Below are positions 1 to 64,000 of a stretch of DNA of 64,000 nucleotides, in pieces. Under the pieces are notes generated by a model. It searched no databases. It had not been told where the DNA came from and saw nothing but the letters and a program-made list of their open reading frames with translations. This DNA comes from an uncultured Candidatus Entotheonella sp. Its GTDB lineage: Bacteria > Tectomicrobia > Entotheonellia > Entotheonellales > Entotheonellaceae. Position 1 is the first letter of the stretch. Each line of letters begins with the position of its first letter. The translations under genes were made by a program, and so were the position numbers. The stretch lies in NCBI GenBank assembly GCA_965217185.1, contig OZ244252.1, positions 3,480,338-3,544,337 on the forward strand. Reading direction: 5' to 3'.

Positions 1-1
1 T

Positions 2-1135
2 CGGTCGATGCGCGACGCTGCGTTCACGGTGTCCGGGGGCGCCGTGACCAGGGCGCGGCGGGTGGACGGGCGCCACGACCTGTGGGAGATCACGGTCGTG
101 CCCGACTCGGACAAAGGCGTGGCGATCGCGCTGCCGGGCGGGCGCGAGTGCGGGGTCTCCGGGGCGATCTGCACTCGGGGCGAGAACCGGCGGCGGCTTG
201 CCAACACGCCGACGGCGACGGTCAAGCCGGGTTTGCTTGGCGACGTGACGGTGAGGCTCGAAGGCGGGCGGGGGCTGTCGGCGACGGTACTGGGTCCGGC
301 GACCGCGCGGCGCCTCAGCGGCAGCGCAGACGACGACACGCTGAGCGGGCGAGCGGACGGCGACGTGCTCTACGGTGACGACGACGACAGCGGCGCGGCG
401 TCGGGCGACGACCTGCTGGACGGCGGGACGGCGACGCACGGCGGCGACGGCGACGACACCCTGTACGGCGGCGACGGCGACGACACGCTCCACGGCGGCG
501 GCGGCCACGACGAACTCTACGGCGGCGGTGGCCACGACGCGCTCTACGGTGACGACGACGACAGCGGCGCAGCGTCGGGCGACGACCTGCTGGACGGCGG
601 CAGCGGCGACGACATTCTGTACGGCGACGGCGGCGATGACGTGCTGCTCGGCGGCGACGACGACGACGCGCTCCACGGCGGCGGTGGCCACGACGAGCTT
701 TACGGCGACGACGACAGCGGCGCGGCGTCGGGCGACGACCTGCTGGACGGCGGCAGCGGCGACGACATTCTGTACGGCGACGGCGGCGATGACGTGCTGG
801 AAGGCGGCGCGGACGATGATACGCTGTACGGCGGCGCCGGTCTCGACACGCTCTACGGCGACGGCGGCGTGGACAGCCTGACGGGCGGTACGGGCGCCGA
901 TACGTTCGTGTTCGCCGCCGGTGACGGCACCGACACGATCACCGACTTCTTCCCCGAGGAGGGCGACCGCATCGACCTGAGCGCCTTCGCGGGCCTCACC
1001 GGCTTCGCGTCGCTGACGCTGACGGCGGACGGCAGCGCGACGATCCTGGACCTGCGCGCCCACGGCGGCGGCACGGTGCGGTTGGAAGGCATCGCGGTAG
1101 CGGACCTGTTGGCGGCGGACTTTCTGTGGCCGTAG
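2..1135 (+). CDS. RTX (hemolysin-type) calcium-binding repeat protein, C-terminal part; 5' end lies outside the window
   Basis: The frame is open to the window edge. It has many tandem GGxGxD-type nonapeptides (DTLYGGDGDDTLHGGGGHDELYGG...). The C-terminal block DTFVFAAGDGTDTITDF is typical of RTX proteins. Confidence 0.8.
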   Translation, partial: RSMRDAAFTVSGGAVTRARRVDGRHDLWEITVVPDSDKGVAIALPGGRECGVSGAICTRGENRRRLANTPTATVKPGLLGDVTVRLEGGRGLSATVLGPATARRLSGSADDDTLSGRADGDVLYGDDDDSGAASGDDLLDGGTATHGGDGDDTLYGGDGDDTLHGGGGHDELYGGGGHDALYGDDDDSGAASGDDLLDGGSGDDILYGDGGDDVLLGGDDDDALHGGGGHDELYGDDDSGAASGDDLLDGGSGDDILYGDGGDDVLEGGADDDTLYGGAGLDTLYGDGGVDSLTGGTGADTFVFAAGDGTDTITDFFPEEGDRIDLSAFAGLTGFASLTLTADGSATILDLRAHGGGTVRLEGIAVADLLAADFLWP

Positions 1136-1159
1136 GGCGTTGCTCCGGTGCCGCCGGAT

Positions 1160-1188
1160 GCCTGCCCCCGTTCAAGCCGGGGGCAGGC
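1160..1188 (+). terminator. Perfect 10-bp GC-rich hairpin 25 nt after the RTX stop codon (no U tract)
   Basis: GCCTGCCCCC (1160-1169) pairs with GGGGGCAGGC (1179-1188) around a 9-nt loop. Confidence 0.3.
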
Positions 1189-1252
1189 CGTGCGCCGGAA
1201 TGACCGCTTGGGGCGTTGGACGGTGCGGCACAGGTGCTCTGCGCGTCGCAAC

Positions 1253-1284
1253 GTCGGGTTACGCCTGCGGCTAACCCGACCTAC
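1253..1284. repeat. REP-like extragenic palindrome
   Basis: GTCGGGTTA-N10-TAACCCGAC followed by CTAC. Related copies lie at 18351-18440. Confidence 0.6.
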
Positions 1285-1530
1285 ATCTTGGCAACTTGTC
1301 AACCCATCTTGAGGCGTCTGTTCCAACAGTTGCCGCCCAGAACGCCATCGTCCGCAGGCATAGGTCCCGCCTGCACGTCAAGCCCGACATCCATCGGCAG
1401 CCAGTGGATTCCCGCCCCCGATCGGAGTCAAGGGCAGGCTCCGCGCGGCAATGACCCTTTGGGGCACGTCGCCACGCCAATTCTCCAAAGCCGCGTAACA
1501 TCAGAAAATAAGTCTCGGCGTCCTCATCCC

Positions 1531-2331
1531 TCACCAATCCCTGTCGACCGGCTTCCCCGGCCCGCCGGTACGCCGCCACTGCCGGCGCTGGCGGTCTGCC
1601 TCGCGGGCGCGTTCGTGGATGCTGCGCAGCATGTGGGCGGCCTCCTCGGGACTCAAGACCCGCGCGTTCCGTAGGGCCGGATTGGGCCTATCAGCGGCTG
1701 CAGTGTCGCTGCCGCCTTGGGGCTGCGTCGGCCCGCCGCCCGCCTGTGCAACGTTCTGCTGATCTGCGGGCGCATTCGCCTGCTGCGAGTCGGATGGCTG
1801 GCTCGGCTCCGACCGTGAGGCTTCGGCAGAATGTGGTTGCTGTTGTTGAAGCTGCCGCAGGAGCGTGTGCGCCAATTCCAGATTGTAACGAGTGTCCCGC
1901 TGCTGCGGGTCCACCTCCAGGCTGTCGCGGTAGTAGGTCATGGCGGATTGCAGGTGGGGAAGAGCTTGCTGAGCGTCCGGCAGCGCCTGCAACGCCAGCT
2001 GGTAGGCGACGTTGCCGAGGTTGTATTTTAACCGCCCCTCCAGGCCGGCCGGCCCCGGGGCAACCGTCTTCAAGGCGCGCGCGTAGTGTTCAACGGCAGC
2101 ATCGAACCGCTGCTGCTTGAACAAAGCGTTGCCGAGGTTGAAGTGAACCGCCGCGGCGTCGGGGAGGGCTTGCACTGCCGCATCGTACTGCTGTGCCGCC
2201 GCGTCGAAGTTGCCCGCGTCGTACAAGACATTGCCTTGCCGAACGGCCCCGTCGGGTGACACCGCGCCCGCCGGCTGCGCGGCAAGCAGCCCCAACAAGA
2301 TAGAGCAGGTTCGGAGCAAATTGAGTGGCAT
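1531..2331 (-). CDS. TPR-repeat protein, BatC-like terminal gene of the MoxR/VWA cluster
   Basis: Signal-like N-terminus MPLNLLRTCSILLGLLAAQPAGA. TPR-like helices (AAAQQYDAAVQALPDAAAVHFNLGNALFKQQRFDAAVEHY) and a Q-rich, basic tail. Same strand as the VWA genes. Start chosen at the internal ATG (2331). Confidence 0.7.
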   Translation of the reverse strand: MPLNLLRTCSILLGLLAAQPAGAVSPDGAVRQGNVLYDAGNFDAAAQQYDAAVQALPDAAAVHFNLGNALFKQQRFDAAVEHYARALKTVAPGPAGLEGRLKYNLGNVAYQLALQALPDAQQALPHLQSAMTYYRDSLEVDPQQRDTRYNLELAHTLLRQLQQQQPHSAEASRSEPSQPSDSQQANAPADQQNVAQAGGGPTQPQGGSDTAAADRPNPALRNARVLSPEEAAHMLRSIHERAREADRQRRQWRRTGGPGKPVDRDW

Positions 2332-2448
2332 CTGAAATCGCCAAATCGCTGCGCTGCGCGGACCGTCCAATTCAGCAGTGCGTCCATAGACGAACTGCCC
2401 ATCATTTCGGATTGTAGTGATTTCGTTGTCGAAGACGGTCCACCACGG

Positions 2449-3690
2449 TCAAGGTCCTGACACCTTTGGCACGGTGCCAAGCTGCCGCCGAACCTCGCCG
2501 GTGCCGACAAACTGCGACAGCAGCCGATAGTTCTGCTGCTCGTAACGAATCTTGCCGGCGACGATCGCCGGATGGACCTGCAGCGCACGAGCCAGATTCA
2601 TGACGGCCATGGGGGTTGGACGCTTCCGTGCCGCGCTGGCTTCCCAAGCCACGCGGGGAACGAGTGCCTCTTGCGCCCACTCATCGGCCTGCGTTTCTTT
2701 CGGGTCTTCCCGCCTGCCTTCTACCCCGCGCAGCGTCTGGTCGTCGATAAAGGCGTTGCCCTCGTTGGTATCCAGGTGGCGGCCCACGTGGGCCAATTCG
2801 TGCAACAGACAGAACCAGAAGTTGTCGATCCGGTCGTGGCGCAGGGTCAGCCCGATCACCGGGCGACCATCGCTGAGCCGGAGCGCTGCGCCGTCGACAT
2901 ACGTCCTCGGCAAATGCAGCGCGATTGCCAATGCGATCCCGTGCTTCGACAATAGCTCCTTGGCCAGCCGCGGGCCGTCTTCAAACCCGCTGAGCCGCGC
3001 AACTTTTTTGAGGAAGCTTGGCGTAACGGTACCGGGTTCGTAGTCCGCCGCCGGCGGATTCTCGTTCCCCATCGCCAGGACCTGCCAGCACCACGCCTTA
3101 AGGGCATAGGCGTTCATCTTGGCGTTCGTGCGCATGTGGTCGTTCTTCCGGTACAGGGCGGCTCTGGCGACGTCCGGCCCGCCTGCCCGGTCGATCAGGC
3201 CGCGGATGAGCACCTCGGCATGCCCCGCCAGGTTGGGGACGGCCGGAATCCAGCCCAGCTTCGCCATCGCCTTGACCGGAAACCGGCGCCACTCGACGCT
3301 GGTCATCGGGTCGTCCAAGTCGACTTCCGACTCGCGCAGCAGCACGTCCGCCGGGATGCCAAGATGTTTGTGAAGCGCACGCGCTATCGGCATGGTAATC
3401 GCGCGCCTGCCGGAGAGCACCTCGGACACCTTCGCACGGCTGCCGATGAAGGGGATCAGGTCGCGTGGCCGCAAGTTCCCCTGCTCCATGCGGAATTCGA
3501 TCGCAGCGAGTGGACTCGGATAGCCCATCGGTTCTTGTCGACTCTCATAGAGTTCGACAAGATCGGCAAGGACGTCCAGTTCGTCGAACTCTGGGCTGCC
3601 GGGTACTGCATCCATTAGTGCGTCGATCCGGGCCAGCGCCTCTTCGTAACCCTTCTCGGTTCGGATTGGCTTGATCTTCGTATTGGCCAT
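2449..3690 (-). CDS. higA: HigA-type HTH antitoxin fused to an ImmA/IrrE-like zinc metallopeptidase domain (413 aa)
   Basis: N-terminus MANTKIKPIRTEKGYEEALARIDALMD plus an HTH region (GSRAKVSEVLSGRRAITMPIARALHKHLGI). HEXXH motif LLHELAHVGRH. The ATG at 3690 sits 1 nt from the higB stop codon. Confidence 0.75.
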   Translation of the reverse strand: MANTKIKPIRTEKGYEEALARIDALMDAVPGSPEFDELDVLADLVELYESRQEPMGYPSPLAAIEFRMEQGNLRPRDLIPFIGSRAKVSEVLSGRRAITMPIARALHKHLGIPADVLLRESEVDLDDPMTSVEWRRFPVKAMAKLGWIPAVPNLAGHAEVLIRGLIDRAGGPDVARAALYRKNDHMRTNAKMNAYALKAWCWQVLAMGNENPPAADYEPGTVTPSFLKKVARLSGFEDGPRLAKELLSKHGIALAIALHLPRTYVDGAALRLSDGRPVIGLTLRHDRIDNFWFCLLHELAHVGRHLDTNEGNAFIDDQTLRGVEGRREDPKETQADEWAQEALVPRVAWEASAARKRPTPMAVMNLARALQVHPAIVAGKIRYEQQNYRLLSQFVGTGEVRRQLGTVPKVSGP

Positions 3691-3691
3691 C

Positions 3692-3989
3692 TCACACCTC
3701 CCCCGCATTCACGCGGTCATACTGGGCATGTGTTCCCACGAAGCGTACGTAAACGATCCGCGCTGGGTAATTGATCTTCACCACGAGCCGATAGGCATTG
3801 CCCCTGATGTTGAAGACCACCCGGTTGCCACCGAGGATGCTGGCGTTGGGGTATTTCGCCTTGACCTTGGCTGGCCGGCCCATCCCAGGCCTCCTTCTCG
3901 ACCTCCCGATACCAGGCGAGCAGCGGCTCCTCGGCGTCCACATGTCGTTCCCAGAATTCCCGAAGCGGCTTCTTGCTGATGATCCGCAT
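3692..3989 (-). pseudogene. higB: HigB-family toxin, frameshifted
   Basis: The N-terminal 39 aa (MRIISKKPLREFWERHVDAEEPLLAWYREVEKEAWDGPA) are in one frame. The rest (AKVKAKYPNASILGGNRVVFNIRGNAYRLVVKINYPARIVYVRFVGTHAQYDRVNAGEV) is in another. The span is 298 nt, i.e. 3n+1. Removing the base at 3872 gives one 98-aa ORF. Confidence 0.75.
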
Positions 3990-4121
3990 GAATGCTGTGA
4001 ACCGGTCCCGTTAGATTGAAAGGTAGAATGATCCCAAATTTATTAAACCTACATTTTTCCAAATTATACGTCAACGGAAGAGCGCGAAATCGGATGATTC
4101 TTTCATACCCGCATCGCCGCG

Positions 4122-5141
4122 TTATGCCTCGCCCCTCGCCGCGCTTTCCGGGATGAGCAACTCCAGCGCCAGTAGTCCAAGGGCCATCAGCACGAACCAC
4201 TGGAAGCGGTGCACGAAGCGCTCACGGCGGTCATGTCCCGTATCCTGGCGCGCCTTGGGAGCGATGCGCTCCGTGAAAATACGGTCCAACTCAATGGCGC
4301 GGGTGCCCGCCGGCACGTAGGCGCCACCGGTCATCTGCGCCATTTCCAGCAGCAGGTCCTGGCGCAGGCGCGAGCGCACCTCCCGGCCTTGGTGCTGCAC
4401 GTAGGTCACACGCCCGTCCGGGCCGCGTACCGGGATGCGGGCGCCGGTATCCGCATCACCGACGCCGACCGCATAGATGGAGACCCCTTGCTCGGCCGCC
4501 GCGGCCGCCGCTTCGAGGGGAAAGCTGTCGTGATCGTCGCCGTCGGTGATCAAGATGATGTCTTTGTAATGGTGGGCCAACGTCGCCATGCCGCGCAGCG
4601 CGTGGCGAATCGCGTCGCCAATCAGGCTGCCGCCGCGCCCGGCGGTATACGGCCCGACTTCTTGGAGGCGCCGCAGAAAGAAGTTGTAATCCAGCGTCAG
4701 CGGGCATTGCAGGCTGGCACGGCCCGCAAAGACCACCAACCCCAACCGGTGCCCGCCTTCCTCGCGCATGACCTGCACGAGCTCCCGGATATCCACCTTG
4801 GCGCGCTCCAGGCGGCTCGGCGACACGTCTTCGGCGAGCATGCTGCGCGATACGTCGAGCAGGATCATCACGTCGCGCCCGCGGCGTTGCACGTCCTGCC
4901 AGCGCCGCCCCCACTGCGGCTGCGTCAGCGCCACGATCATGGCGGCCACAGCGCCAAGCAGGCACAATGCCTTGAGCCACCGCCAGATGTAGCGTAGGTC
5001 GTCGGTAAGCCGCGGCGCCACCGCCACGTCGATAAAGGCCGACAACGCACGGCGTTTGCGGGCAAAGCCGCAGGCGTAAAGCATCAGCAGCACGGGCAGC
5101 AACCACAACAGGTGCACGTAAGACAGAGCCGCAAAACGCAT
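4122..5141 (-). CDS. von Willebrand factor A (VWA) domain membrane protein, BatB-like
   Basis: Two N-terminal TM helices and a MIDAS-like motif in VMILLDVSRSM. The gene follows another VWA gene in a MoxR operon. Confidence 0.8.
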   Translation of the reverse strand: MRFAALSYVHLLWLLPVLLMLYACGFARKRRALSAFIDVAVAPRLTDDLRYIWRWLKALCLLGAVAAMIVALTQPQWGRRWQDVQRRGRDVMILLDVSRSMLAEDVSPSRLERAKVDIRELVQVMREEGGHRLGLVVFAGRASLQCPLTLDYNFFLRRLQEVGPYTAGRGGSLIGDAIRHALRGMATLAHHYKDIILITDGDDHDSFPLEAAAAAAEQGVSIYAVGVGDADTGARIPVRGPDGRVTYVQHQGREVRSRLRQDLLLEMAQMTGGAYVPAGTRAIELDRIFTERIAPKARQDTGHDRRERFVHRFQWFVLMALGLLALELLIPESAARGEA

Positions 5142-5155
5142 CGCCGACCCTCGCG

Positions 5156-6115
5156 CTACGGGATGGAGAGGAAGCGGGTGTTGACGAGGGCCATTTCCAC
5201 CAGCAGTAAGCCCAGGGCGGGAAGCAGAAACCAGGCAAAGCGCTCGGCGTACTGCTGGTAATGCTCCGAGACCGTGGCAGTCGTTTCCAGCCGGTCGATG
5301 GCGGCGTAAATGCGGTGCAGCGCCTCGTTGTCGGTGGCGTGGAAGTATTGCCCGCCGGTGCGGGCGGCGATTTCCAGGAGGGTCAACTCGTCGATGGCGC
5401 GCTCCTTGCCAGTGCCGATGGCGTAGATTTTGACGCCGAGTGCCTGGGCGATCTGCGCGGCCTGCAGCGGCGGCGTGGCGCCGGCGTTGTTGGTACCGTC
5501 GGTGAGCAGGATCATGACGCGGCTGGACGCCTGGCTGCCCTGCAGACGCTCGACGCCGAGCGCAATCGCCTCGCCGATGGCGGTGCCGTCCTCTTCCGCC
5601 TCCGGCACGATGCCCACCTGATCGAGCAGTGACAACAGCGTCTCGTAATCCAGGGTCAGAGGGCAGACGCTGTCGGCGTAGCGGGCGAAGGTCACCATGC
5701 CGATCAGGTCGCCGTCCCGACCGCGCAGGCCCGCGCCGCCGCGCACGAAATCCCGAAAGGTCCGCTTGACGAGCGCCAGCCGGTTGCTTACCTCGCCGTC
5801 GAGAACCGCATCGGGCGTCGCCATGCTGCTGGAGATATCCACCACCATGACGATGGCGATGCCGTCGCTATAAATTTTGGTAGCTTCGAGCCCTTGCTGC
5901 GGACGCGCCAAGGCCGCCACGCAGAGAACCAGCACGACGGCGCGCAGCAGGGGCAGCGCCTCGCGCAGGCGGGTCATGAGGGAGCGGGGCAGGGCGGTGA
6001 GATCGTGCAGGGCGGAATAGTCGATGGCGGCAGGCCGCTGACGGCGGCGGCTGAAGAAGTGAACGAGCGGCACCAGAAGAAGCCCCAGCAACACCAGAGG
6101 ACTCTCCAGGCTCAT
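5156..6115 (-). CDS. VWA domain membrane protein, BatA-like
   Basis: Real start MSLESPLVLLGLLLVPLVHFF at 6115, forming an ATGA overlap with the upstream gene. MIDAS motif in VMVVDISSSM and a C-terminal TM helix. The longer 556-aa ORF extension is Arg/Gly-rich shadow sequence. Confidence 0.8.
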   Translation of the reverse strand: MSLESPLVLLGLLLVPLVHFFSRRRQRPAAIDYSALHDLTALPRSLMTRLREALPLLRAVVLVLCVAALARPQQGLEATKIYSDGIAIVMVVDISSSMATPDAVLDGEVSNRLALVKRTFRDFVRGGAGLRGRDGDLIGMVTFARYADSVCPLTLDYETLLSLLDQVGIVPEAEEDGTAIGEAIALGVERLQGSQASSRVMILLTDGTNNAGATPPLQAAQIAQALGVKIYAIGTGKERAIDELTLLEIAARTGGQYFHATDNEALHRIYAAIDRLETTATVSEHYQQYAERFAWFLLPALGLLLVEMALVNTRFLSIP

Positions 6116-7182
6116 GCAGCGTAGGCTCTCGCCGCTTCGGCGCTGACGAGGGCCTCCGGGTCCGCCGTCTGCTCCACGAAGTCGCGCGCCCGCTGCAAGG
6201 CGTTGTGCATGTCTTCGGTGGCGGGCTGGTGGCGGGCGAATTTCACCAAGTCGCAGTGTTCCAGGAAGGCACTGAGCAGATCGCGGTGCGCGGCGATGGG
6301 CCCACCGGCAACGAGCATGGCTTCGAGAAACTCCTCCGTGGTCTGCTCCGGGGCGCGCAGGCCGAAGCGCCATTCGATGTAGTGCCGCAGGATGCCGGAC
6401 ACCCGCACGTAGAATTCCTCGATACGCTGCGAGGTGATGAGATCGTCGCTCTGCAAGCGGTCCAGGGCGGCCAGGGCCAACCCGTGCGCCAGTTGCGACG
6501 GCTCGCCGCGAAGCAGACGCCGGCGACGCGCTCGCCGCCACCACAAGATCGCCAGCACAGGGATCGCCATCGCCGCGGCGATGGCGATCCAGGCCCATAT
6601 CGGCAGGCCGCGCCAAGCCAGTTCGACCGGCGGCGCGATGTCTTTCGGTTTTTTGAGGTCGGCCCCTTCCGGCAGAATGGAGGTGACGACAATCTGGAAC
6701 GGCTCCGTGGTCAGTTGTTGCGGCTCCGCGTCCTCGGCGGCGCCCTCTTCGAGAAGCGTAATCGTCAGCGGCGGAATGGCAAGCTCGCCGACCTCCTCGA
6801 CTTCCAGCAGATACTCCCGCTTCCATTGGCGCAGTTGCGGATCCAACATTTCGGGGTCGGGTGTGAAGTCGTTGCGCACCAGGAAGGGGCCGAGGCGGTC
6901 GAAGATCTCCGGGAAGATGACGCCCTTGTCAGCAGGCGCGGTGACCGACAGGGTCAGCCGCAGTTGATCGGCCATCCCCATGCTGCGCCGGTCGGCGGCC
7001 AGGGTGACAATCACGTTGCCCTCGGCGACGTGCTGCTCAAGCGATTCCTCAACCGCAGTGCCCGATTCCTGTGCAGCCGCCTGTATTGCCATCAGGACGG
7101 CAAGGCACGTCAGGAGCACCAGCCAAGTGAACCGCCCGCCGCGATCAATAGTCCGAAACGCCCCGCCAAGATGAGTCATCAT
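6112..7182 (-). CDS. Membrane protein of the Bat cluster (BatD/DUF4381-like)
   Basis: Signal peptide, a central TM helix (LPIWAWIAIAAAMAIPVLAILWWRRARRRR) and a helical C-terminal domain. It sits between the DUF58 and VWA genes. Confidence 0.6.
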   Translation of the reverse strand: MMTHLGGAFRTIDRGGRFTWLVLLTCLAVLMAIQAAAQESGTAVEESLEQHVAEGNVIVTLAADRRSMGMADQLRLTLSVTAPADKGVIFPEIFDRLGPFLVRNDFTPDPEMLDPQLRQWKREYLLEVEEVGELAIPPLTITLLEEGAAEDAEPQQLTTEPFQIVVTSILPEGADLKKPKDIAPPVELAWRGLPIWAWIAIAAAMAIPVLAILWWRRARRRRLLRGEPSQLAHGLALAALDRLQSDDLITSQRIEEFYVRVSGILRHYIEWRFGLRAPEQTTEEFLEAMLVAGGPIAAHRDLLSAFLEHCDLVKFARHQPATEDMHNALQRARDFVEQTADPEALVSAEAARAYAA

Positions 7183-7202
7183 CCATTCCCCGTTGGGATT
7201 CC

Positions 7203-8081
7203 CTAATGCCAGCGCCGCTCCCGCTTGCGGAAGAACCGCACCAGGGACGGCATGTACGGCCGGTCCGTAAATACCTCGATCTCGTCAATTCCAAGGGATT
7301 GGAACAGTTGCCGCCGTCGCTCGGCCGTCGCTGCGCGCCGCCGCCGGTACGCCTCCCGCACCGCCTTGCTGCTGGTATCCAGCACCATCAGGGCGCCGCT
7401 CTCCAAGTCCCGCAGGGTGACGAACCCGAGCCGCGGCAGGCACAACTCACGCCGGTCGGTAACGCTGACCGGAATCACGTCGTGCCGCCGATACGCCAAG
7501 CGCAGCGGCTGGTCATAGCCCGGCGTGAGAAAGTCGGACACCAGGAAGCACACCGTCCGGCGGCGGCTGATGCGGAGCAGGTATTCCAGCGCCGAGCCGA
7601 TGTCGGTGCGCTGCTGCCGGGGCTGGAAATACAGCACGTCCCGGATGATCCGCAGCACGTGGCGCTTGCCCTTCTGCGGCGGGATGAATTTCTCGACGCG
7701 GTCTGTGAACAGGATGAGGCCGACCCGGTCGTTATTCAGGACCGCGCTGAGCGCCAGCACGGCGCACAACTCGGTGGCCACCTCCGCCTTCAGCCGAACC
7801 GCGCTGCCGAAACGGCCTGAAGCACTCAGGTCCACCAGCAGCATGACGGTCAGTTCCCGCTCTTCCACGTACTGTTTGACGTACGGCTGACCGCGGCGAG
7901 CCGTGACGTTCCAATCAATCGTGCGAATTTCGTCGCCCGGCGCGTATTCCCGCACCTCGGAAAATTCCATCCCCCGGCCCTTGAAGGCGCTGTGGTACTC
8001 GCCCCCCAGGACATCCCGCACCAAGCGGCGGGTGCGGATATGAATCTGGCGCACGTGCTTGAGAATGTCGGGTGGAAGCAT
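7203..8081 (-). CDS. DUF58 family protein (VWA-like, MoxR partner)
   Basis: HSAFKGRGMEFSEVREYAPGDEIRTIDWNVTARRGQPYVKQYVEERELTVMLLVDLSASG is the DUF58 signature region. Confidence 0.85.
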   Translation of the reverse strand: MLPPDILKHVRQIHIRTRRLVRDVLGGEYHSAFKGRGMEFSEVREYAPGDEIRTIDWNVTARRGQPYVKQYVEERELTVMLLVDLSASGRFGSAVRLKAEVATELCAVLALSAVLNNDRVGLILFTDRVEKFIPPQKGKRHVLRIIRDVLYFQPRQQRTDIGSALEYLLRISRRRTVCFLVSDFLTPGYDQPLRLAYRRHDVIPVSVTDRRELCLPRLGFVTLRDLESGALMVLDTSSKAVREAYRRRRAATAERRRQLFQSLGIDEIEVFTDRPYMPSLVRFFRKRERRWH

Positions 8082-8123
8082 GCCAGGGGATCAGAACGCA
8101 GAGCCCAGCCGGCCGACGCCGAC

Positions 8124-9113
8124 TCAAGGCACCGGCAGGTGATCGAAAATCTGCTGCACGATCTGCTCGGCCGTCACGTCCGCGGCTTCTGCTTCGTAGG
8201 TGATGAGGACGCGGTGGCGCAGAACGTCCATGCCGATCCACTTGACGTCCTGCGGCGTGACGTAACCGCGCCCGTGCAGGAAAGCCGCCGCCTTGGACGC
8301 CAGCGCCAAGTAAATGGTAGCGCGCGGCGAGGCGCCGTATTCGATGTAGTGGCCGAGGTCCAGCTTGTAGTCCTGCGGCTCGCGCGTGGCGTACACGATG
8401 TCAACGATGTACTGCTTGATCTTGTCGTCCAGGTAGATCGAATCCACTACCTCGCGCAGTTGCAGAATATCGGCCGGGCTGACCACCGCCTTGACCTCGA
8501 TATGGGGCTGCGTGTGGGCCATGCGCTCGAGGATTTGCAACTCTTCCTCGCGATTGGGGTAGGGGATGTGCAGCTTCAGCATGAAGCGATCGACCTGGGC
8601 TTCCGGCAGGGGGTAGGTGCCCTCCTGCTCCAGCGGATTCTGGGTGGCAAGCACGAGAAAGGGTTGCGGCAGGGGGAAACTGTCGTCGCCGATGGTCACC
8701 TGGCCTTCCTGCATGGCTTCCAGCAACGCACTCTGCACCTTGGCGGGTGCGCGGTTGATTTCGTCGGCCAGCACCAGGTTGGCAAACACCGGACCCTTGC
8801 GCACTTGAAAGCTGCCCGTCTGCGGCTGGTAGATGAGGGTGCCGATCAGGTCCGCCGGCAGCAGGTCGGGCGTGAACTGTATCCGCTGGTACTCCGCCTG
8901 CAGGGTCTGTGCCAGCGTGGTCACGGAGCGCGTCTTGGCCAGTCCCGGCACGCCCTCCAGAAGCACGTGGCCATTGGCGAGAAGGCCGATCAAAAGCCGT
9001 TCAATCATGTAGCGCTGACCCACGATGACCTTCTCCATTTCGTGCGTCAGGCTCTGCACGATATGGGTGTGTTTTTCTACTTCAGCGCCAATTTCTTCCA
9101 CATCAAGGGACAT
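8124..9113 (-). CDS. MoxR-family AAA+ ATPase
   Basis: GHVLLEGVPGLAKT (Walker A), LADEINRAPAKVQSALLEAMQE (Walker B / sensor region), about 330 aa. Confidence 0.9.
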   Translation of the reverse strand: MSLDVEEIGAEVEKHTHIVQSLTHEMEKVIVGQRYMIERLLIGLLANGHVLLEGVPGLAKTRSVTTLAQTLQAEYQRIQFTPDLLPADLIGTLIYQPQTGSFQVRKGPVFANLVLADEINRAPAKVQSALLEAMQEGQVTIGDDSFPLPQPFLVLATQNPLEQEGTYPLPEAQVDRFMLKLHIPYPNREEELQILERMAHTQPHIEVKAVVSPADILQLREVVDSIYLDDKIKQYIVDIVYATREPQDYKLDLGHYIEYGASPRATIYLALASKAAAFLHGRGYVTPQDVKWIGMDVLRHRVLITYEAEAADVTAEQIVQQIFDHLPVP

Positions 9114-9255
9114 AAGTCATTTCCTCAGATAATCGTGTGACTCGGCAGCGCCGATTGCGAGGCATGCGGATATCGTCCAAGCCCAGTAGGGTCGGAAGCG
9201 GGACCTTAGAGTACACGACGCGCACCACGGAATACAGGACGAAACGCGCCGCGTC

Positions 9256-10218
9256 TCAACCAGCAGGTCCGCGCAACTGTGCCAGAAGCGTCGCCATGTC
9301 CGTCGGAACGGGCGACGAAAACGTCATGCCGCCGCCGTGCGTCGGGTGCTGAAACTGCACCTGCGCGGCGTGCAACGCCTGCCGCGAAAAGGACCGCATG
9401 GCCTGCTCCAGCGCCGGCTGACCCGGCCAGTGGCGGGCGCCGGGTCCGTAGGTGGCGTCGCCCAGCACGGGGTGGCCGAGGGAAAGCAGGTGCACACGGA
9501 TCTGATGCGTGCGGCCCGTCTCCAGAGCCAGTTCCAGCAGGCTGAGGGCGCCCCACGCTTCGAGCACCCGGTAATGGGTGCGCGCTTCCCGGCCGCCGCG
9601 TGCCACAACGGCCATTTTCTTGCGCTGGGTGGGGTGTCGGCCAACCGGCGCGTCGATTGTTCCCTCTTGCGCCGGCATCGCACCATGCACCAGCGCCTGG
9701 TAGCGCCGCCGCAGCGTTCTCGCCTTGAGTTGCGCCGCCAAATGGCGATGGCTGCGGTCGTGCTTGGCCACCACCAGCAGCCCGGAGGTGTCCTTGTCCA
9801 ACCGGTGGATGATGCCCGGGCGCTCCTCGCCGCCGATGCCCGAGAGTGATCGGCAGTGAAACAGCAGCGCGTTGACCAGCGTGCCGCTGGGATGCCCGGG
9901 CGCTGGATGGACGACCAGACCGGCCGGCTTGTCGATCACCAGCAGATCGTCGTCTTCGTGCAGGATGTTCAGCGCCAGGGGCTCGGCGGCAAGATCGGAG
10001 GGACGCGGCGGCGGGACGTGCAGGTCGATGGTTTCGCCCTCGCGCACCCGGTAGTTGACGGATGCCGGGCCATTCGCGGCGGCCGCTTGCCCCTCCTGAA
10101 TGAGCCGCTGGACCTGCGTGCGTGACAGATCGGTGAGGTGCGACGCGAGGTACTTGTCGAGCCGCATGCCGGCGTCTTCAGCCGCGACGACCAAGGTGAA
10201 CCGCTGACCCGCGCTCAA
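9256..10218 (-). CDS. rluD: RluA-family 23S rRNA pseudouridine synthase (RluD-like)
   Basis: N-terminal S4 domain and the catalytic HRLDKDTSGLLVVAK motif. C-terminal motif GRTHQIRVHL. Confidence 0.85.
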   Translation of the reverse strand: MSAGQRFTLVVAAEDAGMRLDKYLASHLTDLSRTQVQRLIQEGQAAAANGPASVNYRVREGETIDLHVPPPRPSDLAAEPLALNILHEDDDLLVIDKPAGLVVHPAPGHPSGTLVNALLFHCRSLSGIGGEERPGIIHRLDKDTSGLLVVAKHDRSHRHLAAQLKARTLRRRYQALVHGAMPAQEGTIDAPVGRHPTQRKKMAVVARGGREARTHYRVLEAWGALSLLELALETGRTHQIRVHLLSLGHPVLGDATYGPGARHWPGQPALEQAMRSFSRQALHAAQVQFQHPTHGGGMTFSSPVPTDMATLLAQLRGPAG

Positions 10219-10709
10219 CTCTCGGTCCTCGCGGTACGGAACGCGTCGAGGACCAGCAACCCCACGCCCACGCAGATGGCGCTGTCCGCCACGTTGAAGG
10301 CGGGCCAGTGGTAGACGTCATACCAATGTACGTCGAGAAAGTCGATCACCTGCCCGATACGAAAGCGGTCGATGCCGTTGCCCGCAGCGCCGCCGATTAG
10401 CAGGCAGACGCCCCACAGCGTCAGGGGCTGGGAGGCAGGCAGGCGCGACAGGTACCACAACAGCGCCACCACCGCCAGCACGGTGACAGCCGGGAAGAAA
10501 ATGCGCAGAACGGCCGGGTCGTAGCGGGCCAGCAGGCCGAAGGCGGAACCGGAATTGCGCACGTAGGTGAGGGCGAAGAAGTTCTCCACCAGCGGGCGGG
10601 ATTCGTACAACGCGAAGGTGTTGTGCACGTGGAGCTTGGTGGCTTGATCGAGGACCAGAACAAGGCCGGCAACCCAGCCCAACAGACGCCATCTGCTGCG
10701 TACTTGCAT
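10215..10709 (-). CDS. lspA: Lipoprotein signal peptidase II
   Basis: 164-aa polytopic protein with NSGSAFGL and IDFLDVHWYDVYHWPAFNVADSAI motifs. Confidence 0.9.
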   Translation of the reverse strand: MQVRSRWRLLGWVAGLVLVLDQATKLHVHNTFALYESRPLVENFFALTYVRNSGSAFGLLARYDPAVLRIFFPAVTVLAVVALLWYLSRLPASQPLTLWGVCLLIGGAAGNGIDRFRIGQVIDFLDVHWYDVYHWPAFNVADSAICVGVGLLVLDAFRTARTES

Positions 10710-10732
10710 GCCTGCTCCCTGCCGTGCGCCGC

Positions 10733-11719
10733 TCAGATGTGCATGGCGTCGCGCACTTCCGCCATCGTCTCCTGCGCGACCTGGCGGGCGCGTTGGCTGC
10801 CGTCGCGCATCACGTCCATCGCCTCGTCCGGGTGCGCGGTGTAGTGGGCGCGCTTCTCGTGCAGGGGCTGCAGGTCCTCCACCATGCGGTTGATTACCTT
10901 GCCCTTGCAGTCGATGCAGCCGATGCCCGCGGTGCGGCAGCCCTGCGCCACCTCCTGCCGCTCCTCCTCGGTGCTGTAGATGCGATGGAAGTCGAACACC
11001 GGGCAGAGGTCCGGTTCGCCGGGGTCCGTTCTCCGCTTGCGCGCCGGGTCGGTCATCATCACCTTGACCTTTTTCGCCAGCGTGTCCGGGCTGTCGGACA
11101 GGTAGATGACGTTGTTGTAGCTCTTGCTCATTTTGCGCCCGTCGAGGCCCGGCAGCTTGGGCACCTCGGTCAGTTTCGGCTGCGGCTCCGGGAAGACGGC
11201 GCGGTCGTACGTGTGATTGAAGCGCCGCACGATCTCGCGGCTGAGCTCCACGTGCGACACCTGGTCGGCGCCCACGGGCACCCAGTTGGCCTTGTACATG
11301 ATGATGTCGGCGGTTTGCAGCAGGGGGTAGCCGAGGAAGCCGTAGGTGTTGAGTTCGCGGTCCTTGATTTCCTGCTGCTGCTCCTTGAACGTCGGCACGC
11401 GCTCCAGCCAGGCGAGCGGCGTCAGCATCGACAGCAGCAGGTGCAGTTCGGCGTGCTCCGGCACCTGCGACTGGACGAACAGCACGCTTTCGTCCGGGTC
11501 GAGCCCGGCGCTGAGGTAGTCGATGGCGATTTCCCGCACCCAGGTGCGAATCTGAGCCGTGTCCGCGTAGCCGGTGGTCAGGGCGTGCCAGTCGGCGATG
11601 AAGTAGAAGGCCTCATAGTCCTTCTGCAACTGCACCCAATTTTGCAGGGCGCCGAGAAGGTTGCCCAGGTGCAGCGTGCCGGACGACCGCATGCCACTCA
11701 GAATCCGCTCTTTCGTCAT
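10733..11719 (-). CDS. trpS: Tryptophan--tRNA ligase
   Basis: SGMRSSGTLHLGNLLGA (HIGH-type motif) and KMSKS are both present. 328 aa. Confidence 0.95.
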   Translation of the reverse strand: MTKERILSGMRSSGTLHLGNLLGALQNWVQLQKDYEAFYFIADWHALTTGYADTAQIRTWVREIAIDYLSAGLDPDESVLFVQSQVPEHAELHLLLSMLTPLAWLERVPTFKEQQQEIKDRELNTYGFLGYPLLQTADIIMYKANWVPVGADQVSHVELSREIVRRFNHTYDRAVFPEPQPKLTEVPKLPGLDGRKMSKSYNNVIYLSDSPDTLAKKVKVMMTDPARKRRTDPGEPDLCPVFDFHRIYSTEEERQEVAQGCRTAGIGCIDCKGKVINRMVEDLQPLHEKRAHYTAHPDEAMDVMRDGSQRARQVAQETMAEVRDAMHI

Positions 11720-11802
11720 GCTGTTTCCTTAAACGACAGGGAGGGAAAATCTTTGGAGAAAAACGCCTCGGACGGGCGTCTTGGCGCAAGCGTTGGAGCG
11801 CT

Positions 11803-11831
11803 AATGTATCGAATCGTCCTGGGGGCGTCAA
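11803..11831 (-). promoter_or_regulatory. Candidate sigma-70 promoter of trpS
   Basis: On the minus strand: TTGACG, a 17-nt spacer, then TACATT, about 85 nt upstream of the trpS ATG. Confidence 0.35.
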
Positions 11832-12191
11832 GCAACTGTACGGGCTCGACAGGATCACATTAGGGGTCGGCTCGACTGCGGTTCGGGTGTCTGGACCGGC
11901 TCCAGATGGTACCGTTGGGCGAGCTGCTTTTTGGGGAGCTATTGGGCCAATGATGAGGCCTCGGGCACGGTTGACCGCCGCCCGGGTGCCGCTCTCACGG
12001 CGCATTCGCCACTTTGCGCGTGGCGCTGTGAGTCTGATAAATTGGCAGGTATAAAGCGGCACAGTTCGCATACTTACATTAACCTCAACCTCGAAAGGCA
12101 GCAAACCTGTTGTCCGGGGGTCGCCCTGCGCAACTCGACGCCACTGGACAGCACCCACGGCAGGCCAAATTACTTCTTGGAGAACACTGGG

Positions 12192-12764
12192 ATGAAGTCA
12201 GAGAAGATAAAAATATGCAAGGCGCGCCGGCGATGGCCGGAGGCCTTGTCCGTCATGTTGCTGTTTCTGGCGGGCGCCCACGCCGCCGCGCAGGGGCAAG
12301 ACGCGCCGTTGCACGTCATGCGCTCGGCGACCCTTGAGCGGCCCTTGCTGGTCATGTCCACCGGCGCGTCCGCGCCCGGCGAGGTATACGTGGATGACGT
12401 CCGTATCCGCGTCGCCATCGAAGACGGCGCCCGTGTCTATCGGGTATTCCACCGAGGCATCACGCGTACCCTGCACGTCGCCCTGGACGCCTCGCTGCGC
12501 TACGTGGCCTTCGACCCCGAACGTAACCGCTTCGAGCTGCTGTCAAACGGTCTGCGGGTCGAGTTGGAGGACTACGGACTGCTTGACCAGATCGTCGCTG
12601 CGGTCGGCGGCACCGGCGGCAAGGCGTATCCGATGCTGGGATTCGCCATCGTGCAGTTGTCGCCGCAGGCCAATCCGGTGGACGTCACCGAGGCCATCGA
12701 AGCCCTGCCGGGCGTAACGGACGTGCGACTGATGCTCAGGGGGCCGATTCGTGTACCAAACTAA
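12192..12764 (+). CDS. Secreted protein with a peptidase-inhibitor-I9 (subtilisin propeptide)-like C-terminal half
   Basis: Start chosen at MKSEKIK, followed by a signal-like segment LSVMLLFLAGAHAAAQG. The C-terminal region YPMLGFAIVQLSPQANPVDVTEAIEALPGVTDVRLML resembles I9 prodomains. Its end overlaps the S8 protease gene start by 14 nt. Confidence 0.5.
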   Translation: MKSEKIKICKARRRWPEALSVMLLFLAGAHAAAQGQDAPLHVMRSATLERPLLVMSTGASAPGEVYVDDVRIRVAIEDGARVYRVFHRGITRTLHVALDASLRYVAFDPERNRFELLSNGLRVELEDYGLLDQIVAAVGGTGGKAYPMLGFAIVQLSPQANPVDVTEAIEALPGVTDVRLMLRGPIRVPN

Positions 12765-15700
12765 CACTACGATTAGCAGCTCGATTCCGGCCGTGCTCCT
12801 GGCGGTCGCCCTGATTCTGGGCATCGCCGGCTGCGACGTAAGCGACGATAGGGACCTCGTACCGACCTTCGAACAGAGCAGTATTTCGGACAAGACTTAC
12901 GTCCAGAACCTGGCGATCGACAGCGAAACGCTGCCAGAGGCCATCGGCGGCGACGGCACGCTGACCTACACCATTTCACCGGACCTGCCGGCGGGCCTGG
13001 CCTTTGAGCCGGTGACACGGCTGCTGTCCGGCACCCCCACCGTGTCGCAGTCGGCGACCCTGTACACCTACACGGCAACGGATAGCGATACGGCGGACCC
13101 GGACTCGGCGTCGCTGACCTTCACCATCACGGTGGAGGAAGACCTCGTGCCGACCTTTGAACAGAGCAACATCCCGGACAAGAGTTACGTCCACCACCTG
13201 GCGATCGACAGCGAGACCCTGCCAGCGGCCACCGGCGGCGACGGCACGCTGACCTACGCCATTTCCCCGCACCTGCCGGCGGGCCTGACCTTTGACCCGG
13301 CGACGCGCCTGCTATCCGGCACCCCCACCACGGCGCAGCCGGCAACCCTCTACACCTACACGGCAACGGACAGCGATACGGTAGACCCGGACTCGGCGTC
13401 GCTGACCTTCAGCATCACGGTGAGAGACCTCATGCCGACCTTCGAACAGGCCAGCATCCCGGACAAAAGCTACGACCGGGACCTGCCGATCGACAGCGAG
13501 ACGCTGCCGGCGGCCACCGGCGGCGACGGGGCGCTGACCTACGCCATTTCCCCGCACCTGCCGGCGGGCCTGACCTTTGACCCGGCGACGCGCCTGCTAT
13601 CCGGTACGCCCACCACGGCGCAGCCGGCAACCCTCTACACCTACACGGCAACGGACAGCGATGCGGTAGACCCGGACTCGGCGTCGCTGACCTTCAGGGT
13701 CACGGTGGAGGCAGTGGCTTCGGTGAGCATCTCGGCCGCCGCCACTGAAGTGAACGAAGGCGACGACCGCCGGCCCATCGGCGTCACGCTGACGCTGAGC
13801 GAGGCCGTCACGGGCGAGGTCGCCATTGCCCTGGCCTCCACCGGCACCGCGCGGCTGGGCAGTGACTTCGACCTCGCCAGCACCGAAGTCACGGTCGTCG
13901 AGGGCAGCACCCAAGCCACGACGACGATCACACCGATTCGCGACCTGGAGGCGGAATACGATGAAATCATCACCCTCAAGATCGACTCGGTTGCCGGCAG
14001 AGGCGAAATCGGCGCGCCGTCGTCGGTCCGTATCGTCATCCGCGACCTCGGCGCGCCGCTGCCGAACGAATACGCGGTGTTGGACGCGTATATGCTGTTA
14101 TGGGGCGGCGAGACATACGACATCGACACAGACGCCCTCTACTTGACCTATATCGTCAGGAACACCGGCCGTGTCGCCGCGTCTCCCACCGAGGCCATCT
14201 TGTTAACCACGACGGACTTGTTCTCCCAAACCATCCCTTTCCGGCCGCTCTCCACCCGGTCGGTGCCTGCCCTGGAGCCGAATGGTTCACGGTTCTTTGA
14301 CACGATCTCGGTTTCGTTCGACGAATTGGTCCCCGGCAGCAACAACTACCTTGTGCTCGTGGTCCGGCCGGTCGCCGAAGAGGACCCGGACGGCAGGGGC
14401 GGCGTGGAGGACTACACCGCCGTTTTTCTGAGCGACGGACACCGTATCCCCACTACCTGCACGGGCTTCGAGCGAGACACCAAGCCGGGAACCCGGGATT
14501 CCCTATTCGAGCAGCAGTGGGCGCTCCGCAACACCGGCCAGATGTCCTTCGCCGCCAACGGCGGGGTGGCCGGCCAGGACCTGAACATGGGGCGGACGCT
14601 GGTCGACGGTCCAACCGGCGCCGGGGTGCAGGTGGCCGTGGTGGACACCGGCCTGGAAATCTGCCACCCGGACCTCGCCGCCAACGTCGAACCCGGTCTG
14701 TCATACAACTTCAATCACCCGGACTGGCTCGGCGCACGGGCCGACGATCCGTTCCTGCCGACGGTGCTGGGCGATCACGGCACCAGCGTGGCCGGACTGA
14801 TCGCCGCGGCGGCGAACAACGGCGTCGGCGGGCGCGGCGTGGCGCCGGAAGCGCGCCTGCGCGGTTTCAATTTCCTTTCGTTTCCTCTGACGTCCGCATA
14901 TCTCGATGCTCTCGGCATGAGCAGCGAGAGCCCACAGTCCGACGACGTGCACGTCTTCAACATGAGTTTTGGCTCCTCCGGCAGCGCAGAGAACCTGACG
15001 GTTGACGAGAGGGAACTGTTCCGGGTCGGCGTCATAGATCTCCGGGACGGCCGGGGCGCTCTGTACGTCAAGGCCGCCGGCAACCAATTCGACGACTGCA
15101 CCGAGCTGGACGACGATCGACAGCCGGTTGCGCCGCGGCTCGATCTCAGCGCCGAACTCGGCTGCTTCGCCGCCAACCTGGATGGCGAAAACAACCTGCC
15201 CTACGTGATCGTGGCAGGCGGCTTCAGCGCCAACGGCAAACGCTCGAGCTACTCGTCTGCTGGCGCCACCTTGTGGGTGGTGGCCCCGGCAGGGGAATTT
15301 GGCTCGGATCACCCGGCCATGATCACCACCGACCAGATGGGTAGCGACCGCGGCTATGTGCAGTTCGGCCGCGGCTTGATCGCTGGCACCGAGGCCAACC
15401 CGCTGGGTGATTACATCAGCCTCTTCAACGGCACCTCGGCCGCCGCCCCCAATGCGTCGGGCGCTATCGCCCTGCTGCTGGAGACGCAGCCTGAACTCAC
15501 TTGGCGCGACGTGAAGCACATCCTCGCCAAAACGGCCCGCCGGCTGGACGCAGACATCCCCCGCGTGCGGGCGGCATTCGGCGGCACGCCGGCGGTGCTG
15601 CAGCACGGCTGGATCACCAATGCCGCCGGCTACCACTTCCACAACTGGTACGGCTTCGGCGCCATCGACGTGGACGCCGCGGTGGCTTTTGCCGCTACCC

Positions 15701-16125
15701 ATGCCCCGAACAGCCTGGGCGTGTTCACCCAAAGCGCCCCTGTGCGGCTGGCTACTGCCGTTACCATACCGGACCACGACGGCGGCGGCCTGACGCAGAC
15801 CCAGAACGTCACGGGCCTGTCCCGCACCGCCAACATCGAGGCGGTGCAACTGCGCATCGAGGTGACGCACCCCAGCCCCCACGAACTCGGCTTTGAACTG
15901 ATGTCGCCGGCGGGCACCCGAAGCATCATCAATCCGGTGTTCAACGAGGCCCTGTACGGTGTCGACAACCCCCTCGACTGGACGATCCTCAGCAACGCCT
16001 TCTACGCCGAGCCGCCAACCGGCGAATGGACGCTCAACGTCATTGATGCTGCCGAGGGCAACATCGGCATCCTTGGTTCCTGGTCGCTGATTTTCTACCT
16101 GGGGGAGCACCCGGAAGACCGTTAA
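12751..16125 (+). CDS. Lipoprotein with three Ig-like (He_PIG/cadherin-like) repeats, a Calx-beta domain, a kexin/furin-like subtilase S8 domain and a P-domain
   Basis: Lipobox LILGIAGC. Catalytic triad contexts VAVVDTGLE, DHGTSVAGL and GTSAAAPNASG. The Calx-beta-like region contains VNEGD and DFDL. The C-terminal proprotein-convertase P-domain-like segment runs QLRIEVTHPSPHELGFELMSPAGT...GEWTLNVID. Confidence 0.8.
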   Translation: MYQTNTTISSSIPAVLLAVALILGIAGCDVSDDRDLVPTFEQSSISDKTYVQNLAIDSETLPEAIGGDGTLTYTISPDLPAGLAFEPVTRLLSGTPTVSQSATLYTYTATDSDTADPDSASLTFTITVEEDLVPTFEQSNIPDKSYVHHLAIDSETLPAATGGDGTLTYAISPHLPAGLTFDPATRLLSGTPTTAQPATLYTYTATDSDTVDPDSASLTFSITVRDLMPTFEQASIPDKSYDRDLPIDSETLPAATGGDGALTYAISPHLPAGLTFDPATRLLSGTPTTAQPATLYTYTATDSDAVDPDSASLTFRVTVEAVASVSISAAATEVNEGDDRRPIGVTLTLSEAVTGEVAIALASTGTARLGSDFDLASTEVTVVEGSTQATTTITPIRDLEAEYDEIITLKIDSVAGRGEIGAPSSVRIVIRDLGAPLPNEYAVLDAYMLLWGGETYDIDTDALYLTYIVRNTGRVAASPTEAILLTTTDLFSQTIPFRPLSTRSVPALEPNGSRFFDTISVSFDELVPGSNNYLVLVVRPVAEEDPDGRGGVEDYTAVFLSDGHRIPTTCTGFERDTKPGTRDSLFEQQWALRNTGQMSFAANGGVAGQDLNMGRTLVDGPTGAGVQVAVVDTGLEICHPDLAANVEPGLSYNFNHPDWLGARADDPFLPTVLGDHGTSVAGLIAAAANNGVGGRGVAPEARLRGFNFLSFPLTSAYLDALGMSSESPQSDDVHVFNMSFGSSGSAENLTVDERELFRVGVIDLRDGRGALYVKAAGNQFDDCTELDDDRQPVAPRLDLSAELGCFAANLDGENNLPYVIVAGGFSANGKRSSYSSAGATLWVVAPAGEFGSDHPAMITTDQMGSDRGYVQFGRGLIAGTEANPLGDYISLFNGTSAAAPNASGAIALLLETQPELTWRDVKHILAKTARRLDADIPRVRAAFGGTPAVLQHGWITNAAGYHFHNWYGFGAIDVDAAVAFAATHAPNSLGVFTQSAPVRLATAVTIPDHDGGGLTQTQNVTGLSRTANIEAVQLRIEVTHPSPHELGFELMSPAGTRSIINPVFNEALYGVDNPLDWTILSNAFYAEPPTGEWTLNVIDAAEGNIGILGSWSLIFYLGEHPEDR
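12853..13710 (+). repeat. Three tandem coding repeats of about 285-288 bp (Ig-like modules)
   Basis: Units start at 12853, 13141 and 13426, each with GACCT(C/C)(G/A)T(A/G)CCGACCTT. Units 2 and 3 share long identical stretches. Confidence 0.85.
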
Positions 16126-16193
16126 GAAAGCGTTTCCGCGTCCGGCGACTTGTTTCCACAAATACTCAACTTCAGATAAGAAGGACCGAATAG

Positions 16194-17846
16194 ATGGCTG
16201 CGTTCCAATACCAGGAGTTGTTCGAGCACCACGCCGATACCACGCCGTACCGGCAGCTCACCTCCGATTACGTCTCCACCGCCACGTTTGGCGATCAGGA
16301 GATTTTGCAGGTCGCGCCCAAGGCGCTGACGCTGATCGCCCGCGAAGCCATGGACGACGTGGCCCACCTGCTGCGCAGCAGCCATCTCAAACAGTTGGCC
16401 GCCATCCTCGACGATCCCGAAGCCTCTCCCAATGACCGTTTTGTGGCTCTCGAACTGCTCAAGAACGCCAACATTGCCGCCAGCCGCGTGCTGCCCGGCT
16501 GCCAGGACACCGGCACGGCCATCGCCATCGGCTACAAGGGCGAGAACGTCTTCACCTTCGCCAACGACGCCGAGGCACTGTCGCGGGGCATCTATCAGGC
16601 GTACGACGAGCGTAACCTGCGCTACTCGCAAATGGCGCCGCTCGACATGTACAGCGAGAAGAACACCGGCACCAACCTGCCGGCGCAGGTCGAGCTGTAC
16701 GCCGAGCCGGGCGGCGAATACCGCTTCCTGTTCATTGCCAAGGGCGGCGGGTCGGCGAACAAGACCTTTCTGTACCAGGAAACCAAGGCCCTGCTGAACC
16801 CGGCGTCGCTGCTCAAGTTCATCGCCGAGAAGATCCGCAGCATCGGCACCTCGGCCTGCCCGCCCTACCATCTGGCGCTGGTCGTCGGCGGCCTGTCAGC
16901 GGAGCTGACGCTCAAGACCGTGAAGCTGGCCAGCACGCATTACCTGGACGACCTGCCGACCTCGGGCAACGAGCTGGGGCGCGCTTTCCGGGACATCGAG
17001 CTAGAGCGGAAAATCTTCGACCTGTGCGTGCAAACCGGCATCGGGGCGCAATTCGGCGGCAAGTATTTCGCCCACGACGTGCGTGTCATCCGGCTGCCGC
17101 GCCACGGCGCCTCCTGCCCGGTCGGCCTCGGCGTATCGTGCGCCGCAGACCGGCAGATTCTCGGCAAGATCACCAGGGACGGGGTCTTCCTGGAGCAACT
17201 CGAAACCAACCCGGCGCAGTATCTGCCGGAGGTCATGGAGGACGACCTGAGCGGCGAGGTGGTGGCCGTGGACCTCAACCAGCCGATGCCCGACATTCTC
17301 GCCCGCCTGCGCCAATACCCGGTCGGCACCCGTCTGGGCCTCAGCGGCCCCATGGTGGTGGCGCGCGACATCGCCCACGCCCGGCTCAAGGACCGGCTCG
17401 ACGCCGGCGACGGGCTGCCGCAGTACATCAAGGATCACGTCATTTATTACGCCGGGCCCGCCAAGAAGCCCGACGGCTACGCCTCCGGCTCCTTCGGCCC
17501 TACCACCGCCGGGCGCATGGACGCCTACGTGGACGCCTTCCAGAGCCTCGGCGGCAGCATGGTCATGCTGGCCAAGGGCAACCGCTCCGCACAGGTGAGC
17601 CAAGCCTGCGGCGCCCACGGCGGCTTCTACCTCGGCTCCATCGGCGGCCCTGCCGCCCGCCTCGCCGAGCACAGCATCAAAAACGTCGAAGTGTTGGAGT
17701 ATGAAGATCTCGGCATGGAAGCCATCTGGCGCATTGACGTGGAAGACTTCCCCGCCTTCATCGTCATCAACCACGAGGGCAAGGATTTCTACGGCGAGCT
17801 GGCCGAGAGGTTCCAGCCGCTGGTGCAGTTGGAAGGCGCCGTGTAA
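16194..17846 (+). CDS. fumA: Class I (Fe-S) fumarate hydratase
   Basis: Collinear over its full length with the E. coli FumA-type sequence: [82 protein letters not shown]. 550 aa. Confidence 0.9.
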
Positions 17847-17914
17847 TACTCGCCGCCCGTGAGACGGCAGGACACCGCGGACGGCAGAGGACCCATCATG
17901 AACGGAGGCAGGTT

Positions 17915-18331
17915 ATGAAATCGAGCGTCCCGTCGGTGCTCTGGCCGATACTGCTCATCGGCCTCGGCTTGGTGTTGCCCGGATGCGTGCCAGCGCCGCA
18001 ACCCCTTACGGAACGAAATGCCGCCCTGACCCAGGGGAACATCCAGATGAACCTGGTCGTCGGCCAGACGACCAAGGCCGAGGTGCTGGAGACCTTCGGG
18101 GCGCCGAACATCACCACCCGCGACGGCAGCGGCCGGGAGGTCTGGACCTACCAGAGAGCCGCGCAGGTGTCGCAGTCGTCGAGCCGCTCCGGCTACTGGA
18201 CGGTCATCCTCGGCGGCCAGAGCTCGTCGGCTTCCGGCTTCGAGAGCGGCTCGCGGATGATTACGCTCATCATCAAGTTCGACAGCAGCGACGTGGTGAC
18301 GGATTTCCGCAGCCGGACCTCCGATTTCTAG
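17915..18331 (+). CDS. Lipoprotein, SmpA/OmlA (BamE)-like
   Basis: Lipobox LVLPGC, then GQTTKAEVLETFGAPN...GREVWTY, which resembles the BamE fold signature. Confidence 0.5.
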   Translation: MKSSVPSVLWPILLIGLGLVLPGCVPAPQPLTERNAALTQGNIQMNLVVGQTTKAEVLETFGAPNITTRDGSGREVWTYQRAAQVSQSSSRSGYWTVILGGQSSSASGFESGSRMITLIIKFDSSDVVTDFRSRTSDF

Positions 18332-18350
18332 AGCGTTTCCGTATCAAGCT

Positions 18351-18440
18351 GTAGGTCGGATTAGCGAAGCGTAATCCGACATTCCACTGCGCCGCTTAGG
18401 CTTCTGCTGTCGGGTTATGCCCACGGCTGACCCGACCTAC
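18351..18440. repeat. Pair of REP-like palindromes in opposite orientation (BIME-like)
   Basis: 18351-18380 reads GTAGGTCGGATTA-GCGAAGCG-TAATCCGAC. 18409-18440 reads GTCGGGTTA-N10-TGACCCGAC-CTAC. Confidence 0.6.
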
Positions 18441-18506
18441 TTGAAGCTACCAGTCCACACATGATTCAATTCGATACAGAAATTTTCTAGGTCCGAAGGA
18501 GAGGCC

Positions 18507-19022
18507 ATGACAAGCAACCGCACAATGCTGCCGGTGGCTATCGCTATAGGGCTGGCCTTTCTGGTCGGCTGCACCCCGCCGGGTCCCGTTTTGACGCCGC
18601 TGGAGATCCAGAGCCTGCAGACCCGCGAGTTCGAGCACGACAAGGCCGTCGTGTTCGCCAGTACCATGTCGGTGTTCCAGGACCTTGGCTACATCGTCAA
18701 CAGCGCGGACCTCGCCACCGGACTCATCACCACGGAAAGCCCCGCCACGAGTGACCGCGCGACGTTCCCGGCGCGGCTGACGATCTTGCCGGAGTTGATG
18801 GTGTGGTCGGACGTGACCAGCGTGATGCAAACGAAGGCGACGGCGTTCATCGAACAGATCGGCAACAGGTCCAGGGTACGGCTCAACTTCGTCATCACCC
18901 GGCAGGACTCCAGCGTACACGGCCAGACCAGCCGGCGGGATACGCCGATCCTCGATGCCACTGTTTACCAGAACGCCTTCGAGCGGATCGAGAACGCTAT
19001 TTTCGTGAGGGCCGGCAATTAG
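18507..19022 (+). CDS. Lipoprotein of unknown function
   Basis: Lipobox AFLVGC and a coding-like 171-aa ORF. Confidence 0.6.
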   Translation: MTSNRTMLPVAIAIGLAFLVGCTPPGPVLTPLEIQSLQTREFEHDKAVVFASTMSVFQDLGYIVNSADLATGLITTESPATSDRATFPARLTILPELMVWSDVTSVMQTKATAFIEQIGNRSRVRLNFVITRQDSSVHGQTSRRDTPILDATVYQNAFERIENAIFVRAGN

Positions 19023-19030
19023 GAGGGGGC

Positions 19031-19210
19031 ATGGACTGGAAGACACTCGGCAACATCGCCGCCTTGGTAGGCGTGCTGGTTGCCATCGTGGTGCGGCTCA
19101 AATTTTCCCCAAATTGCAGGAGTTGCACATCGCTTCGGCAACTGCTCGAGGCAGACGTTCGCAGGCCCAGTCTGCTTGAGATTCCCCACCCGGGCACCGA
19201 AAAGGGGTGA
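19031..19210 (+). CDS. Small (59 aa) single-TM protein
   Basis: A strong RBS (AGGAGGGGG) lies just upstream of the ATG. TM segment IAALVGVLVAIVV. Confidence 0.4.
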   Translation: MDWKTLGNIAALVGVLVAIVVRLKFSPNCRSCTSLRQLLEADVRRPSLLEIPHPGTEKG

Positions 19211-19659
19211 TTATGTGTCTTACTCCCCCACCGATTCCGGGTGAGGTTGCCCTATTCGCGGCACTCGGTGGGGCGTTCTGGTAGCCTCCGGTGCTAAATC
19301 GCGCAAGTCCAGTAACGACGCGGGTTTCAGGCGATACGAAAGGGCGTAGGTCTCAAATTGACCAGTTAGGCGGCCCGTCCGTGCGCCAATTTTGTAGATA
19401 AACCAACAATACCCCAGAGGAGTGCTGCCCATCACCCACCGTCCTACGTGACACTTTGTCACCTCGCGCATCAATCATGTCCCCAAGCCGTACCAAACCC
19501 CCTCAGAATCGCTCAATTTCGGACTTACACCCATACGAAAGTTTACGTATAAGCGCTTATCGGAACATGCTGTGACGGACTGCCACTATTCGCCTACCGT
19601 CTAATATCTTTTGTCGTGTAAAGTGGACCGGCGCCAGAGCCGTTAAAGGAGGAAGCGTT

Positions 19660-20616
19660 ATGCCTGAGTCGATACGCGACTATTTGCATAGAGTTCATAG
19701 AGAACCCGTGCCGAGATGGCTCAAAGAGGGTGATTTTTCATTGGACAGGTTTTTTGAATCCCGAACCGTCTACTATCCTGGCGCAGGTCATGACGGAAGC
19801 CCGCTCAAATTATTCAACCGAAGTCATAGCGCGCACTGCTTTGTATGGGTTGACCGGCGTTATGACTTTGATGAATTGAGGAGCAGAGAAGGAACAGGAG
19901 GGTTTGGTCTTCTGAAAGGATATGACGTTTGTCATCAGATAGACATCGTGATCAGGACGAATTATGGCCCCCTAGTTGCTGATCTTCCTTGTCATATGTT
20001 GGTTTATGAACGATGTTCCTACCTTGGTGATGAACACGGTGCAGAAAGGTTGGCCCTTCTTGTTATTTGCGCAGAAGCTCACGCCGCCTATGAGCAGATT
20101 TATCTAGGCCGATTCAGGGGAAATCCACCGTTTGCAGTGGTTCTTCAGGAGTGCATGCGGGGTCCCGACGATCACCCTTTCGGAGGTCCGTCCCCCATGT
20201 ATGAGGCGGCGCGAAAGAACGGACTACCTGGTTTTCTGCTTGTTGGTACCGACAATACGAGCCCATGGCCGGGTTATGTCAGGTTGGAACACTTCCGCCG
20301 CATCCGCGGCGGCATGCCTCTAAGCCGGCGTTGGCTTTATCAACTGCGAGCCGGCAAGCGGCGCGAACACGCTGAGCAGGTACGGCCGCACCTCAAGGTA
20401 GCGGCTCGCTTCCATTTGCCAGAAGACAGGCTTGTCGAGTGGCTGGAGTTCAACGGCGTACCGCCACCAAGTGGAAGCAAATGGTCACTCCGGACCGTCC
20501 GGCGCATAGGCCGTCGCCTCGGACTCTGGCCGTACCGGAGTTCTTTGCGGGAAGGGCGAAATCCTACCCTGAGCGTGCCAGAGGATGACATGCGCCGGAG
20601 GCGTCAAGGAAGATGA
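19660..20616 (+). CDS. Hypothetical 318-aa protein; the C-terminal motif resembles the DNA-binding 'recombinase' motif of large serine recombinases
   Basis: RBS AAGGAGGAAG precedes the start. Codon usage is AT-richer than the flanking genes. The C-terminus has NGVPPPSGSKWSLRTVRRI. I recognise no family for the N-terminal 240 aa. Confidence 0.55.
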   Translation: MPESIRDYLHRVHREPVPRWLKEGDFSLDRFFESRTVYYPGAGHDGSPLKLFNRSHSAHCFVWVDRRYDFDELRSREGTGGFGLLKGYDVCHQIDIVIRTNYGPLVADLPCHMLVYERCSYLGDEHGAERLALLVICAEAHAAYEQIYLGRFRGNPPFAVVLQECMRGPDDHPFGGPSPMYEAARKNGLPGFLLVGTDNTSPWPGYVRLEHFRRIRGGMPLSRRWLYQLRAGKRREHAEQVRPHLKVAARFHLPEDRLVEWLEFNGVPPPSGSKWSLRTVRRIGRRLGLWPYRSSLREGRNPTLSVPEDDMRRRRQGR

Positions 20617-20703
20617 TGACGGGTCCGCCGGGTGCGAAGCGAGTTCAGGTTACGCCCTCTCAGCGAACAATCGGCGCAAGTTGACATAACCCGGGGTTAT
20701 CAG

Positions 20704-21581
20704 GTGCGCCGTGGAAGGCGCCATTCTTCAGCGGGTGCGAATCCCGCCCGGCAACTGTCGTTCCAGCCGGTAGCAGTCGGAGCGGATGATGGAGGCAACG
20801 ACATCGTCTGAAGCACTCCGACGCAACGGGCCGCCAAGGGCGGCTTAGCGACCATGCGGGCCGCAACGTGAGTGAACGTCGAGCAGGCCTCGAAAGCGGT
20901 GATGCGGAAGCCGACCCGCCCTGATAACGGGGAAGGCTGCTACCTGTCGGGAAGCGAGCGACACATGCACCGACGGGTTCCGCCGGGGTATTGGCGGCAG
21001 CACGCATGGAAGAGGGGAATGGACGCAACACGGGAAGCCCTGTCCGGTGGCGTGGCACGCGCCAACCGACAGCCCGCGAGGGTCAGGTCGGGCCGGCAGG
21101 GTGGCGGAGAGGCTTGCAGTACCGGTGAAGCCGGGTAACGCCGGCGGAGGGAAGGGGCCTCATGTGAGGAGCGATGTCCAAAGGGAGAAGGGTCACGGGA
21201 GTGGCTATGCCTATTACCCCGAATGATGACCAGAAAACCCGGCAGCATCACATGCCCAAGTGAAGGAACCGTGCCTTTAGGCGCGGGGTCGTCGAGGCGT
21301 CAACAGGCTCGACGACCCACTGAACGCAACGCGCGCCGCAGGGCGGAAGCTGTGCCGCTCCCGCAAGTCCGATTACCTGCTGCCCGCGGTTGCCAGGGTG
21401 TTCCGTGTGCGAGACGCATGATCCCACTGGAGAGCCGGATGCGGTAAATCCGCCTGTCCGGTTCGGAGAGCGGCGACTGGAAACGGAGCCACGGCGAGGA
21501 GTGAGGCACCGGCATTGCGAAAGCTGCCGGGAACAGCTACCCCCGTTCGCCTACCGCCACCGCGCCAGTCGCCGACTCTAC
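20704..21581 (+). mobile_element. ORF-less group II intron (ribozyme only)
   Basis: 5' GTGCG at 20704. A domain III-like segment reads GGUGAAGCCGGGUAACGCCGGCGGAGGGAAGGGGC. Domain IV is reduced to an 11-bp hairpin (21286-21318). Domain V at 21432-21464 has the AGC triad and a 2-nt bulge. Domain VI pairs 21467-21480 with 21565-21579, has a bulged A at 21575 and ends in AC at 21581. Confidence 0.7.
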
Positions 21582-21698
21582 AAGTTGGGGGGCAAGATTT
21601 TATCTCAACAAGCCCTAATCTGAGCTGAATAGGTTGCGCGGCCTAGCGTAATTCTGGATACAAACCTTGCGATGACGCCAATAGGAGATTGACCCGGC

Positions 21699-22121
21699 AT
21701 GTTTACTGTTCTCCGACCGCTAATTCTTGCCCTCGCCGCGGTACTGACGTTGTTTGTCACGCAAGTCATTGGCGAAGATGTTGATTTCGACGCTGTATTC
21801 GAGGTCCTTAAGTCTGACCGAGGCAAGCTCGAAGAAATGGACTCGGCTGTGTCGATAATAAAGATGATTCATGCGGCGGAGGCCTGCGAGAAATTCCGTG
21901 TTGCGATTGATGGCTTCGAGATTCACGGTAGCGAAGCCAAACGCAAGATCGATAGCGTGTTCGATTCGGCGTTCGCGGCCATTGATGCCGCCGAAGGCGA
22001 TCACGCACGCAAGGGTGCAAATCTCGCGTTTGACCTGACAAAACGGTTAGGAGCGAATGGAAATAATCCCTGGTACTTCAAAGCAGGCTTTCGTGCCATT
22101 TACGCGAACGTGTGCAATTAG
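21699..22121 (+). CDS. Hypothetical secreted helical protein (140 aa)
   Basis: Signal peptide MFTVLRPLILALAAVLTLFVTQVIG. AT-richer codon usage. Confidence 0.5.
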   Translation: MFTVLRPLILALAAVLTLFVTQVIGEDVDFDAVFEVLKSDRGKLEEMDSAVSIIKMIHAAEACEKFRVAIDGFEIHGSEAKRKIDSVFDSAFAAIDAAEGDHARKGANLAFDLTKRLGANGNNPWYFKAGFRAIYANVCN

Positions 22122-22135
22122 GAAAGGATACACAA

Positions 22136-23644
22136 ATGGAGTTCCAGGACCGCTGTCGCGGCCTCATGGTCGGCATCGCTGTCGGCAACTTGCTCGGCAT
22201 TCCGTGCGAGGGCTGGCCGCGGGAGAAAATCCGCCTCCGCTGGCCTGACGGTGTGCGCGACATCGAAGCGAAAGCCGGCTATCCCGACGATGACGACTTA
22301 GCGCAGGCCGTCATTCTGGCCGCGGCGTGTCACGGGGCGGAAGCCCTGGACGTCGACGACCTCGCCCGGCGGTTCTGGGTGTGGGGTGAGGAAAACGGTC
22401 TTGGCATGGGCCATGCGACAAACATGACACTAACCCGTTACGGTGGTAGACGTCCCAGACAGTACGGGTCCCGTAACATATCTGCACGCCGGCGGCGCTC
22501 GGCGTTGCCGGACTTCCAGCTGGCGCGTGAGCCGGTAGGCTTGCCGGCCCTGGAAGCTTCCCGTGCGGCCTGGGAGGACTCCGGCGGCAAGGCGGCCGGC
22601 AATGGCGCAGTCATGCGCTGTGCGCCTCTGGCCATTCGCTGGCGGCACGACGATGTAGCGCTGGTTCGCAACACCGTCTGCAGCGCCGCGGTCACCCACT
22701 GGGATTGCCGCTGTATCTGGTCCTCGGTGTTTGTGAATCTCGCCATTGCGTCGCTCCTGCGGGAACCGCCGGACGACGCGTTGCGACTGGTTGAGCGCGC
22801 CGAGCGGGCAAGGGAAACGCTTGGCGATGCCTTGGCGCCGTTCGGCGTCGACGCGCCCCCGCGGGCGGCGGTGACGAAAGCGTTGGACGTGGCGGACGTG
22901 ACGGCGCCGGAGGAGATCGGCCTGGATGGTTGGGACATGGGCTACACCCTCAAGGCCATGCAGGTGGCCCTGTGGTGCGCGCGCCAGGCTGTGGACTTCG
23001 AGGAAGCGCTGATCGCCGTCGTCAATGCCGGCGGGGACACTGACACAAACGGCGCCGTGGCGGGTGCGGTGCTTGGTGTACGGTTCGGATTCGACGCGAT
23101 TCCGAGACGTTGGCGCGACCAGGTTGCCAAGTTGCGGGCAGACCGGGTTACGATGGAGGTATGGTCCGACCGTCTGATGGAAACGCGCACTTCGCCGCGG
23201 TCGGCGGAAGGGGCTGGTGAGGTGACAAAGGAAAACCGAGACAGCAGCCGATTGATCCGAGTTTCGGGTGCTGTTTGGAACGCTATCGCTGAGCGAGGAA
23301 AGTTCGGCGAGACGGAGGATGATGTTCTCCGGCGAGTGTTTGGCCTCTTACCGCAGCTCGACCCTGAACAGCCCGTGTCGGGCAAGCGCGGTACCGGACG
23401 ACGAGCACCACGGCGCGCGACAAAACGAATGTCGGTATACGTTGAACGTGGTCGGCTCTTCGTTCAGTTCGCAGATGACGAAAAGAGTTGGTGGGACTTA
23501 CCGGATCCAACGGACAAACGAGCCATTCGGCGCATCCGTGATGAAGCAGTGGCCTTTGCACTCGCTCACGGAGCGACTGATCCAGGGCAGACCAATGCCG
23601 TCAAGAAAGCGCTAACGGACGCCGGGTATCACCTGACTCGATAG
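22136..23644 (+). CDS. ADP-ribosylglycohydrolase (ARH/DraG family) fused to an uncharacterised C-terminal region of about 140 aa
   Basis: ARH motifs: RCRGLMVGIAVGNLLG, YPDDDDLAQA, GNGAVMRCAPLA, GGDTDTNGAVAGAVLG. RBS AGGAAAGGA precedes the ATG at 22136. I recognise no family for residues from about 360 to 502. Confidence 0.8.
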   Translation: MEFQDRCRGLMVGIAVGNLLGIPCEGWPREKIRLRWPDGVRDIEAKAGYPDDDDLAQAVILAAACHGAEALDVDDLARRFWVWGEENGLGMGHATNMTLTRYGGRRPRQYGSRNISARRRRSALPDFQLAREPVGLPALEASRAAWEDSGGKAAGNGAVMRCAPLAIRWRHDDVALVRNTVCSAAVTHWDCRCIWSSVFVNLAIASLLREPPDDALRLVERAERARETLGDALAPFGVDAPPRAAVTKALDVADVTAPEEIGLDGWDMGYTLKAMQVALWCARQAVDFEEALIAVVNAGGDTDTNGAVAGAVLGVRFGFDAIPRRWRDQVAKLRADRVTMEVWSDRLMETRTSPRSAEGAGEVTKENRDSSRLIRVSGAVWNAIAERGKFGETEDDVLRRVFGLLPQLDPEQPVSGKRGTGRRAPRRATKRMSVYVERGRLFVQFADDEKSWWDLPDPTDKRAIRRIRDEAVAFALAHGATDPGQTNAVKKALTDAGYHLTR

Positions 23645-23767
23645 GTAGGCTAACACTGGATGGAGCAGAAGCAACAGACCGTGGGTGTGTCTGAACATTG
23701 GCCGCCGTGACAAGGGACCTACAGCACTGAACAAGTTAACATAACGCAGGGTTATCCGAAGTTGCCA

Positions 23768-23802
23768 AGCCCCTCCGGGACATCCCCCGAAGGGGCTGTT
23801 TT
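23768..23802 (+). terminator. Rho-independent terminator after the ARH gene
   Basis: AGCCCCTCCGGG-loop-CCCGAAGGGGCT (one mismatch) followed by GTTTT. Confidence 0.6.
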
Positions 23803-23873
23803 GCGCCCGAAGGCGACATGAAGTGTCTTATCGGAAGCTGGCGGAGGATATCTACCCGTTTCGCAATCATTTC

Positions 23874-24504
23874 TCACGGATGCTTAGGACGATAGTCCCT
23901 CGGATCGAGACAGGCATCGTAAAATTGTTGGTCCATGCGAAACCAATCTGTGTCGTTCAATCCCGCGTTTCGCTGTTGCATTCGGACCAGACGGAAAAGC
24001 TGAGGCAATCTTCAACCACCTACCTTCGGAACAGGCAATGTTGCGGATCTCTTGGGCGACTTCGGCAAGGTCCTGGTCCTGGCTGAAGATCACAGCCACG
24101 TCCAGTTCACCATGACGCGCCATGCGCACCACATCCAGACCTAGTCGCAGATCGATACCCTTCTCACGCTTGACGGGGATATCGTGTGATGAGCCGTCCT
24201 TGAGAACGACCCGCTCAGTCCTGTACCGAAGGGGTCGGGAGATGACAATGATACCGGCCCGGCCCATCGCGGTCAGGCGCCGAGTCCAGTACCCGTGCCA
24301 CTTCGGATCGTGTTCGGCGCTCGGAGTGCCCGTATAAAACCGCACACCATGATTGATCCAGCCGCGAGCGTTACAAACCGCGTCACTCAGTTTCTTCGGA
24401 TCATAATTTGGGTGGTAGTGCCCAAAAGCGCTCTTGGCATGGCGGAACAGATTCTGGCCATCAATGAATGAAACAACGCGCTTGATGTCGGGTTCGGTAG
24501 GCAT
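23874..24504 (-). pseudogene. NYN-domain (LabA/PIN-like) protein, frameshifted near the C-terminus
   Basis: N-terminal VVSFIDGQNLF and IFSQDQDLAEV are NYN motifs. After ...AKRGIE the natural-looking tail TDWFRMDQQFYDACLDPRDYRPKHP* continues in another frame. The span is 631 nt (3n+1). The shift lies at about 23951-23954. Confidence 0.7.
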
Positions 24505-24530
24505 TCGGTAGGCATAATGTAGGTGTGAGC

Positions 24531-24550
24531 AAAAAATAACCCCGCCGGGG
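24531..24550 (-). terminator. Short GC hairpin plus T-run on the minus strand, downstream of the nucleoside hydrolase operon
   Basis: The minus strand reads CCCCGGCGGGGTTATTTTTT. Confidence 0.45.
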
Positions 24551-24766
24551 CCTTGCGGCGAGTCCGGTGGGGAGCAATTAAGTAGAGAGTACTCTCCTGC
24601 TGTAGTCTACGTCAATAGAGCCAACAAAAATTTACCTTATCGGAAGTAGAATGGCGCGCTACGTCTTCACCTGTTTGAAGCGCGTCACATGCACGTCGAG
24701 CTTGGACGCGAAGTTGCGCGGAGCCCGCCTCGAACTCGAACCGGGGTGCACGTCGATAGCCGCGGG

Positions 24767-25708
24767 CTACAGCCGCCCAATGCGTTCGATCAGGAGAGCG
24801 AGAACGCCCTCGCCGTTAACCTCCGTTACCCAGTGCGCATTCGACGGTTTGCCGGTCACGCCCCACCAATCCACCACGGTAGCACCCAGCGTGTGCGTCC
24901 CCTCGGTCTCCACGGCGACCGGGACGGGCTCGGCCCGGAACAAATCCGGCTGCAGCAGCCAGGCAACGGTACAGGGATCGTGAATCGGCAGGCAGTCCGG
25001 ACCAAAGCGGGCCACGCGGCTGTGGGCGGCGGGGCGCAGCAGAGCAGCCAGACGCCGCGCCGGTTCGCCGCCGGCACGCGCCAGACGTTTGGCGTGGGCA
25101 GGGGTGGCGAGCACCTGGTGGGTGGCGTCGAGGCTCACGATAGTCATCGGACGCCCGCAGTCGAGAACCTGCGCCGCGGCGTGCGGGTCGGCGAAAATGT
25201 TGAACTCGGCGGCCGGCGTCACGTTGCCGCCGGCCCGCGATGCACCGCCCATAAGCACGATCTGCCGAATTTTCGGTAGAAGCTCCGGGGAATCCGCAAC
25301 GAGAATCGCGACATTGGTCAGCGGGCCAATGGCAACCAGGGTGATCTCGTCATCCTTAGCAGCGCGCAGCGTTTCATTCATAAAGGCGACCGCGCCACCC
25401 GATTCGACCGCTACCGGCGGCACGTCCACCTCCATGCCCTCCAGCCCGTTTTCCCCATGCGCCCTCGTGCCGGTCACGGGTTCCCGCGCCAGCGGCCGGT
25501 CGGCGCCCGCGTGCACCGGCACTTCCGGAAAGCCGCACAGGTCGCAGATGAATCGCGCATTGCGGTACGTCAACACCAGCGGCACGTTGCCGGCTACCGC
25601 GGTGATGCCAACCAGCTCGATCTCCGCCGTCGAAGCCAGCAGCATCGCAATGGCCAGGGCGTCATCGCGGCCCGGGTCGCAGTCGACAAGGACACGGTGC
25701 TTCTGCAT
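24767..25708 (-). CDS. Inosine/uridine-preferring nucleoside hydrolase family protein
   Basis: N-terminal VLVDCDPGRDDALAI is the DxDxxxDD fingerprint. 313 aa. Confidence 0.85.
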   Translation of the reverse strand: MQKHRVLVDCDPGRDDALAIAMLLASTAEIELVGITAVAGNVPLVLTYRNARFICDLCGFPEVPVHAGADRPLAREPVTGTRAHGENGLEGMEVDVPPVAVESGGAVAFMNETLRAAKDDEITLVAIGPLTNVAILVADSPELLPKIRQIVLMGGASRAGGNVTPAAEFNIFADPHAAAQVLDCGRPMTIVSLDATHQVLATPAHAKRLARAGGEPARRLAALLRPAAHSRVARFGPDCLPIHDPCTVAWLLQPDLFRAEPVPVAVETEGTHTLGATVVDWWGVTGKPSNAHWVTEVNGEGVLALLIERIGRL

Positions 25709-25895
25709 CTACGGCTCCTCCAGCCATCCCTGCATGAAATTCTTGATCTGCGTTTGGTAAGGCACCTTGTGCAGCGGCGCCGTGGAGTTTACGGAAATCG
25801 TCCAGGAAACGGACGATGTCCTCGGGGGACAGTTCACGGCAACGTTCGAGGTAAGCGTCGGAGAATCGCTGCAAGGGACGTTCAGGTGCCGTCAT
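25709..25895 (-). pseudogene. Remnant of a small CopG/BrnA-like antitoxin-type gene (internal deletion plus frame change)
   Basis: The N-terminal part MTAPERPLQRFSDAYLERCRELSPEDIVRFLDDFRKLHG is in one frame. The family-like tail PYQTQIKNFMQGWLEEP* is in another frame and ends immediately before the hydrolase ATG. Confidence 0.4.
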
Positions 25896-27442
25896 AGCCG
25901 CTCCAATGTCTGTAGGTTCTCAATGTCCTGAGGTCTGCCGCGCATGTCGCGGTCGAGTTGCCGGCCGAGTTGCTGCAGCAGCGCGAGGGTTTCGTCCACG
26001 CTGGCGCGGGTGACGGGATGGCTGACAATGCAAGCGCGGAGGACACGGGCACCGTTGAGCTCGGTGCCGGAGACGAGGGCGCGGCCGTCGGCGGCAAGGG
26101 CCATTTCCAGGGCGTGGTTGAGGGTGTTGAAGTAGGCTTCGACGGACGGCGTGCCGGGGGTCAGATCGGGCGGAACGTAGCGGAAGCAGCAGATGCTCAG
26201 CACAACCGGGGTGACCACCTCAAAATCATCGGCGGCCTCGAGGCAGTCGGCGAGGTAGCGGGCCAGGGCGAGGTGGTTGGCGATCAACTCGGCGTAACGG
26301 TCGACGCCGTACTGGCGCAGGGCGAGCCAGACTTTGAGAGCGCGGTCGGTGCGGCTCAGCTCGAAGCCGTATTCGTACTGGTTGTGCTCACTGCCCATGG
26401 CGCCGCGCAGGTAGGGCGGGATGAGGCTGAAGGTGTCGCCAAGATCGCGCCATTCCCTGGTGAGGATGCAGCCGGCCTCGAAGGGGGTGTTCAGCCATTT
26501 ATGAGGGTCGAGGGTGAGCGAGTCGGCACGCTCCAACCCCTGGAACAGCGGACGCGCTTCGGGGGCAAGGCTGGCAAGGGCGCCATAGGCGCCGTCGACG
26601 TGGAACCACATGCCATGGCGCTCGGCGATATCGGCCAGATGGTTGAGGGGATCGACGGCGCCGGTGTTCACCGTGCCGGCGTTGCCGATGAGGCAAAACG
26701 GCTTGCAACCGGCGCGGATATCGGCCCGGATCGACGACTCCAACGCGTCCAGATCGATGCGGAACCCGTCGTCCACCGGGATTTTGCGCAGATGCGCGGC
26801 GCCCATGCCGAGCATCTGCGCGCTGCGGTCGATGCAGGAATGGGCTTCGCTGGAAACGTAGGCCGTCAGCGCCGGACGCTGTGCAACGCCCTCCGCCCGC
26901 ACGTCCCAGCCGGCCCGGCGCACCCGCGCGACCGCCAAAGCCACCAGGTTGGCCCACGAGCCGCCGGTGGTCACGTAGCCGGCGGCGTTGTCGGAGAAGC
27001 CCACCATGTCGCCGAGCCAGCGCACCACCGTGACCTCGATCTGGCAACTCGCCGGTTGGTTCTTCCACGTGGTCGGGCGAAGTTTGATGCTGCTGACCAG
27101 CGCCTCAATGAGCCCCGTCAGGGGCGTGGACGCGGAAAGGACGTACGCCATCATGCGCGGATGGTTGGGATTGCCCGCGGCGGGCAATAATTGATCGCCG
27201 ATGATCGTCAGCAGGTCGTCGGCGTCCATGCCGCCGCGCGGCACCGGGCCGCCAAAGACCGACTCCATCGCCTCCCGAGTCTGGGCGGGGGGGAATACCG
27301 GCCGGCGGGTGGGATGGGTCAGGTCGTCGGCAATCATATCAACGATGCGGTATCCCAACTCCCGTATCGTCTTGGCATCCATCGCCAGAGTGTCGTCCTC
27401 CGGCAGGGGTTGATTCTCCGTCTGTTGTTGCGTATTCTGCAT
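25892..27442 (-). CDS. PLP-dependent group II decarboxylase (aromatic-L-amino-acid decarboxylase-like)
   Basis: SLTLDPHKWL is the PLP-lysine motif. Also GGSWANLVAL and HVDGAYGA. Start chosen at MQNTQQQ; an alternative ATG lies at 27472. The upstream 150-aa extension of the ORF is shadow sequence. Confidence 0.8.
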   Translation of the reverse strand: MQNTQQQTENQPLPEDDTLAMDAKTIRELGYRIVDMIADDLTHPTRRPVFPPAQTREAMESVFGGPVPRGGMDADDLLTIIGDQLLPAAGNPNHPRMMAYVLSASTPLTGLIEALVSSIKLRPTTWKNQPASCQIEVTVVRWLGDMVGFSDNAAGYVTTGGSWANLVALAVARVRRAGWDVRAEGVAQRPALTAYVSSEAHSCIDRSAQMLGMGAAHLRKIPVDDGFRIDLDALESSIRADIRAGCKPFCLIGNAGTVNTGAVDPLNHLADIAERHGMWFHVDGAYGALASLAPEARPLFQGLERADSLTLDPHKWLNTPFEAGCILTREWRDLGDTFSLIPPYLRGAMGSEHNQYEYGFELSRTDRALKVWLALRQYGVDRYAELIANHLALARYLADCLEAADDFEVVTPVVLSICCFRYVPPDLTPGTPSVEAYFNTLNHALEMALAADGRALVSGTELNGARVLRACIVSHPVTRASVDETLALLQQLGRQLDRDMRGRPQDIENLQTLERL

Positions 27443-27556
27443 CGTCCAATTCTCATCTGCTTGGGAGTTCATCCTCAGACCCGTTTCAACGCCGCCAACC
27501 GCGATGACAAGCCTGTCACTTCCAACGACCATTCGCAAACAACCAAGGATTCGCCA

Positions 27557-28816
27557 ATGAGCAAAAGGCCTCGGTACTTGGCATCGGCGGCTGTGTGGCT
27601 CGTTCTCCTGAGCCTCGTTCTGACGCCCGCAACGACGCTGCCGGAAGAGCATGACCGCGCTGCCCGGCAGGCCCTGCAGCGATATCTCGCCGGCGCCGCC
27701 AAACACGGCAAAACCCAGAACGCGCAGGGTGTGTGGCTGCAATCGGCACAGTCGGTCCTGCTGCACCATCGAGGCGACGTGCCGTTGCCGGCCGCATCCC
27801 TTACCAAAGTCGCCACCACCCTGGCCGCTCTTCGCACCTGGGGGCCCCTGCACCGCTTCCCCACGCTGATCGGGGCCATCGGCACCATCAGCGAGGGCGT
27901 CTTGCACGGCGATCTCGTGGTGTACGGCGGCAGCGATCCGTTTTTCGTCTGGGAAGACGCCATCGTGCTGGGCAACACCCTGGAGCAGGCCGGCATTACG
28001 CGGGTCGACGGCAGACTGCTCGTCGTCGGCAGGTTCTACATGAATTTCGTCATGGAGCCCGCCAAGGCCGGCGGCCTGCTCAAGCGGGGGCTAAACGCCG
28101 CCGTCTGGCCCAAGAGCGCCAAGGCACAGTATCGCAATCTGCCCAAAGGCACACCCAAACCGCACGTTGCCATTTCCGGTCCCGTGAAGGTGGCGAAGGC
28201 GCCAGACGGACAGACGCGGCTCATCCGCCACCGCTCGCTGCCGCTGTTCGACATCCTTAAGCGCATGAACATCTACAGCAACAACGCCATGGCCGAAATG
28301 CTCACCATCGCCGTGGGCGGAAGCGGTAAAATGCGGCAAGTAGCCGCTCAGGCGACGGGCGTAAGCAAAAACGAACTACGCTTGAACAACGGCTCCGGGC
28401 TCGGCAAGAGCAACCAGATATCTCCCCGAGCGGTCTGCGCCCTGTTCATGGCCATTCACAACCTCCTCCAACCCGACGGCTTGAGCATTTCCGACGTCTT
28501 CCCCGTCGCCGGGCACGACGACGGCACCATCGAGCACCGCGAGCTGCCGTCGCACGCCGTCGTCAAAACGGGCACCTTGGGGAACGTCAGCACCCTGGGC
28601 GGCATCATCTTTACCCGCAAGCACGGGCCGGTGTGGTTCGCGCTGCTCAATCAGGGCAGCAACCGCTCCGCTCTGCGAGTCCATCAGGACACCCTGCTGA
28701 CAAGCCTCACGCAGTCCTGGGGCGGCCTGGACGATCCGCCTGCTCCCTTCAAGCCCTTCGACTTCGTAATGGAGTTCGAGCGCGACACCATCCTGACCCG
28801 CCAATCACGATATTGA
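27557..28816 (+). CDS. dacB: D-alanyl-D-alanine carboxypeptidase/endopeptidase (PBP4, peptidase S13)
   Basis: Signal peptide, SxxK motif in AASLTKV, SNN in YSNNAMAEML, and KTGTLGNVSTLGG (KTG motif). Confidence 0.75.
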   Translation: MSKRPRYLASAAVWLVLLSLVLTPATTLPEEHDRAARQALQRYLAGAAKHGKTQNAQGVWLQSAQSVLLHHRGDVPLPAASLTKVATTLAALRTWGPLHRFPTLIGAIGTISEGVLHGDLVVYGGSDPFFVWEDAIVLGNTLEQAGITRVDGRLLVVGRFYMNFVMEPAKAGGLLKRGLNAAVWPKSAKAQYRNLPKGTPKPHVAISGPVKVAKAPDGQTRLIRHRSLPLFDILKRMNIYSNNAMAEMLTIAVGGSGKMRQVAAQATGVSKNELRLNNGSGLGKSNQISPRAVCALFMAIHNLLQPDGLSISDVFPVAGHDDGTIEHRELPSHAVVKTGTLGNVSTLGGIIFTRKHGPVWFALLNQGSNRSALRVHQDTLLTSLTQSWGGLDDPPAPFKPFDFVMEFERDTILTRQSRY

Positions 28817-28924
28817 CTTCACGTTTCGGCCAGCCTAGGATTGAAACACCCTCCGGGAAGGACCGGTATTCAGCAGCATGAACGCCTTCCCTCCCTTTCA
28901 CGATACCCTCCTCGAAGGAATACC

Positions 28925-29779
28925 ATGCGTACACCGCGACGCGGTTTCGACGCCGTTACCCCCAGTTCTCTATCCGCATATCTGGTGGAGGTTCGTCGCA
29001 GGTCCGTACCCACCCCCGAAGAAGAAATCGCCCTGGGTCAGCGCATCAAAACCGGTAGCACCGAGGCGCTGCACGAATTGGTCGAGCGCAACCTGCGCTT
29101 CGTCGTGCAGGTGGCCAGCAAGTACCAGGGCTACGGCCTGCCCCTCTCCGACCTCATCAACGAGGGCAACCTCGGCCTGCTGCACGCCGCCGGGAAATTC
29201 GACTCGGAGCGCGGCGTGCGCTTCATCACTTATGCCGTGTGGTGGATTCGCCAATCCATCATGCACGCCATCGCTGAGGGCGGCAACGCCGTCCGCCTGC
29301 CCATCAAGCAGGCCGAGGCGCTCTCCAAGCTGCGCCAGAAATTCGATGAGATGCAACGCGCGATGGGCACCGAGCCAACGGTGGCCGAGTTGGCCAACGC
29401 CTTGGACATGAAGGAGATGGATATCCAGGACCTGCTCCGCGTGCACCGCCCTTGCCTGTCTCTGGATGCACCGATTCAAGAGGATGGCGACGTCACTCAA
29501 CTCGACTTCCTGCAGTCGAGCACTCTGCCTTCCATCGAGGAAATCTATTTTCAGGCTTCCATGGCCAAGGAAATGCAGCAACTCCTGCAGCGCCTCGAAC
29601 CGCGCGAGGCCAAAATCCTGCGCGCTCGCTTCGGCTTCGACGACTCTCCCAAGAGCCTGGCGGCCATCGGGCGGGAACTCGGCCTGTCCCGCGAGCGGGT
29701 ACGCCAGATCGAGACCCGCGCCCGCAACAAGCTGCGCGACATGGCCAAGAAAAAGGCCCTTAATCACTATCTGAATTAA
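28925..29779 (+). CDS. Sigma-70 family RNA polymerase sigma factor (short RpoD/RpoS-like, regions 2-4)
   Basis: Region 2 (LVERNLRFVVQVASKYQGYGLPLSDLINEGNLGLLHAAGKFD, FITYAVWWIRQSI). Region 4 (LAAIGRELGLSRERVRQIETRA). Confidence 0.85.
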   Translation: MRTPRRGFDAVTPSSLSAYLVEVRRRSVPTPEEEIALGQRIKTGSTEALHELVERNLRFVVQVASKYQGYGLPLSDLINEGNLGLLHAAGKFDSERGVRFITYAVWWIRQSIMHAIAEGGNAVRLPIKQAEALSKLRQKFDEMQRAMGTEPTVAELANALDMKEMDIQDLLRVHRPCLSLDAPIQEDGDVTQLDFLQSSTLPSIEEIYFQASMAKEMQQLLQRLEPREAKILRARFGFDDSPKSLAAIGRELGLSRERVRQIETRARNKLRDMAKKKALNHYLN

Positions 29780-29790
29780 ACCCGGCCCCC

Positions 29791-30540
29791 TTACTGCGCC
29801 GTATATCCCCCATCGATGACCAACTCCGCTCCCGTCACGTAGGCAGCCTCATCGGACGCCAGATACAAAACCCCGTAAGCAATATCCTCCGACGTGCCCA
29901 GGCGGCCCAGGGGCATGTCGCGCAAGCGTCGTTCCAGCATTTCCGGATCGGAATACGTGCTCTCGGTCATGGGGGTGCGCACCGGCCCCGGATGGATGGA
30001 ATTGCAGCGAATGTTGTCATCGGCATGATGCACGGCCGTCACCTTCGTAAACACCCGCACGGCGCCCTTGGAGGCATTGTAGGCCGGTCCGCCGAGAGCC
30101 ACCATGCCGGAAATCGACGAAATGTTGACGATCGAGCCGCCGCCGGCCTTGCGCATTGCCGGAATGGCGTACTTGGTGCCCAGAAACACGCCGGTGGCGT
30201 TCACCGCCAGAATCGTGTCCCATAGCTCCTTGGTCGTCTCCTCGATGCTGTCGCGCCGCAGAATACCGGCGTTGTTCACCAGAATGTCCAGCTTGCCGTA
30301 CGTCGACACCGCCGTGGCCACCGCCTGCTGCCAATCCGCCTCCTGGGTCACGTCGAGGTGAACGTAGGTGGCCGCGCCGCCGACTTGGCGAATAGCCGCC
30401 TCGACCTGCTTGCCCTCCTCGTCCAGGATGTCGCCGAACACCACCTTGGCGCCTTCCTGCACGAAGAGTTTTGCCTCCACCTCGCCCTGACCGCGCGCGC
30501 CGCCGCTGATGATCGCTACTTTTCCGTCCAGCCTGCCCAT
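29791..30540 (-). CDS. Short-chain dehydrogenase/reductase (SDR)
   Basis: GKVAIISGGARGQG (TGxxxGxG-type), NNAG, and YNASKGAV (YxxxK). RBS AAGGAGG precedes the ATG at 30540. Confidence 0.85.
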   Translation of the reverse strand: MGRLDGKVAIISGGARGQGEVEAKLFVQEGAKVVFGDILDEEGKQVEAAIRQVGGAATYVHLDVTQEADWQQAVATAVSTYGKLDILVNNAGILRRDSIEETTKELWDTILAVNATGVFLGTKYAIPAMRKAGGGSIVNISSISGMVALGGPAYNASKGAVRVFTKVTAVHHADDNIRCNSIHPGPVRTPMTESTYSDPEMLERRLRDMPLGRLGTSEDIAYGVLYLASDEAAYVTGAELVIDGGYTAQ

Positions 30541-30760
30541 GCTTCCTCCTTGATGTTTCAATCCCCACCGGCCCGGGAAGACCGATGCTGTTGCTGCCGC
30601 CGCTGCGGCGCGCCTTATATACACCAAAGCCCCTAGCGACACCAGAAAGCCGCGGCACCCGGACGATTTGACGCCCTACCGCTATCTCCCTACACTACGC
30701 GCCCTGCATTCTGGGCAATACGTTCGGACAACACGGCCTGTTGGCAAGGAGGAAGGCGCG

Positions 30761-31534
30761 ATGCGATTGGCGGGGAAGGTGGCCCTGATCACCGGGGCAG
30801 CGGCTGGCGTGGAAGGCGAAGTGATGGGATTCGGCGGCGCCGCGGCGCGTCTGTTTGCGCAGCACGGCGCCAAGGTCGTCCTCACCGATATCCTGGAGGA
30901 CAAGGGGCAGCGGACCGCGGAGCAGATTCAGGCGGACGGCGGTGATGTCATGTTCGTGCGGCTGGACGTCACCAGCGAGGAAGACTGGCAGGAGGCCGTG
31001 CAAACCGCGGTATCGCGCTTCGGCGGCCTGCACGTCATGGTCAACAACGCCGGCACCGCGGCGCGCAAGCGGATAGAAGAAACCACCGTGGACATCTGGG
31101 ACGGCCAGATGGACGTGCACGCCAAGGGCGTCTTCCTGGGCACCAAATTCGCCATCCCGGAGATGCGCAAGGCCGGCGGCGGCTCGATCATCAACATATC
31201 GTCCATCTACGGCATCGTCGGCAGCCCGTATTCCACCGCCTACCACGCCGCCAAGGGCGCCATCCGCACGTTCACCAAAACGGCCGCCATCCAGTGCGCG
31301 GCGGACAACATCCGGGTCAACTCGATTCACCCCGGCTTCTGCCACACGCCGCTCACCGACGACGGCTACAACAACGAAGTCGGACGGTACCAGTGGTGCC
31401 TGGACCGCACCCCGATCGGCCGCCTGGGCAATGCCGACGACGTCGCCTACGGCATGCTGTACCTGGCCTCGGACGAGTCGCGCTACGTCACCGGCACCGA
31501 GCTGGTCATCGACGGCGGCATGACCGCGCAGTAG
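30761..31534 (+). CDS. Short-chain dehydrogenase/reductase (SDR)
   Basis: GKVALITGAAAG, NNAG and YHAAKGAI motifs. Divergently placed paralogue of the previous gene. Confidence 0.85.
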   Translation: MRLAGKVALITGAAAGVEGEVMGFGGAAARLFAQHGAKVVLTDILEDKGQRTAEQIQADGGDVMFVRLDVTSEEDWQEAVQTAVSRFGGLHVMVNNAGTAARKRIEETTVDIWDGQMDVHAKGVFLGTKFAIPEMRKAGGGSIINISSIYGIVGSPYSTAYHAAKGAIRTFTKTAAIQCAADNIRVNSIHPGFCHTPLTDDGYNNEVGRYQWCLDRTPIGRLGNADDVAYGMLYLASDESRYVTGTELVIDGGMTAQ

Positions 31535-31538
31535 GTAG

Positions 31539-31559
31539 AGTGGCCAGTGGTTAGTGGCT
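31539..31559. repeat. Three tandem heptamers GTGGCCA GTGGTTA GTGGCTA
   Basis: Read directly. Same unit type as the arrays flanking the four-helix-bundle cassette at 43.4-43.9 kb. Confidence 0.7.
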
Positions 31560-31585
31560 AGCAAAAACAAAAGAGGGATAAAAGC

Positions 31586-32509
31586 ATGAAGGCGGTTCTG
31601 TTAACGGGACACGGTGGACCGGAAATGCTGCACTACGGCGAGGCGCCGGACCCGACGGCCGGATTCGGCGAGGTGGTGGTGGACGTGCGCGCCGCCAGCG
31701 TCAACGCGGCGGACTACAAGGTGCGGCTCGGCGGCGGGTACGCAATCTCCAGCTTCCCGTACATCCTGGGCCGCGACTTTTCGGGCGTGGTCAGCGTCGC
31801 CGGGCCGGGCGTCAGCGACCTCGCCGTCGGCGACGCCGTGTTTGGCGTGCTTGACCAAGGCGTGGAGGGCGCCTACGCCGAAAAGCTCACCGTCAAGGCC
31901 GCCATCATCGCCAAGAAGTCCGATAGCCTCGGTCACGCCGAAGCCGCGGCCATGGCGCTGACCAGCCTCACGGCACTGTGGGCGCTCGAAGACGAGGCGA
32001 AGCTCGCCGGCGGCGAGACCATTCTCATCCAGGGCGGCGCCGGCGGCGTGGCGGGGTTCGCCATCCAGTTCGCCAAACACCTCGGCGCCACGGTCATCAC
32101 CACCGCCAGCCCCGACAACCACGACTACGTCCGCAGCCTCGGCGCCGACCGCGTCATCGACTACCACAGCGAGGACTTCACCCGTACGGTTTCCGACTGC
32201 GACGTGGTGTTCGACACCGTCGGCGGCGAGGTCCAGGTGCGCTCCTACGAGGTTCTCAAGCCCGGCGGCCGCCTCGTCTGGATCGCCCCGGCGCCGGAGG
32301 GCTACCAACCGACCCGCACCGACGTCCACACCCTGCGCCCCAACGTCCGCCGCGACCGCCCCCACCTGGAACGTATGCTCAACCTGCTCGCCGCCGGCGC
32401 CGTCTGGCCGCCCGACGTCACCCGCTACCCCCTCTCCGAAGCCCCCGCCGCCCACCGCGTCAGCGAAGCCCGCCACCTGCGCGGCAAGCTGGTGTTCGAG
32501 GTGCGGTGA
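31586..32509 (+). CDS. Zinc-independent medium-chain dehydrogenase, NADPH:quinone reductase-like
   Basis: MKAVLLTGHGGPEMLHYGE..., GETILIQGGAGGVAGFAIQFAKHLGA (Rossmann motif), 307 aa. Confidence 0.8.
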   Translation: MKAVLLTGHGGPEMLHYGEAPDPTAGFGEVVVDVRAASVNAADYKVRLGGGYAISSFPYILGRDFSGVVSVAGPGVSDLAVGDAVFGVLDQGVEGAYAEKLTVKAAIIAKKSDSLGHAEAAAMALTSLTALWALEDEAKLAGGETILIQGGAGGVAGFAIQFAKHLGATVITTASPDNHDYVRSLGADRVIDYHSEDFTRTVSDCDVVFDTVGGEVQVRSYEVLKPGGRLVWIAPAPEGYQPTRTDVHTLRPNVRRDRPHLERMLNLLAAGAVWPPDVTRYPLSEAPAAHRVSEARHLRGKLVFEVR

Positions 32510-32589
32510 CATGCAGTATTGACACGAACGGCCCATTTTTAAATCAGTGGCTTCTTATCGAGGTTGTCTTTTATTAGAAAAAAGTGATA

Positions 32590-32964
32590 ATGGCCGCTTG
32601 GAACTTTCGGGAGTATCAGAGCGCGGAGGGGAAGCTGCCGGTATCTGAATGGCACGGAGAGCTATCCCAAAAGAACCGAGCACGAGCAGACAGATTCATA
32701 CGTATCGCCCGGAATCTCGATCGCCTTGAGATGCCGCACTTTCGGAAATTTCAACAACTGCTTGAAGCGCGGTGGTTTGGCGAAAACAAAGTCCCGCATC
32801 GGGTGTTCTGTTATGTCGCCTCCAGCGGCAGGCGTGTGATTTTCCTATGCGGCTGCACCCATAAGGACAACCGGTACAATCCGACAAACGCATACGATAC
32901 GGCTGTAGAACGTCGCAACGAAATAGAAGGGGGGAGGGCGAATACACATGCGTTCGATTTCTAA
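32590..32964 (+). CDS. RelE/ParE-superfamily toxin, phage Gp49-like
   Basis: About 125 aa with EGKLPVSEWHGELSQKNRARADRFIRIA...LEARWFGENKVPHRVFCYV...VIFLCGCTHKD. An overlapping HTH gene follows. Confidence 0.6.
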   Translation: MAAWNFREYQSAEGKLPVSEWHGELSQKNRARADRFIRIARNLDRLEMPHFRKFQQLLEARWFGENKVPHRVFCYVASSGRRVIFLCGCTHKDNRYNPTNAYDTAVERRNEIEGGRANTHAFDF

Positions 32965-33625
32965 GCTTTGGCAGAAACTGCGGAACAAAGCGTACCGAGA
33001 TGGCTACATGGAAGCACAACTTTCCATTGAGGTACCATTCCAGATCCGGGCGCTTCGAAAAGCACGAGGCTGGACCCAAGCACAACTCTCTGAGCGCTGC
33101 GGCATCCCACAGGCACGCATATCATACGTTGAACAACCAGGCCGCGACCCGCTCTCATTGCGGACGCTGTACCGGTTAGCGTCGGCCTTTGACGTCGGGC
33201 TGCTGGTACAGTTTGTCTCCTTCAGTGAGCTGGTGCGCCGTGAAGCTGAATTTAATCCTGAGACTTTCTGTGCCATCAGCTTTAAGGATGACCACTTAGG
33301 AGAAATCGTTCACACATCAGGGCCCATTGGAAAGACCTTTCGCGTTTTCAGTTCCGGGGAAGGCCACATGGAAAAGGCTACGTCTGTCCCTGAACCAGTA
33401 GCGGCACCCTCGTTTCTCAAATCCAAGCATCCAAGCAGAGTAATTGTCTGGCAAACACAGATACAGACCGAAGAGAAAAGACAGACCCGGATCTTCTACA
33501 GTGTCGGGGGGTCGACTCAGCCCACCCGTCCAAGCCTGCGGGACAAATTCTTTCTGACCTCAACAACTCTTTCTGGAGATGAAACGTTATGGCTACAAGA
33601 CGAGCCACACAAGACAATTCTGTAA
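32948..33625 (+). CDS. XRE-family HTH antitoxin with a long C-terminal extension
   Basis: IRALRKARGWTQAQLSERCGIPQARISYVEQ is an XRE HTH. It overlaps the toxin stop by 17 nt. I recognise no family for the 120-aa C-terminal tail. Confidence 0.65.
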   Translation: MRSISKLWQKLRNKAYRDGYMEAQLSIEVPFQIRALRKARGWTQAQLSERCGIPQARISYVEQPGRDPLSLRTLYRLASAFDVGLLVQFVSFSELVRREAEFNPETFCAISFKDDHLGEIVHTSGPIGKTFRVFSSGEGHMEKATSVPEPVAAPSFLKSKHPSRVIVWQTQIQTEEKRQTRIFYSVGGSTQPTRPSLRDKFFLTSTTLSGDETLWLQDEPHKTIL

Positions 33626-33888
33626 ATGTGGGAGAGCTTCCACAGCGCCAGGCAACAGAATATATTTCGACCTATTCGAATCATGTGGAAATAGGGTTGT
33701 CGCCTTGGGACTTCCGGTTTTTGTTTTTCGAAATCGCAGAAGATGAGACCGGAAATCCCATACGCGAAAAGAAAGCCCGCGTGGTCATGTCCCATCAGCA
33801 AGCGGAAGCCTTTTCTCGAGCATTAAACATTGCTGTTGAACGGTGGAAAAAGGAGATTTCCAGTAAGTTGCCGAACCTACCTGAATGA
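33589..33888 (+). CDS. DUF3467-like small protein
   Basis: YSNHVEIGLSPWDFRFLFFEI plus SHQQAEAFSRAL matches my recollection of the DUF3467 pattern. Confidence 0.5.
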   Translation: MATRRATQDNSVNVGELPQRQATEYISTYSNHVEIGLSPWDFRFLFFEIAEDETGNPIREKKARVVMSHQQAEAFSRALNIAVERWKKEISSKLPNLPE

Positions 33889-33983
33889 CACGATCTGGCT
33901 GCTTGACGCTGACCAAAGGCAGTCCAAAAACGGAGGGCCGACACACCAAAAGCCGCCGCGGTAGGCGATAGATTGGCAATGAG

Positions 33984-36900
33984 ATGGACGACCGGTTCTT
34001 CAAGTTCCCGATCCTCAACTCCCCCTACGAATACCCGTCGCGCCACTGGGAGCTCGACGAAAGCGGCCAGCCGACGAACCGCGTCCTCAACACTCGCCGC
34101 CGCGTCTCGTTCATCAGCCCCATCCCCAAGCCGAAGAAACGACGAGGCGCTGCTGCGGAGCAGGCGAGCCTGGTGTTCGACGAAGCGTCCCGGAAGCTCG
34201 CTGACGGCGGCCAGCAGTACGACCTTACGGCCATCATCAATGAGGTGCGCCGGCAGGTCGATGTCTGGCGCAACCTTCCGAGCCCCGACCAGTGGCGAGT
34301 GACCCCGGAAACCGCCCGCCTGCTGCGGCACTGGCGGCACCACCGCTTCAGCGACATCCGCCCCTTCTTCTGCCAGATCGAGGCGGTCGAGACCGCCATC
34401 TGGCTCACCGAGGTGGCGTCGCATGCCGGCCGCGCCGGCAGGGATTTCCTCGACAATCTGGCCAGCGCCAACCGCGACGCCAATCCGGACCTGCCGCGGC
34501 TGGCCCTCAAGCTGGCCACCGGTACCGGCAAAACCACCGTCATGGCGATGCTGATCGCTTGGCAAACCGTCAACGCGGTGCGCCGGCCGCAGAGTTCCCG
34601 GTTCACCCGCAGCTTCCTGGTGGTGACCCCGGGCATCACCATCAAAGACCGTCTGCGGGTGCTGCAGCCCAACGACCCGGACAGCTATTACCGCGGCCGG
34701 GAACTGGTCCCCACTGACATGCTCGCCGACCTGGACAAGGCCAGGATCGTCATCACCAACTATCACGCCTTCAAGCTGCGCGATCGCCTGGAGTTGTCCA
34801 AGGGCGGCCGCGCCCTGCTGCAGGGCCGCGGCGAGCCGCTAGCCGCCCAGGAAACCGAGGGCCAGATGCTGCAGCGGGTGATGCCGGAACTGATGGGCGC
34901 CAAGGGCATCCTGGTGCTCAACGACGAGGCGCATCACTGCTACCGCGAGAAGCCGGGCGAGGACGACGAGGGCGACCTGAAAGGCGACGACCGCAAGGAA
35001 GCCGAAAGGAACCGCGAGGCGGCGCGGCTATGGATATCCGGGCTGGAAACGGTGCAGCGAAAGCTCGGCCTCAACCGCGTCTTCGACCTCTCGGCAACGC
35101 CGTTCTTCCTGCGCGGCTCCGGCTACGCCGAGGGCACGCTGTTCCCGTGGACGATGAGCGATTTCTCCCTCATGGACGCCATCGAGTGCGGCATCGTCAA
35201 GCTGCCGCGCGTGCCGGTGGCCGACAACATCCCCGGCAGCGACATGCCGAAATTCCGCAATCTCTGGGAGCACATCGGCAGGCGGATGCCCAGGAAGGGA
35301 CGCGGCAAGGCCACCGGCCTCGACCCGCTCAGCCTGCCGGTCGAACTGCAAACCGCCCTGCAAGCTCTCTACGGCCACTACGAAAAGCAATTCGAGTTGT
35401 GGCAGGAGGCGGGCATCGAGGTGCCACCCTGCTTCATCATCGTCTGCAACAACACCTCCACCTCGAAGCTGGTGTACGACTACATTTCGGGCTTCCTGCA
35501 CGACAGTCCCGACGGTTCCAAGACGCTGGTGCCGGGCCGCCTAGCGCTGTTCCGCAACTACCACGAGGACGGCACGCCGATCGGCCGCCCGCGCACGCTG
35601 CTCATCGACAGCGAGCAGCTCGAATCCGGGGAGGGGCTGGACAAGAATTTCCGGGACCTCGCCACCAACGAGATCGAGCGCTTCCGCCGCGAGATCGTCG
35701 CTCGCACGGGCGACCGCCGGCAGGCCGAAAACCTCTCCGACCACGACCTGTTGCGCGAGGTCATGAACACCGTGGGCAAGGCCGGTCGGCTTGGCGGCTC
35801 GATCCGCTGCGTCGTCTCCGTCTCCATGCTGACGGAGGGCTGGGACACCAATACCGTCACGCACGTTCTCGGCGTTCGCGCCTTCGGCACCCAGCTGCTG
35901 TGCGAGCAGGTGGTTGGCCGCGCCCTGCGCCGCCAGTCCTATGACCTGAACGAAAAAGGCCGCTTCGACGTGGAATACGCCGACGTTCTCGGCGTCCCCT
36001 TCGACTTCACGGCGAAACCGGTGGTCGCCCCACCGCAACCGCCGCGCGCGACCGTTCAGGTCATGGCCGTCACCCCGGACCGCGACGCCTGTGAGATTCG
36101 CTTCCCGCGCGTCGCCGGCTACCGCGTCGAGCTGCCGGACGAGCGCCTCAGCGCCGCGTTCAACGACGACTCGACCTTCGTCCTCACGCCCGACCTGATC
36201 GGCGCCTCGGTCACCCGCAACGAGGGGATCATCGGCGAGGGAATCGACCTCAACCTGGTGCATACCGACACCCTGCGGCGCTCGACCTTGCTTTACAACC
36301 TGACCCAGCGGCTGCTGGTGACCAAGTGGCGCGATCCGAACGAGGAACCCAAGCTGCACCTCTTCGGCCAGCTCAAGCGCATCACCGCCCAATGGCTGGA
36401 CAACCACCTCGTCTGCAAGGGCGGCACCTACCCGGCGCAACTTATGTACCAGGAACTGGCCGACACGGCCTGCGAGCGCATCACCAACGCCATCACGCGA
36501 GCGGCAATGGACAGCCGCCCGGTCAAGGCGGTGCTCGATCCCTACAACCCCGCCGGCTCCACGCGGCACGTTCACTTCACCACCTCCAAGACCCTCCGCC
36601 GCCAAACGGACGCGCGCCGTTGCCACGTCAATTGGGTCATCCTCGACAGCGATTGGGAAGCGGAGTTCTGCCGCGTCGCCGAATCCCATCCGCGCGTCCG
36701 TGCCTACGTCAAGAACCAGGGCCTCGGCCTGGAGGTGCCGTACCGCAGCGGCTCCACCACCCGAACCTATATCCCCGACTTCATCGTGCTCCTGGACGAC
36801 GGCCGCGACGACCCGTTGCATCTCATCGTCGAGATCAAGGGCTACCGGGGAGAGGACGCCAAGGCGAAGAAGGAGACGATGGAGACCTATTGGGTTCCGG

Positions 36901-37106
36901 GCGTGAACAACCTCCGTGCCTACGGCCGCTGGGCCTTCGCCGAGTTCACGGAGGTGTATGAGATACAATCGGACTTCGAGGCCAGGGTGGAAGCGGCGTT
37001 GAACGTTGATCGAGAGAGGCAAGCCGCCCAGACTATGCGGACCGTCCGGCGAACTGCAGGGCAAGTTGCGATTCGAGCGCCAGTTGACGCGGGACGAGGT
37101 GAATGA
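33984..37106 (+). CDS. res: Type III restriction enzyme Res subunit (SF2 helicase plus PD-(D/E)xK nuclease)
   Basis: LKLATGTGKTTVMAM (motif I), VLNDEAHHCY (DEAH), SVSMLTEGWDTNTVTHVLG (motif VI region), and the C-terminal YIPDFIVLL...LIVEIKG nuclease motif. 1040 aa, uninterrupted. Confidence 0.85.
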   Translation: MDDRFFKFPILNSPYEYPSRHWELDESGQPTNRVLNTRRRVSFISPIPKPKKRRGAAAEQASLVFDEASRKLADGGQQYDLTAIINEVRRQVDVWRNLPSPDQWRVTPETARLLRHWRHHRFSDIRPFFCQIEAVETAIWLTEVASHAGRAGRDFLDNLASANRDANPDLPRLALKLATGTGKTTVMAMLIAWQTVNAVRRPQSSRFTRSFLVVTPGITIKDRLRVLQPNDPDSYYRGRELVPTDMLADLDKARIVITNYHAFKLRDRLELSKGGRALLQGRGEPLAAQETEGQMLQRVMPELMGAKGILVLNDEAHHCYREKPGEDDEGDLKGDDRKEAERNREAARLWISGLETVQRKLGLNRVFDLSATPFFLRGSGYAEGTLFPWTMSDFSLMDAIECGIVKLPRVPVADNIPGSDMPKFRNLWEHIGRRMPRKGRGKATGLDPLSLPVELQTALQALYGHYEKQFELWQEAGIEVPPCFIIVCNNTSTSKLVYDYISGFLHDSPDGSKTLVPGRLALFRNYHEDGTPIGRPRTLLIDSEQLESGEGLDKNFRDLATNEIERFRREIVARTGDRRQAENLSDHDLLREVMNTVGKAGRLGGSIRCVVSVSMLTEGWDTNTVTHVLGVRAFGTQLLCEQVVGRALRRQSYDLNEKGRFDVEYADVLGVPFDFTAKPVVAPPQPPRATVQVMAVTPDRDACEIRFPRVAGYRVELPDERLSAAFNDDSTFVLTPDLIGASVTRNEGIIGEGIDLNLVHTDTLRRSTLLYNLTQRLLVTKWRDPNEEPKLHLFGQLKRITAQWLDNHLVCKGGTYPAQLMYQELADTACERITNAITRAAMDSRPVKAVLDPYNPAGSTRHVHFTTSKTLRRQTDARRCHVNWVILDSDWEAEFCRVAESHPRVRAYVKNQGLGLEVPYRSGSTTRTYIPDFIVLLDDGRDDPLHLIVEIKGYRGEDAKAKKETMETYWVPGVNNLRAYGRWAFAEFTEVYEIQSDFEARVEAALNVDRERQAAQTMRTVRRTAGQVAIRAPVDAGRGE

Positions 37107-37270
37107 ACGCTAAAGGCTTTATCTCGGCACCCAAGCATTCCGGTATGATGGAACACTGTAACCGCAGGTAGATGTCCGCACACACGCAGGAACGGGACAG
37201 ACCAAGTAAGGGTTTGCTCCACAACGCGCGGATGGCTTGCGGGCTGAATTTTGACTGAAGGGAAGCGGTC

Positions 37271-39025
37271 ATGTCCTGGGACAGCGACAGCCTGTTACAG
37301 CAACTTGTACTTGGTGAGGACAGCCGCGTCGAATTCAAGGCGATCGTTTTCGCCGGTGATCGTGTCCGAGAGCCTCACCGGAATGTTATTGCCGACGAAC
37401 TGGCCGCTTTTGGCAACACCATCGGCGGCACCTTGATCTTCAGCGTGTCAGACGCTGGTGAGGTGTTGCCGATGAATCGGCAACAGATGGACGCACTGGA
37501 GGCCTTCGTCCGTGAGATTTGCGGCGACAGCATCCACCCGCCGTTGGCGTTCGTGACCCAGCGGCTGGCTTTGCCGGACGGTTCGTTCGTCCTGGTCACC
37601 GAAGTCGAACAGAGCGCGCTGGTTCACAAGAGCCCCGGGGGATACCTTACCCGTCAGGGCAGTTCCAAGCGTGAGCTGTCGCCGGAAGCACTGCATCGCC
37701 TGTTTCAACAGCGGGGGCGTTCGGGCCTGTTCGGTCCTGACGAAGCGATCGTCACCACAACCGGACCCAACACCCTCGACGCGGCCTTGATGGATCGTTT
37801 CCTGAGTTCGCGTGCCACTGAACCTACCGCGGTCCAGCTCACGAAGCTGGGATTGGTACGGGAAGACGACAGTGGCGTGACCCGTGCTACCGTCGCCGGC
37901 GTGCTGCTTTGCACCGCGCGTCCGGATGCGTACGTGCGCGGCGCCGTGATCGAAGCGGTTCGCTATCGCGGCACCGTGCTCGGCCGGGCGAGCCAGCATG
38001 ACGCGGCGTCCATCACCGGCCCATTGGACCGGCAGATCCGCGATGCCGTCAACTTTGTCAGGCTCAACACGCAGGTGGCGGCACGCAAGGCACCCGGGCG
38101 GGTGGAGACCCCGCAATTCAGCCCACGGGCGGTGTTCGAGGCCATCGTCAATGCAGTGGTACATCGCGACTACTCGATAGCCAACGGGAAGATACGGCTT
38201 TTCATTTTCGACGACCGTATGGAGTTGTACTCGCCGGGCGCCCTGCCCAACACGCTGCCTATCGAAGCCATGCGCAATCGACAATCCACCCGCAACGAAA
38301 CGCTTGCGTCCATCCTCCGCATGCTCACGGTGGGGGACATCGACGGTGCTGGCGACCGGCAGTACTTCCTGGAGCAACGCGGCGAAGGGGTGCCGATCAT
38401 CTACGAGCAGACCCGGGACCTGACCGGAAGCGATCCGCAATATGAACTGCTCGGCGGCACGGAACTACGCCTGACCCTGCCTTCCGCCCGCCCACCGGTA
38501 GCGGGCATCGAAGGCGAAGTATCGGTATCTGCGGCCGGGCAGCCGCTGTCAGACGCGCAGGTCGTTGCGTTGTACCCCAACAAGACCTGGATGGAGGGGA
38601 CAACCGATACGTTCGGCCGGGTCGCTTTTGGGTTTCACTCGGAGCTTCCCATCACCGTTTTCTGCGCGGCACCGAGGCATGGCGGCCATGTGACGCGGGA
38701 TTGGCGACCGCCGCAACCGCTCTCCGTGCAACTTGAACCGCTACCGATGGGCGGCTCGGTCGTATTCCCGGAACAAACCGGTCATTTGCCCGGCTTGACC
38801 GGGCGCCTTAACCCGATCCTCGATAATCTCGACCGCATGTATCTGTACGCGACGAACGTTGCCATTGATGATGGCAAGCAGCAGCCCGTTCGCCTCAAAC
38901 TGAATCAGCCCTTGCGGCTCACCGACGTCAACGGTTCTGAATGGATCGTGCGGTTCATCGAGATGATCGGCAATTCGGCGTTATTGGACTACGAGCCTCC
39001 GAACCTCGACCCGGTTCGGAAATAA
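37271..39025 (+). CDS. AlbA_2 (Schlafen-type) plus HATPase_c_4-like putative DNA-binding/ATP-binding protein with an extra C-terminal beta-rich region of about 150 aa
   Basis: N-terminal GEDSRVEFK...ELAAFGNTIGGTLIFSV is AlbA_2. The middle FEAIVNAVVHRDYS...MELYSPGALP...RNETLASIL is HATPase_c_4-like. I cannot confidently assign a family to the C-terminal 430-584 region. Confidence 0.7.
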   Translation: MSWDSDSLLQQLVLGEDSRVEFKAIVFAGDRVREPHRNVIADELAAFGNTIGGTLIFSVSDAGEVLPMNRQQMDALEAFVREICGDSIHPPLAFVTQRLALPDGSFVLVTEVEQSALVHKSPGGYLTRQGSSKRELSPEALHRLFQQRGRSGLFGPDEAIVTTTGPNTLDAALMDRFLSSRATEPTAVQLTKLGLVREDDSGVTRATVAGVLLCTARPDAYVRGAVIEAVRYRGTVLGRASQHDAASITGPLDRQIRDAVNFVRLNTQVAARKAPGRVETPQFSPRAVFEAIVNAVVHRDYSIANGKIRLFIFDDRMELYSPGALPNTLPIEAMRNRQSTRNETLASILRMLTVGDIDGAGDRQYFLEQRGEGVPIIYEQTRDLTGSDPQYELLGGTELRLTLPSARPPVAGIEGEVSVSAAGQPLSDAQVVALYPNKTWMEGTTDTFGRVAFGFHSELPITVFCAAPRHGGHVTRDWRPPQPLSVQLEPLPMGGSVVFPEQTGHLPGLTGRLNPILDNLDRMYLYATNVAIDDGKQQPVRLKLNQPLRLTDVNGSEWIVRFIEMIGNSALLDYEPPNLDPVRK

Positions 39026-39042
39026 TGTGCGGAGGAACGAAC

Positions 39043-39252
39043 ATGGAATGCACGGCCATCGTCAAACGCAGCGGCGAATGGTGGATTGGCTGGATTGAGG
39101 AAGTTCCCGGCGTCAATTGCCAGGAACGCACCCGCGAAGAGTTGATAGACACGCTCGCCATCACGCTTGAGGAGATGTTGGAGGTCAGGCGCGAGGCAAC
39201 GCAATCGGCAGCTGGGGACGGTTATGAGACGGCAAAGATCTCCATTGCATGA
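39043..39252 (+). CDS. hicB: HicB-family antitoxin (UPF0150)
   Basis: MECTAIVKRSGEWWIGWIEEVPGVNCQERTREELIDTLAITLEEML. RBS GGAGGAA. ATGA overlap with the next gene. Confidence 0.75.
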   Translation: MECTAIVKRSGEWWIGWIEEVPGVNCQERTREELIDTLAITLEEMLEVRREATQSAAGDGYETAKISIA

Positions 39253-39438
39253 AGCGCACGACTCTTCTCAGGCATTTGCGGCGGGAAGGCTGTACGTTGT
39301 TGCGTGAAGGCCGACGGCATTCGACTCTGGCAGAACGCCCGCGGTGACCGGCAGACGGCAATCCCGCGTCACACGGAAGTGGACAACATACTCGTCCGCA
39401 AGGTCTGCGCCAACCTCGGCGTGCCACAGATCGGATGA
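39249..39438 (+). pseudogene. hicA: HicA-family toxin, frameshifted
   Basis: MKRTTLLRHLRREGCTLLREGRRHS is in frame 0, with a stop at 39345. The continuation LWQNARGDRQTAIPRHTEVDNILVRKVCANLGVPQIG* is in frame +1. The span is 190 nt (3n+1). The shift lies at about 39324-39327. Confidence 0.75.
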
Positions 39439-39482
39439 CCCGAATGGCGTGACCGGATATAACTCAATTGAGGACCGAGTCG

Positions 39483-40582
39483 ATGGCTCGTAAGGCCAAA
39501 AGCCGAAAACAGATCGAAACCCTGCGGCACCAGGACGCCTCGCGCAAGAACATCCCCACCGCCGAGTACCAGGCGGTGATGGCGGCGGACGACCGCAGCC
39601 CCATCGAGGTCGCCTACGGTCGCCGCAACCGCGACCTCGACCCACAGCTCGTCTGGCGCGGCAAGGACGCGCAGGATTGGTCCGACCTCGTGGTGCAGGC
39701 GCCGCCGCTGTTCATCCAGGAAAAGGTTCACCCCAAGATGCTGATCGACGACCTGCGGCGCCGCAGCGAGGAAGCAGGGGCCGGGAAAGCCGACGACGCA
39801 TCCGGCTTCCAGACCGATCTCTTCGCCGACTTCAACGGCCTGCCGAGCGCCGACGCCCGCACCGAGTTCTACCAGCACGACGCCAACTGGTCGAACCGTA
39901 TGATTCTGGGCGACAGCCTGCAGGTGATGGCCTCGCTGGCGGAGCGCGAGGGGCTGCGCGGCAAGGTGCAGTGCATCTACGTCGATCCGCCCTACGGCAT
40001 CAAGTTCAACTCCAACTTCCAGTGGTCCACCACCAGCCGCGACGTGAAGGACGGCAACGCCGCCCACATCACCCGCGAGCCGGAGCAGGTGAAGGCGTTC
40101 CGGGATACGTGGCGGGACGGGATTCACTCGTACCTGACGTACCTACGGGATCGGCTGACCATAGCGCGGGATTTGCTGACGGAGAGCGGCAGCATCTTCG
40201 TGCAGATCGGGGACGAGAACGTGCACCGGGTGCGGGCGCTGATGGACGAGGTTTTTGGGGAGGAGAACTTTATCGCGGAAATCGCGTTCCAAAAGACGTC
40301 TTCGACATCTTCAGAATCACTGTCAGGTGTTTTTGATCTACTTCTCTGGTTCGGCAAATCGATGACTTGGAAATATCGACCGCTGTTTCAAATTAAAGAG
40401 CTTGGCGGTACGGGAACAACTCAATATTCCTTTGCTGAAAATGCCGATGGTTTAAGGCGAACACTTGCCGAATGGGATGAGTTAAGCGTCAACAGGAAAT
40501 TTCTCAAAGTTTTTTCTCATGGTGATATCACGAGCCAAAGACCAGCGCAGGGAGAAGATGTTCGTAAATTCACTTACGAAGG
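39483..40582 (+). pseudogene. mod: Type III (beta-class) N6-adenine DNA methyltransferase Mod, 5' fragment, interrupted by an IS
   Basis: Motif IV in CIYVDPPYGIKFNSNF. The reading frame runs into the IS and stops at 40641-40643. Confidence 0.85.
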
Positions 40583-42076
40583 AGCCACTTGCAAAACTCC
40601 GCTAGTTTGGCCTCGGAGCGGTTGTCATGAGACCGTACGGTGAATCATTTGCCGTCGGTGGTTCCAATTGCCACGAATTCAGCCATGGCGGTGCCAAGTT
40701 CCGGCTCCCGTCTTGCGATGCGGACGCAACTCTCCCCCCTGCGTACAGGACAGCAGCGTGTGCCGGGATGGAGGAAACGGGGCCGCGAGACCAGCTTCAG
40801 GTCACCAAGCGCATCAACTGATCAACCGTGAGCGCCACAATCCCGAACATCAGATGACACAGCACCTTGGCATGGCCGCGCACGCGCACGCTGCGACCTC
40901 CGAATTCATCCTTGAGGCGACCATTGACGCGCTCGACGGTCGAGCGTTCGTGGTAACGTCTCTCCTCAGACAGGACCAACCCACAGGCACGCCGTGCCTG
41001 CCTCTCCTGCCGCAGCGCCTGCTTGCGCGCGCCGCTGCGGGGGTTGACGTCGATGATCGCAACATGACCCAGGGCGCGGCTGTGGGCGCGGATTTCCGGG
41101 GCATCGTAGGCGCTGTCCATCAGGTCATACAGGTTGCGGACTCGCTCCGCCGTCAGGGTCGCCAGCGGGATGGCGACTTGGCTGTCGTGCAGCGACGCCG
41201 AGGTAAGCAGGCAACTGACCGGGATGGCGCCGTCGGCCGCGTCAATATGCAACTTGTAGCCGCTCCATGACGTCTGATAGCCTTTGGCGTCGCGCTTGAC
41301 GCCAATGTCACAGGCGTACGGCAAGTCGGCGAGCATCTCCGGCAGGGTCATGTTGCGCTGGCGCTCCAGACGGCGCGGCTCCGTGGGGCGCTCCTCGCCC
41401 TTGCGCGGACGCCCGCGCCGCCGCTTCGGCTTGGCCGGCTGCGGCGCCTTCGGGGTCGGTCTCTCGCGCCCTTCAATCGCCGTCGAATCGCGTGAAATAT
41501 GGCCTGCCAGACGCTCACCCTGGGTGCGTTTGATCAGCGCCTCGTGCAGGTGGCTCGGCAAGGCGCTGTCGGCAAATTCGGCAAAGGCACGTGAAAACGT
41601 CGCCTCGCTCGGAATGTGCTTGACGCTACGCCAGCCGCACAACCGGCGCAGGGTGCTGTCGTGGCGCAGACGATCAAGCAACATCCGGGTGCTAACCAGC
41701 GCGAAGACGGCCTTGGCGATGAAGGCGCGGGCTAAGGCCGCGCGGTCGCTTGGCGGACAGCCGCGACGCCGGTGCTGGTACGGCAGCAGCGTTTCCACCC
41801 GCACCCATTCGAGCACCATGACGAAGCGCTGATGGCGTTCCCCCAGCGCCCCGATCGTTTCCTCAAGCTGCGGGAACAGCAGCGCTTGAAAGCAAGACCA
41901 GTAACTCGATAGTATCTCACGTAAGGCCATTGGGGTCGTTCCTCCTGATTCGGTTGTTTGACAACTCAACAGAATCAGAAAGCGGCCCCAATGTCCACCA
42001 ATCAGCCCCAGAGCCTGCCCCGTGCTTGACACGGAGAAAGAAAATCCCACTCGTACACGCAATTCTGCAAGTGGCT
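40583..42076 (-). mobile_element. Insertion sequence (IS4/IS5-superfamily DDE transposase), 1494 bp, with 6-bp target duplication CGAAGG
   Basis: Terminal inverted repeats AGCCACTTGCA (40583-40593) and TGCAAGTGGCT (42066-42076). CGAAGG occurs at 40577-40582 and again at 42077-42082. Confidence 0.85.
40797..41930 (-). CDS. DDE transposase (DUF772-like N-terminus plus DDE_Tnp_1-like core)
   Basis: MALREILSSYW..., PPSDRAALARAFIAKAVFAL, HISRDSTAIEG, LMDSAYDAPEI, RSTVERVNGRLKDEFG. 377 aa from the ATG at 41930. Confidence 0.8.
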   Translation of the reverse strand: MALREILSSYWSCFQALLFPQLEETIGALGERHQRFVMVLEWVRVETLLPYQHRRRGCPPSDRAALARAFIAKAVFALVSTRMLLDRLRHDSTLRRLCGWRSVKHIPSEATFSRAFAEFADSALPSHLHEALIKRTQGERLAGHISRDSTAIEGRERPTPKAPQPAKPKRRRGRPRKGEERPTEPRRLERQRNMTLPEMLADLPYACDIGVKRDAKGYQTSWSGYKLHIDAADGAIPVSCLLTSASLHDSQVAIPLATLTAERVRNLYDLMDSAYDAPEIRAHSRALGHVAIIDVNPRSGARKQALRQERQARRACGLVLSEERRYHERSTVERVNGRLKDEFGGRSVRVRGHAKVLCHLMFGIVALTVDQLMRLVT

Positions 42077-43454
42077 CGAAGGAAAATCATTTCAGGTAAA
42101 GAAGGGCACTTTCAAGACAGACGCGAGTGGTCTGGAACGTATCTCACGCGCAAAACGCATGATCTTCATTGGGAACACGCTTCGATATGTTCGGTTCTTA
42201 GATGACTTCAGTATCTTCCCCTTCTCGAACCTCTGGACTGATACCACCACATCTGGATTTTCTGACCCCAAAGTATACGTCGTCCAGACGAACCGCTCGG
42301 TGGTTGAACGTTGCATCCTCATGGCCACCGACCCCGGCGACCTTGTCCTCGACCCGACCTGCGGCGCCGGCACCACCGCCTACGCCGCCGAGCAGTGGGG
42401 CCGCCGCTGGATCACCATCGACACCTCTCGCGTCGCCCTGGCGCTTGCCCGCGCCCGCATCATGGGGGCGCGCTACCCCTGGTATCTGCTCGCCGACAGC
42501 CATGACGGACAACTGAAAGAAGCCGACATCGCCCGCAAGGCGCCCGCCGACACGCCCACCTACAACGACATCCGCCAAGGGTTCGTGTACGAGCGCGTGC
42601 CCCACGTCACCCTCAAGTCCATCGCCAACAACGCCGAGATCGACGTGATCTGGGAGAAATGGCAGGAGACGATTCAACCGCTGCTTGCGCAACTGGGCGT
42701 CGTTGTAGGGGCGACGCATGCGTCGCCCCTACCAGAATGGGAAATCCCAAGAGACCTGCCAGACCACTGGCCGCCGGAGGCTGCCCCGCTGCACGAACAG
42801 TTCTGGACGGCAAGGGTCGTGCGCCAGCGCGAAATCGACGCCTCCATCGCCGCCAAGGCGGACTCCGAATACCTCTACGACAAGCCTTACGAGGACAACA
42901 AGAAGGTGCGCGTTGCCGGGCCGTTCACCGTCGAAAGCCTGTCGCCGCACCGCCTGCTGGGGGTGGACGAAAACGACGAACTCATCGACAACGTCGCCGA
43001 AGACAAACTCGGCTACGGCGGCAAGCAGGACTTCGCCGGCATGATCCTGGAGCACCTCAAGACCGCCGGCGTCCAGCAGGCGCACAAGGACGACCGCATC
43101 ACGTTCGCCGCCATCAAGCCCTGGCCCGGCTACCACGTCTGCGCCGAGGGAACCTACGTCGAAGGCGACGCCGATTCCGGCGCCGAGAAGCGCGCCGGCA
43201 TCTTCATCGGCCCCGAGTTCGGCACCGTTTCCCGTCCCGACCTTGTGGAAGCCGTCCGCGAGGCCGCCGACGCCGGCTTCCACGTGCTGATCGCCTGCGC
43301 CTTCAACTACGACGCGCACGCCTCGGAGTTCAACAAGCTCGGCCGCGTCCCCATCCTCAAGGCCCGCATGAACGCCGATCTGCACATGGCCGGCGACCTC
43401 AAGAACACCGGCCAAGGCAACCTCTTCGTCATCTTCGGCGAGCCGGATATTACA

Positions 43455-43482
43455 GTGGTCAGCGGCCAGTGGCTGGTGACCA
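43455..43482. repeat. Four tandem heptamers GTGGTCA GCGGCCA GTGGCTG GTGACCA (left flank of the nested cassette)
   Basis: Read directly from the sequence. Confidence 0.75.
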
Positions 43483-43506
43483 GCAAGGGCAGGATGGTAG
43501 CGAATT

Positions 43507-43875
43507 ATGAGCACGTTAAAGAGTTATCAGGACTTGGAAGTGTGGAAGAAATCAATCGACTTGGCAGAGACGGTCTATCGGCTCTCGGCGCAGTTTCCGC
43601 CGGACGAGAAATACGGTCTCAGCAGCCAGGTACGGAGATCGGTGGTCTCGATCGCAGCGAACATCGCGGAGGGAGCGGAGCGACAGGGGACGAGGGAGTT
43701 TCTGCAATTTCTGGGGATCGCGAGCGGGTCTCTAGCCGAGACGGAGACCTTCCTGATTCTGGCGCAGCGATTGGGGATGGCCTCACCGGATCAGGTGGCT
43801 CCGATATTGAATCAGGCGGGAGAAATCGGGCGGATGCTCAACGGTCTGAAACGCTCGCTGCACTCCAGAACCTGA
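43507..43875 (+). CDS. Four-helix-bundle protein (23S rRNA intervening-sequence protein family, PF05635-like), nested inside mod in the +1 frame
   Basis: MSTLKSYQDLEVWKKSIDLAETVYRLSAQFPPDEKYGLSSQVRRSVVSIAANIAEGAERQGTREFLQFLGIASGSLAETETFLILA is the family signature. Confidence 0.85.
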   Translation: MSTLKSYQDLEVWKKSIDLAETVYRLSAQFPPDEKYGLSSQVRRSVVSIAANIAEGAERQGTREFLQFLGIASGSLAETETFLILAQRLGMASPDQVAPILNQAGEIGRMLNGLKRSLHSRT

Positions 43876-43892
43876 GCAGCGCCGATTTCCCG

Positions 43893-43927
43893 CTTTCACT
43901 GACCACCGGCCACTGGTCACAAGTCAC
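43893..43927. repeat. Five tandem heptamers CTTTCAC TGACCAC CGGCCAC TGGTCAC AAGTCAC (right flank, inverted relative to the left array)
   Basis: Read directly. 43899-43918 is a 16/20 reverse-complement match to 43464-43483. Confidence 0.75.
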
Positions 43928-44376
43928 TGTTCATGGCGTCGACGTGTTCCACCCCAATACCGGCGAAATCCGCAGCGACAACGCCGACGGCATCGCCTGC
44001 TGGTTCGTCGACACCGATTACAACGAAGAGAGCTTCTTCGTCCGCCACGCCTATTTCCTCGGCGCCAGCGACCCGTACAGGGCACTCAAGACCACACTAA
44101 AAGCCGAAATCAACGAGGAGGCGTGGACGACGCTGCGCAGCGATACGTCACGGCCGTTCGCCAAGCCGCAGTCCGGCCGCATTGCCGTGAAGGTGATCAA
44201 CCATCTGGGGGATGAGGTGATGAAGGTGTTCCGGGTGTGAGGGCAGTTGGATGCCCAAATATAGGAAAATTAGCCGAGTTTATCGTCTTTTTATAAACTG
44301 GCATAACTTATCTATAAACGGTCCGAAATCGCTCACGTAAAGGGGCTAAGGTCAACGCGACAGCGGGGGATTTATC

Positions 44377-45912
44377 ATGGATCGACCCAATGACTCGGCG
44401 GCCACGGAAACGCGGCCCTCGATGTCTCCTGACGTTCGGATTTCGGTAACGAATTTCGGACCCATCACAGAGGGCACGATAGACCTGCGGCCGTTGACGG
44501 TATTCGTTGGCCCAAGCAATACGGGCAAGACCTATCTCGCAGTTCTGATCTACGCTCTTTACCGGGTTTTGGGTGGACTTCCTCGGGTCCCTGTCATGCA
44601 TCGGCATCGTTACGCTTTTGGACAAGCTCCCCGACCCGACCAATTGACAGACGAAGCAGTGCAGCAAGAAGAACTCCGGGATGTGCTGGAAAAAATGTCG
44701 AACTCAGAACAAGCATTCAGATTCTGCGACTTGCCCGAAAGTATGCGCGGCGTAGCACAGGTCGAACTCAGCGATCCGGACCGACTGGCGGCTGGTCTAG
44801 AGACCGAACTCCGTCGCTGTTTCGACCTTGATTCGATTTCCGATCTGGTTCGATTCTCCGGGCGCCCCGACGGCCTACAGTTTTCGCTGGCTGTCAGCGA
44901 GGAAAGCCAAGCTCTCTGGCGGTTCTGCATGGGTGTTTCTCAAACGGGTATCACGGCAAACGGACAAATCACCGAAGGCATGGTCCTCCTTCCCGAAGGC
45001 TGGTCGCACCAGAAGGAATGGAGACCTAGCTTTCTACCACCCCATTGGAGTCTGCCTGAAGCACTTTGGTCTACGACCAACGCCGCTAGAGATCAGGGCG
45101 AAACCCATTATCTGCCGGCCGCACGCGGCGGCATCATGCAGAGTCATCGCGTTATTGCAAGTTTGCTCCCAAAGCTTTTCACCAGGGCAAGGGTCGAACC
45201 TTTCGAGATTCCGACGTTTTCCGGCGTAATGGCTGATTTCATGGAGCGGCTCATCCTTTACCGAGGGGAGCGAAAGCGGCAGAACCCATTGAGAGAAATT
45301 GCCGATGCCTTTGAACGCGAGGTGCTTGCCGGGCGGATAGAGATTCGGAGGTTCTCAGCGAGTGGGTATCCAGAGTTCGTTTACCAACCCCAGGAAACAG
45401 AAGAGGACATTCGTCTGAGTCGTGCTTCGTCTATGGTCTCCGAACTCGCTCCCGTCGTGCCATTCCTTCGGGGCACCATCAACCGCGGCGACATGTTCAT
45501 CATGGAGGAACCCGAAGCCCATCTCCATCCCGCCGCCCAAACCCAGATAGCAGTGACTTTGGCGCGTATAGTGCGTGCCGGAGTGCGGGTCGTCGTCACG
45601 ACGCACAGCGACTGGTTGCTCCAGGAAATCGGCAACCTAATGCGGGAAGGGGAGTTGGAAGAACAGACTGGCAAGCCTACGAGCGAAGAAGGTCTTCCGA
45701 GTTCGCTGCGCCCCAGCGAAGTGGGCATCTGGCTGTTCCGTAAGGATGAAGACTCAGCGGGCTCCATAGTGAAAGAAATCCCGTTCAACCGCAGTGAAGG
45801 CGTCGAACCCGAGGAATATGAAGACGTTGCCGAGGAACTGTACAACCGTTCAGCGAACCTGCAGAACCGGCTCGAAGAAATAGCAGGGGATGCGGAACGC
45901 GACGATGAGTGA
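44377..45912 (+). CDS. ABC/SMC-like ATPase of the AAA_15/AAA_21 type (Septu PtuA / PARIS AriA-like architecture)
   Basis: Walker A VFVGPSNTGKTY. Walker B plus D-loop MFIMEEPEAHLHPAAQ. H-loop VVTTHSDWLL. Long helical insert between them. 511 aa. Confidence 0.75.
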   Translation: MDRPNDSAATETRPSMSPDVRISVTNFGPITEGTIDLRPLTVFVGPSNTGKTYLAVLIYALYRVLGGLPRVPVMHRHRYAFGQAPRPDQLTDEAVQQEELRDVLEKMSNSEQAFRFCDLPESMRGVAQVELSDPDRLAAGLETELRRCFDLDSISDLVRFSGRPDGLQFSLAVSEESQALWRFCMGVSQTGITANGQITEGMVLLPEGWSHQKEWRPSFLPPHWSLPEALWSTTNAARDQGETHYLPAARGGIMQSHRVIASLLPKLFTRARVEPFEIPTFSGVMADFMERLILYRGERKRQNPLREIADAFEREVLAGRIEIRRFSASGYPEFVYQPQETEEDIRLSRASSMVSELAPVVPFLRGTINRGDMFIMEEPEAHLHPAAQTQIAVTLARIVRAGVRVVVTTHSDWLLQEIGNLMREGELEEQTGKPTSEEGLPSSLRPSEVGIWLFRKDEDSAGSIVKEIPFNRSEGVEPEEYEDVAEELYNRSANLQNRLEEIAGDAERDDE

Positions 45913-46391
45913 GGTTCTCAACAAGCTCCGGTCACAAGTAGGCGCAGCAAATCTCAGCAATTCGTGCAGCCGGGACGGGTGCCAAGTTGATATCACGGAT
46001 GTGCCACGCAGCCGCGTCATCATAGACATGGACAAGGCGCTCTCAGCTTCCACTACGACAGGCAAACGATGTGATTACGTCCTGTTCTTCATGGATGCTG
46101 AAAACACGCTCGTAACGGTTCCCTTGGAACTCAAGAGCGGTGGTGTCGACTCAATATCGGAGGTCTGTGAGCAATTGCAACAGGGCGCAACATACGCCGA
46201 AGACCTTGCAAGGGAAGATTCCGAACCTATCTGTCGCCCGCTCCTGTTCCATGGCAAGGGCATCCACAAAGCGCAACGCCCTAAATTGAATCGCGCCAAG
46301 GTTCGTTTCCGCGGCAGGAGGCGGCAGGAGATTGACCATTGACACGACACGCTGTGGCGAGAATCTCATTCGTGCCCTGAAGGAGAAGTGA
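45905..46391 (+). pseudogene. Small PD-(D/E)xK-like putative nuclease, C-terminus frameshifted by a 10-bp tandem duplication
   Basis: The ATG at 45905 overlaps the ATPase stop (ATGAGTGA). GKRCDYVLFF...(about 15 aa)...VPLELKSG fits a D...ExK core. The current frame stops at 46340-46342. Without one repeat unit the ORF reads ...KVRFRGRRLTIDTTRCGENLIRALKEK* and ends at 46389-46391. Confidence 0.5.
46311..46330 (+). repeat. Perfect 10-bp tandem duplication GCGGCAGGAG GCGGCAGGAG
   Basis: Read directly from the sequence. Confidence 0.95.
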
Positions 46392-46459
46392 GCCCCCTGC
46401 CTACACATTGAGGCTGCGCATCCTTACTTCACCGGTAACGTCGAAAGGGGACGAATCCC

Positions 46460-46672
46460 ATGCGAAAACAGACCATCCAATACACCTCGCCCATCGACGC
46501 GCTGATTGCGGTGACCAAACAGTTGAGCATCTACGAAAGCCAGCACAAGATGGATTCGAAAGAGTTCTTTGACCAGTACAGCCGGGGCCAACTGTCCGAT
46601 GACGCAGTGTTCATCGATTGGGCCAACGATTACCGCCACTATCTGCACCTCCGTCGCAAGGAGCAACCATGA
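46460..46672 (+). CDS. Small 70-aa protein, first gene of a three-gene hicBA-containing operon
   Basis: Coding-like sequence with an ATGA overlap onto the hicB start. I recognise no family. Confidence 0.5.
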   Translation: MRKQTIQYTSPIDALIAVTKQLSIYESQHKMDSKEFFDQYSRGQLSDDAVFIDWANDYRHYLHLRRKEQP

Positions 46673-46872
46673 AGCTAAAGGTAATCATCCACGAAGCGGA
46701 AGAGGGTGGTTATTGGGCCGAGGTACCCGCCATCCCCGGATGCGCCACGCAGGGCGAGTCATTTGAAGAACTGCTTGGCAATCTCTACGAAGCCGTCGAA
46801 GGTTGCCTGTCGGTGGATGTTCGAGACATACCCACTTCAGATACCGACAGGGTTATCGAAATTGCTGTATGA
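46669..46872 (+). CDS. hicB: HicB-family antitoxin (UPF0150)
   Basis: MKLKVIIHEAEEGGYWAEVPAIPGCATQGESFEELLGNLYEAVEGCL. Confidence 0.8.
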   Translation: MKLKVIIHEAEEGGYWAEVPAIPGCATQGESFEELLGNLYEAVEGCLSVDVRDIPTSDTDRVIEIAV

Positions 46873-47030
46873 AGGCCGCTAGCGGAAAGCGATTTCGCCG
46901 ATTGCTGGAATCAAAAGGATGGCGCCTAATGCGCATCAGCGGCAGCCACCACATCTACGCCAAGGCGCATGCACCAATCCGCATATCAGTTCCGATTCAC
47001 GGCAATACGCCCCTCAAAATCGGCATGTAG
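46869..47030 (+). CDS. hicA: HicA-family toxin, probably truncated by an in-frame TAG
   Basis: MKAASGKRFRRLLESKGWRLMRISGSHHIYAKAHAPIRISVPIHGNTPLKIGM, then TAG at 47028-47030. The same frame continues RHFMKLADN to a TGA at 47058-47060, which looks like the normal HicA C-terminal helix. Confidence 0.7.
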   Translation: MKAASGKRFRRLLESKGWRLMRISGSHHIYAKAHAPIRISVPIHGNTPLKIGM

Positions 47031-47206
47031 AGGCACTTCATGAAGCTCGCGGACAATTGACGAATCGGAACTTTAGACCCCACCGCACCGACCCACTTTT
47101 GACGCAGCAGCCAAAATGCGCTAGAACTCAACACTTCCCAGCTTGCATCATCCCACTGTGCCGGCTCGCCGTGCGATACTCTCGCTCAACACACTTGGAG
47201 GTCATC

Positions 47207-48439
47207 ATGCCCAGGCTTCAATTTGGCGCCTTTCTTGCCCCGCACCACCCCATTGCCGAGAATCCGACGCTGCAATTTCGCGGCGACCTGGACTTCGTGG
47301 AACACCTGGACAAGCTCGGCTTCGACGAGTTCTGGTGCGGGGAACATCACTCGACGGGCTGGGAGATGATCGCCTCCCCGGAGATGTTTCTGGCGGCGGC
47401 CGGCGAGCGGACCCATCGCATCAAGCTCGGCACGGGCGTGGTGTCGCTGCCGTACCATCACCCCTTCATCGTGGCGCAGCGCATCGTGCAACTCGATCAC
47501 ATGACGGGCGGGCGCGCCATCTTCGGCTCCGGGCCGGGGGCGCTGCCTTCCGACGCCCATACACTGGGCATCGACCCCATGGTGCAACGCGACCGGCAGG
47601 ACGAGGCGATCGGCGTCATCCGGCGCCTGCTGCGCGGCGAGGAGCGCTTCAGCTACGAGTCGGACTGGTTCACCCTGCGCGACGCGTGCTTGCACCTGCT
47701 GCCGCTGCAGGAGGACCTGCCGTTCGCCGTCGCCTCCATTATCAGCCCGTCCGGCATGACCCTGGCGGGCAAGCACGGCACCGGGGTGCTGTCCATCGGC
47801 TCGATGTCCACCGAGGGGCTGCAAGCCCTGCCGTTGCAGTGGAGCTTCGCGGAGGAATCGGCGGCCAAGCACGGCAACACCGTGGACCGCCGCGATTGGC
47901 GCATCGTGATGTCGTGGCACGTTGCCGAGACGCGAGAGGAAGCTCGGAAACAGGCGCGGGAAGGACTGATGCACTGGCACAACGAATACTCGGTCGGCAC
48001 CCTGATGCGGCCCGGCGTGGAGGCGTTCAGCGACCCGGACGAGGCGGTGGACAAGACGGCTTTCGGGGAGGATTCGGCGTCGGTGATCGGCACGCCCGAC
48101 GATCTGGTGACCGCCATCCACCGCATGACGGAGCTGACCGGCGGCTTCGGAACCGTTATCGGCTTCGTGCACGACTGGGCAAATAGGGAGAACACGCTGC
48201 GGAGCTGGGACCTGGTGGCCCGCTACGTCATTCCGAAGGTGAACGGCATGCTGGCGGCGTACCGCGAGTCGCGCCAGTTCGTGGTGGAACACCGCGACTC
48301 GTTCCAGCGCGCCAACCAGGCGGTGCTGTCCAAGATCATGGAAAACGAGCGCGCCGCCGCGGCCGCGGAGCAGACCGGCAACGGACGCTTCGCCATTCCG
48401 GCGCACCACGCGCCGGACATGGAGAAAACGCCGTCGTAA
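47207..48439 (+). CDS. Luciferase-like (LLM class) flavin-dependent monooxygenase
   Basis: MPRLQFGAFLAPHH...LGFDEFWCGEHHS...VSLPYHHPF is typical of the LLM N-terminal region. Confidence 0.8.
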   Translation: MPRLQFGAFLAPHHPIAENPTLQFRGDLDFVEHLDKLGFDEFWCGEHHSTGWEMIASPEMFLAAAGERTHRIKLGTGVVSLPYHHPFIVAQRIVQLDHMTGGRAIFGSGPGALPSDAHTLGIDPMVQRDRQDEAIGVIRRLLRGEERFSYESDWFTLRDACLHLLPLQEDLPFAVASIISPSGMTLAGKHGTGVLSIGSMSTEGLQALPLQWSFAEESAAKHGNTVDRRDWRIVMSWHVAETREEARKQAREGLMHWHNEYSVGTLMRPGVEAFSDPDEAVDKTAFGEDSASVIGTPDDLVTAIHRMTELTGGFGTVIGFVHDWANRENTLRSWDLVARYVIPKVNGMLAAYRESRQFVVEHRDSFQRANQAVLSKIMENERAAAAAEQTGNGRFAIPAHHAPDMEKTPS

Positions 48440-48453
48440 GGCGGAAAACGGGA

Positions 48454-49902
48454 TCAGTAACCCGGCGGCGGGGTGAAGGCGAAACCGGCCTTTTCGAGCA
48501 ACTTGGCAAGGCCGATGGTTTTGAGGTCGCCGAACTCCGGCCCGATGATCTGCACCCCGATGGGCAGGCCGTTGGCGCTCAGCCCCCCCGGCACGATGGT
48601 GGCTGGCAGGTAGGCGCAGATCGCCAAACCGGCCCAGAAAATCTGCTGGAAATACGGCTGCGGTACGCCGTCCACCTTGATGGTCCGCTTCTCAAAACGC
48701 TGGTGATCGTGCTCGAACGCCGGCGTCGCCATGATCGGCGTAATCAGCGCGTCATGCGTCTTGAAGAAATCGTGCCAGGCCCAACGCAGATGGGTGCGCG
48801 CCTCGTTGGCCTTGGCGTATTCCCAGTGGCTGGCGGTCTGCCGCCGCAGCGTGCGGGCGCGGTCGCTTTGGTCGTCGGGGCTCAGGGCCGCCACGTCCGC
48901 CTGCATCTTGGCGTAGGCGTCCCCCGGCTGCCGGGCGGCCAGCGTGGCTTGCAGAAGCAACTGGTAGGTGTCATGAGCCTCATGGGCCACAAAGTCCGGC
49001 CGCGCCGTTTCGTCCACTGTACCCCCTGACCGTGAGATGGCCTCGGCAACCGCCTCGACTTTCCCCACCACCTCCTGGCTCACCGGCGCGATGTCGTCAT
49101 TCTTCCAAACCGCCACGCGATATTCGCCCAGCGACGTTTGGCTGGGCGCTTGCAGGTCCAGCCGGTAACCGGCCCGCTGTAGCTCGTCCGGGCCAGCGGT
49201 GGCCTGCACGCTGAGCTCGAGGTCCGCGGCGCTACGCGCCAGCGGGCCAATGACGGAAAGGTCAGACTGCGCCAGAATGCCCGGCGTGGCGTGGCCTCGG
49301 GGCGGCAACAGGCCCCACGTCGGCTTGTGCCCGAAGACGCCGCAAAAGTGAGCCGGATTGCGGATCGAGCCGCCGATGTCGGAGCCGATTTCCAGGGCCG
49401 TCATGCCGCTGGCCAGAGACGCCGCGGAGCCGCCGGAAGAGCCGCCGGGGCCGCGCTGCGGGTCCCACGGGTTGTTGGTGGTGCCGTAGACGTCGTTGTA
49501 ACTCTGGAAATCCGCCAGCCACAGCGGCACGTTCGTCTTGCCGAAGATGACTGCCCCGGCCGCCTTCAGCCGCTGAATCGCCAGCGCGTCCTCGGCAGCG
49601 ATGTTGTCCTTCAACTGCGGCGAGCCAAACGTCGTCGGCAGCCCCGCCACGTTAAACGAGTCCTTGCACGTCATCGGCACGCCGTGCAGCGGCCCCCAGA
49701 CCTCGCCGCGCGCCAGCGCTGCATCGGCCTGCCGGGCGCGTTCACGGGCGCGGTCGGCGTCCTGTACGATGATGGCATTGAGCTGCGGATTGAACCGGTC
49801 CACACGCTCCAGGTAGTGATCGAGAAGCTCCAGGCAGCCGATCTGCCGGTCGCGGATCAATTGCGCCAGCTCAGCCGCCGGCTTGAACGTCACGTCAGTC
49901 AT
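48454..49902 (-). CDS. Amidase-signature family amidase
   Basis: GGSSGGSAASLASGMTALEIGSDIGGSIRNPA is the AS signature. 482 aa. Confidence 0.9.
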   Translation of the reverse strand: MTDVTFKPAAELAQLIRDRQIGCLELLDHYLERVDRFNPQLNAIIVQDADRARERARQADAALARGEVWGPLHGVPMTCKDSFNVAGLPTTFGSPQLKDNIAAEDALAIQRLKAAGAVIFGKTNVPLWLADFQSYNDVYGTTNNPWDPQRGPGGSSGGSAASLASGMTALEIGSDIGGSIRNPAHFCGVFGHKPTWGLLPPRGHATPGILAQSDLSVIGPLARSAADLELSVQATAGPDELQRAGYRLDLQAPSQTSLGEYRVAVWKNDDIAPVSQEVVGKVEAVAEAISRSGGTVDETARPDFVAHEAHDTYQLLLQATLAARQPGDAYAKMQADVAALSPDDQSDRARTLRRQTASHWEYAKANEARTHLRWAWHDFFKTHDALITPIMATPAFEHDHQRFEKRTIKVDGVPQPYFQQIFWAGLAICAYLPATIVPGGLSANGLPIGVQIIGPEFGDLKTIGLAKLLEKAGFAFTPPPGY

Positions 49903-49940
49903 GTCTCTTCCTTATTCAAAGCTTGCTAGCCAGGGGCGGC

Positions 49941-52397
49941 CTACTCGCGCATCGCGGCGCCCAGTTCAGCGGCGGTGTGCTCCCGAATGCGCCGGTACAA
50001 CACGCGCACCTCGTCCTCGGTCAAACTGCGGTCGTCGGCCTGGAACGTCAGCGCGTATGCCAGGCTCTTCTTGCCGGTCGGAATCGGCTCGCCGTAATAC
50101 AGGTCGAAAAGCGTCACGTCGCGCAGCCACTCGCCGCCGGCGGCGCGAATGGTGTCCTCGACGGTCTGTGCCGGCAGGTCCTCGCCAACCACCAGCGCCA
50201 CGTCCTCCAGAACGGCCGGGAAACGCGAGATGGGCTGATAACGCCGCGGTTGCCGATGCGTCAGCAGGAGGGCGAGATTCAACTCCAGCATGGCCACCGG
50301 CTGGTCCGCCAAGTCGAACCGTTCGCACACCTGCGGGTGCACGTCGCCGGCAATGCCGAGCGCCTCGCTATTGACGGACAAGGCAGCGGTGCGTGCCGGA
50401 TGCAGGGCGGCGTGGGTGGCGGCGGCGAAGCGCACCTGCGGCACATTGAGGCGCTGCACCAGGATGTCGATGATGCCCTTGAGGTGCGTCCAGCCGAACT
50501 GCGGCGGCTCGTCGGCGGCGTGCCACGAGCGGGGCAGCAGCGGGCCGGTGACAGCGATGCCAAGATAGCGCTGCTCCAGCGGCAACTCCTCCCCGGCCTG
50601 CGGCCGGTACACCCGTCCGATCTCGAACAACGCCATGCGCTGGCGGTAGCGCCGGTTCGTGCTCAGGGTTTCCAGCAGGCTGGGCAGCAGCGATTGCCGC
50701 AGAAGCTGCCGCTCCTGGCTGATCGGATTGGCCAGACTGATGTAGTCATCGGCCACCGCCGGCGGTCCCTCGGCGCGGGCGCGGTTGATGCTTTCCAGGC
50801 TGGACAGGGAATAGGAGAGGATTTCGGTCAGGCCGCAGCCGACCAGGATGTCTCGGGTCTGCTCCAGGCCCTCCAGGTGGGGCTGTGAGCGTTGCGGCGG
50901 CAACACGTCGCGGATCAGCGTCGTCGGGATCTCGTCGTAGCCGTAAATGCGGGCGATTTCCTCAATCAGGTCGGCCGGCTCGGACACGTCGAGGCGGTGG
51001 CTCGGCACGGCGACTTCCAGGCAGGTGTCGCCGTTGTCGCGATGCGTCGTACAGCCGAACTCCAGAGACGTCAGAATCCGCGTCATGTCGGCGGGACTGA
51101 ATGCCATGCCCAGGATGCGCGTGACCTCCCCAGCCCGCAGCGTAATGGTCTTGGGGCTTGGCGGCGCCGGGTAGGTATCGGCGATCTCGGGATGCAGGGT
51201 GCCACCGCCCAGGGTCTCCATGAGCCGGGAAGCGCGCAGCAGGGCGGAAATCGTCAGGTCGGGGTCCACCCCGCGGCCAAAGCGCTGCGCCGCCTCGCTG
51301 TGCAGCCGCAACTGTTGGGAGGTGCGGCGGATGTTGACGAAATTGAAATTCGCCGACTCCAGAAAGATGTGCCGGGTGCCCTCGGTCACCTCGGTCGCCG
51401 CGCCGCCCATGACGCCGGCAAGGGCGATGGGGCCGGAGTCGTCGGTGATCAGCAGCATGTCGGTCGTCAATTGGCGCTCGACGCCGTCCAAAGTTTGCAT
51501 CGTCTCGCCCGGATGCGCCCGTCGTACCACGACGCCGCCTTGCAGCGTCTCGTGGTCGAAGGCGTGCAGGGGCTGCCCCGTTTCGAGCATGACGTAATTG
51601 GTGATGTCCACGATGTTGTTGATCGGGCGCTGCCCGGCATATTGCAACCGCCGCTGCATCCACGGCGGCGAGGGCTGGATGGTGGCGTTCTCGATCAGGG
51701 AAGCCGAGTAGCGGGCGCATAACTCGGCATCAGCGCTGGCCACGGAACCATACGCGGTGGTGGCAACGAGGGGTCCGGGCGCGGCGGCATCAGCAGGCCC
51801 GCCGCGCCAGGGCTGGCCGGTGAGGGCGGCGATTTCCCGCGCCAAGCCGATGATGCAGTTGGCGCGCGCCAGGTTGGGCGTCAGTTCGACCTCCAGAACG
51901 GTATCGCCCAGCGCGTCCGTTAACGGCTGTCCCACCGGCAGGTCGGGGTCGAGAATGATCACGCCGGTGTGATCGTCGGACAGCCCCAGTTCCTTTTCGG
52001 AGCAGACCATGCCGGCCGACTCCACGCCGCGGATGCTGGTGCGGCTGAGTGTCTGGAGGCGCGGCGTCTCGCTGTATCCGTCGTGCAGTTGCGCGCCCTC
52101 GACCGCGAAAGCCACCTTCTGGCCGCGGTCGCCCGGCTTCAGGTTCGGCGCCCCGGTAACCACCGTCTGAGGTTCGCCCTGCCCGTAAGCCACCGTGGCC
52201 AGCACCAAGCGGTCGGCGTGCGGATGGGCACTGACTTCCACCACCTCGCCGACGAACAATTTATTTCGCTGCCAGTCGGCCCCGATATGCTCAACCCCGC
52301 CCACCTCCAGGCCGGCCATCGTCATGCGGTCTACAAGGGTATCCAGAGGTATCGTAATCTCCACAAAGTCTTTCAACCAACTCAGCGGCGCGCGCAT
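49941..52397 (-). CDS. pheT: Phenylalanine--tRNA ligase beta subunit
   Basis: MRAPLSWLKDFVEI... start, B3/4, B5 and anticodon-binding regions. Immediately downstream of pheS. Confidence 0.95.
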   Translation of the reverse strand: MRAPLSWLKDFVEITIPLDTLVDRMTMAGLEVGGVEHIGADWQRNKLFVGEVVEVSAHPHADRLVLATVAYGQGEPQTVVTGAPNLKPGDRGQKVAFAVEGAQLHDGYSETPRLQTLSRTSIRGVESAGMVCSEKELGLSDDHTGVIILDPDLPVGQPLTDALGDTVLEVELTPNLARANCIIGLAREIAALTGQPWRGGPADAAAPGPLVATTAYGSVASADAELCARYSASLIENATIQPSPPWMQRRLQYAGQRPINNIVDITNYVMLETGQPLHAFDHETLQGGVVVRRAHPGETMQTLDGVERQLTTDMLLITDDSGPIALAGVMGGAATEVTEGTRHIFLESANFNFVNIRRTSQQLRLHSEAAQRFGRGVDPDLTISALLRASRLMETLGGGTLHPEIADTYPAPPSPKTITLRAGEVTRILGMAFSPADMTRILTSLEFGCTTHRDNGDTCLEVAVPSHRLDVSEPADLIEEIARIYGYDEIPTTLIRDVLPPQRSQPHLEGLEQTRDILVGCGLTEILSYSLSSLESINRARAEGPPAVADDYISLANPISQERQLLRQSLLPSLLETLSTNRRYRQRMALFEIGRVYRPQAGEELPLEQRYLGIAVTGPLLPRSWHAADEPPQFGWTHLKGIIDILVQRLNVPQVRFAAATHAALHPARTAALSVNSEALGIAGDVHPQVCERFDLADQPVAMLELNLALLLTHRQPRRYQPISRFPAVLEDVALVVGEDLPAQTVEDTIRAAGGEWLRDVTLFDLYYGEPIPTGKKSLAYALTFQADDRSLTEDEVRVLYRRIREHTAAELGAAMRE

Positions 52398-52475
52398 GCT
52401 TATGTCCCTTAATGCAGCCGCGAAGCACCGAGGCACGCCTCGGCCCCGCGATGCGGCCTGTGTTGCCGGTGCGGT

Positions 52476-53525
52476 CTATCCGAATTGTTCGAGGAAGCGG
52501 AGGTCGTTGCTGAAGAAGTAGCGAATGTCGTCGATGCCGTACTTCTGCATTATGATGCGTTCCGGCCCCATGCCGAAGGCGAAGCCGCTGAAGCGCTCCG
52601 GGTCGTAACCGCCGTTGCGCAGCACGGTGGGATGCACCATGCCGGCGCCCAGGATTTCCAGCCAGCCGGTGTGCTTGCACAGGGTGCAGCCGGCGCCGTT
52701 GCAGACGATGCAATCCATGTCGACTTCAACGCTCGGCTCGGTGAAGGGGAAGTGGCTGCAGCGGAAGCGCACCTGACGCTCGGCGCCGTACATGCGACGG
52801 GCGAAGTTGACCAGAACGCCCTTCAGGTCGGCCATGGTGATGTTCTCGCCGACCGCCAGCCCCTCCACTTGGTGGAACATGATCTCCGAGCGTGCGGTGA
52901 TGGCCTCGTAGCGGTAGCACATGCCCGGCAGAATCACCCGGATGGGATCGGGATGAAATGCCTGCATGGCGCGAATCTGCCCCGGCGAGGTGTGGGTACG
53001 CAACACCACGCGCTCGTTGACGTAGAAGGTATCCCACATGTCGCGGGCGGGGTGGTAGGGCGGGATGTTGAGCAACTCGAAGTTGTAGTAGTCGCTCTCC
53101 ACCTCGCGGCTGTCGAACACCTGGAAGCCCATGTCGCCGAAAATGGCGGCGATCTCGCGCAGCGTCTGGGTGCTGGGGTGCAGTCGGCCCAGGCTCACCG
53201 GATAGCCGGGGAGAGTCACGTCGACCCGCTCCTGCGCCAGGGTCTTGACCAGCTTGGCCTGTTTAATCGCCCCAACATGTGCCTCGAAGGCCGTCTCCAG
53301 AGCGCTTTTGACTTCGTTCGATACCTGCCCGACTTGCGGCCGCTGTTCCGTCGGCAGGGTTCCGATGCCCCGCATCACCTGCGTCAACGCGCCCTTGCGG
53401 CCCAGGTAGTGCACGCGCCAGCCATCAAGCGCGGTGAGGTCGCTCACCAGCACCAGGCGCTCCAGCGCCTCCGTGTGCACCTCGCGCAACTGGTCAACCA
53501 ACGGATTCTGATCGCTCACTGGCAT
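52476..53525 (-). CDS. pheS: Phenylalanine--tRNA ligase alpha subunit
   Basis: HPARDMWDTFY, FRCSHFPFTEPSVEVD and GAGMVHP motifs. Start at MPVSDQN. Confidence 0.95.
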   Translation of the reverse strand: MPVSDQNPLVDQLREVHTEALERLVLVSDLTALDGWRVHYLGRKGALTQVMRGIGTLPTEQRPQVGQVSNEVKSALETAFEAHVGAIKQAKLVKTLAQERVDVTLPGYPVSLGRLHPSTQTLREIAAIFGDMGFQVFDSREVESDYYNFELLNIPPYHPARDMWDTFYVNERVVLRTHTSPGQIRAMQAFHPDPIRVILPGMCYRYEAITARSEIMFHQVEGLAVGENITMADLKGVLVNFARRMYGAERQVRFRCSHFPFTEPSVEVDMDCIVCNGAGCTLCKHTGWLEILGAGMVHPTVLRNGGYDPERFSGFAFGMGPERIIMQKYGIDDIRYFFSNDLRFLEQFG

Positions 53526-53685
53526 GCTGTTCTCCGGCTGTGAAACGGGGCTGTTGAGAGCGCGGCAATTATACGCTTGACCGCGGCGCCGTGACAACGC
53601 GGACTTTTGTATTCAAGGCGATACCGGGATACAATGAACCGTTTTTCGACCGCGTATCGCGCACGCTTTTCAAGGGGGAGACATC

Positions 53686-53991
53686 ATGGCTGCGGACAAT
53701 GAATCAGCCAAACTCACCTGTCCTTGCTGCCAGGCGACTCTGATGGTTGATCGCGAAACGCTGCGGATCCTGTACGCCACCGAAAACCGCGTCAAAGCCG
53801 GCGGCGCCTCCTTTGAACAATCCCTACAGGACCTGCGGGAGCGGGAGAGGCAGAAAGGCGGCCGCTTCCAGCAGGCCATAGAAGAGGAAGAGGCGCGCAA
53901 GGCTTTGCTTGGCAAGAAGTTCCAGGAACTCCGCAAAGAGGCCGACGCGACACCGACCGAGCGCCCGCTGCGCCCCTTCGACCTCGATTAG
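53686..53991 (+). CDS. Small protein with a CxxC element and a charged helical tail
   Basis: LTCPCCQATLMVD, then an E/R/K-rich helix. Function unknown. Confidence 0.5.
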   Translation: MAADNESAKLTCPCCQATLMVDRETLRILYATENRVKAGGASFEQSLQDLRERERQKGGRFQQAIEEEEARKALLGKKFQELRKEADATPTERPLRPFDLD

Positions 53992-54002
53992 AAGCCGGAC
54001 AG

Positions 54003-55178
54003 ATGACAGAGGCGTTGCAAGACATCACGGTTCTGGAAGTATCCGGGACTTCTTCCGGCAGTTTCTGCACCATGATGCTGGCCTGCATGGGCGCTGAGGT
54101 GCTGAAGATCGAAGCCCCGGACGTGGGTGAGCGGCCTATCGCCAGCGCCTACCTGGACCAAAACAAGAGAAGCCTGGGTCTGGACCTGAGCAGCGCCGCC
54201 GGTCGGGAGATCTTGCACAAACTTGCCGGCAACGCCGACGTGTTGGTGGAAAGTTTCAGACCCGGCGCCATGCAGCGGCTCAACGCCGACTACCCCATCC
54301 TCAGCCGGATCAATCCCCGTCTGGTCTATTGCTCGCTCAGCGGTTACGGCCAAACCGGCCCGTACCGCGACCTGCCGGGCGCGGACGTGACGTACCTCGC
54401 CATGAGCGGCGTGCTGGGCCTGATCGGCGAGGCCGACCGACCCCCCGCCATCCCCCTCAACCTGATCGCCGATTACGGCGGTGCCGCCATGCACGGCGCC
54501 GTCGGGATTCTGATGGCCCTGTACGCCCGCGACAACAGCGGGCGCGGTCAGCACGTGGACGTGTCGCACCTCGACGCCACCCTGTCCATGCTCGCCGCCA
54601 CCCCGCTGATGGTGCCGTTCTTCGACGGCGGCGTGCTGCCGCGGCGCGGCCAAGGGCCCTACAGCGGCCGGTACGCGTTCTACACTACGTACGAAACGCA
54701 GGACGGTAAGTTGCTGTCGGTGGGAAGCAGTGAGCCTTGGCTGTGGGGCAACCTGTGCGAGGCCCTGGGCCGACCCGATCTGTCGCGGTATTCGCGCGGC
54801 CCCGAGCATCTGACCCGCGGCCCCACACCCGAAGAAATCCAGGTGCGCGAACAACTGCAAGTCGTCTTCCGGCAGCGTAGCCGCGACGACTGGCTGGCCT
54901 ATCTGGCTGACAAAAACGTCTGCGTCAGCGCGGTCAATACCCTGTCGGAGGTCTTCGAGGATCCGCAAGTGAAGCACCGTAACATGCTTGTGCAGCATGA
55001 AGGCCCGGATGGGGAACCTGTCCGCCAAGTCGGCATGGGCATCAAGCTCAGTGACACGCCGGGCCGTTTCCGCCACTCGGCGCCGCAACCGGGGCAGCAC
55101 ACCGATGAGATTTTATCCAGCCTGGGATATGGTGAATCAGATCTGAAAAGCCTGCGCGAACAACACGTGGTGGGATAG
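54003..55178 (+). CDS. Family III CoA-transferase (CaiB/BaiF-like)
   Basis: LQDITVLEVSGTSSGSFCTMMLACMGAEVLKIE, DVLVESFRPG and the D in GGAAMHGAVGIL context. 391 aa. Confidence 0.85.
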   Translation: MTEALQDITVLEVSGTSSGSFCTMMLACMGAEVLKIEAPDVGERPIASAYLDQNKRSLGLDLSSAAGREILHKLAGNADVLVESFRPGAMQRLNADYPILSRINPRLVYCSLSGYGQTGPYRDLPGADVTYLAMSGVLGLIGEADRPPAIPLNLIADYGGAAMHGAVGILMALYARDNSGRGQHVDVSHLDATLSMLAATPLMVPFFDGGVLPRRGQGPYSGRYAFYTTYETQDGKLLSVGSSEPWLWGNLCEALGRPDLSRYSRGPEHLTRGPTPEEIQVREQLQVVFRQRSRDDWLAYLADKNVCVSAVNTLSEVFEDPQVKHRNMLVQHEGPDGEPVRQVGMGIKLSDTPGRFRHSAPQPGQHTDEILSSLGYGESDLKSLREQHVVG

Positions 55179-55197
55179 TAGCCTGACGTCGGCCCGC

Positions 55198-56565
55198 CTA
55201 CTGCTCTTCAGCGATAGCCCCCTCATCGACGAGAATCAGGACTTCGGCCAGCATGCCGGCCCGGAAGCCGGGATCGGCGTCCTCGATGGCTATCTTGACG
55301 GGGACCTTTTGCTCGCGGCGGGTGAAGAAGCGTTCAGGAGGCAGTCCCGACATTTCGGCCGCGGTGGTGGGGTTGATACGCTTCACGCGCCCGCGGTAGG
55401 GCTTGCCGCGTCCCAGGACGTGGGTGCGATAAGCGTCGATCCAGACTTCCGCCGGGCGGCCGATACGCACGCGGCTGATGTCCGATTCCCAGACGTTGGC
55501 AGTTACGTAAAGGCTCTGGGGGTCATGGATGACCATAATGGGCGGGTCGCTGGGGTCACCCTTCACCATTTCTCCGGCCTCGATCCTGTTGTAGCCGACA
55601 ATGCCGTCGCTGGGGCTGCGTAAAATCGTTCTGGAGAGCTTCAGTTCGAGGGCCTGCACCCGCGCCTTCGCCTCCTCGTGCCGCGCCTCCAGAACCTTTA
55701 ACCGCTGCTGACCCAACCCTGCAAGACGCAACTCGGTGCGCGTCAGACCCAGTTCCGCACGATGCTCTTCGACTTGCGCCGCGGCGCCCTGGGCGTCCTT
55801 TTCGTGCACCCGGATCATTTCCGGTGAATCTCCCGTCGGGTAATGCTGCTGCGCCTGCCGCACTTGCTCCTGTGCCACCGACAACCGCGCCTGCTCGCGT
55901 TCGAAGGTCACGAGCGCGGCGTCCAGGCGCTCCTGCGGCACAATCCCCTCCTCAAACAGGCTGCGGGCACGTCCGAGCGCCATTTCCGTTTCGCGCAGAG
56001 CGGCCTTCTGCTCCCGCAGCCGCGCGCGGGCGGCCTCCAGACCGGCCTGCTGTTCGGCTACCATCTTGGCAATGCGGTCGCGCTGCACGTCGAGCAGCAC
56101 TTGGGCGCGCTGAACGGCCTGCTGGCTGATTTCCAACGTGGCCTCGGCACGATTCACCCTGAGTCCAGCCTGCTCGATGATCAACGGCAGTTCGAGTCGC
56201 AATTCCTCCACCTGCTGCGCGATACCCTCGGCAATGGCCTCCGCCTGGCGCAGTTCCGTGAGCACGTCGTCCTGGTCCAGACGCACCAGCACCTGATCCT
56301 TACTCACTCTGTCGCCCTCGGTGACCAGAACCTCCAGCACTCTGGCGGTTACCACCGGGGTGATGGCGTAGGAGTCCATTCTGACCTGCGCGTCGTTGGT
56401 GTACACATTCACCAAGCGGTCCAGGAGAAGGAATTCCTGCAAGGCCAAGCGGGAAAACCAGATCGCCCCGATAATCAGGACAACTGCGGCCATGAGCAGA
56501 TACGGCCGCCCCAAAACGCGGCGAATGGCTCCCACCGCGGCAAATTGCCGACCTCCCGCCCTCAT
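55198..56565 (-). CDS. HlyD-family membrane fusion protein
   Basis: N-terminal TM helix, a long coiled coil (Q/E/A/R-rich) and flanking beta-barrel/lipoyl-like segments. Confidence 0.8.
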   Translation of the reverse strand: MRAGGRQFAAVGAIRRVLGRPYLLMAAVVLIIGAIWFSRLALQEFLLLDRLVNVYTNDAQVRMDSYAITPVVTARVLEVLVTEGDRVSKDQVLVRLDQDDVLTELRQAEAIAEGIAQQVEELRLELPLIIEQAGLRVNRAEATLEISQQAVQRAQVLLDVQRDRIAKMVAEQQAGLEAARARLREQKAALRETEMALGRARSLFEEGIVPQERLDAALVTFEREQARLSVAQEQVRQAQQHYPTGDSPEMIRVHEKDAQGAAAQVEEHRAELGLTRTELRLAGLGQQRLKVLEARHEEAKARVQALELKLSRTILRSPSDGIVGYNRIEAGEMVKGDPSDPPIMVIHDPQSLYVTANVWESDISRVRIGRPAEVWIDAYRTHVLGRGKPYRGRVKRINPTTAAEMSGLPPERFFTRREQKVPVKIAIEDADPGFRAGMLAEVLILVDEGAIAEEQ

Positions 56566-56627
56566 ACCCGTCCCCCTGTCTCGCCCGCTCGGCGGCGGCC
56601 TCTCGTCATCAGTCCAATACTTCCTTG

Positions 56628-56855
56628 TTAATCCAAACCATGTTCGTCTTCTTCGTCATCGTCGATGTCCTCAGGGGTGGCGCGCACCAAGAAATAGATC
56701 ACCGTAACCAGTCCGGCCACGAAGGCAAGGGCGCCAAACAGCAGGAAGAACATGCCGCCCAAATGCATGTGCCCGCCGTTGGCGTGTACGGGCTGAGAGA
56801 AAATGAGAAGCAGGAAGAGGCCGATGATGGCACTGCTTTTGGCGTCGAACCCCAC
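56628..56855 (-). CDS. Small membrane protein with an acidic tail (75 aa)
   Basis: Two hydrophobic helices and a DIDDDEEDEHGLD tail. Directly upstream of the HlyD gene on the same strand. Confidence 0.4.
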   Translation of the reverse strand: MGFDAKSSAIIGLFLLLIFSQPVHANGGHMHLGGMFFLLFGALAFVAGLVTVIYFLVRATPEDIDDDEEDEHGLD

Positions 56856-56870
56856 GGCACCTGCCCCCGG

Positions 56871-57161
56871 CTACACGGCATCCCCGGCAATGTTCTGCGT
56901 TTCTTCCTCCTCGGGCGGGCCGAACTGAATGAGGTTGCGGAGTCCGATAATGTAGCCAAAGGCAACAATGTGGGAGAGCAGCGTCACCAATAAGCCGGCG
57001 TAGGTCAGCACCATGTGGGTCAGCGGCGAGGTGTCCTGCACGCGGATGGTCACGTCGGTAACGAGTCCCAAAAAAACCAGCACCAACGAGGCCAACATCA
57101 GCAAGACGATGAAGATCACACCGTTCCTCACGACAGGGTGGAATTGGAGGCAAGAAGGCAC
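56871..57161 (-). CDS. Small polytopic membrane protein (96 aa)
   Basis: Two or three hydrophobic helices. Same strand, upstream of the previous gene. Confidence 0.4.
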   Translation of the reverse strand: MPSCLQFHPVVRNGVIFIVLLMLASLVLVFLGLVTDVTIRVQDTSPLTHMVLTYAGLLVTLLSHIVAFGYIIGLRNLIQFGPPEEEETQNIAGDAV

Positions 57162-57296
57162 GAAGCGCTGCTTCTGACGTGTACGCCACTATATCACGAC
57201 GGCGAGCGGCTATTCAATCGACAGCGGCGCGCAAAGCCTTGACCTACATTGCGTAATAGCCCCGCGCAAGGAGTGGGAGGCATTGGGGAAGCAGTC

Positions 57297-58520
57297 TTAC
57301 AAGGCGGCCAGTTCCCGCGTCTCGTCAGCAAATGCCGCGGGATCGGTCACCGGACGCCGCTGCGCGATACGCTCACGGGCAGCCTGCAGAAGGTCAGGCT
57401 TGCCGTTGATGAAGAGGGCCGCTTGCAGGAAACCATCGGCGAAGTAGAACTGCGCGAACCCGGGTTCCAGGCTCAGGGGGCCGCGCCGCACGCACTGCTG
57501 GCGGACGCTCATATCGCCGATGACATCGATGTGCAGGGCGCCCATGTGGGAGAAGAAATAGGGCAGTTCCGTGTAGGCAAGATGGGCGCCGGCCATGTTC
57601 GCGCCAGCCGTGCGGCCGTGCTGCAGCGCCACGTCGTAGTGTTCAACGCGCAGATGGCGCCCCAGGGTCGGGCTGTAATAGCGCGCGATGTCACCGGCGG
57701 CGTAAATCGCATCCGCCGCCTCAAGGTATTCGTTCACCACCACACCGTTATCGACGTTGAGCCCGGCAGCAGCAGCCAGTTCGGTGTTTGGGGCAATACC
57801 CACCCCGATGACCACCACGTCCGCTTCGATATCTTCGCCGCCGTTCGTGACCACCCGCTCGACACGGCCCTGCGCGCCGACGAATTGCGCCGCTGCCGTA
57901 TCGATGCGCAGCGTGACGCCCTGTTGGCTCAGGAACGAAGTGATGAAGGCGCTGGTTTCGGCGTCGAGCACCAGACTCAACGGCGCCAGGGTGACTTCGA
58001 TCAGGGTCGTCTGCAAACCCGATTGGGCGAACGCGGTTGCCACCTCGCAACCAATAAAACCGCCGCCTACCACGACCGCCCGCCGCGCATTGGCCATGGC
58101 GGCTCGCAAGGCGTCAGAATCCTCAAGGGTGCGAAGATAATAGATGCCGTCCAGGTCGGCACCCGTTATCGACAACCGGCGCGGACGCCCTCCGGTGGCC
58201 AGCAACAGCTTCTCAAATCCCACCTCGCTGCCATCGTCGAGCGTGACGGTGCGCGTGCCCACGTCCACCGCCGTCACCGACTGCCCCAGAAATTGTTCCA
58301 CCCGGTGGCGCTGGTAGAATCGCGGCCGGCGGAGGAATACGTCCTCGCGCTCCATACGGCCCAGCAAGTAGTCCTTCGATAACGGCACACGATCATAGGG
58401 CAGGTGGATCTCAGTACCGATCAACACTAAACGCCCCGTCTTGTCGCGGCGACGAATGGCGTCAATGGCCGCGGTGGCTGCCAAGCCGCCGCCGATGATG
58501 ACGTACGGAATCCGTTCCAC
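57297..58520 (-). CDS. FAD/NAD(P)-dependent pyridine nucleotide-disulfide oxidoreductase (ferredoxin-reductase/AIF-like)
   Basis: YVIIGGGLAATAA (FAD GxGxxA) and AVVVGGGFIGCEVA (NAD). A GTG start at 58520 with an upstream AAGGA RBS is inferred. Confidence 0.8.
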   Translation of the reverse strand: MERIPYVIIGGGLAATAAIDAIRRRDKTGRLVLIGTEIHLPYDRVPLSKDYLLGRMEREDVFLRRPRFYQRHRVEQFLGQSVTAVDVGTRTVTLDDGSEVGFEKLLLATGGRPRRLSITGADLDGIYYLRTLEDSDALRAAMANARRAVVVGGGFIGCEVATAFAQSGLQTTLIEVTLAPLSLVLDAETSAFITSFLSQQGVTLRIDTAAAQFVGAQGRVERVVTNGGEDIEADVVVIGVGIAPNTELAAAAGLNVDNGVVVNEYLEAADAIYAAGDIARYYSPTLGRHLRVEHYDVALQHGRTAGANMAGAHLAYTELPYFFSHMGALHIDVIGDMSVRQQCVRRGPLSLEPGFAQFYFADGFLQAALFINGKPDLLQAARERIAQRRPVTDPAAFADETRELAAL

Positions 58521-58649
58521 AGGGACGTTCCTTTGCACTGGAGTGTTGGAATCGCTCGACGAGGTGAGCCTGTACCATACGCAGCAGGCCGAAAACGTGT
58601 CAATATCGCCCCTGCAAATTCGCCCGTTCAAGTCTGTCTGGACATGCTA

Positions 58650-59155
58650 GCCGGGATAGGCTAGAGTGCACCGCACAAACACGGCAGATTTCCATCTATC
58701 CTACACGCCCAGTATTGAGCCAACGCCATAACGATCTTACCCTACACAGCCACTTCAAAATAGATGTTTATGGCTGGCAAGCAATCCTGTCATGCACGTC
58801 GTCTATCATGATAGACTCATGTTTATAGATGAAGAACTATAAACGCATGTTGCAATTGGATGTCCACAACCATATTACTGATGAATACTGATCAGATAAT
58901 TGAAATACGATAAGACGTAGATCCATATTTGTTGTGTTCCCCTTGTACGTAGTCCCGCGAAACCCTCACAATATCTGGAACTTTTGTACATAATTTGCTA
59001 ATTTTGTCGTTCATAAAGTTTTTCACAACCTGTGGAAAAGCTCAGAGTCATAACGTGCCGCCTTGGGATGGTTATTGACAAAATATCTATGTCGGAATAT
59101 ATAGGCGTGTTTCGTACCTGCACGGGAAGGAAGGCGACTGTATAGGGGTATCACG
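58650..59155. other. AT-rich non-coding region upstream of dnaA; putative chromosomal origin (oriC)
   Basis: It is the longest AT-rich non-coding stretch of the window. DnaA-box-like 9-mers: TGTGGAAAA (59031-59039, 8/9 to TGTGGATAA), TTTTTCACA (59019-59027) and ATGTCCACA (58859-58867). There is a 16-bp palindrome at 58801-58816 and an AT-rich run at 58975-59020. Confidence 0.5.
59075..59103 (+). promoter_or_regulatory. Candidate dnaA promoter
   Basis: TTGACA (59075-59080), a 17-nt spacer, then TATATA (59098-59103). Confidence 0.4.
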
Positions 59156-60547
59156 TTGAGCGAGAAGCTATTGGCCGAGAACGAAGCGGGCCATATAGAT
59201 AGACGTCGTAATGATGACGCGGAAATAATCTGGCTCAAGGTGCTGCAAATTGTTCGCGAGCATGTGGACGATACCAAATTCAGCACTTGGTTCAAGCCAC
59301 TTTACCTGCTCTCGGGCTCAAGCGGCATGTTGCGTGTGGCAGCCCCCAACAAATTCGTTCGCGACTGGGTTCTTGAGCACTACCACGGTCTTCTCGTTGA
59401 CTTGTTACAGCAGATCACTGGTATTCCCTATCAGGTTTTTATCGTTGTGGGCGAACCAAAGGCCGAGCCTGCCTCGCAACCGGAGCCGGCGGCCGAGGTG
59501 GTCATGCCGCCCAGCGCCAGCAGCGGATACGCGCAGTTCAATTCCCGCTTTACCTTTGAAACGTTTGTCGTCGGCTCAAGCAATCAGTTTACGCAAGCCG
59601 CTTGCCTTGCGGTGTCGCGGCACCCGGCGGGCACTTACAATCCCCTCTTCATATACGGCGACGTTGGCTTGGGCAAAACCCACTTGTTGCACGCCATTGG
59701 CCACTACGTTCAACAGCATCATCCACATTTAGTGACCTGCTACGTTTCATCCGAAAAATTCCTCAATGATCTCGTTGGTGCACTAAGCCATGACAAGATG
59801 GAGGATTTCCGCAATCGTTACCGTAGAAACGACGTGATCCTCGTTGATGACGTACAGTTTCTCATCGGCAAGGAGCGCACCCAGGAAGAGTTTTTTCACA
59901 CCTTCAACGTGCTGTTCAACGCCAATAAGCAGATCGTGCTGACCAGCGACAAACTGCCGAAGGCCATGACCGGACTGGAAAAACGTCTGCAGTCCCGCTT
60001 CGAGTGGGGTCTGGTAACCGATCTGCAACCGCCGGACCTGGAAACCAAGATCGCCATCCTCAAGAGGAAGGCGGAGTACCGGCAGTTGGAATTGCCCGAT
60101 GAGGTGGTATTGTACATCGCCCGCCTGATTCGCAGCGATGCGCGCAAGCTCGAGGGCGCGCTCACCACGGTGGAGGCATTCGCATCCATTACCGGACAGG
60201 AGATTACTCTCGGACTAGCCAAGAGCCTGCTCGGCGACTTGGCGGAGGGAGAAGACAGGCCAATCACGATCGCTGAAATCGAGCGCGTCGTCGCGGATCA
60301 CTATCACGTCAAGACTGCCTTGCTGCGCTCGAAAAGGCGCCATAAGGACATCGCGCACGCCCGCCATGTTGCCATGTACCTGACACGTCAACTGACCGAC
60401 GCATCGCTACCGCACATCGGCAAGACGTTTGGCGACCGCGATCACACCTCGGTCATACACGCCTGTAATAAAATAAAAGGGATGCTAAAGGAAAACTGGA
60501 ATTTCCAGGAGGAAGTCGAGCAACTCATTCGCGTGCTACAGAGTTAG
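59156..60547 (+). CDS. dnaA: Chromosomal replication initiator DnaA
   Basis: FETFVVGSSNQF, LFIYGDVGLGKTHLLHAIG (Walker A), and the domain IV motif HTSVIHACNKI. A TTG start is inferred. Confidence 0.95.
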   Translation: MSEKLLAENEAGHIDRRRNDDAEIIWLKVLQIVREHVDDTKFSTWFKPLYLLSGSSGMLRVAAPNKFVRDWVLEHYHGLLVDLLQQITGIPYQVFIVVGEPKAEPASQPEPAAEVVMPPSASSGYAQFNSRFTFETFVVGSSNQFTQAACLAVSRHPAGTYNPLFIYGDVGLGKTHLLHAIGHYVQQHHPHLVTCYVSSEKFLNDLVGALSHDKMEDFRNRYRRNDVILVDDVQFLIGKERTQEEFFHTFNVLFNANKQIVLTSDKLPKAMTGLEKRLQSRFEWGLVTDLQPPDLETKIAILKRKAEYRQLELPDEVVLYIARLIRSDARKLEGALTTVEAFASITGQEITLGLAKSLLGDLAEGEDRPITIAEIERVVADHYHVKTALLRSKRRHKDIAHARHVAMYLTRQLTDASLPHIGKTFGDRDHTSVIHACNKIKGMLKENWNFQEEVEQLIRVLQS

Positions 60548-60572
60548 AGTAGGGGGTCACGGACAAGCAGAC

Positions 60573-61253
60573 ATGTCGAAATCACGAATCAGATTTACAG
60601 GCGTGGATTACGGTCTGCTGGTGTGCATGGACTGGGAGGTGCCCCTGTCACAGCTCCTGGTCGAGGTGGAGGAACACATCCAGAAATCGCCCTCTTTTTT
60701 TGCCGACGCGAAGGTGTTTCTTGAAGTGGACACGCGGCCGGTTCTACAACACGAAATGGAACAACTCGGTGTGGTTCTGTTACGCCACGGACTGACCCTA
60801 CAGGGCGTCGTTTCCGCTGCCAGCAGGGTTGAGGGTATCAGCCGGCCCCAGCCCGCGCCGGAACAACCCAAGGTGATCACGCCAATCATTAACGAAAAAG
60901 AGGCCATGGTGGTTGAACATCGAACCGTGCGTTCCGGCGAGAAGGTTGCCTCCGAAGGCCATCTCATCATCATGGGCGATGTCAACCCCGGGGCCGAGGT
61001 CATCGCCGAAAATAACATCATCGTTTGGGGTTCCCTCAAGGGTACGGCCTACGCCGGCGTGCCCAATCACGAGGACGCCGTGATTGCTGCGCTGCACCTC
61101 TCTCCCATTCAATTGCGAATCGCCGGATACATTGCTCGGTCGCCTGATGTGCGACCGGTGACGACAGCGGTTCCCGAGTTGGCGCGCATCGACCAGAACG
61201 AAATCGTGGTCGAATCCTGGGAGCGAGGCCGAGTCTCTCTAAAAAGGGGATAG
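60573..61253 (+). CDS. minC: Septum site-determining protein MinC
   Basis: C-terminal beta-helix motif GHLIIMGDVNPGAEVIAENNIIVWGSLKGTAYAG. Followed by minD. Confidence 0.85.
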   Translation: MSKSRIRFTGVDYGLLVCMDWEVPLSQLLVEVEEHIQKSPSFFADAKVFLEVDTRPVLQHEMEQLGVVLLRHGLTLQGVVSAASRVEGISRPQPAPEQPKVITPIINEKEAMVVEHRTVRSGEKVASEGHLIIMGDVNPGAEVIAENNIIVWGSLKGTAYAGVPNHEDAVIAALHLSPIQLRIAGYIARSPDVRPVTTAVPELARIDQNEIVVESWERGRVSLKRG

Positions 61254-61256
61254 TCT

Positions 61257-62057
61257 GTGGCGGGACGAGTAATCACCATAACTTCCGGCAAGGGAGGGGT
61301 TGGCAAAACCACTCTGAGTGCCAACGTCAGCGCAGCGCTTGCAAAGCTCGGCAAAAAGACGATCGCGGTGGATACGGATGTGGGGCTGCGTAATCTGGAC
61401 ATCGTCATGGGCTTGGAAAATCGCATCGTCTTCGACCTGGTCGACGTGGTGGAGGGGCGTTGCGACCTTTCAAAGGCCTGTATCCGCGACAGGCGCATCC
61501 CCTCTCTACAGTTGCTACCGGCAGCCCAAACACGTGACAAGACTGCGGTGAGCCCAAATGCTATGCGCAAGGTTTGCGACGATCTGCGGTCGCTTTGCGA
61601 CTACGTCATCATTGACTCGCCAGCGGGTATCGAAGGCGGTTTCGAAACAGCCACTATCGGTGCTGATAACGTCATCATCGTCGTGACGCCGCACGTCTCA
61701 TCGGTCCGCGATGCCGACCGCGTCATCGGATTGCTGGAGTCGCGCGACAAACAAGATATTCACCTCGTGATCAACCGCTTGGAGCCGGAAATGGTGCGCA
61801 GCGGCGACATGCTCGACATCAACGACGTAATGGAAATTCTGGCAGTCGACCTCTTGGGCATCGTTCCTGAGGATAAATACATCGTTGTGTCCAGCAACCG
61901 CGGCGAGCTGGCCACCCTGAACCCTGCCGAGTCACCAGCTGGTCAGGAGTATCAGAACATCGCACGGCGCATGCTGGGTGAGGAGGTGCCGTTTATGACG
62001 ATCGACGACAAGTCGAATGTGTTTCAACGGCTGTTTAGCATGTTCAAAAGCAAATAA
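61257..62057 (+). CDS. minD: Septum site-determining ATPase MinD
   Basis: ITSGKGGVGKTT (deviant Walker A) and a C-terminal amphipathic helix FQRLFSMFKSK. Confidence 0.95.
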   Translation: MAGRVITITSGKGGVGKTTLSANVSAALAKLGKKTIAVDTDVGLRNLDIVMGLENRIVFDLVDVVEGRCDLSKACIRDRRIPSLQLLPAAQTRDKTAVSPNAMRKVCDDLRSLCDYVIIDSPAGIEGGFETATIGADNVIIVVTPHVSSVRDADRVIGLLESRDKQDIHLVINRLEPEMVRSGDMLDINDVMEILAVDLLGIVPEDKYIVVSSNRGELATLNPAESPAGQEYQNIARRMLGEEVPFMTIDDKSNVFQRLFSMFKSK

Positions 62058-62092
62058 CCCGCCACCCGGACACCTCCTGAAAAGGGGCCACC

Positions 62093-62440
62093 GTGAAAAA
62101 ACTCATCAGCAAGATATTTGGGTTCGACCTGTCGGAGGACGATGCTCCCCACCCGAGCAAGCAGGCAGCGCGAGAGCGCTTGAAATTGGCTTTGACGTAC
62201 GACCGCGCAAGCATCGGATACAACGCCCTGGAACAACTGCGTGACGAAATCATCCAGGTAATTGCCAAACACCTGGATCTCGACCAGGAAGACATCTCCA
62301 TCCAACTCGACCGTACCATGGATCAGGACAAGCTGATCGCCAGCATTCCACTTCGTATCAACACTCGACCGCACGATTCAACATCACCCGCCACCATGAA
62401 GACCGTGCCGTCCCCTTCCGTGCGGCGTCGCCGGCGTTAG
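62093..62440 (+). CDS. minE: Cell division topological specificity factor MinE (with a C-terminal extension)
   Basis: SKQAARERLKLALTYDR...LRDEIIQVIAKHL pattern. It follows minD. GTG start. Confidence 0.8.
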   Translation: MKKLISKIFGFDLSEDDAPHPSKQAARERLKLALTYDRASIGYNALEQLRDEIIQVIAKHLDLDQEDISIQLDRTMDQDKLIASIPLRINTRPHDSTSPATMKTVPSPSVRRRRR

Positions 62441-62472
62441 GACCAACCCGCCAAAATAACTTTGCCCGCCTA

Positions 62473-62530
62473 TTGACACATGCTAATATGGGCAGTATGC
62501 TCATTTGTGCATTATCTGTCTGATAGACAG
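62473..62530 (+). promoter_or_regulatory. Candidate lexA promoter plus an SOS-box-like palindrome
   Basis: TTGACA (62473-62478), a 17-nt spacer, then TATGCT (62496-62501). CTGTCTGATAGACAG (CTGT-N7-ACAG) lies at 62516-62530. Confidence 0.35.
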
Positions 62531-62603
62531 AGATGCCTGTGCAACATACGGGGAAAAGGAACCTCCCCAATCCCTAATGGCAATGTCAACAGCGGAGCAG
62601 ATT

Positions 62604-63230
62604 ATGAGACCAAAGCTCACCGCGAGACAGCAGGAAATGCTCGATTACATCGAGCGCGAAACCAGTTCAACCGGTGTTCCCCCCAGCATCCGGCAAATCG
62701 GCGCAGCCTTGGGCATCAGTTCCACCAACGGCGTCCGACTGCATCTGCAAGCACTCCAGAAGAAAGGCTACATCCGTCGTAGCCAACGCACATCCAGAGG
62801 CATCGTCAGCCTCAACCGCCTTTCAAATGCAGTCTCTCCGTCCTGTTCAACAACCGTGGATATCCCCATTTTGGGACGGGTAGCAGCAGGCATGCCCATC
62901 ATGGCCGCGGAAAACCGCGAGGGTTCCCTAACCCTCGATGCAAGCCTGGTCAAGAACCAGGAATCGTTCGCCCTGAGGGTGAACGGCGACAGCATGATCA
63001 ACGCCGGAATTCTCGACGGCGACATTGTGGTGGTGCGTTTACAACAAGGTGCGGACAACGGGGACATTGTGGTTGCGCTCATGGGCGAAGAGGCCACCGT
63101 CAAGCGTTTTTATCGGGAGAAGGACAAAATTCGCCTGCAGCCGGAAAATCCAACCATGGAGCCCATTTACAGTACCGACGTAGACATCTGTGGCAAGGTC
63201 ATTGCCCTCGTACGGCCCCACGTACTCTGA
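62604..63230 (+). CDS. lexA: SOS repressor LexA
   Basis: LTARQQEMLDYI...GVPPSIRQIG (wHTH), a cleavage-site region VAAGMP, and the Ser/Lys dyad contexts GDSMINAGI and ATVKRF. Alternative upstream ATGs at 62577 and 62583. Confidence 0.9.
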   Translation: MRPKLTARQQEMLDYIERETSSTGVPPSIRQIGAALGISSTNGVRLHLQALQKKGYIRRSQRTSRGIVSLNRLSNAVSPSCSTTVDIPILGRVAAGMPIMAAENREGSLTLDASLVKNQESFALRVNGDSMINAGILDGDIVVVRLQQGADNGDIVVALMGEEATVKRFYREKDKIRLQPENPTMEPIYSTDVDICGKVIALVRPHVL

Positions 63231-63245
63231 CGCGAGATGCGGATC

Positions 63246-64000
63246 ATGAGCAAGAAAAAGCGTGCATACAACTGTCAGGCGTGCGGTTGGCAAGCGGCCA
63301 ATTGGCTCGGGCACTGCCCGGATTGCGGTGGTTGGGACACCTTTGTCGAAACGCTGCAAATTTCGACCCCGGCGATGCGCCAGACGCAGCCAGGTACAAC
63401 CCAGTCAGCGCTGCCGCTAACGGAAATCGTTCACGACGACGCGGAGCGTTTGCTGACGGGTATTGGGGAATTCGACCGCGCGCTCGGCGGAGGCATCGTA
63501 CGCGGGTCTCTCGTGCTCATCGGTGGCGACCCGGGCATCGGCAAGTCGACCCTGCTTTTACAAGCTGCCTGCGGCCTGAGCCGAGCTCACAGAGGCAACG
63601 GTCCCGCGGCCCTCTACGTCTCGGGAGAAGAATCGGCCAGCCAACTCCGCATGCACGCCGAGCGTCTCGGCTTGCAGAATCAAAACATCCATATTTTGAC
63701 CGAAACTTCCGTGACGCATATCTGCGCTCAGGCTGAAGCGTTACGACCCGACGTTCTCATCATCGACTCCATCCAGACCGTGTTCACGGAAGATTCGGCC
63801 TCGACGCCAGGCAGCGTCAATCAAGTGCGCGAAAGCACTGCTCGCCTGACGAGCCTTGCCAAAACGCACAACCTGCCAGTTTTGATCATCGGACATGTTA
63901 CCAAAGAGGGCACCATTGCCGGCCCCCGGGTCATGGAGCACATGGTGGATACCGTGCTCTACTTCGAAGGCGAACGGCACCACGTTTATCGCGTGCTGCG
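63246..64000 (+). CDS. radA: DNA repair protein RadA/Sms, N-terminal part (3' end outside the window)
   Basis: Zinc finger YNCQACGWQAANWLGHCPDCGGWDTF, Walker A LIGGDPGIGKSTLL, and the KNRFG-region precursor HVTKEGTIAGPRVMEHMVDTVLYFEGE. Open to the window end. Confidence 0.9.
   Translation, partial: MSKKKRAYNCQACGWQAANWLGHCPDCGGWDTFVETLQISTPAMRQTQPGTTQSALPLTEIVHDDAERLLTGIGEFDRALGGGIVRGSLVLIGGDPGIGKSTLLLQAACGLSRAHRGNGPAALYVSGEESASQLRMHAERLGLQNQNIHILTETSVTHICAQAEALRPDVLIIDSIQTVFTEDSASTPGSVNQVRESTARLTSLAKTHNLPVLIIGHVTKEGTIAGPRVMEHMVDTVLYFEGERHHVYRVL

Follow-up and report, generated by a model that had tools for sequence, protein, structure and literature searches.

Organization of the locus

The window, as we term the whole 64,000-nucleotide stretch of DNA analysed here, carries two overlapping, co-oriented genes, A and B (Table 1). 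Both open reading frames were recovered as described in the original prediction, which had viewed them as a candidate defence module composed of a 511-residue ATPase and a small nuclease-like partner, and the overlap of stop and start codons that it reported is present. The placement in a defence island is supported: the locus is a low-GC island, with about 55% GC versus about 67% in the flanking core genes, and adjoins type III restriction-modification (R-M) genes and a HicAB pair. Here an IS element interrupts the neighbouring type III mod gene. A scan for promoters and terminators around the gene pair returned nothing beyond the shuffle expectation.

Table 1. Features of the A-B gene pair and its immediate surroundings (positions are those of the window)
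Feature	Positions	Strand	Evidence or remarks
3' end of type III mod ORF (...VINHLGDEVMKVFRV*)	44161..44240	+	In related loci, direct repeat on either side of the A-B cassette
Gene A, 511-aa OLD/SMC-like ABC ATPase without fused nuclease domain	44377..45912	+	ORF, Pfam, PADLOC, AF2, Foldseek
Gene A, Walker A / P-loop GPSNTGKT, residues 45-52	44509..44532	+	G45, P46, S47, N48, G50, K51 and T52 invariant in ATPase alignment A3
Gene A, YLPAAR at the Q-loop position with conserved Arg, residues 245-250	45109..45126	+	6/6 residues invariant
Gene A, ABC-signature-like RASSMVSE, residues 349-356	45421..45444	+	R349, S351, S352, M353, V354 and E356 invariant
Gene A, Walker B and D-loop DMFIMEEPEAHLHPAAQ, residues 372-388	45490..45540	+	D372, E378, P379, E380, A381, H382, L383, H384, P385 and Q388 invariant
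Gene A, H-loop TTHSDW, residues 408-413	45598..45615	+	6/6 residues invariant
Gene A, C-terminal extension, residues ~431-511: beta-hairpins, then long terminal helix	45667..45909	+	AF2 secondary structure
A/B junction ATGAGTGA, B start codon overlapping A stop codon, 8 nt, translational coupling	45905..45912	+	ORFs
Gene B, small PD-(D/E)xK-like nuclease, pseudogene here; intact form 158 aa, 17.6 kDa	45905..46391	+	ORF, repaired frame, AF2
Gene B, catalytic core, C56-D57 (46070-46075) to E75-L76-K77 (46127-46135)	46073..46135	+	Residue conservation
Gene B, 10-bp tandem duplication GCGGCAGGAG x2	46311..46330	+	Alignment with contig L001, 95% identical

Sequence and structural features of the two proteins

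Searches of gene A with Pfam detected the AAA_15 (3.6e-20) and AAA_21 (3.9e-09) domains and found no nuclease domain; neither TOPRIM nor DUF4435 was detected in A or B with Pfam or PADLOC. The Walker A, Walker B/D-loop and H-loop motifs named earlier were all located, and nearly all motif residues are invariant or at least 90% conserved in a 42-sequence alignment of the ATPase. The AF2 model of the protein (pLDDT 72, pTM 0.77) finds its best Foldseek matches in the PDB among PtuA, SMC, Rad50 and RecN, with E-values down to 1e-12, and this bears out the assignment to nuclease-less ABC ATPases of the OLD/SMC type. The protein has no long coiled coil. The PADLOC models matching A are PD-T4-4_A (1.6e-37, 128 bits in two stretches), PDC-M47A (5.7e-26, 89.5 bits), and AriA, Old and GajA (1e-22 to 1e-8). 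The best stretch of the PD-T4-4_A match runs from residue 331 to residue 495 and thus continues past the H-loop into the C-terminal extension; the Walker B/D-loop block was also aligned with genuine PD-T4-4_A by hhalign.

Gene B is open for 145 amino acids in the window, ending at a TGA stop at 46340-46342. The 10-bp duplication shifts the frame and costs the protein its last 21 residues (138-158), including the invariant C147, and gene B is therefore a pseudogene in this genome. When one copy of the duplication is taken out the frame runs to 46391 and specifies the 158-residue product that had been postulated, which is 99% identical to an intact 158-residue database protein (P0001). The proposed restriction-endonuclease-like D...ExK core is upheld by conservation: none of 44 homologues (alignment A1) varies at D57, E75 or K77, which are at least 98% conserved in a second alignment (A2), and Q90 is also invariant among the homologues. 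The two core strings quoted in the original prediction are separated by 9 residues and not by 15. In the AF2 model (pLDDT 92) D57 belongs to strand 58-63 and E75-x-K77 to strand 69-77, and the model displays an alpha/beta core with a conserved acidic residue and the (D/E)xK triad on consecutive beta-strands.

Of the four cysteines originally attributed to the small protein the count itself was off, the window copy having five, but a conserved set does number four (C21, C26, C56 and C147); C110 is an additional cysteine conserved in the close clade only. The set of four is likely to build a structural metal site that is peculiar to this subfamily.

The structural neighbours of B are nucleases at low significance. 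The top Foldseek matches in the PDB are restriction endonucleases, all of them weak (E of at least 8.5e-3), the best being BsmI (8.5e-3) and BamHI (2.5e-2) at a TM-score of about 0.4; NucS, EcoO109I and FokI are further nearest structures, and MUS81 is also among the neighbours. No match at an E-value of 1e-3 or below was obtained in the PDB or BFVD, and the weak ones were consistently nucleases. The predicted nuclease-like fold has a confident model and weak Foldseek support. The sequence profile of B recovered nothing meaningful from the PDB, the protein matched no model in Pfam or NCBIfam, and no HNH match was found in Pfam, PADLOC or NCBIfam. As the nuclease is truncated before C147 and the adjoining mod gene is interrupted, the module has very likely lost its function in this genome, and the gene pair at this locus is a decaying remnant.

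Distribution and linkage of the A-B family

The pair belongs to a large family. A word-index search gave 86 matches to B, and the B family comprises 1,538 cluster representatives. Gene A was found directly upstream of B in all 42 loci that have upstream DNA, including relatives of about 30% identity, and the identities of A and B are correlated across loci (r = 0.89), indicative of co-divergence. The junction between the two genes in homologous loci ranges from overlaps of 4, 8 or 14 nucleotides to short gaps. The size of the family and the invariant adjacency to the ATPase are far more than chance would give, and the earlier view of A and B as a tightly coupled pair is supported by this co-occurrence across genomes.

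Relatives of the pair occur in genomes of Poribacteria, Latescibacterota, Acidobacteriota and Nitrospirales, which are probably those of sponge symbionts, and the family was found solely in uncultured MAGs and metagenomes. It is spread patchily among phyla, distant lineages being 40-60% identical, a pattern that points to horizontal transfer; the loci show pseudogenisation, tandem duplication and variable neighbourhoods, and in many Poribacteria loci the neighbours are housekeeping instead of defence genes. The pair occurs both alone and beside R-M genes, which implies that it is self-contained. In tblastn searches of plasmid and phage collections B had no matches and A had solely remote partial ones, which led to genuine examples of PD-T4-4; the phage collection yielded no related ATPase, and a search for B in IMG/VR found no viral copy of the family.

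Relationship to known systems of ABC ATPases and small nucleases

The original prediction did not recognize a named system in the pairing of such an ATPase with a small PD-(D/E)xK-like protein. This view has to be abandoned, as PD-T4-4, WonAB and the PADLOC candidate PDC-M47 are all pairs of an ABC ATPase and a small PD-(D/E)xK protein; the correspondence with named systems holds at the level of the superfamily but not at that of the individual family models. In the PADLOC scan A was led to PD-T4-4_A and PDC-M47A, and B, weakly, to PDC-M47B.

PD-T4-4 is an anti-phage system described by Vassallo et al. 2022 on an ICE-like element (PMC9519451); its components are recorded as a PD-(D/E)xK nuclease and a P-loop NTPase (PMC10952713; bioRxiv 10.1101/2025.07.10.664194). 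Like A-B it is a two-gene operon in which a nuclease-less AAA_15-type ABC ATPase is followed by a small PD-(D/E)xK protein, and the same adjacent, co-oriented order is seen in the window and in 42 of 42 loci. The ATPases are homologous inclusive of the C-terminal extension (1.6e-37; hhalign 98%), as are the catalytic cores of the B proteins over the pattern C-D...(E/D)xKS...QL (hhalign 81-93%). In a profile-profile comparison with genuine PD-T4-4_B (probability 92.9%, E 3.8e-7, 81 columns, spanning C-D...(E/D)-x-K-S...Q-L) the core of B was aligned to C-D...D-x-K-S of PD-T4-4_B, a remote homology that concerns the catalytic core only.

The distance between the two families is nevertheless considerable. 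Against PD-T4-4_A the window ATPase reaches 128 bits, divided over two stretches, where full-length relatives from plasmids reach 301-862 bits in one full-length stretch; it is therefore a clear homologue below the level of a member. The window B protein scores below 20 bits where genuine PD-T4-4_B proteins score 269-357 bits; it gave no match to the PD-T4-4_B profile at an E-value of 1 or below, and 4 of 44 close B members match that profile weakly (best 7.6e-4). B is also shorter (158 residues as opposed to about 190-210) and has four conserved cysteines, whereas PD-T4-4_B keeps just one, beside the catalytic aspartate. A has the larger first ATPase insert, and the family occurs in uncultured MAGs and metagenomes, while PD-T4-4 resides on an ICE-like element (PMC9519451) or on Enterobacterales plasmids.

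PDC-M47 is a phage defence candidate of PADLOC-DB v2, proposed through guilt-by-embedding in BREX, DISARM and type I R-M loci (bioRxiv 10.1101/2024.01.29.577857); a literature search by name found no paper on it. Its resemblance to A-B extends to context, in that the A-B pair too is found inside or beside R-M loci. PDC-M47B is the best, though weak, model for the B family, matching 31 of 44 close members (best 9.7e-8) and 27 of 57 distant ones (best 2e-8). The window protein matches it marginally (4.8e-4), with residues 26-93 placed on profile positions 39-106 of 183, so that the match spans about 70 of the roughly 185 model positions, and none of 100 B family members scanned scores like a true PDC-M47 member. 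As the scores against the PD-T4-4 and PDC-M47 models lie far below those of true members, the A-B family is, judged by its sequences, a divergent sister family of PD-T4-4/PDC-M47, marked by the conserved set of four cysteines.

WonAB, described in 2025 from the WASA-1 prophage of Vibrio cholerae, consists of an OLD-type ABC ATPase and WonB, a 16-kDa PD-(D/E)xK protein (PMC12137116). Its authors place it in kinship with PD-T4-4 and with an operon of 'OLD-ABC ATPase + novel REase' noted by Krishnan et al. 2020 (PMC12137116). Compared by description, both systems team an OLD-type ABC ATPase that stands alone with a PD-(D/E)xK variant of very small size. The ATPase motifs agree in order and spacing (K34/R182/E300/H333 in WonA, K51/R250/E378/H410 in A), and the small proteins are similar too (16.1 kDa with catalytic K71 in WonB, 17.6 kDa with K77 in B). 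From the motif order given for WonA (PMC12137116), R250 would be the counterpart of R182. All ATPase motifs of the WonAB type are present and invariant in gene A, which has no nuclease domain in Pfam, and B supplies the small partner with variant PD-(D/E)xK residues and a catalytic-type lysine, the Foldseek support for it being weak. The first ATPase insert is about 50 residues longer in A, and WonAB is borne by a prophage, in contrast to the A-B family with its lack of a detected viral copy.

PtuA of Septu and of retron-associated PtuAB is the solved structure closest to A (Foldseek E 1e-12), and Septu likewise combines an ATPase with a separate nuclease; however, PtuB is an HNH nuclease whereas B is of the PD-(D/E)xK type, and sequence similarity to A is confined to the block from Walker B to the H-loop. 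Septu was rejected, B having no HNH domain and A scoring 19.9 bits against the PtuA NCBIfam model with its cut-off of 500. OLD, Gabija GajA and PARIS AriAB resemble A in how their ABC motifs deviate in the OLD-type manner but have a fused or partner TOPRIM/DUF4435 nuclease; these three were ruled out, as neither domain was detected in A or B. MADS was likewise ruled out, A scoring 23.5 bits against the NCBIfam antiphage_MADS3 equivalog (MAD3 ATPase) with a cut-off of 420.

Association with the 3' end of type III mod genes

In the clade nearest to the window (B identity of at least 50%) A-B lies downstream of the same res/mod family or its scars in 13 of 16 loci, namely L002, L007-L015, L018, L039 and the window, drawn from at least five phylum- or class-level lineages. 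In this closest clade A-B forms a cassette behind the type III mod gene, with repeats of the mod 3' end at its borders. Each inserted unit in related loci ends in a 30-80-nt copy of that 3' end (...GATGAAGGTGTTTCGGGTGTGA), and the units found after mod include a SIR2 gene, an ABC+DUF4276 pair, a CX5R-phosphatase-like gene and A-B itself. The Mod and B proteins of the closest clade share the C-terminal tail ...GDEVMKV(F/L)RV; at some loci an in-frame fusion to the mod 3'-end copy endows the B protein with the Mod C-terminal peptide. The same tail sequence also occurs as non-coding DNA after the SIR2 gene and hence looks like a recombination scar. It is conceivable, if doubtful, that A-B is one cargo cassette of an integron-like array, so far undescribed, that has its anchor at the stop codon of a type III mod gene.

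The same linkage and the shared tail could alternatively be read as signs that A-B is an adjunct of the adjacent type III R-M system in a four-gene res-mod-A-B unit, perhaps acting as a PrrC-like guard that fires when phage proteins disable the R-M enzyme, and not autonomously; precedents are PrrC and further effectors with ABC ATPases that lie within R-M loci (bioRxiv 10.1101/2024.01.29.577857). We consider this unlikely: about 25 Poribacteria loci and more distant relatives have A-B without res/mod, unrelated SIR2, AAA and ABC+DUF4276 genes intervene between mod and A in several loci, and the tail, being also non-coding, is scar-like. Moreover, A-B was present in none of 70 metagenome loci with the 3' end of this mod family, and an obligatory four-gene R-M system is down-weighted for this reason.

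Predicted function of the A-B pair

Taking these comparisons together, we propose that A-B is probably a divergent member of the known two-gene anti-phage class that combines a stand-alone ABC ATPase of the OLD type with an unusual, small nuclease of the PD-(D/E)xK fold (PD-T4-4, WonAB and the candidate PDC-M47). Its function is likely to be that of an abortive-infection-type module, inactivated in this genome. WonAB would be the best mechanistic model, namely an abortive, ATPase-dependent response tied to translation arrest: both of its genes and both active sites are required, WonB is toxic when overproduced and its toxicity requires active WonA, and genomic DNA is left intact while translation halts (PMC12137116).

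On this model the ATPase A would dimerise through composite ATP sites, and the dimer would carry the nuclease B on its C-terminal extension, the presumed docking site by comparison with the model of WonA (PMC12137116). A cue from the infection, coupled to ATP binding or hydrolysis, may then license B, which would cut nucleic acid in a metal-dependent manner by means of D57, E75 and K77. The target may be RNA of the translation apparatus instead of bulk DNA, and cleavage would block phage development at the expense of the infected cell. As A-B scores against the available models far below true members, function is transferred here over a large evolutionary distance.

An anti-phage role has to be weighed against that of a toxin-antitoxin or addiction module, in which B as toxin and A as antitoxin would stabilise the island with no dedicated part in defence. 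The genes are small, overlapping and mobile, they lie in a low-GC island beside HicAB, Pfam names AAA_21 a 'putative AbiEii toxin, type IV TA system' domain, and overproduced WonB is toxic (PMC12137116). We nonetheless hold this to be very unlikely: the toxicity of WonB needs WonA and its ATPase activity, the opposite of what an antitoxin does (PMC12137116), and the ATPase is 3-4 times the size of a typical antitoxin, with every catalytic ABC motif invariant. Furthermore, it is B that has decayed here while A is intact, whereas a classical system would be expected to lose its toxin only once the antitoxin is dispensable. A housekeeping role of A and B in DNA repair or chromosome maintenance, outside defence, in which an SMC/RecN/Rad50-like ATPase would act together with a NucS/EndoMS-like nuclease, is suggested by the SMC, RecN and Rad50 heads and the NucS/EndoMS and MUS81 folds among their Foldseek neighbours and by DNA ligase, HhH-GPD glycosylase, AP endonuclease and UvrD-like genes adjoining some Poribacteria loci, but is exceedingly improbable given the patchy, horizontally transferred distribution with 40-60% identity between distant lineages, the pseudogenisation, tandem duplication and variable neighbourhoods, the closest sequence models being all of defence systems, the missing long coiled coil in A and the insignificant likeness of B to repair nucleases.

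Biological implications

The architecture of an ABC ATPase with a small PD-(D/E)xK nuclease is already known, and A-B adds to it a divergent subfamily. The value of this locus lies in the definition of a family and in the structure of the cassette beside mod, and not in a new principle of immunity. With A-B as a divergent member, the PD-T4-4/WonAB class of mini-nucleases controlled by ABC ATPases extends well past the Proteobacteria. The B family, which comprises about 1,500 sequence clusters, lacks a model in both Pfam and NCBIfam and is detected only marginally by the PADLOC models tested, and new profiles for it would improve the annotation of defence genes in such genomes. In its four conserved cysteines the family differs structurally from PD-T4-4_B in a way that is open to testing. 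Should the mod-anchored array reflect dedicated site-specific insertion, or should the shared tail be a functional tag tying cargo to the R-M enzyme, this would explain why defence genes are found 'embedded' beside R-M systems, and the cysteine-rich B subfamily would in that event serve as a second-line effector coupled to R-M.

A conserved pairing of an ATPase with a small nuclease-like protein

Both ORFs of the original prediction are present as described: gene A, coding for an ATPase, and gene B, coding for a small PD-(D/E)xK-like protein just downstream (see table). The motif residues of A are nearly all invariant or at least 90% conserved across 42 homologues (55-91% identity), and Pfam detects AAA_15 (3.6e-20) together with AAA_21, and no nuclease-like domain, in this protein. 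The AF2 model of A (pLDDT 72, pTM 0.77) resembles PtuA from Septu and retron systems and the heads of SMC, Rad50 and RecN, with E-values down to 1e-12, and sequence profiles match the solved structures of OLD, PtuA and UvrA only over the block from Walker B to the H-loop. Past the H-loop A carries an extension of about 80 residues with beta-hairpins and a long terminal helix.

B has no match in Pfam or NCBIfam and no relative in a PDB sequence search. Judged from its homologues, it is part of a real, large family, which comprises 86 proteins of 155-171 aa in a word-indexed search and, in an exhaustive profile search, 1,538 cluster representatives at E<=1e-3 (876 at E<=1e-10). C26, D57, E75, K77, Q90 and C147 are invariant in 44 close members and at least 95% conserved among 57 members at only ~30% identity. 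Between the two core strings originally quoted the spacer is 9 rather than 15 aa, and the conserved cysteines are C21, C26, C56 and C147. A confident alignment-based AlphaFold2 model (pLDDT 92, pTM 0.88) places D57 and E75-x-K77 on neighbouring strands. The top PDB Foldseek matches are restriction endonucleases and their relatives (BsmI, BamHI, NucS/EndoMS, EcoO109I, FokI, N.BspD6I, Can2/Card1 and Cap4), none of them significant (best E = 8.5e-3, TM about 0.4), and BFVD gives the same picture of nuclease matches short of significance. All this is in keeping with a restriction-enzyme fold that has diverged strongly. The four cysteines probably constitute a structural Zn or Fe-S site, which would join the N-terminal hairpin, the catalytic strand and the C-terminal strand.

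In all 42 loci with upstream DNA available a homologue of A lies upstream of B, its end overlapping the start of B or standing within about 65 nt of it. The order is also kept in members at only ~30% identity, and across loci the identity of A to its window counterpart is correlated with that of B (r = 0.89). Tandem duplication of the pair, or of A alone, occurs in 2 of the 42 loci; in Poribacteria, one locus (L021, 3197-6005) has two ATPase copies followed by a single B gene, and another (L028, 4516-8459) has the whole pair doubled, the second B being frameshifted. The carriers are 38 GTDB genomes, every one a MAG, from Poribacteria, Latescibacterota, Acidobacteriota, Nitrospirales and Gamma- and Alphaproteobacteria, a range of taxa that suggests horizontal spread within sponge-type microbiomes; searches of plasmids, phages and IMG/VR contigs found no copies.

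Relationship to known defence systems

The original reading, a defence module of two genes whose effector is PD-(D/E)xK-like, is supported. The further proposal that such a pair is an unnamed system does not hold, as PD-T4-4 and WonAB already combine proteins of these kinds. PD-T4-4 is an E. coli system obtained by experimental selection (PMC9519451), and its components are given as a PD-(D/E)xK nuclease and a P-loop/ABC ATPase (PMC10952713; bioRxiv 10.1101/2025.07.10.664194; 10.1101/2024.01.29.577857). WonAB of V. cholerae joins an OLD-type ABC ATPase to WonB, a 16.1-kDa PD-(D/E)xK variant; it needs both genes and both active sites, WonB is toxic only with active WonA, and translation stops with genomic DNA intact (PMC12137116). 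Its authors connected WonAB with PD-T4-4 and also with an 'OLD-ABC ATPase + novel REase' operon found in ~1% of genomes (PMC12137116).

In the suggested PADLOC check A matched PD-T4-4_A at 1.6e-37, over a region that takes in the C-terminal extension, and PDC-M47A at 5.7e-26, with scores far below member level: 128 bits against PD-T4-4_A, versus 301-862 bits for full-length relatives. B scores <20 bits, versus 269-357 bits for genuine PD-T4-4_B; the genuine PD-T4-4 on E. coli plasmid CP057079.1 reaches 862 bits for A and 357 for B. PDC-M47B is matched by 31/44 (best 9.7e-8) and 27/57 (best 2e-8) B-family members, and PD-T4-4_B by 4/44. When the B family was compared by hhalign with a PD-T4-4_B alignment built from the CP057079.1 pair, the catalytic cores aligned at 81-93% probability (E 1.2e-5 to 3.8e-7), pairing RCDYVLF...ELKSG...QLQ with SCDLVLI...DQKSK...QLE. 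These profile matches indicate that A and B are both remote homologues of PD-T4-4. Unlike PD-T4-4_B, which has ~190-210 aa and retains just the cysteine beside the catalytic Asp, B has 158 aa and four conserved cysteines, and the ATPase here has a longer first insert. In size and in the position of the catalytic Lys (K77 vs K71) B looks more like WonB, as described in the literature, than like PD-T4-4_B. On the grounds of partner domain or score, Septu, PARIS, Gabija/OLD and MADS are excluded.

The pair counts among this known kind (PD-T4-4/PDC-M47/WonAB) as a divergent and unannotated member, of which the window carries a pseudogenised copy, and functionally too it quite likely belongs to that class. 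The analogy of WonAB suggests a mechanism in which the ATPase dimer would sense an infection cue and, on ATP binding or hydrolysis, license the nuclease docked on its C-terminal extension, which would then cut nucleic acid, possibly tRNA or rRNA, and so abort the infection.

A degraded copy in a decaying island

In the window B is open for 145 codons only. Relative to a 95%-identical metagenome contig (L001) it carries a 10-bp tandem duplication (GCGGCAGGAG x2, 46311-46330); removal of one copy yields a protein of 158 aa and 17.6 kDa ending at 46391, 99% identical to an intact 158-aa database protein (P0001), and the repaired version originally predicted was right. The frameshift removes the last strand and helix of the model, with the invariant C147. 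Unless the duplication arose in assembly, B is here a pseudogene by frameshift, and because B is truncated ahead of C147 the module is probably inactive in this genome.

The surrounding island (roughly 32.9-47.1 kb) contains, in order, an HTH gene, the type III restriction-modification (R-M) gene res, a Schlafen/AlbA_2-HATPase_c_4 gene, an interrupted mod, A, B and a HicAB pair. Decay extends to the entire island: a transposase of an IS element splits mod, and the R-M system is therefore probably inactive too. The C-terminal mod ORF also has an insertion of ~459 nt relative to mod homologues (~43461-43919), through which the frame remains open and which holds, in another frame, a gene for a 23S_rRNA_IVP/bAvd-like four-helix bundle (43507-43875, Pfam 3.3e-39); an alphaproteobacterial MAG has a homologous insertion at the identical site (L018, ~2049-2509). 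In L001 an 813-aa HATPase_c_4 protein stands in place of mod immediately upstream of A, and the arrangement of the 70-aa ORF and HicAB is kept. The A-B-HicAB segment (44000-47400) has ~55% GC versus ~67% in the flanking housekeeping genes (47200-51800), consistent with horizontal acquisition; the flank codes for a luciferase-like monooxygenase, an amidase and pheT.

Features of the A-B locus and mod-end repeats (window coordinates; rows with an L number refer to other loci, in their own coordinates)
Feature	Position	Strand	Description
res	33984-37106		1040 aa, ResIII
Schlafen/AlbA_2 + HATPase_c_4 gene	37271-39025		584 aa, embedded between res and mod
mod, N-terminal part	39468-40643		
Transposase (IS element)	40797-42062	-	DDE_Tnp_1/DUF772, inside mod
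mod, C-terminal part	42159-44240		
Gene A	44377-45912	+	ORF, 511 aa
Walker A of A	residues 45-52		GPSNTGKT
Q-loop position of A	residues 245-250		YLPAAR
Signature-like motif of A	residues 349-356		RASSMVSE
Walker B/D-loop of A	residues 372-388		DMFIMEEPEAHLHPAAQ
H-loop of A	residues 408-413		TTHSDW
Gene B start	45905-45912	+	ATG within ATGAGTGA, overlaps stop codon of A
70-aa ORF	46460-46672		ahead of HicB-like gene
HicB-like antitoxin	46618-46872		directly downstream of B
HicA toxin	46803-47030		downstream of B
SIR2_2 + TPR gene, L008	396-4187		
SIR2_2 + TPR gene, L010	580-4233		
SIR2_2 + TPR gene, L012	452-4255		
SIR2_2 + TPR gene, L039	533-4300		
Mod-end repeat, window	44161-44240		only mod copy present
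Mod-end repeats, L008	355-386 / 4206-4237 / 6472-6509		
Mod-end repeats, L012	367-446 / 4269-4348 / 6477-6525		
Mod-end repeats, L015	971-1050 / 6481-6531		
Mod-end repeats, L018	2683-2837 / 4436-4480		
Mod-end repeats, L039	4323-4398 / 6470-6579		
Mod-end repeats, L086	12969-12995 / 13732-13755		
Mod-end repeats, L091	398-424 / 1528-1606		

Cassettes at the 3' end of mod

Of the 16 loci in the window's nearest clade, 13 have the same res/mod family, or scars of it, ahead of A-B. Other defence-type genes are in some cases inserted after mod and before A: one for a SIR2-TPR protein of 1,260 aa, one for an AAA protein, or an AAA_21+DUF4276 pair. SIR2_2 + TPR proteins of ~1,220-1,270 aa occupy this position in four MAGs, of which two are Latescibacterota, one belongs to Nitrospirales and one is an unclassified bacterium. 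The final 30-80 nt of mod (...GATGAAGGTGTTTCGGGTGTGA, encoding GDEVMKVFRV*) form direct repeats, one behind each inserted unit, with a right boundary common to all repeats, exactly at the mod stop codon. Cassettes trailed by this repeat comprise SIR2, ABC+DUF4276, a CX5R-phosphatase-like gene and A-B, and the copy after B is sometimes fused in frame, giving B proteins a Mod-like GDEVMKV(L/F)RV tail. A metagenome scan with the mod-end motif recovered 70 res-mod loci; none contained A-B, and a downstream repeat was found in only two, both bounding other cargo. Res-mod and A-B are hence separable, and A-B acts like a single cassette placed at the 3' end of mod, which weakens the alternative that res, mod, A and B form an obligatory four-gene system. 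The repeats, with which no recombinase was seen, look like either an array of integron type or the scars of serial integration, and the mechanism of insertion is possibly integron-like. These cassette repeats at the 3' end of mod are the most interesting lead to emerge from the analysis of the A-B pair.
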